Shown in pieces: positions 1-20,000 of a stretch of DNA of 20,000 nucleotides (position 1 is the stretch's first letter; the number at the start of each line of letters is the position of its first letter). Position numbers and translations under genes: made by a program. The stretch is from an uncultured virus (IMG/VR IMGVR_UViG_3300013981_000002) (taxonomy: Duplodnaviria > Heunggongvirae > Uroviricota > Caudoviricetes > Autographiviridae): the IMG/VR virus record IMGVR_UViG_3300013981_000002; one strand, given 5' to 3'. Below the pieces are notes generated by a model. It saw only the letters and a program-made list of their open reading frames with translations, had not been told where the DNA came from and searched no databases.

Positions 1-394
1 CGCGGAAGCCAAGCCAGCCGAGCCATCGCCGCGTGGTGACGGCGTGGACATCGACGAAGTTGAAGATGGTGCCGAAGGTGGCCGACCACTCGTCGCTGAT
101 CCGCCGAGCTTCTCGGAGGAACGTGCGGCAGAACGTGGGAGCCACCAGGGCGTCGGTGCCCAGCAGCCAAACCGAGGCGATACCCTCGGCGTGCTGGCTG
201 AAGCCGAAGATGCACACGGGGGAACCGTCGTGCATCGCGGCGAAACTGCGGTCGCTCGCGGTCACTGCAAATGCGAGCGCCTGGAGCGGGGTGTGACCAT
301 GCGAAGCCGCCACCTCCAGGATGTCCTCCTGCCGCATGTTCTCGGCGACGTGGAGGATGTCGCTGGCGGTGGGGCTTCGATAGGTCAGGGTCAT
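1..394 (-). CDS. Internal virion protein A (T7 gp13-like), truncated at window edge
   Basis: Manual translation MTLTYRSPTASDILHVAENMRQEDILEVAAS...VWLLGTD...FNFVDVHAVTTRRWLGWLGFR. ATG overlaps the tail tubular B stop (ATGA). The MR..D..E, WLLGT and WL.WLGF motifs and the position after gp12 match gp13-like proteins. Confidence 0.75.
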   Translation of the reverse strand, partial: MTLTYRSPTASDILHVAENMRQEDILEVAASHGHTPLQALAFAVTASDRSFAAMHDGSPVCIFGFSQHAEGIASVWLLGTDALVAPTFCRTFLREARRISDEWSATFGTIFNFVDVHAVTTRRWLGWLGFR

Positions 395-2523
395 ACTCGG
401 CTGCGGGAGACGAACATGCCGCGCCACTGTGCTGACTGGAACCAGCACTGGAACGGCAGGCGGTTGACGAGGTGCATGCGGACGCTGTTGGCGTCGCCCA
501 GCACGGGGAACCGGCGAGAGCCGGAGTGGAACGTCGGGGCGCTGGTGCGGAACACCGAGTCGTTGAGGACGCGCGCGGTGTACGCACCGGAGTGCGACGC
601 CACGTAGGTCTCGACGCGGCCATTGCCGTGCTGCTCGACCTCCAGCTCGAAGTACGCGCCATCCTTGTAGGCGACCTCGATGTCACGCACCTGCGTGCGG
701 CCCACCAGCACGGCCTGGTTCTGCCCACCGCGAACGATGGGCTTGGTCAGGGTGAGGCGGTGCTCGTAGTCCATGCCGACGACCACGCGGCCCTCGGTGT
801 GGTTACCGGGGAGCGCAAGGCGGGTGCGGGCGTTGTCCCAGCGCGCCTTGGTGATGTCCAGGTACGCGCCGGGGTCTTGCCAGTCGTCCGTCTTGAGGAC
901 GGTGACCGTCATGCCATCGGGCACGATGTAGGGCAGGTCGATCCAGGTCTCGTTGCCGAACTGCTGATAGGTGGGCTGCACCACCAGCATGCGGTCGAGC
1001 AGGAAGTTGTAGTCGCCCGTGGCATCCGTGTCGTGCTGGTTGAGCACCATGCGGAACTTGAGCAGCTCGCAGCCGCCGCCTGGGGCTTCCGCGACGGCGT
1101 ACAGCACGTCGTTGATGGCGTGCATGTGGACGATGCGACCGACGCCGGAGATTGACCAGCGCGTCCATGCGGACTGCTGCTTCTCGTCGCCGATCCAGCG
1201 GACGAAGTAGACGTAGAGCTGCGCGTCGGTCGGCTCGTCAGGAGCGAAGAACACGCAGTCGGCACCACTTGCGCTCGCCATCGCTCGCATGCGGCCCGGC
1301 ATCAGCTTGGGCACATGCGCCGTCACGTCGGCGGCGTCGCCGGTCACCGACAGGTCGTCGATGAAGTATTCGCGCACGCTGGCGTATGCGCCGCTGTCCT
1401 CGGTGAAGTACAGCGACTCGCCCATCAGCTTCGGCCGGATGTACGGCGAGCTGCTGTAGCTGTTGACCGGATCGCTCTTGACGTTCTTGGCGGCCAGGTA
1501 CGGCTCGGCGGTCAGGAGGAACTGGCCGCCCGCAGCGGCAAGGAACAGGGCCGACTGGAACGGGACTGCGTGGTAGAGCGTGGTGACGCCGTTAGACCCG
1601 CTGACGCTCACGTCGATGGGGTCGGCGTCGAGCACCTGGGTCACCGAAGTGCGCCAGAGGTTGAACGGATCGGAGACCTCGGACATCAGCACGTTCTCCC
1701 CGGCCAGGAAGCCTAGGCGGTCCCGGTGCTTGAACACCTCGCGGATGCGCTGGCCGTCGATGGACGGGAACGGGTTGCTTTGCTCGTCACCCGCGAGCCG
1801 CGCGGTCCACTCCGGTCCACCGAAGGAGAACCAAAAGCCGTCCGCATGCACCGGATCGGGGATGCGCTTGAGGATGTGGGGCATCGTCTTGGCATCGAAG
1901 CGGTGCTTGATGCCTGGCCGGGCGACCTCCAAGTAGACCGAGGAGGACTGCTTCTGGACGTAGTAGTCGTCGAACTGCGACTCGGACGAGCCGATGATGT
2001 TGTAGATCGCGCCGGTCGGCACAACGGCCGAGCCTTTGTCACCGGGCTTCGGCAGGTCCGACATCGTTTGCGCCGATCCGTACAGCGAACCGGGCGACAG
2101 CTCATCGCTCTGCTTCACGTCTACCAGCCGGTTGACGATGAAGGTGGTGTCGGAGAACGTCGCCAGCGCAAAGCACGACCACGCACGCTGTCCCTGGGTG
2201 TCCAAATAATCGAGCGCGTCGCCCGTGGCGTTGACGGTGTATTCCTTGCCGGTCTCGTGGTCGAACACGCGGATGCTGCGGTGACCCACGGCGACGATGT
2301 AGCGCTCGTTCTCATCGCGGACGATGGAGTGGAAGGCGCAGTCGTGATCGAGGGTGACGCCAAGGCCAGCAACGAACTCGGCGGGCGGGCGCTTGCCAGC
2401 GCCCATTGCGGCATGCAGCCAGGCGTTGATCGCCTTAGTGAGCTGGTTCGGCGAGCGGACGGTATCGTCCTGCTGCGACTCGCCTCCCAGGAACGAGGGG
2501 TAGTCCCCCGTGATTAGCGGCAT
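391..2523 (-). CDS. Tail tubular protein B / nozzle (T7 gp12-like)
   Basis: About 710 aa. N-terminal GG.SQQ and KRP motifs, ADVTAHVP, KQQSAWTRW. Start placed at ATG 2523 (TGATG overlap with tubular A stop) rather than 2535. Confidence 0.9.
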   Translation of the reverse strand: MPLITGDYPSFLGGESQQDDTVRSPNQLTKAINAWLHAAMGAGKRPPAEFVAGLGVTLDHDCAFHSIVRDENERYIVAVGHRSIRVFDHETGKEYTVNATGDALDYLDTQGQRAWSCFALATFSDTTFIVNRLVDVKQSDELSPGSLYGSAQTMSDLPKPGDKGSAVVPTGAIYNIIGSSESQFDDYYVQKQSSSVYLEVARPGIKHRFDAKTMPHILKRIPDPVHADGFWFSFGGPEWTARLAGDEQSNPFPSIDGQRIREVFKHRDRLGFLAGENVLMSEVSDPFNLWRTSVTQVLDADPIDVSVSGSNGVTTLYHAVPFQSALFLAAAGGQFLLTAEPYLAAKNVKSDPVNSYSSSPYIRPKLMGESLYFTEDSGAYASVREYFIDDLSVTGDAADVTAHVPKLMPGRMRAMASASGADCVFFAPDEPTDAQLYVYFVRWIGDEKQQSAWTRWSISGVGRIVHMHAINDVLYAVAEAPGGGCELLKFRMVLNQHDTDATGDYNFLLDRMLVVQPTYQQFGNETWIDLPYIVPDGMTVTVLKTDDWQDPGAYLDITKARWDNARTRLALPGNHTEGRVVVGMDYEHRLTLTKPIVRGGQNQAVLVGRTQVRDIEVAYKDGAYFELEVEQHGNGRVETYVASHSGAYTARVLNDSVFRTSAPTFHSGSRRFPVLGDANSVRMHLVNRLPFQCWFQSAQWRGMFVSRSRV

Positions 2524-3113
2524 CAGCGGTCCCAAATATCAGACACGTCCGTCGATCCACTGAGGAAGTTGTGGCCGCGGGCGTAGGTGAAGTCGGCGTG
2601 CTCCTGGGCGAAGATGAGGTATGCCTCCTCCTCGTGCTTCTCGGTGAACACGTAGAGCTGGTCGCTGCCCAGCACGCTCGTCTGGAACAGACGCGCAGCG
2701 CGCACGGCGATGTAGCGACGGGCCGACTCGGGAAGCTCCTCGTAGGCGAGGAACCAGGTCACGAAGTCGGCGGTGGGTGCCGACGAGAAGGTGTCGGCGA
2801 GGGTGAGCGGGTTGATGAGGCGCGTGCCTCGGATCACCAGTGGCTCGCTTCCGCGTGCGGGGACGAGCTTGAGGATCGACTGCGGCGGCAGCACCTTGCC
2901 TTCCGCGTTGAGCGTGAAGGTGAACGACTCGCTGGTGTTGAACCACCAGCCAGCGGTTTGGACCTCGCGGCTCACCGCGCGGAGGGTGTCGCGCGCCTGC
3001 GAGGCGTACAGGTTGCCGAGCGCTTCGAGGTCGCTGATCGGCGCTTCGCCGATAGCACCGAGCAGCACGTTGACGGCTTCGAGTTCCGTGGTCGGAGTGA
3101 GTTCGAGGTTCAT
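2523..3113 (-). CDS. Tail tubular protein A / adaptor (T7 gp11-like)
   Basis: 196 aa. TELEAVN.LL.AIGEAP, GWWFN and ELPESARRYI..RAAR.FQ motifs. Follows the capsid gene. Confidence 0.92.
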   Translation of the reverse strand: MNLELTPTTELEAVNVLLGAIGEAPISDLEALGNLYASQARDTLRAVSREVQTAGWWFNTSESFTFTLNAEGKVLPPQSILKLVPARGSEPLVIRGTRLINPLTLADTFSSAPTADFVTWFLAYEELPESARRYIAVRAARLFQTSVLGSDQLYVFTEKHEEEAYLIFAQEHADFTYARGHNFLSGSTDVSDIWDR

Positions 3114-3124
3114 GGATTCGGGGC

Positions 3125-3160
3125 AAAAAAACGGGGGACACCCGTATGGATGTCCCCCGT
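3125..3160 (-). terminator. T-phi-like intrinsic terminator after the major capsid gene
   Basis: Minus strand ACGGGGGACATCC-ATAC-GGGTGTCCCCCGT followed by a T run. Same position as T7 T-phi. Confidence 0.9.
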
Positions 3161-3263
3161 AGATGGAGAGAGATTGGAGTTGGGACGGGAGCCGACTTGA
3201 CGATCTAGGTCTGCGGTGCCAGCTACACGACCGGGTACTCTATGAGTCCCGTCCCGGTGGAAC

Positions 3264-4217
3264 TTACGCGGCCTTCGACAGCTCGATGGCACCGCGCGGA
3301 GCCAGGATGCCGTGACCCAGCGCGTACTTCGCCAGCATCAGGGTGCCCTGCTTCTCGCCCTGGTACACGTCCTCCAGGGACAGGTCCAGCAGCTTGAGGG
3401 TGCCGACAGCCGAGCGGTGGAAGATCACGCCTACGGTGTCCGCGAAGTTGCCGCGGTACTTGGCCGGGATCGAGGCCAGGGCCGACTCATCGACACGCGG
3501 CATCGCGTTGATCTTCACCAGCGGGATGCGAGCGACCGAGGAAATGATCGCCTGGCCGTAGGAGCCGTTCGATTCCGCGTTGATGTCGCGGTCGATCAAG
3601 TCCTTGTTCTCGGTCAGCAGATACCACTGAGCCGGGGCCAGTGCGCCAGTGAACTCCTGCGGGTTGTCCGGCAGCAGCTTCTCGTCGAACAGCATGCGGG
3701 CGTTGCGGAACGCATCGGCCAGCACGGTCGCATCGGAGGCCATCGTGGCGGCCTTGATGATGGCACCACCTGGCTGGCCTTCGACCTTGCCTTCGGTGGT
3801 ACGCGCGGCCAGGATCGCGCAGCGCAGCTCGTTCTGCATGCGCTTGAGCGCCAGCTCCGCACCCTGCTGACGGGTGTACTCGGAACGCACATCGTAGTGG
3901 TTCATCGCCTCGTCGATGTTGGCGATGAAGGCGTGCGAGATCAGCATCGGATCGAGGGTGATGATGGTCTCGTTGTGCTCGACCACCAGGCCCTTGATCT
4001 CGGTGCCCGGCACATGGTACTCGGAGCCGATGGTGCCGACGTTCGGGAACGAGGCGGACTTGCCGCTCTCGATGTTGCGCACCGACACGCGGCCGTCCAG
4101 CTTGTAGTTCTCGACGAAGCTGGTGATGGTTTCAGCAGTGTAGTTCTGCTTGAACAGCGCCCAGGCGTCGCCGTTGGCCTGGGCTTGACCCAGGCGGGAG
4201 GGGATTGCGTCCGACAT
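3264..4217 (-). CDS. Major capsid protein (T7 gp10-like)
   Basis: 317 aa. VRNIESGKSASFP, IDEAMNHYDVRSEY, KYALGHGILAP motifs. SD AAGGA upstream. Confidence 0.95.
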   Translation of the reverse strand: MSDAIPSRLGQAQANGDAWALFKQNYTAETITSFVENYKLDGRVSVRNIESGKSASFPNVGTIGSEYHVPGTEIKGLVVEHNETIITLDPMLISHAFIANIDEAMNHYDVRSEYTRQQGAELALKRMQNELRCAILAARTTEGKVEGQPGGAIIKAATMASDATVLADAFRNARMLFDEKLLPDNPQEFTGALAPAQWYLLTENKDLIDRDINAESNGSYGQAIISSVARIPLVKINAMPRVDESALASIPAKYRGNFADTVGVIFHRSAVGTLKLLDLSLEDVYQGEKQGTLMLAKYALGHGILAPRGAIELSKAA

Positions 4218-4243
4218 TTAGTCCTTGCTTGAGGTTGAGTGGA

Positions 4244-5029
4244 TTACTTGAACAGCGGCGACACGGCCAGGCGGGCGGAGACTTCCGCGCGGTAAGCCGG
4301 ATCACGGTGGTAGCGCACATCGCGCATCGCTTCGACGACCTGCGCCTGCGACTGGAACGGCTTGGGGCCTGCATCGGCGTTCGATGCGGTCTTGCCATTC
4401 AGAAGGCGGCCGTTGCCGCCACGGAGGGCGACGAGGCCCTGGACTGCCAGCGCTGCGCGGCCGGCGTCGCCGGACTGCACCGCTTCGTTGAACGCCCGCT
4501 TCTGCTCGGCGCTCAGGTTGGTCTTAGCCCACTGGACCAGGCCGTCGTAACCGGCCTTGCCACCTGCGGGCGAGTAGACGGCGTTCTCGTAGGTCTGCAC
4601 GCGAGCGCGCAGGCCATCGACGTACACGTCCACCAGCTCCTTCGGATAGCCCGCGTCCTGGAGCTTCTTGTAGCTCTCCTCGGACAGCGCGCCGTTCGAG
4701 TTGAACTCGGTGGCGAAGTCGTCCAGGTTCAGGCCAGCCCGCGCCAGGGCGTCACGCGCGTCATCCGCGGTGGCGTCGTCGATGGTCGCGGGGCCGCCCT
4801 TGCCACCCTTGTCGTCGGCTGGCGTGCTCAGTTGTGCGTAGGCGGCTTCCAGCTCCTCCACGGTCTTGTACTTGCCGCCGTACAGGCGCTCGCCATCGGT
4901 GCCGCCCTGCGCGCCCGGTGCGGGCTGCTGGGTGTCTTGGGAGTTCTGCGGCGGCTGCTGACCTGGGGTCGGCTGGCCGTTGATGCCGTCAAGGTTGACG
5001 GTCACTTCGGACTTGCCCGGCTGCGACAT
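4244..5029 (-). CDS. Capsid assembly scaffolding protein (T7 gp9-like)
   Basis: 261 aa. GKYKTVEELE.AY, AGG..GY...VQWA..NL and F.S.AQ...AM.D.RY..DPAYR..V motifs. Lies between portal and capsid. Confidence 0.9.
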   Translation of the reverse strand: MSQPGKSEVTVNLDGINGQPTPGQQPPQNSQDTQQPAPGAQGGTDGERLYGGKYKTVEELEAAYAQLSTPADDKGGKGGPATIDDATADDARDALARAGLNLDDFATEFNSNGALSEESYKKLQDAGYPKELVDVYVDGLRARVQTYENAVYSPAGGKAGYDGLVQWAKTNLSAEQKRAFNEAVQSGDAGRAALAVQGLVALRGGNGRLLNGKTASNADAGPKPFQSQAQVVEAMRDVRYHRDPAYRAEVSARLAVSPLFK

Positions 5030-5172
5030 TACTTGTCCTCGGGCTTGTAGTTGACGATGACCAGGCCGTTCGCCTTGCGGGTGATCTCGGCCTTGCCCTT
5101 ACGCTCGACGCTCGGAGCCTTCGGGGCTTCCTTGGTCGGCTTGGCGGGCTTCTCGGTGGTTTCGTTCGACAT
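5029..5172 (-). CDS. Small Lys/Glu/Pro-rich hypothetical protein (47 aa)
   Basis: Manual translation MSNETTEKPAKPTKEAPKAPSVERKGKAEITRKANGLVIVNYKPEDK. SD AAGGA, and TAATG overlap with the scaffold start. Confidence 0.75.
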   Translation of the reverse strand: MSNETTEKPAKPTKEAPKAPSVERKGKAEITRKANGLVIVNYKPEDK

Positions 5173-5188
5173 TGCGTCCTTCTCGGGG

Positions 5189-6745
5189 TTACGGGGTTTG
5201 GGTCATCGCTGAGGCGATATTCGGAGCGGCACGGACCATCGCCTCCTGCGCCGAGGCGTCCTGCTGCTCGGCAGCAAGCTCGTCGTCGGAGCGGATCAGG
5301 CCCTTGGTGGAAATGTCGGAAGCGGCGGCCAGCCGGGAGATCGCCTCGCCACTGTTGAGGCGGCGTGCCTTCTCCTCTGCGCCGACAAGCGCATCCACTG
5401 CCTGACCGAACTCGATCAGCTTGTTCAGGTCGTGGCCGCGGCCGAGGGCAGCGATGCCAACGGTGATGCGCGGCTTGATGAGTTCCTGCGGCAGCTCGGG
5501 CAGGCGACCCTGCTTCTGGAGCTTGTGCAGGCGGCGGCGGATCAGTGGGAGCAAGAGCTGCTCGCCCGACATCGCCATGAAGCCGCTGAGGGCGTCGTCG
5601 AGTTCCTGGGTGAGCACCCGGATTTCGTAGGCGGTGACACGCTCGCCGGGGCGCTGCACGGCGGACTTCACGCCGAAGATCAGCTCCAGCGAGTTCGCTA
5701 GCGCCTCGGCCTCCTGACGCACGAAGTTCAGGTCGTAGGCTTTCTGGAGCTGGAGCGTGGTCACGTCGCTGGCGTCGCCACGCAGCACCGCGCCGGATTC
5801 GGCCTCGGTGAGCTGGCGCTCGCGGATCGTCGAGGTCGGCTTGAGGAACATGATGATCTTCGCCAGCGCGGCGGCACCCTTGCGGATCGCCTTACGCAGC
5901 GCCTCCAGCGACTCGAACGCGCCCACGTAGTCGTAGACCAGGCCCTCGCCGTAGTCGTCCACGAGGGACGGCGGGGCGCACAGGGGAATCCACGGGCAGG
6001 CGTCGATGGGGTAGGTGCCCACGGTCTCGGGCACTTCGACGCCCTCGACCTCCTGGACCACTTCCCACTCCTTGCCATCTTCCGAGCGACGCACCCAGGT
6101 GTAGAGGTTCACGTCGTCGTTCTTGGTCTTTTCGTCGCGTTCCTGGGCGAGCTTCTGCATCACCGCCGCGCGGATCGAGTCCGGCAGCATGGCCGGGGCG
6201 ATCTTGTCGAGCGTGATGATCTCCAGCACGTTGCCCAGGCCGTCGCGGTCCGTCACATAGGAGGTCAGCGGGTACAGCTTGGGCTTACCCTCGTCGGGGT
6301 CGTAGAGCAGGAAGTTGCCGAGGACAATGGCGTGCTTGGCCGCCTCGCTGAGGACCGGGCGGACGCCGCTGGTCTCCAGGTCGTTGACGATGACCCGCTC
6401 CACGTCCACCAGCGCGGCCTCCAGTTCGGAGGTCTCCACGCCAGCCTGCTCGGCGATGTTCTCGGCGACGGCCTGGTCAGGCGCGAGCTTGAACACCGAG
6501 GCGTTCGGCGGGAGCCAGGCCAGCACGATCTTCGAGGCCAGGGCGTTGACGCACTTCGGGCCGGTGTCGATGTAAGCGGAACCGGGGGTACGCGATTTCG
6601 CGCCCTCGTCCACCCACAGGCGGGGCAGGGTGACCTTGGCGCAGCGCTTGGCGCGCGTCTCGGCCTCTTTGCGGTTGGACTTGAGATCGCCGTAGCGCTT
6701 CGCGGCCGTCTGCTTCTCGGCCGAGGTCTGCTTGGCGTCAGCCAT
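5189..6745 (-). CDS. Head-tail connector / portal protein (T7 gp8-like)
   Basis: 518 aa. G.KCVNALASK, RDGLGNVLEI, ERVTAYEIR....EL...L and ALGRGHDL motifs. Confidence 0.95.
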   Translation of the reverse strand: MADAKQTSAEKQTAAKRYGDLKSNRKEAETRAKRCAKVTLPRLWVDEGAKSRTPGSAYIDTGPKCVNALASKIVLAWLPPNASVFKLAPDQAVAENIAEQAGVETSELEAALVDVERVIVNDLETSGVRPVLSEAAKHAIVLGNFLLYDPDEGKPKLYPLTSYVTDRDGLGNVLEIITLDKIAPAMLPDSIRAAVMQKLAQERDEKTKNDDVNLYTWVRRSEDGKEWEVVQEVEGVEVPETVGTYPIDACPWIPLCAPPSLVDDYGEGLVYDYVGAFESLEALRKAIRKGAAALAKIIMFLKPTSTIRERQLTEAESGAVLRGDASDVTTLQLQKAYDLNFVRQEAEALANSLELIFGVKSAVQRPGERVTAYEIRVLTQELDDALSGFMAMSGEQLLLPLIRRRLHKLQKQGRLPELPQELIKPRITVGIAALGRGHDLNKLIEFGQAVDALVGAEEKARRLNSGEAISRLAAASDISTKGLIRSDDELAAEQQDASAQEAMVRAAPNIASAMTQTP

Positions 6746-6908
6746 TCGGAATGGTCAGTCCTTGGTACTGCGTTGCGTTGTTCAGGTCCAGGCGGACCTT
6801 GGACTTACGCCGCTGATCGGCCGCGTGGCCGGTCGGCTGGGTGTCCTGGCGGGTCAGTAGGATCGGGTCTTTCTCCTGCTGGTCCGGCATGTTGGGCTTG
6901 CTGCACAT
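6738..6908 (-). CDS. Small virion / tail assembly protein (gp7.3-like, 56 aa)
   Basis: Manual translation MCSKPNMPDQQEKDPILLTRQDTQPTGHAADQRRKSKVRLDLNNATQYQGLTIPNG. MC- start, basic RRKSKVRLDL and GL.I end. Directly before the portal. Confidence 0.7.
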   Translation of the reverse strand: MCSKPNMPDQQEKDPILLTRQDTQPTGHAADQRRKSKVRLDLNNATQYQGLTIPNG

Positions 6909-6910
6909 GA

Positions 6911-7090
6911 TTAGCGGGCGCGGTGCTCCATCTGCTCGACCTTCCGCAGCGCCTTGAGCCGGAGGATCAGGCGGCGCTCGCCCTGCCGGAGCAGGAACTC
7001 CTCCTTCGGCTGGGCGGGGTCGTAGATCACTTCGGGGTGCAGTTCGTCCAGGAGGTCGATCAGGTCGTAGGAGTGCAGAGGGATTTGCAT
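6911..7090 (-). CDS. Hypothetical protein (59 aa), first gene of the late operon
   Basis: Manual translation MQIPLHSYDLIDLLDELHPEVIYDPAQPKEEFLLRQGERRLILRLKALRKVEQMEHRAR. Strong SD AGGAG. Confidence 0.8.
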   Translation of the reverse strand: MQIPLHSYDLIDLLDELHPEVIYDPAQPKEEFLLRQGERRLILRLKALRKVEQMEHRAR

Positions 7091-7114
7091 AGAACTCCTG
7101 GGTTATGAATAGGT

Positions 7115-7134
7115 GGGGAAACTGACGTTTCCCC
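7115..7134 (-). promoter_or_regulatory. 5' leader hairpin of the predicted late transcript
   Basis: GGGGAAAC-GTCA-GTTTCCCC directly after the promoter motif. Resembles the T7 phi10 leader stem-loop. Confidence 0.7.
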
Positions 7135-7151
7135 CGATGATGACTACTAAA
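7135..7151 (-). promoter_or_regulatory. Predicted phage RNAP late promoter (P3) TTTAGTAGTCATCATCG
   Basis: Intergenic copy of the 17-nt motif, running into a G tract, upstream of the structural genes. Confidence 0.8.
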
Positions 7152-7154
7152 CCC

Positions 7155-7691
7155 CTAGAGTCGGGCCAGCGATTCCGCGACCATCCGCAGGCGGTGGATC
7201 GGGCCGTTGTTGTCGATCACGGTGTCGATCAGGTCGCCGTGGACGCCTGCCTCCGAGGCATGCGCCGAGACCGTAGCCGCGCTGTCGCGGAGCACCTGGA
7301 CCACCTGGCCGCCCCACTCACGGATGAACTGCGCCTCGTTGTCGAAGCGAACGTCCGACACCACGACGCCAGCAGCGCCGTCGCGGCGGGCCTGACGGAT
7401 CTTCTGCGCGACAACCTTGACCCACAGGTCGCGGTCGATCATTTCGCGGCCCCACTCGGTGCCTACGGTCTGCATCAGGCGGCGCGGGGTCTGCCCGTTG
7501 AGCCAGTCGAGCGGCTCCTCCTTGAGCGGGCCGTCCTCCATCGCGGACACCGGCAGGCCGGTGATGTCCGCCACGAAGGCGCGGATCGGGGCCGCGAAGG
7601 ACAGCTTCACGAAGCCGTGGTCGCTGACCAGGAACTCGGCCAGGGTGTCTTTGCCGCTACGGGCGCGGCCGGTGATTCCGATGATCTTCAT
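7155..7691 (-). CDS. Deoxynucleoside monophosphate kinase
   Basis: 178 aa. P-loop GRARSGKDT, TPRRLMQTVGTEWGR, SDVRFDNE and H.SE motifs. SD GGAG. Confidence 0.9.
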   Translation of the reverse strand: MKIIGITGRARSGKDTLAEFLVSDHGFVKLSFAAPIRAFVADITGLPVSAMEDGPLKEEPLDWLNGQTPRRLMQTVGTEWGREMIDRDLWVKVVAQKIRQARRDGAAGVVVSDVRFDNEAQFIREWGGQVVQVLRDSAATVSAHASEAGVHGDLIDTVIDNNGPIHRLRMVAESLARL

Positions 7692-7702
7692 GGGGACTCC
7701 AG

Positions 7703-7730
7703 AAAAGGAAAGGCCCGCACGAGGCGGGCC
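7703..7730 (-). terminator. Intrinsic terminator-like hairpin before dNMP kinase
   Basis: GGCCCGC-CTCGT-GCGGGCC followed by TTTCCTTTT on the minus strand. Confidence 0.65.
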
Positions 7731-7753
7731 GGGGGGGACTTGGGGGAGAGGCG

Positions 7754-7816
7754 CTACCAGCCGGGACGGCCGTGCAGCGCCAGGTTGATGGCGAGGGCCA
7801 GCAGCTTCGGACGCAT
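7754..7816 (-). CDS. Possible 20-aa micro-ORF MRPKLLALAINLALHGRPGW
   Basis: TGATG coupling to the upstream gene and GC3-rich codons. Very short, so uncertain. Confidence 0.4.
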   Translation of the reverse strand: MRPKLLALAINLALHGRPGW

Positions 7817-8022
7817 CAGGCGAAGCACCGGGCGATCAGCCAGGCCGCACCAGCAGCGCCGACAGCGGCCGGCCACAGCTTGACGCGGCCAGCCGAGCGG
7901 TACAGGGCGCGTTCGAGGGTGTTGAGGCTGCGCCACCACAGCCAGGCGGCACCGTAGGCGACGAAGGCGAACAGCACGGCCAGCACGGCGACGATGGTGA
8001 TGAACAGGATCAGGGTTTCCAC
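7816..8022 (-). CDS. Small membrane protein (68 aa, two hydrophobic segments), holin candidate
   Basis: GTG start with AAGGA upstream. Hydrophobic stretches LILFITIVAVLAVLFAFVAYGAAWLWW and LWPAAVGAAGAAWLIA. Confidence 0.6.
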   Translation of the reverse strand: METLILFITIVAVLAVLFAFVAYGAAWLWWRSLNTLERALYRSAGRVKLWPAAVGAAGAAWLIARCFA

Positions 8023-8843
8023 AGCTTCACTTCCTTGGTCTTGGGGTTGTAGTCGCCGTAGCGCAGGATTCGCGCGAGGCGTGCTTGGCGGATCGCATCG
8101 TGCTTCGACAGCGGCTCGGTGCCGCCGCGGGGGATGCGGGTGGTGTAGGTGGTGACGACGGTGTTCCACAGCGCGCCGAGGTGCTCCTCGACGGACGCAT
8201 CGCGGTACGCCTCGTGGATGGGCATGAGCAGCTCATCCGCGCCCTTGTGGCCGATGCCGGGGAAGCCGGGGTAGTTGTCCACCTGGTCACCCGTGAGCAC
8301 CTGCTTCATCCAGAACAGGTCAGCGTCGTGAGCCGAGATTGGCCGGACGCCCACGTCGGGACGGTTGGGGTTGTAGAGACGGATGCCGGGGATCGTCTGC
8401 ATGTCCTTGTCGATGGACACGACGATGCGGCTGCCTGGCGCGCGCTTCGGATTCGGGTGCGAGGCCAGCAGCCCCAGCACGTCGTCACCTTCCAGGTTCT
8501 CGATCTCCACGATCTTGTCGCCGAACTCGTCGTAGACGAACTCGTCGAGCACGTACCACAGGGCAGGCTTGTCCTTGCTGGCACGGTTGAGCTTGTAGGT
8601 CGGGTCGATGTCCTTGCGGAAGTTGTGCTTCTTGCAGGACAGGGCCAGCAGGTAATCACGCGCGCCGAACTTCTCGACGATCTCGTCGATGTAGTCCTCC
8701 AGCTTCGCCTTCGCGCGCTCGGGCTGGATCGCTTCGACCTTGTTGCCGTCGCCGTTCCAGTCGATGTTCGCGGTGTTCGAGAACGCGAGCTGGTAGCGCA
8801 GCACATCGGCGTCGATCAGTAGCAGGGGGCCGCGCTTGTTCAT
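8010..8843 (-). CDS. 5'-3' exonuclease (T7 gp6-like)
   Basis: 277 aa from MNKRG (ATGA overlap). LLIDAD, NFRK.I.P.YK.NR, LEGDD.LG, SIDKD..TIPG and GD.VDNYPGFPGIG motifs. Confidence 0.93.
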   Translation of the reverse strand: MNKRGPLLLIDADVLRYQLAFSNTANIDWNGDGNKVEAIQPERAKAKLEDYIDEIVEKFGARDYLLALSCKKHNFRKDIDPTYKLNRASKDKPALWYVLDEFVYDEFGDKIVEIENLEGDDVLGLLASHPNPKRAPGSRIVVSIDKDMQTIPGIRLYNPNRPDVGVRPISAHDADLFWMKQVLTGDQVDNYPGFPGIGHKGADELLMPIHEAYRDASVEEHLGALWNTVVTTYTTRIPRGGTEPLSKHDAIRQARLARILRYGDYNPKTKEVKLWKP

Positions 8844-8989
8844 GCGTCCACCCACTGCCATCCCAGGAACGCCAGCGCGAACCAGCGGTGCAGCCAGTTC
8901 GGACGCTCCCGGACCTGCACGAAGAAGTTGCCGCCAATGACCCAGGAACCGGCCGCCTGCGGTGGCCGATAGGTGACGTAGGAAGTCAT
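8840..8989 (-). CDS. Small Trp-rich hypothetical protein (49 aa)
   Basis: Manual translation MTSYVTYRPPQAAGSWVIGGNFFVQVRERPNWLHRWFALAFLGWQWVDA. ATGA overlaps at both ends. Confidence 0.7.
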   Translation of the reverse strand: MTSYVTYRPPQAAGSWVIGGNFFVQVRERPNWLHRWFALAFLGWQWVDA

Positions 8990-9297
8990 GGCCGCTTCTC
9001 CGGGTGGCGCTCATACCACGCCTGTAGCTCGGCGGCGTAGCGCTTCATTCCGGCCTGGTACTCCGGGCCGTCGCCGAGCGGGTACTCGTGCTCGTCGCAC
9101 ACGAAGTCGGTGGTCGGGATGGTGTACGGAATCTGCGTGCAGGAGTTCCCCGTACACATCGACTGCCACATGATGATGTAGGAGTTCTCGCTGTGCCCTT
9201 TCAGGCACGAGCCATAGTCCGCACTCGGCGGCCAGGGCTTCATATCGCACGCAGCGAGGCCAGCACACAGCGCCAGGATCAGGAGAGCGCGCTTCAT
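8986..9297 (-). CDS. Predicted lipoprotein (103 aa)
   Basis: Signal peptide II MKRALLILALCAGLAA-C, with four more Cys in the mature part. ATGA overlap with the upstream gene. Confidence 0.8.
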   Translation of the reverse strand: MKRALLILALCAGLAACDMKPWPPSADYGSCLKGHSENSYIIMWQSMCTGNSCTQIPYTIPTTDFVCDEHEYPLGDGPEYQAGMKRYAAELQAWYERHPEKRP

Positions 9298-9542
9298 ACC
9301 ATGCTCTCGTGTACGGCGACCCAGCACTTCTCGCTAACGCGGCGGATGAAGTAGGTCGCGGTGCTCCACTCCACGGGGCGCAGCATGCGCTCGGTGCAGC
9401 ACGGGCACTTGGCGTTGTAGGCATGAACCTCGGGCTGGTGTTCGAGCACAGCCACGCGGTAGGTGGTACACGGATCGATCACGCGGACATCGCCGTCAGC
9501 GGGGCCGCCAATGAAATGCACGCGAAGCCGGTTCTCGTTCAT
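9294..9542 (-). CDS. Hypothetical protein (82 aa) with GGP.DG motif and CPCC
   Basis: MNENRLRVHFIGGPADG... with ATGA overlaps at both ends. Confidence 0.7.
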   Translation of the reverse strand: MNENRLRVHFIGGPADGDVRVIDPCTTYRVAVLEHQPEVHAYNAKCPCCTERMLRPVEWSTATYFIRRVSEKCWVAVHESMV

Positions 9543-9802
9543 CGGTTCGATTCCTTGAGGACTTCCAAGGCGCTCGCTTTGTCGGCGTTGCAACGCTGGA
9601 GGCCGTCCTCGGCGTTGCCGCCGAAGCGGTAGAGGTCGTAGGTGGTGGTGGTCGGGTCAGCCATCACGGCGTCGAGTGAGGAGTGCGTGCCCTCAATGAC
9701 GGTCGGCTGGAGGAACTGCTCCGGCACGACTTTCGAGGTGTGCGCGGCGCAGCTCGTCAGGAATGCGGCGAGACAGGTAATCGCCAGTTTCCGGGTCAGC
9801 AT
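9539..9802 (-). CDS. o-spanin (Rz1-like lipoprotein, 87 aa)
   Basis: MLTRKLAITCLAAFLTS-C lipobox and C-terminal LQRCNADK motif. Starts inside the i-spanin gene in another frame, with GGAG upstream. Confidence 0.8.
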   Translation of the reverse strand: MLTRKLAITCLAAFLTSCAAHTSKVVPEQFLQPTVIEGTHSSLDAVMADPTTTTYDLYRFGGNAEDGLQRCNADKASALEVLKESNR

Positions 9803-10058
9803 TTGCTGCAATCTCCACAGAGCGGTTGGTGGTGGCGCGGGCGTTCCGCAGCGCTGCATCGAAGGCAGAGCGGCGCACGGCTTCGCGGTTGAGGGTCTCG
9901 ACGGTCTGCTTGAGGTCGGCCAGTTCCTTTGCCGACTCCTCCAGCTCCGTCACGCGCTGGGCCATTGCGGTGTACTTCCAGGCTGCGAAGCCGCCAGCCG
10001 CGAGCGCGGCAACGACCAGCAGCGCCGCGAGGGCGCGCAGGATGTTGGTTGGGTTCAT
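9693..10058 (-). CDS. i-spanin (Rz-like)
   Basis: N-terminal TM helix, coiled coil and C-terminal YLSRRIPDEL. Overlapped by a lipoprotein ORF. Confidence 0.8.
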   Translation of the reverse strand: MNPTNILRALAALLVVAALAAGGFAAWKYTAMAQRVTELEESAKELADLKQTVETLNREAVRRSAFDAALRNARATTNRSVEIAANADPETGDYLSRRIPDELRRAHLESRAGAVPPADRH

Positions 10059-10378
10059 CGGTTCTCTTGGACGTAACAGGCGACTCGCAGAAGCTCCGAG
10101 GGAGTCGCGTCGGACTTGATCTGATTCGCGCGTGCGGAGATCACGCGCACGTTGCCCCGGACGTAGCCGAGGTCAGGTTCGATGCGGTCGAGCGTGGGTG
10201 AGTTGGGGCCTTGGGCCTTGCGCCCGACAGCGCGGTACAGCGGGATGCCCAGCGCCGGGCAGAAGTCGGGGACCGCGATGTCGTCCGACGTGAGGTCGAA
10301 CGGCAGTCCCTTTCTTGCTGCCCGGCGTTTCGCTTGGCGCACCAGGGCGAGTGCAATGTCCCGCTTGCCGCGGATCAG
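10055..10378 (-). CDS. HNH-like (beta-beta-alpha) endonuclease
   Basis: AKRRA..KGLPFDLT, CP.LG, PTLDRIEPDLGYVRGNVRVIS.RAN.IK motifs. Start uncertain (CTG 10378 or TTG 10393). Confidence 0.75.
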   Translation of the reverse strand: MIRGKRDIALALVRQAKRRAARKGLPFDLTSDDIAVPDFCPALGIPLYRAVGRKAQGPNSPTLDRIEPDLGYVRGNVRVISARANQIKSDATPSELLRVACYVQENR

Positions 10379-12213
10379 TGCGTCTCCGCCCAATTCCTTC
10401 CGATCTTGAACTCGCCATCGAGCGGACAGCGGAAGCCGAAGTGGTCGCCAGCTTTGCGGATGGCGGCCTGGGCGGTCTTGCCCACGAACTCGGCCTTGTC
10501 CTCGTCCACTTCGATCTGCCACTCATCGTGGACGTTGGCGAGGAACTCGTAGTGGACGCCCGGCACCAGCCCTGCGGCTTGCAGGTCGGCGTCGAGGATC
10601 ACCAGCGCCTTCTTCATCACCAGCGCACCGGCCGACTGGAGCAGGGTGTTGAGCGCAGCGTGGTCGCTGCGGATGTGCAGCTTCCGACCGTCGAGGCCAA
10701 TCAGGTATCCCTTTTCGGCCGCGCGCTTCTTGACCCCGCGCACCAGCTTCTCCAGCGCAGGCAGTCCGGCCAGGAACTTCGAGCGGAGCTTCGCGCCGGC
10801 CTGTCGTCCCTTGCCCACGATGGAGCCGAGCTTCGCGTCGCCTGCCCCGTAGAGGAAGGCGTAGATGAAGGTCTTGGCGTTGTCGCGGGTGGGCAGTCCA
10901 GCCGCCGCCTGGTTGACCGAGTGGATGTCGCCTTCGAGGATGACTTTGGCGTACTCACCGCCATCGTGCTTCGCCATGAAGTGCGCCAGGCAGCGCAGCT
11001 CCAGCCCCGAGGCGTCCGCGCCGACCTGGAGCTTCCCTGTCGGGACGCAGAACAGAGAGCGGCATTCCTTGCCGTAGGGCACGCCGCACTTCGGCACCTG
11101 GGCGATGTTCGGCTTAGAGTGCGTCATGCGGCCGGTCACCGCCGCGTTCTGATTCACGCTGCCGTGGATTCGGCCATCTTTCTTGATGGCCTTGAGCCAT
11201 GCCTCGTCGCCCTCGGCAAGCTGGCCGAGACGCTTGTTGACGATGAAGTGCTCCAGCAGGAGCGGGATGATCGGGAACTTGAGCGCGCCCAGGACATCTT
11301 CGTCGATCTTCGGCTGGCCCTTCTCGGTGAACTCCTGCGGTTGCCAGCCATACATCGCGGTCAAGCGGTCAGCGATGTGCTGGCGACTCGCCGGGTTGAA
11401 CACAACGTCCTTGTAGGTCGTGACCTCCACGCCCTTGACGTAGCCGCGGCGCTTGTCGTCGCGCTTCGGTACGAACTTGCGCTTCACCACCTTCCACGGC
11501 GGGATGACCTTGCGCAGCTCGGCCTCCAGCGCGGTGCGCCGGGACACGAGGACGCACTCCAGCTCGCGTGCCTTCTCCTGATCGAACAGGTAGCCGTAGC
11601 GCTGCTGACGCGAGAGGATCGGCGCGACGGCCTGCTCCAGCTCAATGGCCTCGGTTGGGAGGCCCTTGCTCATCAGCAATGCGAACAGGGCTTGGGTGAC
11701 CGCAACGTCCTGGTCGCAGTAGTCGTCCATTTCCTGAGACCACTGCGCCCAGGGGTCGAGGCCGCGTGCGACCATCTGCGCCGCGTAGTCGCCTTTCCAG
11801 CGACCGAGGCGGTAGCCCCATGCTTCGAGGGAATGGCGGCCGATCAGCTTGCCCGGCAACACCGGGTTCGCTCCCTGCTTCTTGCGGGCTTTGAAGTCGC
11901 GGTCCTTGAGGTCCGGGTAGACCAGCGTGGACATCAGCAGCGTGTCGAAGTACGCCTGGACCTTGAAGTCCGGGAACACCTTGGCGATAGCCGGAATGTC
12001 GAATCCGGCGATGTTGTGGCCGACAACGCGCGTGGCCTTCTTGAGCCTCTCGACGGCCTGACGGACTGTCATTTCGCCCGTGCCGTGATCGTTGGCGGAC
12101 AAGATGGGACCGCGCGGTGCGCCGGTCTCATCTACCTCTTGGAGGGAAATGCAGTGGATCGTGTCAAGTTCGTCGAGGAGGCCATTGGTCTCGCAGTCGA
12201 ATACGAGGATCAA
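10375..12213 (-). CDS. DNA polymerase family A with 3'-5' exonuclease (T7 gp5-like)
   Basis: FDCETNG, GHNIAGFD, HSLEAWG, TGRMTH, DASGLELRCLAH, RDNAKTFIYAFLYG and VHDEWQ motifs. TTG start with GGAGG SD. Confidence 0.97.
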   Translation of the reverse strand: MILVFDCETNGLLDELDTIHCISLQEVDETGAPRGPILSANDHGTGEMTVRQAVERLKKATRVVGHNIAGFDIPAIAKVFPDFKVQAYFDTLLMSTLVYPDLKDRDFKARKKQGANPVLPGKLIGRHSLEAWGYRLGRWKGDYAAQMVARGLDPWAQWSQEMDDYCDQDVAVTQALFALLMSKGLPTEAIELEQAVAPILSRQQRYGYLFDQEKARELECVLVSRRTALEAELRKVIPPWKVVKRKFVPKRDDKRRGYVKGVEVTTYKDVVFNPASRQHIADRLTAMYGWQPQEFTEKGQPKIDEDVLGALKFPIIPLLLEHFIVNKRLGQLAEGDEAWLKAIKKDGRIHGSVNQNAAVTGRMTHSKPNIAQVPKCGVPYGKECRSLFCVPTGKLQVGADASGLELRCLAHFMAKHDGGEYAKVILEGDIHSVNQAAAGLPTRDNAKTFIYAFLYGAGDAKLGSIVGKGRQAGAKLRSKFLAGLPALEKLVRGVKKRAAEKGYLIGLDGRKLHIRSDHAALNTLLQSAGALVMKKALVILDADLQAAGLVPGVHYEFLANVHDEWQIEVDEDKAEFVGKTAQAAIRKAGDHFGFRCPLDGEFKIGRNWAETH

Positions 12214-12225
12214 CGGCGGTCCTCC

Positions 12226-12876
12226 TTACGGGTAGCCGTGGTTGGTTACGGGGATTGCGCGGACGCGGCGGCGGGCGCGGAGGATGTACTCCGGCTCGGG
12301 GGCCTTCGGCGGCGTGTGGACGCCCTGCGGCGCGTGGCCGGGGAAGTCGTCGTCCTCGAAGAGTTCGCCCTGCTCGGGCTGGTCGGGATGCAGCGTGTAG
12401 CCGTAGTCCTCGACGTAGTGCGTGATGCGGCGGATGGTGCGCTCGGTGCCGTTGTTGTTCAGCACGAACAGCAGCTTCTCCGATGCGTCGGCAACCGCGC
12501 CTTCGAGGGATACGACCACCACCTCGTCGGTGCTGGGTTCGTAGATGGCGACATGGGCGCAGCACCGCAGATCGAACCGGGCGCAGTGCTCGTGCGGCGT
12601 ACCAAACTCGAAGCCGATCAGGCTCACGAGGTGACCCTCGGGCGAGCGGAAGTTGCGGATGCCGTTCGGAGCGGCCTCGCTGGTCCAGTCGCTACGGCCG
12701 CTCAGGTACGCGGCCACGTAGGTGTAGCTCGCAAGTGACACGAAGAAGCAGTCGATGTCCTTGATTTCGGTCCCGTCGTAGAACGCGCGCAGGCTTCCGC
12801 CACCCAGGATCACCAGGTGGCGGACTTCGGCCGGCAACACGTCGAACAGGGACCGAGCGTGTTGCTCGGCAGTCAT
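12226..12876 (-). CDS. Nucleotidyltransferase (pol-beta superfamily, CCA/poly(A) polymerase head-like)
   Basis: GGGSLR...KDIDCF signature and downstream RFDL. SD AAGGGA. Confidence 0.7.
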   Translation of the reverse strand: MTAEQHARSLFDVLPAEVRHLVILGGGSLRAFYDGTEIKDIDCFFVSLASYTYVAAYLSGRSDWTSEAAPNGIRNFRSPEGHLVSLIGFEFGTPHEHCARFDLRCCAHVAIYEPSTDEVVVVSLEGAVADASEKLLFVLNNNGTERTIRRITHYVEDYGYTLHPDQPEQGELFEDDDFPGHAPQGVHTPPKAPEPEYILRARRRVRAIPVTNHGYP

Positions 12877-12886
12877 GGTTGGTCCC

Positions 12887-13135
12887 TTAGCGGATCAGGT
12901 TGGTGAAGCGCTCGGCGACGCGCAGGGCGCGCTCGGCTTCTTCCTCGTGCTCGTCGGCCTGCGAGTGCAGGACATCGGCCTTGTCGCGCAGCGTCGAGGC
13001 GGTGGCGATGCGGTCGGCGCTGATCTTGAACAGCTTGTCCACCTGGCCCTCCAGAACCTTCACCACGTCGGTCACGGTGTCCTTGCGGAACGGAGCGGTC
13101 AGCAGGTCGATTGCGATTGCGACGATCTCTTTCAT
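12887..13135 (-). CDS. Helical/coiled-coil hypothetical protein (82 aa; positionally gp4.3-like)
   Basis: SD GAGGA, ATGA overlap, Ala/Glu-rich helix. Confidence 0.7.
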   Translation of the reverse strand: MKEIVAIAIDLLTAPFRKDTVTDVVKVLEGQVDKLFKISADRIATASTLRDKADVLHSQADEHEEEAERALRVAERFTNLIR

Positions 13136-13323
13136 TGGGGTAGTTCCTCGGCTTTGATGTGGATGACCACGCGCCGCCCAGGCTTGCCGTACATGACACG
13201 GCAGGCTTGGTCGGAGCGGGGGAGTTGGTAGGGGAGAACGAGGCTCTCAGCGAAGGAGAGCGGCGCATCAGCTGGGATGAAGCCGACGACCGAGCGGCCG
13301 TCAGTAGTCGGAGGTGGATACAT
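13132..13323 (-). CDS. Hypothetical protein (about 63 aa)
   Basis: MYPPPTTDGRSVVGFIPADAPLSF... fills the gap between the helicase and the next gene. Start uncertain. Confidence 0.5.
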   Translation of the reverse strand: MYPPPTTDGRSVVGFIPADAPLSFAESLVLPYQLPRSDQACRVMYGKPGRRVVIHIKAEELPQ

Positions 13324-14932
13324 CGGATGACTCGTCGGCGAAGTCGCCGTATTCGCCCGGAGCATCTGCATTGAGCAGGCGGCCGGATGCGTGGTCGTAG
13401 CTGTAGTAGAGAACCTGGCCGTTCGACTGGCCGGTGAAGCGATCCTTGAGGACACGGAAGGTCGTGCAGTTGCGCTCGGCCTCGTTCTCGGCCTGCGTAT
13501 TGCGCTCCAGGCCAAACGCGAAGTGCGTCCAGAAGCCAATCGCGCGGCTGCCCTTGAAGTGACGGAGCATCACGCGCCCGCCTTCCTCGTGGGGCTTGCC
13601 TTCCGGCGTGGCGAGGTGCGAGACCAGGTAGATGCAGATGAGGTGGCGCTGCGCGAACTGCGCGATCTTCGCCATCGTGTCCTCCAGCATCTTCCGCTCG
13701 TCCTCGGCACCGGCCGCGAACGACGTAAGGTTGTCGAGCACGATGTGCTTGACGCCCTCGGCGACGACCATGTGGGCCATCTTGGCTTCGATCACGTCCC
13801 ACTCGGACGAGCCGAAGTGGTCGTAGATGAACACCTGGCCCTTGTCGAGAATCTCGAACGCGGCTTCCAGTTCCTCCTGCGTCCAGCTCCCATCGGGAAC
13901 GTGGAAGCGGCGGCCCGCGACCTTGCCTGCCATGCGCTTCGCCGTCTCGACCGGCTGCTGCTCCAGGAAGAACAGGCCAACACGGTCGCCGGTTTCCTGC
14001 GCGATGAAGGCTGCTTCCTCCATCAGCCAGTCGGTCTTGCCGATGCCGGTGCCCGCGCCGAAGGTGTAGACCTCGCCATACCGCTTGCCGTAGGTCAGCG
14101 CGGTGAGGCGCGGATCGTGCCAGGGCATGCCCATCGAGACGGGCTTGAGTGCCTTCTCCTTGAGGGAGCCGAACGTCACCACGCCATCGGGGCGCTTGGT
14201 CTGCGCTTCGTAGATGGCGCGAGTGATCGCCTCGGCGTCGCCGCGCTGGAGCAGCTCGTTCGGGTCTTTCGCGGGGAGCTGTGCGATCTTGGCCTTGCCG
14301 GGAGTCAGCAGCAGCGCCACTTCCTGCGCGGCGGCCTGGCCCGGTTCGTCCATATCGAACATGAGCACGACCTCGTCGAAGCCATTGACCCACTCCAGCT
14401 CGCGCTTGATGGACTTGGCTGCGGCTTGTGCCCCGTTCGGGACGGACACCACCGGCCAGCGGAGGCCGAGTGCCTGCGCCACGGAGAGCGCATCAATCTC
14501 GCCTTCGGTGATGACGAGGCGTCGCCCCGGTTCGTAGAGGTGCTGGCCGAACAGCCCGCACGCCTTCGAGTCGCCGATGAACGAGAACTTCTTGTCGGGG
14601 TAGCGGAGCTTCTGCGCGACGATGCCGCCATCGCGCTTGTAGTTGGCGATCTGCACGGTCTTGCCGTGCTTGTCCTTGCCGATCCAGTAGCCGTACTTAC
14701 GGCATGCTTCCTCAGTGATACCGCGCTTCGCCAGGGCTTGCGGTTCACCCTCCGCAAAGTCGCTCATGGTTTTCCTGCTGGTGGGTTGAGAGACCTCTTC
14801 GCCTTCGGCTGGCTCGTAGTGACCGCAGCCGAAGCAGTAGCCGTGCCCGTCGCTGTAGCGCGCAAGGTTGTCCTTGCTGCCGCAGTTCGGACACGGCTCT
14901 TTGTGGAGGTATTCGGAGTCAGCGCTTTGCAC
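13301..14932 (-). CDS. DNA primase-helicase (T7 gp4-like)
   Basis: Zn finger CPNCGSKD...YCFGC, TOPRIM ITEGEIDA and FDMDEPG, Walker A GAGTGIGKT, LVSHL and LKDRFTG. Confidence 0.97.
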   Translation of the reverse strand: MQSADSEYLHKEPCPNCGSKDNLARYSDGHGYCFGCGHYEPAEGEEVSQPTSRKTMSDFAEGEPQALAKRGITEEACRKYGYWIGKDKHGKTVQIANYKRDGGIVAQKLRYPDKKFSFIGDSKACGLFGQHLYEPGRRLVITEGEIDALSVAQALGLRWPVVSVPNGAQAAAKSIKRELEWVNGFDEVVLMFDMDEPGQAAAQEVALLLTPGKAKIAQLPAKDPNELLQRGDAEAITRAIYEAQTKRPDGVVTFGSLKEKALKPVSMGMPWHDPRLTALTYGKRYGEVYTFGAGTGIGKTDWLMEEAAFIAQETGDRVGLFFLEQQPVETAKRMAGKVAGRRFHVPDGSWTQEELEAAFEILDKGQVFIYDHFGSSEWDVIEAKMAHMVVAEGVKHIVLDNLTSFAAGAEDERKMLEDTMAKIAQFAQRHLICIYLVSHLATPEGKPHEEGGRVMLRHFKGSRAIGFWTHFAFGLERNTQAENEAERNCTTFRVLKDRFTGQSNGQVLYYSYDHASGRLLNADAPGEYGDFADESSDVSTSDY

Positions 14933-15098
14933 GCTCCACGGACCACATGCGCTTGCGGTAGGAAATGCCGAGGCGACGGTTCAGCGCACCCTTGACGGTG
15001 CGGCCCAGGCCGCGGAACGGCTTGTCGGCGCTCGCCCATGCGCGCTCGAAAGCCAGGCGCATCGCGGACGGAATGACGGTGGTGGCGGTGTTGGTCAT
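14919..15098 (-). CDS. Small basic hypothetical protein (59 aa)
   Basis: Manual translation MTNTATTVIPSAMRLAFERAWASADKPFRGLGRTVKGALNRRLGISYRKRMWSVERAKR. SD GGAG and ATGA overlap. Confidence 0.65.
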   Translation of the reverse strand: MTNTATTVIPSAMRLAFERAWASADKPFRGLGRTVKGALNRRLGISYRKRMWSVERAKR

Positions 15099-15481
15099 GC
15101 GTTCTTCTCCAGCAGGAACTTGGTGAATGCGGCGACTTCTTCGGTCGCATCGTTTGCGTCGAGGCCCAGCTCGTCGGTGCAGTAGTTGCGGTACAGCTGG
15201 AGCAGCGCATCGACGCGGTACTGCTTCGGAGCGCGGCGCGCTTCCAGGAGCGGGGCCTTGCTGCGGCGCTGACGGCGCGACAGGCGATAGCGCGTGTACC
15301 GCTGCCCCGAGGCGTCCTCGCAGGTCTGCGTTTCGATCTCGAAGCCAGTAGCACGCAGCTCATCGACGCGCGAGGCGAGGCGGCGGATGCGGTAGACGCC
15401 TTCGGCCTGCCACGAGGTCAGGTGCGAGTGGCGACGCAGGTGATCCAGGACGACCTGGGTTTGCGGGGGCAGCGGTTTCAC
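15095..15481 (-). CDS. Winged helix-turn-helix protein
   Basis: Q...VL.HL.....LT..QA...Y.I.RLASRV.ELR..G..I.T........YTRYRL pattern. SD AGGAG before GTG. Confidence 0.75.
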   Translation of the reverse strand: MKPLPPQTQVVLDHLRRHSHLTSWQAEGVYRIRRLASRVDELRATGFEIETQTCEDASGQRYTRYRLSRRQRRSKAPLLEARRAPKQYRVDALLQLYRNYCTDELGLDANDATEEVAAFTKFLLEKNA

Positions 15482-15492
15482 GTTGGGTTCTC

Positions 15493-15855
15493 CTATCGAG
15501 GGAAGTCAGGTGCCCACACGACGGGCTTGCCGTAGGCGGCGAGCAGGCGTCGCAGCGCGGCGTGTTGGGCTTCGGTGAAGTTGTCCTCGGGCTGCATGGC
15601 GTCGTTGACGCCGCCCAGGAGGCAGACTTGGTATGCGGATTGGTTGTGCTTACCGGCGAGAGCGCCGGGCTGATTTAGCGGGCGACCGTCGTAGATCGAG
15701 CCGTCACGTTCGATGACGAAGTGGACGGCGATCTTCGAGTAGCCCTGCGAGCGGTGCAGGCGTGCGAGTTCCTCGCCGGTCGTGACCTGCTCGGGGCGGG
15801 TCATGCTGGCGAGGACGAACAGCGCCTCTACCGATTCCAGAGGTTTGAGGCGCAC
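15493..15855 (-). CDS. T7 lysozyme (gp3.5, amidase-fold) homolog, apparently catalytically dead
   Basis: HFVIERDG, GR, VCLLGG and NFTEAQ..AL align to T7 lysozyme, but the Zn and catalytic residues are absent. Confidence 0.85.
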   Translation of the reverse strand: MRLKPLESVEALFVLASMTRPEQVTTGEELARLHRSQGYSKIAVHFVIERDGSIYDGRPLNQPGALAGKHNQSAYQVCLLGGVNDAMQPEDNFTEAQHAALRRLLAAYGKPVVWAPDFPR

Positions 15856-16293
15856 TTAGAGTTTGTAGAGGTGGACTTCGGTGCGTGGTTCTTCGTCCGG
15901 CTGCGCCCAGCGCTTACCGGAGAGCAGCCACATGACTTGCTTGTCGTCGGCCCAATAGCCGGTGGCTTTGGTCACAACGTCCATCGGCCCCTTGGCGAGG
16001 TTGTCCACGTCGCCCTTGGGAAACGCGGCCTTCGAGGTCTTGGCGCGTTTGCATACCGCGATGATGACTACTAAAACCGGATCGGTCGGCGATAGGTCCA
16101 GATCACCGGCTGGCAGATGCTTCTCTGCCGCTTCCTTCCAGGTCTTGTAGGTCTTGCCGTAGTAGACGCCCCAGCGCGATACCTTCGGGCGCGAGGCGGG
16201 CACCGGGTCGAACGGGAACGTGAGGGAGGCCAAGTGCTTGGCCCCCCTCGCGGTGTCCACGATGACCGACAGCGGATCAGTAGTCGCCGTCAT
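15856..16293 (-). CDS. rusA: RusA-family Holliday junction resolvase
   Basis: PVPASRPKV, GDVDNLAKGPMD and WADDKQV match the RusA DxDNxxKxxxD and DDxQ motifs. ATG at 16293 with GAGG SD. Confidence 0.85.
   Translation of the reverse strand: MTATTDPLSVIVDTARGAKHLASLTFPFDPVPASRPKVSRWGVYYGKTYKTWKEAAEKHLPAGDLDLSPTDPVLVVIIAVCKRAKTSKAAFPKGDVDNLAKGPMDVVTKATGYWADDKQVMWLLSGKRWAQPDEEPRTEVHLYKL
16059..16075 (-). promoter_or_regulatory. Predicted phage RNAP promoter (P2) inside rusA
   Basis: Exact copy of TTTAGTAGTCATCATCG, using codons TTA GTA that are rare in this GC-rich genome. Confidence 0.72.
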
Positions 16294-16942
16294 CGCCCTC
16301 GTCGTCGGAGTCGCTGTCGTCGTCCGAGTCGTCATCGCTGTCGCTGAACGGCGCGCTGTCGTCGGCCTCGTATCCGTCCTCCTCGCCGAAGCCGTAGTCC
16401 TTGGCGTTGCGCTGGCCGAACTCGACCAGTTCGATCACCTGGACGGCGACCATGTAGCAGGTCAGGTAGAACTTCTTGGCCGATTCGACGAACGAACCAC
16501 CGATCTCGTAGGAGACCTTGAGTTCGCTGCCGCCGCCGATCTGCGGCGGGTTGTCGATCTTCTTGCCGCGGGCGTCGAAGATGTCCGGGCGCATGGTGAA
16601 CTTCTTGCCGGTGCGCTTGCTGACGCCGCTGGCCTTCATCTTGAACTTCACCAGCACGCGGCCGGTGTCATCGCCGTTCTCGTCGGTTTCTTCGGTGAAC
16701 ACCGGGGCCACTTCGGCACCCTTCTTCTTCTTCGGGTTCTCGCTCAGGAACTCCTGGAACAGCTCGTCGCGCCGGGTTTCCAGCTTCTTCGCCAGCGCCT
16801 TGAAGTCCTTGTCGTTCGGGTCGAACGCCAGGCTCACGGTGTATTCGCCTTCCGGCTTGAACTTGGTGTCCGGTTCGTTCAGTCGCGGCCACACGGCGGT
16901 GCCCTTCGGGGAGACGAATCGTTCGCGCTTCTTGGTTGCCAT
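16277..16942 (-). CDS. Single-stranded DNA-binding protein (T7 gp2.5-like)
   Basis: SPKG.A.WP.L..PD, KFKM.AS and IGGGSELKV motifs, with a long acidic tail ending in an aromatic residue (DGDY). Start at ATG 16942 (TGATG). Confidence 0.92.
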   Translation of the reverse strand: MATKKRERFVSPKGTAVWPRLNEPDTKFKPEGEYTVSLAFDPNDKDFKALAKKLETRRDELFQEFLSENPKKKKGAEVAPVFTEETDENGDDTGRVLVKFKMKASGVSKRTGKKFTMRPDIFDARGKKIDNPPQIGGGSELKVSYEIGGSFVESAKKFYLTCYMVAVQVIELVEFGQRNAKDYGFGEEDGYEADDSAPFSDSDDDSDDDSDSDDEGDDGDY

Positions 16943-17100
16943 CAGTTGTCGGTCTCGTAGTTGGTCGGGAGATAGATGCCCGCTCGCCACAGGTCGGCGG
17001 CGGCGGTCAGCGGGGTGTCGGCGGAAATGCCGAAGGCTTCGTCGATGTCGAAGCCGACGAGCGCCTCGTCGATGAAGGCGTCGGTGATCGGGTCACGCAT
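16942..17100 (-). CDS. Small acidic hypothetical protein (52 aa)
   Basis: MRDPITDAFIDEALVGFDIDEAFGISADTPLTAAADLWRAGIYLPTNYETDN. TAATG and TGATG coupling at the two ends. Confidence 0.7.
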   Translation of the reverse strand: MRDPITDAFIDEALVGFDIDEAFGISADTPLTAAADLWRAGIYLPTNYETDN

Positions 17101-17384
17101 TACGGGTAGTGCGGTTTCAGCTCGCGCTCCGCGTAGCGGCGCACGGCGTTGAGGGTGTTGACCTGCCGGTAGCGGCAGTCCTGCTCCATGCGCGAGACGA
17201 CCCGCAGCACTTCCATCGGATCGAGGCCGAGCACTTCGCAGAAGTTCTTGAAGGCGCACGCCAGGCCGATCACCTGATCGGCCGGGTGACCGAGGGATTG
17301 CACGCTGTCGATCACGACGAAAGCGCCGCGTGCGGCGCTCTCGGCAGAACGTGAGTGCAGTCCGTCGATGACGCGATCACGCAC
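17100..17384 (-). CDS. Hypothetical protein (94 aa)
   Basis: GTG start with GGAG upstream, typical codon usage, coupled to neighbours. Confidence 0.75.
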   Translation of the reverse strand: MRDRVIDGLHSRSAESAARGAFVVIDSVQSLGHPADQVIGLACAFKNFCEVLGLDPMEVLRVVSRMEQDCRYRQVNTLNAVRRYAERELKPHYP

Positions 17385-17520
17385 CTGCGTGCAGCTCCGT
17401 CATGCGGTGCTTGAACTCCTCGACCGTGCCGTGTTCGGCCGGGTTGTAGATGCCGAGGACCACACCGAAGTGGTCTTGGGCAACGTAGGTGTTCAGTGCG
17501 TGCTGGTAGTTGATGCTCAT
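17377..17520 (-). CDS. Hypothetical protein (47 aa)
   Basis: Manual translation MSINYQHALNTYVAQDHFGVVLGIYNPAEHGTVEEFKHRMTELHAGA. Fills the gap after RNAP. Confidence 0.65.
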   Translation of the reverse strand: MSINYQHALNTYVAQDHFGVVLGIYNPAEHGTVEEFKHRMTELHAGA

Positions 17521-17564
17521 GTGGATGTTCTCGTTTGGGGTATCAATTGCCAAAGGGGGATGGA

Positions 17565-20000
17565 CTAGGCAAAGAAGTAGCGCGACTCCAGCACCAGGCT
17601 GAGGTCCAGGTCGCCGTGCGGCGGGAGTGGTGGAAGTTTCTCTGCCGCTTCTGGCGGGAGCTGCTCGACGAGTTGCTGTCGGAAGTCGGCCAGTACGTCG
17701 CCGCTGTACTGATCGACGAACGCCTGCCGGAGCGCGGCGGCGAGGATTGCTGCCTTGCCCGCGTGTGTACCGTAGGAGTCATGGATCATTGCGAACGACT
17801 CGATGCCGTTCTCTGCCGCGAGGCAGGTGGTCAGCATCATGTGGCTGGCGTCACAGGAGTGGACGAAGTTCGGGCTGATCCCGAGGGTCTGCCTGCGACG
17901 GTCGAGCTTCGTACCGCCGATGTTGACTACTAAATTCGTCAGTCGGCCGCCCAGGTGGGCCTGGACGCGCACGCCTTCCTCCTCGCGGTACTCCTGGAGG
18001 ACCGGGAAGCCAGCGGGGGTCGTCCAGCTCACCGGCAGGTCGGCCGACGAGGCGACCTTAGAGGCATCGCGCAGCCAGTCCATCGCCGCGCGGGCCGCGA
18101 TCACGACCTCGCCGATGCACTCCCACAGCAGGGTCGCCAGGTACTCGGCGGTTTCCCAATCGTCCTCCATGCCCAGCTTCTTGAACTTGGAGAGCACCTG
18201 GGCGCGCATGCCCGACTTCGTGACGCCGTAGGGCAGCGTCATCACCGGCTGCTTCACGATGTCGCGGGTGAGCTGGCCGTCCAGCTTGATCGCCAGCGGG
18301 TCGCCGCCCTCGGCACGGGCGCGGAGCTTCTCCTGCGCCACGTCCTTCACGCGCGAATAGATGTCGGCGGGCTTCGGCTGCGGGATCAGGTTGGTGGCTG
18401 CGCCGCCCACGGAGTCGCGGAGCATGGCCGAGAAGTTCTGGAGGCCGTTGCAGGAACCGTCGAGCGCGATGGGCAGATGGGAGACGTGATCGCGGCCGTT
18501 GAGGCTGTAGCCGAGCCACTCGAAGCACGCGGCCAGCGCGCAGAACGGGCTGTCGGCGTCCATCCAGAAGCGTTGGCCGTCCAGCGGATCGAGGGCGCTG
18601 TCGAGAATCTGCTCCTCGTGCTCGCGCACCCAGGCCACGCGCTTCTCGAACGACACCTTGTCCACGCCGAAGCAGTTGGCAACGTGGATGGCGAGCCAGT
18701 AGGCACCGTCCTCGCCGAGCGGCACGCCTTGGGCGAACGTCAGCAGGCCCTTGGCCGCATCATCACCCTGCGGGGTCAGCGTCGGGGGCAGGGGGTAGCA
18801 ACGGCCGCGGAAGTCGAGGTTGTGCGGGAAGTAGATCGCGGGGTACTCGGCGAACTTCTCCGCCAGGGCGATCTTCTGCGCGGCGGCGAGGCGGGTGGAC
18901 ACGCTGCGCGCATTGGCCTCGTAGACCTTGGCGCGGTCGCGCTTCCATTCCTTGAACTCGTCGGCGTGGTGCTCCTTGAAGTAGTCCGGGTCGGTCTCCA
19001 GCAGGGCAGGGCGGCTCGGCAGGTCCATCAGCTCGCGCTCCGGCAGCCCGGCGACACCGCCGCCTGCGTTCCACAGCTCGCGCATGACCTCCAGGACTGG
19101 CACGTTCACCTTCCAGGCGGTTGCCTGGATGGCATTGAGGGCCTGGTAGACGTTGGGCATATCGACCAGCGCCAGCTCGCGCTTGTAGGCGCGGTTGCGG
19201 GTACGCACAAGGTCCGCCCGGCCGCCGATGTCGGTCAGGTAGCCGCCGTCGCGGGGCGTGGTCCACGGACGGGGCGGGACGACCATCGGCATCAGCACCG
19301 GCTGGTACAGGGCGGCGCTGTCGTGGGCCTTGGTCAGCCAGTCGAGCACCTTCTGATTCCCGGCGATCAGCAGGTGGCGCTTGCCGCGCTCGGCCACGGT
19401 GACCAGCTCGACCAGTCCGGTCGCCTCGACGAACAGCTCGATGAGCTTCATGCCCACCAGCAGGGCGTCCTTGTCGGACAGGTAGAGGCGCTTGTCGTCC
19501 TCGGGGCTGAACTCGGCGTCGGCAACGACGTGCCGCATCACTGCGGTGGAATGCCGAGCCGAAGTGGACTTCTTGAGCTGCTCCTGGACGACCCGGTATA
19601 GGCCGGGATGCTTCTCGCGGAGCAGGGAGAAGTTGATCTCGTTGGCGACCTCGTGGCCCAGGGTGATCGCCACGGACACCGCCTTGCGGTGATCGGCGAC
19701 GAGCGCGTTGACGCAGGTGAAGCTGGTCAGATAGGCGAGGGCGTGGGGGTTCAGGTGGCGGATGAACTTGAGGGCGGCGTGGCGCTTGCCCGGCTTGCCG
19801 GTGTCGGCTTCGGCCACGAACGCCGCGATTGCGGCGGCGGTGGCGTCGATGCTCTCCAGGACCAGCTTGCGGCCGGGGCCGGTCTCGGCCTCCTGGCGCT
19901 GCTCCCTGATCTTCTCGTAGCGGGCAATGCCCAGGCTGGTGCTCTCCTTCTCCAGTTCGAGCTGGGCGGCGTGCAGGTCGTTCTCTTGCCAAGTCGTCAT
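17565..20000 (-). CDS. T7-type single-subunit DNA-directed RNA polymerase
   Basis: 811 aa. DFRGRCYP, LDGSCNGLQ, R.IVKQPVMTLPYG, PNFVHS.DASH, IHDSYG and C-terminal YFFA. The ATG lies at the window edge, so an upstream start cannot be excluded. Confidence 0.98.
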   Translation of the reverse strand: MTTWQENDLHAAQLELEKESTSLGIARYEKIREQRQEAETGPGRKLVLESIDATAAAIAAFVAEADTGKPGKRHAALKFIRHLNPHALAYLTSFTCVNALVADHRKAVSVAITLGHEVANEINFSLLREKHPGLYRVVQEQLKKSTSARHSTAVMRHVVADAEFSPEDDKRLYLSDKDALLVGMKLIELFVEATGLVELVTVAERGKRHLLIAGNQKVLDWLTKAHDSAALYQPVLMPMVVPPRPWTTPRDGGYLTDIGGRADLVRTRNRAYKRELALVDMPNVYQALNAIQATAWKVNVPVLEVMRELWNAGGGVAGLPERELMDLPSRPALLETDPDYFKEHHADEFKEWKRDRAKVYEANARSVSTRLAAAQKIALAEKFAEYPAIYFPHNLDFRGRCYPLPPTLTPQGDDAAKGLLTFAQGVPLGEDGAYWLAIHVANCFGVDKVSFEKRVAWVREHEEQILDSALDPLDGQRFWMDADSPFCALAACFEWLGYSLNGRDHVSHLPIALDGSCNGLQNFSAMLRDSVGGAATNLIPQPKPADIYSRVKDVAQEKLRARAEGGDPLAIKLDGQLTRDIVKQPVMTLPYGVTKSGMRAQVLSKFKKLGMEDDWETAEYLATLLWECIGEVVIAARAAMDWLRDASKVASSADLPVSWTTPAGFPVLQEYREEEGVRVQAHLGGRLTNLVVNIGGTKLDRRRQTLGISPNFVHSCDASHMMLTTCLAAENGIESFAMIHDSYGTHAGKAAILAAALRQAFVDQYSGDVLADFRQQLVEQLPPEAAEKLPPLPPHGDLDLSLVLESRYFFA
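17918..17934 (-). promoter_or_regulatory. Predicted phage RNAP promoter (P1) inside the RNAP gene
   Basis: TTTAGTAGTCAACATCG, 16/17 identical to P2 and P3. Confidence 0.7.

Follow-up and report, generated by a model that had tools for sequence, protein, structure and literature searches.

Phage-specific promoters of the Pseudomonas phage LUZ100, a temperate-like T7 relative, have been mapped by ONT-cappable-seq: phi1 lies upstream of the RNA polymerase (RNAP) gene, phi2 and phi3 follow this gene closely, phi4 marks the end of the amidase gene and phi6 precedes the structural genes (PMC10134795). For T7-like systems, Zhu et al. (NAR 2025) have described a covariation network in which few positions of the RNAP specificity loop pair with promoter positions -11 to -8, T7 residue N748 being the known determinant at -10/-11 (PMC11880802). 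Here we describe a motif in a 20,000-nt stretch of DNA from an uncultured virus, hereafter the window, which resembles the LUZ100 element in being asymmetric, conserved over about 17 bp and co-oriented with the genes (PMC10134795), and in having copies at module starts, some of them inside ORFs.

The window holds the section of a ~43.5-kb T7-like Stenotrophomonas prophage that runs from the RNAP gene to the tail-tube gene, and is 97.6% identical to an element in a Stenotrophomonas chromosome (G001). The G001 element is integrated in tRNA-Leu, with the full tRNA-Leu at one end, its 3' fragment at the other and a 17-nt direct repeat, and encodes an integrase (PF00589 match, E 1e-16) adjoined by a 124-aa ORF with a weak MarR_2 match (E 0.002, below the cut-off). 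The gene order is T7-like, with the integrase and the weak MarR-like gene at one end and the RNAP gene at the other. The element is a temperate T7-like podophage with tRNA-Leu as attachment site.

Copies of the motif and their placement

Scanning of the window for TTTAGTAGTCAWCATCG with up to 3 mismatches returned exactly three matches, each with 0 mismatches and all on the minus strand. By chance, 0.01 matches would be expected in a window, and none of 200 shuffles gave three; the three copies reported by an initial annotation of this DNA were thus confirmed at the following positions.

17918..17934, minus strand: P1, motif copy TTTAGTAGTCAACATCG, within the RNAP gene and 351 nt short of its stop
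16059..16075, minus strand: P2, motif copy TTTAGTAGTCATCATCG, inside a RusA-like endonuclease gene, reading VLVVIIA
7135..7151, minus strand: P3, motif copy TTTAGTAGTCATCATCG, intergenic

The annotation had also placed the copies in the gene-coding orientation, rightly so, since all confident genes of the window lie on the minus strand as well. P2 precedes the amidase gene and the replication module by 204 nt, and P3 begins 3 nt past the dNMP-kinase stop codon, with the next ATG 45 nt on and two small ORFs followed by portal, scaffold, capsid and tail genes downstream. Class-II genes are found downstream of P1, replication genes downstream of P2, and the portal and head genes downstream of P3.

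The motif has a G+C content of 35% versus 63-68% for the window and its last base is G, in agreement with the earlier description of an AT-rich element in a GC-rich genome. Both intragenic copies are read in the same frame, T TTA GTA GTC, and show DNA-level selection against codon bias: the only 2 TTA codons among the 5,358 codons of 15 window genes (500 of them Leu codons) are those in P1 and P2, and GTA accounts for 16 of 386 Val codons in these genes. P1 is read AAT TTA GTA GTC AAC ATC GGC (NLVVNIG), the Asn codon aligning with T7 Q758. The motif shows no dyad symmetry (4/17 self-complementary positions), and the flanks included in the initial annotation show no conservation past the 17 nt.

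In the related 4.4-Mb G001 genome, the matches with at most 1 mismatch were only the 3 syntenic copies, and the motif was not found outside the prophage element at up to 2 mismatches; 4 more matches with 3 mismatches occurred elsewhere, and a reversed-pattern control gave 0. A fourth, weaker copy lies ~176 nt upstream of the RNAP ATG in near-identical and related elements, a position just past the end of the window. When the full G001 element was scanned with the consensus (at least 9/11 fixed positions required), no additional gene-strand copy came up. The low count of 4 per ~43.5-kb element, set beside the ~13 promoters predicted for a T7-like genome (PMC11880802), speaks against a promoter role. 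Six AGGTGAC(R)C boxes stand immediately upstream of the fourth copy.

Two further features belong to the unit that P3 would drive.

7088..7134, minus strand: predicted P3 transcript leader with hairpin, AGGAG and ATG
3131..3160, minus strand: strong terminator hairpin (13 pairs, T-run) downstream of the major capsid gene

The leader hairpin (8 bp, GGGGAAAC/GTTTCCCC, 7134-7115) starts at +2 and is followed by an AGGAG Shine-Dalgarno sequence (7099-7095) and the ATG (7090-7088). Its folding energy is -14.4 kcal/mol with a modest z of -1.83, 11 of 200 shuffles folding equally well, and the fold is the same in G001 with one loop change.

The RNA polymerase loop and covariation among related prophages

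The RNAP gene and the loop that overlaps P1 were delineated as follows.

17565..20000, minus strand: single-subunit T7-like RNAP gene, 811 aa (PF00940, T7 RNAP structures)
17937..17972, minus strand: variable specificity-loop codons VRVQAHLGGRLT, from alignment with T7

The gene is complete, with its ATG at 20000-19998, and its product matches PF00940 (E 1.7e-120) and T7 RNAP structures (E 1.6e-141). DGSCNGLQ, KxPVMTLPYG and IHDSYGTH of this product have aligned counterparts in T7, the catalytic-motif columns being conserved, and the prophage encodes an intact, apparently functional T7-like RNAP in cis. In the loop, an Arg codon (17967-17969) aligns with T7 R746, an invariant column, and a Gln codon (17961-17963) with T7 N748, and the columns of R756 and Q758 hold Leu/Glu/Lys and Asn, respectively. 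P1 starts in the codon aligned with Q758, i.e., it overlaps the specificity-loop codons, and the N748-equivalent codon and this cognate motif copy lie within about 60 bp.

Window and G001 differ by 13 nucleotides inside 17938-17970 and by 13 amino acids over the RNAP, 6 of these in loop residues 694-703. Overall the window RNAP is G001-like and its loop DNA is L033-like (4 differences in the variable stretch versus 13).

Among related prophages, motif position 7 (-10) changes together with the residue at T7 N748. Gln goes with A at -10 (3/3 copies in the window, 3/3 in L033, 4/4 in L022), Arg with G (4/4 copies each, where covered, in G001, L015-18, L025 and L026, and 2/2 in L032) and Asn with C (3/3 copies in L029). 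The pairing spans 9 elements and three states; three states among related elements imply at least two switches, few of them independent, and P1 is not independent of the loop codons because it abuts them. The window/G001 SNPs in P2 and P3 stand alone, with no other difference nearer than 15772/16093 and 7125/7155, respectively. Metagenome and viral contigs were also scanned with any base allowed at position 7: 5 of 215 matches stood in loop context, and all 5 follow the Gln-A/Arg-G/Asn-C pairing, though all stem from the same three lineages. Uniformity of position 7 within an element is not universal: two viral fragments that carry no RNAP (G004 and G005) have tandem copies in which both A and G occur at this position in a single record.

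More distant relatives keep the arrangement. L022, whose RNAP is 67% identical, has 4 copies in which TTTAGTAGTCAW and the final G are kept and -4 to -1 are variable. Lysobacter L019, Dyella L021, L037 and L039 each carry a motif of their own in these two locations, one ahead of the RNAP gene and the other within the loop codons. Concerted changes within a genome were also observed, with CATTG in 3/3 copies of L033 and CACTATTG in 2/2 copies of L032.

The promoter model and competing explanations

Like T7-like promoters, which span about 17-23 bp, the motif is conserved, asymmetric, repeated, co-oriented with the genes and rare in the host. With the final G set as +1, motif position 10 becomes C-7 and falls opposite the Arg in the R746 column, a pairing of this residue position with C that is seen in 91% of natural pairs (PMC11880802). 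CACTA at -7 to -3, present in more than 50% of T7-like promoters (PMC11880802), is absent, the window having CAWCA; the initial annotation had correctly read -4 to -1 as CATC rather than TATA. The relative L032 does carry CACTA, and CACTA and an A+T-rich -4 to -1 are frequent and not strictly defining for T7-like promoters. Taken together, the intact RNAP, the placement at module starts, the R746/C-7 register and the covariation of -10 with N748 support the proposal of a new RNAP/promoter pair, and the motif is very likely the cognate promoter of the prophage's own single-subunit T7-like RNAP.

From these data we infer RNAP binding, the start site and the genes driven by each copy. After its synthesis, the RNAP would use its specificity loop to read the motif from approximately -12 to -5 through the major groove, with the Arg at T7 R746 contacting C/G at -7 and the residue at T7 N748 reading -10, and the A+T-rich TTTA at -16 to -13 may serve as upstream contact; transcription would start at the final G or next to it. 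P1 would drive the small class-II genes and those for SSB and RusA, P2 the amidase, wHTH, primase-helicase, DNA polymerase and exonuclease genes, and P3 the head, tail and lysis genes, with probable attenuation by the terminator after the capsid gene, which sits within the P3 unit. The weaker fourth copy upstream of the RNAP gene could provide positive autoregulation.

RNA run X24, from an uninduced lysogen with the G001-type allele, showed the RNAP gene at background on both strands and no rise in depth downstream of the copies (P1, 2.4 vs 3.9; P2, 4.8 vs 8.3; P3, 4.6 vs 47.9), and no molecule ends lay at motif copies among the 8 of 13 such places listed. Because the RNAP gene was at background, the run records silence and is no test of the promoter. 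It does bear on the proposal that the prophage uses the motif as a promoter for host RNAP or as a site for another host factor, since depth did not rise after the copies in a lysogen with active host RNAP. Host promoters, too, are often A+T-rich in a G+C-rich genome; against this, the window contains 0 sigma-70-like hexamer pairs (-35/-10, 16-18 nt spacing), the rest of the 4.4-Mb host genome lacks the motif at the threshold given above, and the covariation partner is the phage RNAP loop, leaving this explanation with a close to negligible probability. Alternatively, the copies could be a non-transcriptional signal, used for instance in replication, recombination or packaging, or a dispersed repeat that gene conversion maintains, an idea favoured by their small number and by the T7 primary origin, which overlaps promoters. 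The strict directionality, the location at module boundaries and a synteny kept across genera as the sequence changes with the RNAP loop make this extremely unlikely, and we know of no such signal that tracks an RNAP specificity loop.

The initial annotation had named a phage protein as the alternative binder.

15095..15481, minus strand: wHTH protein gene (HTH_39)

Such an operator, bound by this wHTH protein or by the MarR-like protein encoded next to the integrase, would silence or time transcription units. The wHTH gene is present in the middle region, and for temperate T7-like phages MarR-type repressors have been proposed to act at sites bordering the promoter that precedes the RNAP gene (PMC10134795, citing Boeckman 2022). 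The motif, however, is asymmetric and strictly gene-co-oriented. Dimers of wHTH and MarR proteins usually bind dyads. Nor do wHTH differences track the motif state: T45A is the sole difference between the window (A-type) and G001 (G-type), A-type L033 and L022 have A45 as in G001, and L033 and C-type L029 differ from the window by a near-identical list. In Pasto the corresponding place is taken by HTH_39 homologues and in LUZ100 by a DNA-binding protein, although the mapped LUZ100 promoter differs in sequence and none was found for Pasto. The AGGTGAC(R)C boxes appear to be the better operator candidate, and the lack of covariation and of dyad symmetry renders a wHTH or MarR-like site very improbable. 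Within the promoter reading itself, the start might lie away from the final G: the Lysobacter motif AACAGTGGCTATAG ends in CTATAG 6 nt after AGTGG, versus 9 nt from AGTAG to G in the window, and a naive AGTGG alignment implies a register shifted by ~3 nt. Yet the final G is kept in 4/4 L022 copies as -3 to -1 vary, the L032 variant matches T7 at -8 to -2 when anchored on G, and the pairing of C-7 with the R746-equivalent Arg fits the G-anchored register alone, so a shifted start is hardly to be expected.

Significance and comparison with known systems

If confirmed, the motif and RNAP constitute a new T7-family pair native to a high-G+C host, and Gln/Arg/Asn at N748 versus A/G/C at -10 a natural three-allele series, ready for testing single-contact specificity rules and able to supply orthogonal parts. 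They would also supply a transcription map for an uncharacterised temperate T7-like prophage lineage recurring in Stenotrophomonas, with four promoters, one of them autoregulatory and adjoined by a candidate operator array. It would be unusual for a promoter to share its DNA with the codons of the very loop that reads it, an arrangement that would couple promoter and polymerase evolution physically.

A more speculative, on balance doubtful, extension is that P1 in the loop codons of Stenotrophomonas, Lysobacter, Dyella and uncultured relatives marks a portable "specificity cassette," portable because the N748-equivalent reader and a cognate motif copy lie so close together, which could let these phages split into transcription groups orthogonal to one another. 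A cassette swap of this kind is what the window looks like, its dispersed promoters carrying the matching base. If true, cassettes would be a transcriptional analogue of heteroimmunity among co-circulating temperate T7-like phages, in which the RNAP of a superinfecting relative would not fire the late genes of the resident prophage, and the reverse.

Compared with LUZ100, whose genome likewise has a MarR-like gene, an integrase and tRNA-Leu and whose RNAP is 41% identical to that of the window, the promoter sequence differs (AATTACCACACAG... versus TTTAGTAGTCAWCATCG), there are 8 copies versus 4 (PMC10134795), the first downstream promoters lie past the RNAP stop rather than inside specificity-loop codons, and the starts were experimentally mapped whereas ours are predicted. 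The best matches among RNAPs of characterised phages are 37-43% identical to that of the window. SP6 and K11 promoters begin (A)TTTAGG and AATTAGG, resembling TTTAG at -16 to -12 of the window, but core and RNAP lineage differ.

The description of the motif as unfamiliar needs qualifying: anchored on the +1 G, it agrees at 9/18 positions with the T7 consensus TAATACGACTCACTATAG (taken from PMC10134795), namely TA at -14/-13, A at -10, TCA at -8 to -6 and AT at -3/-2; the L032 variant matches at 10/18, T7's -8 to -2 included. T7 and the window share the invariant R746 column, a covarying residue in the N748 column and a terminator after the capsid gene. They differ at -5 to -1 (WCATC versus CTATA in T7) and in the R756/Q758 columns (Arg/Gln in T7 versus Leu/Glu/Lys and Asn in the window clade). 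Unlike T7, the phage here is temperate, and T7 has no promoter inside gene 1, phi1.1A lying 26 nt after it. The Gln-A/Arg-G/Asn-C series is a 748/-10 covariation of the kind derived by Zhu et al. from a set of phage genomes; the main text of their paper mentions neither prophages in general nor those of Stenotrophomonas (PMC11880802). In the searched part of their supplementary dataset, the 10-mers TTAGTGGTCA and TTAGTCGTCA were not found and TTAGTAGTCA occurred only in an unrelated record. The known picture of T7-like transcription is not overturned: the proposed motif/RNAP pair is new, and its type is known.

The motif copies and their surroundings

The window was scanned with TTTAGTAGTCAWCATCG, and this revealed three exact matches, at 7135-7151, 16059-16075 and 17918-17934, all on the minus strand, with no further match in the window at up to three mismatches. 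The number of matches expected by chance was 0.01, and three or more were obtained in 0 of 200 dinucleotide-preserving shuffles. Three co-oriented copies at these positions, on the strand of the genes, had been claimed in the initial annotation and were confirmed, as was the AT-rich character of the motif in GC-rich DNA (35% G+C versus 63-68% for the window). Outside the 17 nt, no conservation among the copies was found in their flanks. The window's confident genes follow the T7 order, all on the minus strand.

Features of the window
17934-17918, minus: motif copy P1, within the RNAP gene, whose stop is 351 nt further on
16075-16059, minus: motif copy P2, within the RusA gene, the amidase gene being 204 nt further on
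7151-7135, minus: motif copy P3, intergenic, starting 3 nt past the dNMP-kinase stop and ending 45 nt ahead of the next ATG
17565-20000, minus: single-subunit RNAP gene, complete, 811 aa
past the RNAP gene, minus: two small ORFs, T7-type SSB, RusA-like endonuclease, amidase, HTH_39 winged-helix (wHTH) protein
after the wHTH gene, minus: primase-helicase, family-A DNA polymerase, 5'-3' exonuclease, dNMP kinase
after the dNMP-kinase gene, minus: portal, scaffold, major capsid, tail tube A and nozzle
3160-3131, minus: strong 13-bp hairpin terminator after the major capsid gene

In both P1 and P2, the codon frame is T TTA GTA GTC. Only 2 of the 5,358 codons of 15 genes are TTA, and both fall within P1 and P2, in agreement with the earlier claim that the intragenic copies force rare TTA codons. 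Since these are the sole TTA codons, the DNA word has been maintained despite a strong codon bias. A P3 transcript begun at the final G is predicted to fold into an 8-bp hairpin from +2 onward, with AGGAG and the ATG behind it. This leader fold (-14.4 kcal/mol, with a modest z score of -1.83) is retained in G001, a Stenotrophomonas genome with an element 97.6-98.3% identical to the window, although the hairpin loop is changed there.

Prophage setting and RNA data

Among 50,697 phage records, the closest RNAPs showed 37-43% identity (jiawei, Ralstonia phages, Caulobacter S2B, LUZ100 and Rhizobium phages), and the RNAP comparison revealed no isolated close relative in this set. Near-identical loci are recorded for Stenotrophomonas maltophilia and S. 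sepilia. Neither the motif nor a T7-like prophage in Stenotrophomonas turned up in the literature searched, a set outside which lies Boeckman et al. 2022, whose subject is reportedly temperate T7-like phages.

The G001 element is a prophage of ~43.5 kb (G001:C1 about 1020226-1063795; loci L043, L011 and L012). At one end, a full tRNA-Leu(tag) is followed by a tyrosine integrase gene and an ORF of 124 aa that weakly matches MarR_2, after which come the early, lysis, terminase and tail genes. At the other end, the RNAP gene adjoins a displaced 3' tRNA-Leu fragment, next to the host genes clpP, clpX and lon, and a 17-nt direct repeat is common to this fragment and the full tRNA-Leu. The G001 prophage fits a class of temperate T7-like phages described in PMC10134795, whose genomes combine an integrase, tRNA-Leu and a MarR-like regulator, the MarR-like match being weak here. 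Upstream of the RNAP gene, loci L016 and L017 have different DNA, in which a 272-nt-spaced repeat occurs; the prophage neighbourhood appears to differ between strains.

RNA run X24 comes from an uninduced lysogen with the G001-type loop allele. Its read depth did not rise after any motif copy, and the RNAP gene was at background on both strands. This silence at the copies fits a dependence on the phage RNAP and is no positive test of it. The element was absent from runs X21 and X22 (12 and 46 partial reads, respectively), and X3 consisted of contigs. Elsewhere in X24, one-strand depth reached 190-260 at 7338-9338, notably at 7816-8671, versus ~3-8 over most of the prophage. Molecule ends were numerous at 8159 and 8389, 437 reads departed from the window left of 7816, and a small membrane-like ORF extends from 7816 to about 8010 (minus strand). 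The stretch, which lies between the exonuclease and dNMP-kinase genes, has the look of a strain-variable segment expressed in lysogeny. Adjoining the capsid terminator, the strain of X24 has a different stretch of 35 nt in place of the 86 nt at 3177-3262, and the window/G001 alignment is likewise broken there.

The motif in related elements and the polymerase loop

Related elements were compared by loop-anchored and consensus scans, a de novo repeat listing at a loose threshold being too noisy. The three copies are syntenic in G001, the viral record G002 and four Stenotrophomonas loci, all with G instead of A at position 7. In the same elements, TAAAGTGGTCATCTTCG, a weaker match, forms a fourth copy ~176 nt ahead of the RNAP ATG, at a site that falls past the window's end at 20000. 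A consensus scan of 72 kb around the G001 element yielded no further gene-strand copy with a minimum of 9 matches at 11 fixed positions, a threshold at which weak late promoters may escape. The corresponding places in more distant prophages and viral contigs (RNAP 58-88% identical) hold either related or different motifs.

Motifs of more distant loci
L022: four copies; TTTAGTAGTCAW and the final G kept, -4 to -1 different
L033: three copies, ending in CATTG
L032: two copies, ending in CACTATTG
L029: three copies; position 7 is C
L019 (Lysobacter): own motif, ..ATAWAACAGTGGCTATAGAC, upstream of the RNAP gene and in the same codons inside it
L021 (Dyella), L037 and L039: own motif each, upstream of the RNAP gene and in the same codons inside it
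L030: own motif in the loop codons, second copy ~1.2 kb downstream

A simple loop-anchored search revealed no convincing second copy in 10 of 26 loci (L020, L027, L028, L031, L034-L036 and L040-L042), and L038 begins within the RNAP gene, its upstream site lying outside the locus. A distant MAG contig, L023, has a long 18-nt tandem-repeat array (GGTTYCGCAMAGGTCTYC-like) at 5880-6290, ~300 nt downstream of the end of its RNAP match (39% identical).

The RNAPs were aligned with those of T7, LUZ100 and Pasto using MAFFT, and T7 Q744...N764 was aligned to the window loop GVRVQAHLGGR-LTNLVVNIG. Two columns are invariant, those of T7 R746 (Arg) and G753 (Gly); the N748 column holds Gln in the window, and P1 starts within the codon aligned with Q758. 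According to PMC11880802, hydrogen bonds are made by R746, N748, R756 and Q758; in 91% of natural pairs, the partner of the 746 position is a C at promoter position 11 (-7), and the 748 position is coupled to two promoter positions, 7 (-11) and 8 (-10). Counting the final G of the motif as +1 places a C at -7 and the variable position 7 at -10. In every copy, Gln is accompanied by A at this position (window, L033 and L022), Arg by G (G001, L015-18, L025, L026 and L032) and Asn by C (L029).

When metagenome and viral contigs were scanned with any base allowed at position 7, 215 loci resulted, mostly chance matches in low-G+C DNA, with no new loop/base state among them; the 5 matches in loop context all had the same residue/base pairing, and none came from outside the three lineages above. 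Three further contigs had P3-type copies with C, and the RNAP C-terminus is absent from the long C-type contig G003 and from the viral fragments G004 and G005. These two fragments, which are without an RNAP gene, have two tandem copies 66 nt apart, TTTAATGGTCATCATCG and TTTAGTAGTCATCATCG (G004:C1 3699-3781 and G005:C1 4150-4232), unlike at positions 5 and 7, a caveat to the uniform pairing.

Between the window and G001, 13 of 811 RNAP residues differ, 6 of them within loop residues 694-703, and 13 nucleotide differences are crowded into 17938-17970. At P2 and P3, position 7 differs by a single isolated SNP in DNA that is otherwise near-identical. Comparison of window 17894-17978 with L033 and L015 revealed a mosaic RNAP gene, G001-like but with loop DNA nearest to L033: the variable stretch shows 4 differences to L033 versus 13 to G001, although overall identity between the RNAPs of L033 and G001 is just 77%, the latter being near-identical to the window's. 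These data suggest that the loop segment has been exchanged.

Alternative readings and known promoters

Placement, the C at -7, the covariation of -10 with the N748 position and the codon-level retention together support the main proposal of the initial annotation: the motif is very probably the promoter of the T7-like prophage RNAP, with a start predicted at or next to its final G, and the pair may be orthogonal. The alternative offered there, an operator bound by the wHTH protein, is disfavoured. This protein differs between the window and G001 at T45A only, and A45 is common to the A-type loci L033 and L022 and the G-type elements (named for the base at position 7), so the protein does not track the motif; the motif also lacks dyad symmetry, and an operator is better matched by an array of six AGGTGAC(R)C boxes. 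The reading as a host promoter is very unlikely; no sigma-70-like sites were found in the window.

The box array occupies L015 9786-9870, flanked by the displaced tRNA-Leu fragment on one side and the RNAP ATG on the other, with ~10-12 nt spacing and its last box 5 nt before the fourth motif copy; GGTGAC words occur at the same place in L022. The boxes are a candidate repressor operator array over a putative autoregulatory promoter.

The probable phage promoter belongs to a well-known class, with natural covariation at -10 versus the N748 position; its main oddities are the few copies and the atypical -5 to -1. The most unusual feature is the position of P1 in specificity-loop codons. Its conservation across Stenotrophomonas, Lysobacter and Dyella elements is the basis of a bolder reading, which we regard as improbable, that loop codons and embedded promoter form a portable 'specificity cassette'. 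No annotated LUZ100 promoter lies inside the RNAP gene, and the loop-embedded search in Pasto gave chance-like matches only; thus, a loop-embedded promoter is not general. The LUZ100 RNAP is without the anchor motif of the loop-anchored scan, so that for LUZ100 the comparison covers the annotated promoters. The eight phage-specific promoters of LUZ100 have AATTACCACACAG.. in common and are positioned upstream of the RNAP gene, just past it, at the amidase end, in a DNA-binding protein gene, before the structural genes and later, so that they are like those of the window in placement and unlike them in sequence. In T7, phi1.1A sits 26 nt past gene 1, and with the +1 G anchored, the T7 consensus matches the window motif at 9 of 18 positions and the L032 motif at 10 of 18, T7's -8 to -2 included.

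Follow-up and report, generated by a model that had tools for sequence, protein, structure and literature searches.

The RNA polymerase gene of a T7-like prophage of Stenotrophomonas maltophilia carries, within the codons of the enzyme's specificity loop, what is probably a real, selected copy of the prophage's own RNAP promoter, most likely the one that serves the middle genes. The site exists, it is constrained at the DNA level, its position is fixed, and it covaries with the other promoters of its genome and with the putative reading residues of the polymerase. The window (the whole 20,000-nt stretch of DNA that was analysed) represents this prophage, has its genes on the minus strand, and contains the polymerase gene and its loop as follows:

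17565..20000, minus strand: T7-like single-subunit RNA polymerase gene (P0001), 811 aa, with its start codon at the window edge
17901..17990, minus strand: specificity-loop codons, Y671-D700, aligned by HMMER with T7 739-770 (loop limits as stated in PMC8874028)

The polymerase is homologous over its full length to the T7 RNAP chains of the PDB (HMMER, 1aro_P, E 3.9e-141), and its two Pfam domains, RNA_pol (PF00940, E 1.7e-120) and RPOL_N (PF14700, E 2.2e-21), both pass the curated cut-offs. In the alignment the catalytic motifs 'ialDGSC' and 'mIHDSyGT' pair with 'lafDGSC' and 'lIHDSfGT' of T7, and the C-terminal end 'yffa' pairs with 'fafa'. HMMER aligns the putative base-reading arginines R678 and R686, which precede PNFVHS, with T7 R746 and R756, and the remaining putative reading residues, Q680 and T688, with N748 and Q758. 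The register of the loop, matched by eye to R756-L-Q758 in the preliminary description, holds in this alignment, because R686-L687-T688 is placed on T7 R756-L757-Q758; small gaps occur within the loop in the same alignment.

The putative promoter is a motif of 18-19 nt that occurs three times in the window, each time on the gene (minus) strand. The copies and the features around them are:

17918..17936, minus strand: embedded promoter copy, AATTTAGTAGTCAACATCG, which codes for N689 to I694 and starts the G695 codon; its promoter positions would be -18 to +1
16059..16077, minus strand: second promoter copy, within a RusA-like resolvase gene (15856-16335); 3/19 mismatches; carries a TTA codon
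7135..7153, minus strand: third copy, a predicted intergenic late promoter; 3/19 mismatches; after the dNMP kinase stop and before a 59-aa ORF and the portal gene
7115..7134, minus strand: stem-loop (8-bp stem, -14.6 kcal/mol, z -1.66) located where the late transcript is predicted to begin
7155..17520, minus strand: genes of DNA metabolism (middle genes) that follow the embedded promoter, from a PHROGs scan, with a 47-aa ORF read from the sequence

The embedded copy, previously given as 17918-17934, begins directly after R686-L-T688 and reads AAT TTA GTA GTC AAC ATC G, which translates as N689 L V V N I694, with the final G opening the codon of G695; reader and target do lie in overlapping DNA, as had been proposed. 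The G at 17918 would be position +1, judging by a related lineage in which the motif ends in CTATAG. The copies of the Lysobacter lineage have this ending, as does the T7 consensus that PMC10134795 quotes. The codon frame of the loop copy recurs in the copy at 16059-16077 (TTA GTA GTC ATC ATC, L V V I I), which is intragenic, not intergenic, a point that the preliminary description had missed. The copy at 7135-7153 sits exactly in the gap preceding the portal module; the stem-loop at 7115-7134 is not significant by itself, because its z is only -1.66. None of 200 dinucleotide-preserving shuffles gave any motif match, and a repeat search returned the same three-copy family (D13). The gap past the RNAP stop was already described as lacking a copy, and 17385-17564 indeed contains none. 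An AT-rich origin past this stop was rejected, the 47-aa ORF beginning 45 nt beyond it. Between 17000 and 18400 there are no sigma-70-like sites and a single weak terminator-like site, at chance level, and both a sigma-70 promoter and a terminator were rejected as readings of the loop site; as to known RNA families, Rfam gave no match.

Codon choice shows that the loop site is under constraint at the DNA level. TTA accounts for three of the 548 leucine codons in the 20 ORFs of the window, and two of these three sit in the two coding motif copies; GTA accounts for 20 of 431 valine codons and AAT for 19 of 171 asparagine codons in the same ORFs, and the embedded copy uses the rare codons AAT-TTA-GTA in succession. 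Other lineages have different promoter-matching codons at the same loop positions, for example ATA, which is used for none of the 230 isoleucine codons in the 20 ORFs, a count that applies to this window and not to the genomes of those lineages. In the codons of the loop's descending arm, the embedded copy lies in the one reading frame that can be used.

Does the loop DNA of relatives match the promoters of the genome in which it resides? Of the 33 different loop 18-mers, 16 match another site on the same strand of their own genome with no more than 3/18 mismatches (13 with no more than 2). For another seven, a site at a fixed distance upstream, 2.19-2.35 kb away, agrees with 4-5 mismatches. 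This site, which precedes the RNAP gene, has kept that distance from the loop copy in 15 lineages; short GGTGAC repeats adjoin it in relatives. No opposite-strand match at three or fewer mismatches was found in 45 loci, and in most loci other 18-mers of the same genes reach 16/18 in about 0.1-0.8% of windows. G001 and G002 have three collinear sites each, with a control value of 0. The loop position is retained down to 57% RNAP identity, though gaps exist past the stop codon.

The sequence of the site, in turn, has changed extensively, with 20 distinct partner cores among 23 lineages. In a matrix of these lineages, loop copies differ from their own partner by 2.87 mismatches and from the partners of others by 8.72 (0.83 and 5.05 of 8 for the core only), a comparison tilted toward agreement, because the site that matched the loop best was taken as the partner. 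In 20 of the 23 lineages the row minimum falls on the lineage's own partner, and 0 of 100000 permutations reach this value, a count that is not a probability, because the lineages are related. Loop copy and partner differ at -14 in 14 lineages, at -17 in 11, at -3 in 11 and at -8 in 5; the loop copy is seldom a perfect promoter and may be a weak one.

The base at -10 is uniform across the copies of a genome and is A, G or C, which go with the loop residues Q680/R-L-T, R/R-E-V and N/R-K-V, respectively. Arginine at the N748-equivalent position accompanies -10 G in 4/4 lineages, and glutamine accompanies -10 A in 5/6. Promoter changes coincide with changes of loop residues (Ser/Asn in L039/L043, Asn/Thr in L007/L020). 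Taken together, these sequence comparisons support the view that the motif behaves as the promoter of the phage RNAP.

The expected match between loop DNA and own promoter, with covariation, is found in relatives with exceptions: seven loop variants (L022, L023, L025, L026, L044, L046 and L048) have no detectable partner site and keep similar, ITVAI-like residues with ordinary codons, and the loop copies of L034 and L038 deviate within the 8-base core from the promoters of their genomes, by 3 and 2 bases, respectively. Relatives that retain LVV-like residues with unrelated codons, the observation that the preliminary description had set against its own proposal, occur in one subclade. In the AGK-type subclade (L022, L023, L025, L026, L033, L044 and L048) no late or upstream promoter copy was found. 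A conserved stretch past its RNAP stop was rejected as a promoter and is taken as a translation signal, because it resembles the leader ahead of the RNAP start. A further site of this subclade, 840-930 nt past the RNAP end, is conserved in four genomes and matches the loop only in L033 (17/18). In 40 loci with RNAP identity of at most 48%, loop-region DNA is nowhere above background, nor is it in LUZ100, which has annotated phage-specific promoters; the 'promoter' under the RNAP of UNO-SLW1 is only a mid-gene sigma-70 prediction and is irrelevant here. Among isolated phages, the GenBank collection that was searched offers no polymerase above 43% identity, and the group is therefore known only from prophages and metagenomes.

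A change of promoter specificity can be seen between close relatives. The window and the L007-type prophages are 98% identical (98.4% for the RNAP protein) and differ in an exchanged patch of the loop and, in each of the other promoters, in one base, at -10:

17928..17972, minus strand: mosaic patch, with 14 differences from the L007 type in one 60-nt bin; the other 40 bins have 0-6

The patch spans both loop arms and ends at the -10 base of the promoter. In the same bin there are only 5 differences from L021, which is 21.6% diverged overall. The -10 base is the sole difference between the 16059-16077 copy and its L007-type counterpart, and the sole difference inside the motif between the 7135-7153 copy and that of G001. 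Reads of RNA run X24, from an L007-type prophage, break off at 17937 in window coordinates. The idea that a loop swap would carry a promoter along is thus borne out to the extent that a swap bearing the promoter's variable base is visible between 98%-identical genomes.

What would the loop copy do? Whole-genome searches of Dyella marensis, Lysobacter sp. and one complete provirus each returned exactly three prophage sites: one ahead of the RNAP gene, one in the loop and one ahead of the late genes. The Dyella marensis and Lysobacter sp. genomes contain one unrelated 3-mismatch match each, in 5.3 and 6.7 Mb. In none of the three did a site other than the loop copy turn up between the start of the RNAP gene and the late promoter, which fits the earlier suggestion that it drives the middle genes. 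In three other lineages the equivalent late copies follow the loop copy by 10.4-11.5 kb. The window stops at the RNAP start codon, and its own upstream copy would fall outside the visible sequence. Transcription would start at the G at 17918, about 350 nt ahead of the polymerase stop, and feed the middle genes, which the PHROGs scan lists, besides the 47-aa and a 94-aa ORF, as a gp2.5-like SSB, RusA, an amidase, a primase/helicase, a DNA polymerase, an endonuclease VII/HNH, an exonuclease and the dNMP kinase. The loop site would then be the counterpart of phi1.1 of T7 or phi2 of LUZ100, in this clade's minimal promoter set, which consists of a pre-polymerase copy for self-amplification, the loop copy and a copy before the structural genes, to which the Stenotrophomonas lineage would add a fourth, inside RusA. 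All of these promoters would have to follow the specificity of the polymerase; the loop copy would for this reason shift along with them and drag the loop residues it encodes. RNA run X24 represents the L007-type prophage as a silent lysogen, with a depth of 2-4 on both strands of the RNAP region and no start listed; run X22 has no reads and X21 three reads on the window, and X13 provides contigs only.

Is the location in the loop itself meaningful? We give not quite an even chance to the view that it is a frozen accident, in which a middle promoter arose in a tolerant 3' stretch of the gene and was kept by descent, its link with the loop being meaningless. The loop makes up 96 of 2433 nt, and by our estimate a promoter confined to the final 500 nt would land in it with a chance of about 0.2; stops in two of three frames leave few places that can hold the 'ATAAAA...CTAG' type, and one subclade does without a loop copy. 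T7 too has several promoters inside coding sequences, and overlap with codons is ordinary there. Set against an accident, while compatible with one, are the retention of the position to 57% RNAP identity despite the post-stop gaps, and the mosaic patch, in which loop and variable promoter base move together.

More tentatively, the overlap could be adaptive, with the reading hairpin and its cognate promoter forming a single cassette, roughly 70 nt long, that is passed on and traded as a whole. If so, a loop swap between related phages would come with a functional middle promoter of the right specificity, and each mutation of the loop promoter would simultaneously mutate the loop. Natural specificity switches would be eased, which would explain why this clade has so many distinct pairs of polymerase and promoter, with only 3-4 promoters each.

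It is improbable that the loop site binds the polymerase mainly as a brake, in line with the autoregulatory roadblock that the preliminary description had raised, interfering with transcription of the polymerase gene from upstream and balancing, by negative feedback, a positive loop set up by the pre-gene promoter. Such a brake would suit the cognate promoter that relatives have directly before the RNAP gene, an arrangement shared with LUZ100 (PMC10134795), the mostly slightly off-consensus loop copies, and the position of the site upstream of the part of the gene that encodes the essential C-terminal portion of the enzyme. The loop site is nevertheless the sole candidate middle promoter in three genomes, which argues for productive starts. 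Somewhat less probable still is a decaying relic whose promoter function has been lost in this prophage. The loop copy does depart from the other two window copies at -5 (A, where both others have T), -16 and -17, and the AGK-type subclade, with its similar residues and ordinary codons, looks as expected after loss. The rare codons are retained, however, and a relic is unlikely to fit, because it would not track the -10 change between 98%-identical genomes or the -1 and -5/-4 changes of L020 and L021, all of which are mirrored in the loop copies. Finally, that the motif is a chance repeat or an operator for another DNA-binding protein, such as a repressor, is very improbable: polymerase binding is putative and GGTGAC repeats adjoin the upstream copy in relatives, but the variable base shifts together with residues aligned to base-reading positions of T7, all copies point the same way as the genes, 0/200 shuffles gave a match, and the layout agrees with the annotated phi1 and phi2 of LUZ100.

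With a selected promoter copy in the loop codons as the preferred reading, the DNA-reading part of the polymerase and its target share the same bases, and have done so through complete turnover of the target. This offers a direct handle on the natural switching of polymerase-promoter specificity, and the 98%-identical pair, with its loop patch and one base per promoter, is a case caught in the act. For synthetic biology, the lineages supply about 20 distinct natural cores with matched loops, from genomes that use 3-4 promoters.

How does this arrangement compare with known systems? In T7, phi1.1A and phi1.1B lie just downstream of gene 1, and there as here the first phage promoter is at the end of the polymerase gene, from where it feeds the DNA-metabolism genes of T7 and would feed those of the prophage. 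The difference is that here the promoter lies inside the polymerase gene, whereas none is known within gene 1 of T7. LUZ100 (OP329100.1) is a temperate T7-like Pseudomonas phage with eight phage promoters, among them phi1 directly before the RNAP gene, for which its authors propose a positive feedback loop, and phi2 about 20 nt past the RNAP stop (PMC10134795). Its RNAP is 41% identical to that of the window, and it resembles the window's relatives in having a phage promoter just ahead of the RNAP gene and few phage promoters; the downstream order of a small ORF, gp2.5 SSB, junction resolvase and amidase is shared. Unlike phi2, which follows the stop codon, its counterpart here lies 350 nt upstream, within the loop codons, and the best match of LUZ100 loop DNA to its own promoters has 5/18 mismatches, at another offset and in a non-motif part. 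The integrase and MarR regulator that LUZ100 has beside its RNAP are absent on the upstream side in L007, where the DNA is that of the host (tig, clpP, clpX, lon, HU and ppiD-like) and RNAP is the first prophage gene.

In the literature searched, which included PMC10134795 and PMC11880802, both by term, there is no description of a promoter inside specificity-loop codons. PMC11880802 (NAR 2025) mined natural RNAP-promoter pairs for recognition rules, with the specificity loop as the coupled region, and its main text lacks the terms 'prophage', 'intergenic' and 'within the coding'; an embedded promoter would, by comparison, give residue-base coupling unrelated to contacts. In T7 and T3, loop and promoter co-vary (the N748D switch; R746 with -7, R756 with -9, Q758 with -8, T760 with -6), the T760 contact to -6 is reported from simulations, and P759L/S arise in directed evolution (PMC8874028). 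The prophages resemble them in that the core bases and the loop residues aligned with the T7 positions change together (-10 A, G and C accompany Q, R and N, respectively, at the N748 equivalent), and differ in that the loop itself encodes one promoter copy, so that the residues aligned to T7 P759-N764 are dictated through the genetic code. These promoter-written residues may touch bases -6 to -4, in which case the promoter partly encodes its own reader. For covariation studies, a loop-encoded promoter copy implies that in such genomes some loop residues track promoter bases through the genetic code and not through contacts.

The DNA that encodes the specificity loop of the polymerase appears, from sequence comparison, to contain a promoter read by that same polymerase. 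The window has the T7 gene order, with every gene on the minus strand (PHROGs, Pfam), and Pfam has no family for the 47-aa or the 94-aa ORF that follows the RNA polymerase (RNAP):

17565-20000, minus strand: RNAP, then two small ORFs
17380-17520, minus strand: previously unlisted 47-aa ORF, starting 45 nt past the RNAP stop and overlapping the start of the 94-aa ORF
After the small ORFs, minus strand: gp2.5-like SSB, RusA-like resolvase, amidase
Next, minus strand: primase/helicase, DNA polymerase, endonuclease, exonuclease, dNMP kinase
Last, minus strand: portal, scaffold, capsid, tail tube

The 19-mer at 17918-17936 has two more same-strand copies with three mismatches each, and none of 200 dinucleotide-preserving shuffles yielded any match to it:

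17918-17936, minus strand: copy 1, AAT TTA GTA GTC AAC ATC G, polymerase residues N689-I694
16059-16077, minus strand: copy 2, within the RusA-like gene, in the same frame, encoding L V V I I
7135-7153, minus strand: copy 3, intergenic, after the dNMP kinase stop and ahead of a 59-aa ORF that precedes the portal gene

HMMER alignment to the T7 polymerase chain equates R678, Q680, R686, L687 and T688 with T7 R746, N748, R756, L757 and Q758. The passages retrieved from PMC8874028 place the T7 loop at residues 739-770 and pair R746 with -7, R756 with -9, Q758 with -8 and, in simulation, T760 with -6; the motif therefore encodes the residues just after the descending reading residues. The preliminary description had put it in the loop codons, and the register bears this out. 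The codons themselves are unusual. Among 6001 codons of 20 window ORFs, TTA accounts for 3 of 548 Leu codons, GTA for 20 of 431 Val, AAT for 19 of 171 Asn and ATA for none of 230 Ile, and two of the three TTA codons sit in the two coding motif copies. The motif requires these codons; the protein does not.

Is the motif shared by relatives? In 45 loci whose RNAP is at least 57% identical, comprising 33 distinct loop 18-mers, each loop 18-mer, taken at a constant offset ahead of the PNFVHS codons, was searched against the remainder of its locus. A same-strand partner with at most three mismatches exists for 16 variants (at most two in 13 of these), and for seven more the partner, with 4-5 mismatches, occupies a fixed position 2.19-2.35 kb upstream that immediately precedes the polymerase gene; one (L034) has six mismatches there, seven have no partner, and two (L042, L047) come from loci without upstream DNA. 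No opposite-strand match with three or fewer mismatches occurs in the 45 loci. With other 18-mers from these genes, only about 0.1-0.8% of windows reach 16/18 in most loci, and about 1.5-10% reach 15/18. The motif has turned over extensively (20 distinct 8-nt cores in 23 lineages). With partners selected as best matches to the loop, the loop copy differs from its own-genome partner by 2.87 mismatches on average, versus 8.72 from other genomes' partners, and by 0.83 versus 5.05 in the 8-nt core. The own partner is the best match in 20 of 23 lineages, and none of 100000 permutations reached the observed value, a count that is not a probability because the lineages are related. A loop-independent all-against-all repeat search regained the loop/upstream pair in L045, a complete phage record, and a loop pair in L033. 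Few residues of the region vary as much as the six encoded ones (entropy 1.0-2.6 bits, versus 0-0.5 for the following GTKLD).

Several features suggest that the motif is the phage polymerase's promoter. Every copy is co-oriented with the genes, and neither a sigma-70-like site nor an Rfam family was found at the loop copy. Within the Stenotrophomonas lineage, all copies of a genome share one -10 base (A, G or C), and the aligned reading residues differ with it: Q/R-L-T with A, R/R-E-V with G and N/R-K-V with C. Across lineages, all four with Arg as the N748 equivalent have -10 G, and five of the six with Gln have -10 A. We infer +1 at G 17918, because CTATAG closes both the Lysobacter-type motif and the T7 consensus quoted in PMC10134795. 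Whole-genome pattern searches of Dyella marensis (5.3 Mb), Lysobacter sp. (6.7 Mb) and a complete 44.4-kb provirus found three prophage sites per genome: one ahead of the polymerase gene, one in the loop and one preceding the late genes, 10.4-11.5 kb past the loop copy. Dyella marensis and Lysobacter sp. each have only one further match, unrelated and with three mismatches; the copy within RusA is an extra of the Stenotrophomonas lineage. The loop copy is likely a middle promoter, since the searches found no other candidate from the polymerase start to the late promoter in these three genomes.

A recent switch of specificity is recorded in the window. Compared with the L007 type, 98%-identical prophages with another loop, 2.8% of the bases of the polymerase gene differ, but the 60-nt bin of the loop holds 14 differences and the remaining 40 bins 0-6; the same bin has just five differences from L021 despite 21.6% overall divergence. 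The patch (about 17928-17972) spans both hairpin arms, and its final difference is the promoter -10 base, which is also the sole difference within the RusA-internal and late motif copies; in RNA-seq of a strain that has the L007-type loop, reads stop at 17937. The loop was swapped as one patch, and point changes followed at the remaining promoters. Other closely related pairs show promoter changes that double as loop amino-acid changes: in L039/L043 (89% identical), G/A at -5 in both copies gives loop Ser/Asn, and in L007/L020 (86% identical), changes at -5/-4 give Asn/Thr.

The observation is confirmed. The earlier interpretation is supported in part: the comparison it proposed finds that loop DNA matches and covaries with the promoters of its own genome in the relatives that have a partner, and the loop swap carried the promoter -10 base along; the seven partnerless variants do not fit. 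These, mostly of a single subclade, keep ITVAI-like residues in ordinary codons, and no promoters were found for them, neither upstream of phage type nor by the all-against-all repeat search; this looks like loss of the embedded copy. An 18-nt stretch 840-930 nt past the RNAP end (L033:3664-3681) is conserved in four genomes of the mostly partnerless AGK type (L033, L022, L026, L048) and matches loop DNA, 17/18, in L033 only. The loop copy is also seldom a perfect promoter: position -14 mismatches the partner in 14 of 23 lineages, with ATA (Ile) in the loop where the consensus would give AAA (Lys), and positions -17 and -3 do so in 11 of 23 each. Core bases are discordant with own promoters in L034 (three) and L038 (two), and the L028 group has T instead of G at -8. 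That the overlap is a frozen accident is a serious reading, because the loop occupies 96 of the 2433 nt of the polymerase gene, so that a middle promoter needing only to lie near the 3' end would by our estimate land there with a chance of about 0.04-0.2, and because few places can hold the common 'ATAAAA...CTAG' type, which has stop codons in two of three frames. The mosaic patch demonstrates real consequences of the coupling of loop and promoter, though not selection for that coupling.

Prophages of Stenotrophomonas maltophilia and S. sepilia encode an RNAP 98% identical to the window's, and farther relatives occur in Lysobacter, Dyella and uncultured Gammaproteobacteria; IMG/VR contributed 79 loci. 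In the GenBank phage collection, polymerase identity is 42.6% at most, and all 2792 matching records fall below 60%. Upstream of the L007 RNAP, positions 1-9700 are host DNA (ppiD-like, HU, lon, clpX, clpP and tig genes); RNAP therefore opens the prophage at its left end, and any early region that lies ahead of it in the free phage is detached from it by integration. At this end, directly upstream of the pre-RNAP promoter, L007:9742-9810 carries five or six GGTGAC(A/G)(C/T) repeats, also upstream in L011, L014, L019, L028 and L045 and as GGTGCC or GGTGGCA forms in other lineages, which are candidate arm sites for an integrase or operators for a repressor. AGK-type loci have, by eye, an apparent tRNA-gene 3' end about 330 nt upstream of RNAP and, several kb upstream, 18-nt tandem arrays of GGTATACGGCAATGCACA-like repeats (L023:590-760, L026:3300-3680, L048:1800-2010). 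At L037:8380-8470 and L013:9880-9930, the upstream promoter is succeeded by runs of CCCTAAAG/CCCTAAGG-like repeats, reminiscent of the arrays of short repeats close to the ends of the T7 genome. An 8-bp GC-rich stem-loop (7115-7134, minus strand; -14.6 kcal/mol, z -1.66) starts at base 2 of the predicted late transcript. In X24, an RNA run of a silent L007-type lysogen, 7338-9338 and 2002-4669 reach depths of 40-260 with strong strand bias, the rest of the prophage 2-8; the RNAP region has a depth of 2-4 on both strands, with no transcript start observed there. The two deeply covered stretches may be a lysogen-expressed moron or antisense RNA, and in that strain 392 other letters replace 7701-7816. 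Several very small RNA libraries labelled as other organisms (5-16 million letters; RT-PCR/oligo-dT) contain about half of the sampled words of the prophage stretch, which suggests contamination by Stenotrophomonas or its phage.

Full-text literature searches, including on temperate T7-like phages, and term searches in PMC10134795 and PMC11880802 turned up no promoter inside specificity-loop codons. In 40 loci of more distant clades, the loop region scores no higher than background. In LUZ100, an annotated temperate T7-like phage, phi1 directly precedes the polymerase gene and phi2 follows the gene's stop by about 20 nt; the LUZ100 loop DNA, unlike that of the window's clade, bears no likeness to the phage's promoters. 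Together with the distant loci, LUZ100 thus indicates that the embedded promoter copy is specific to the window's clade.
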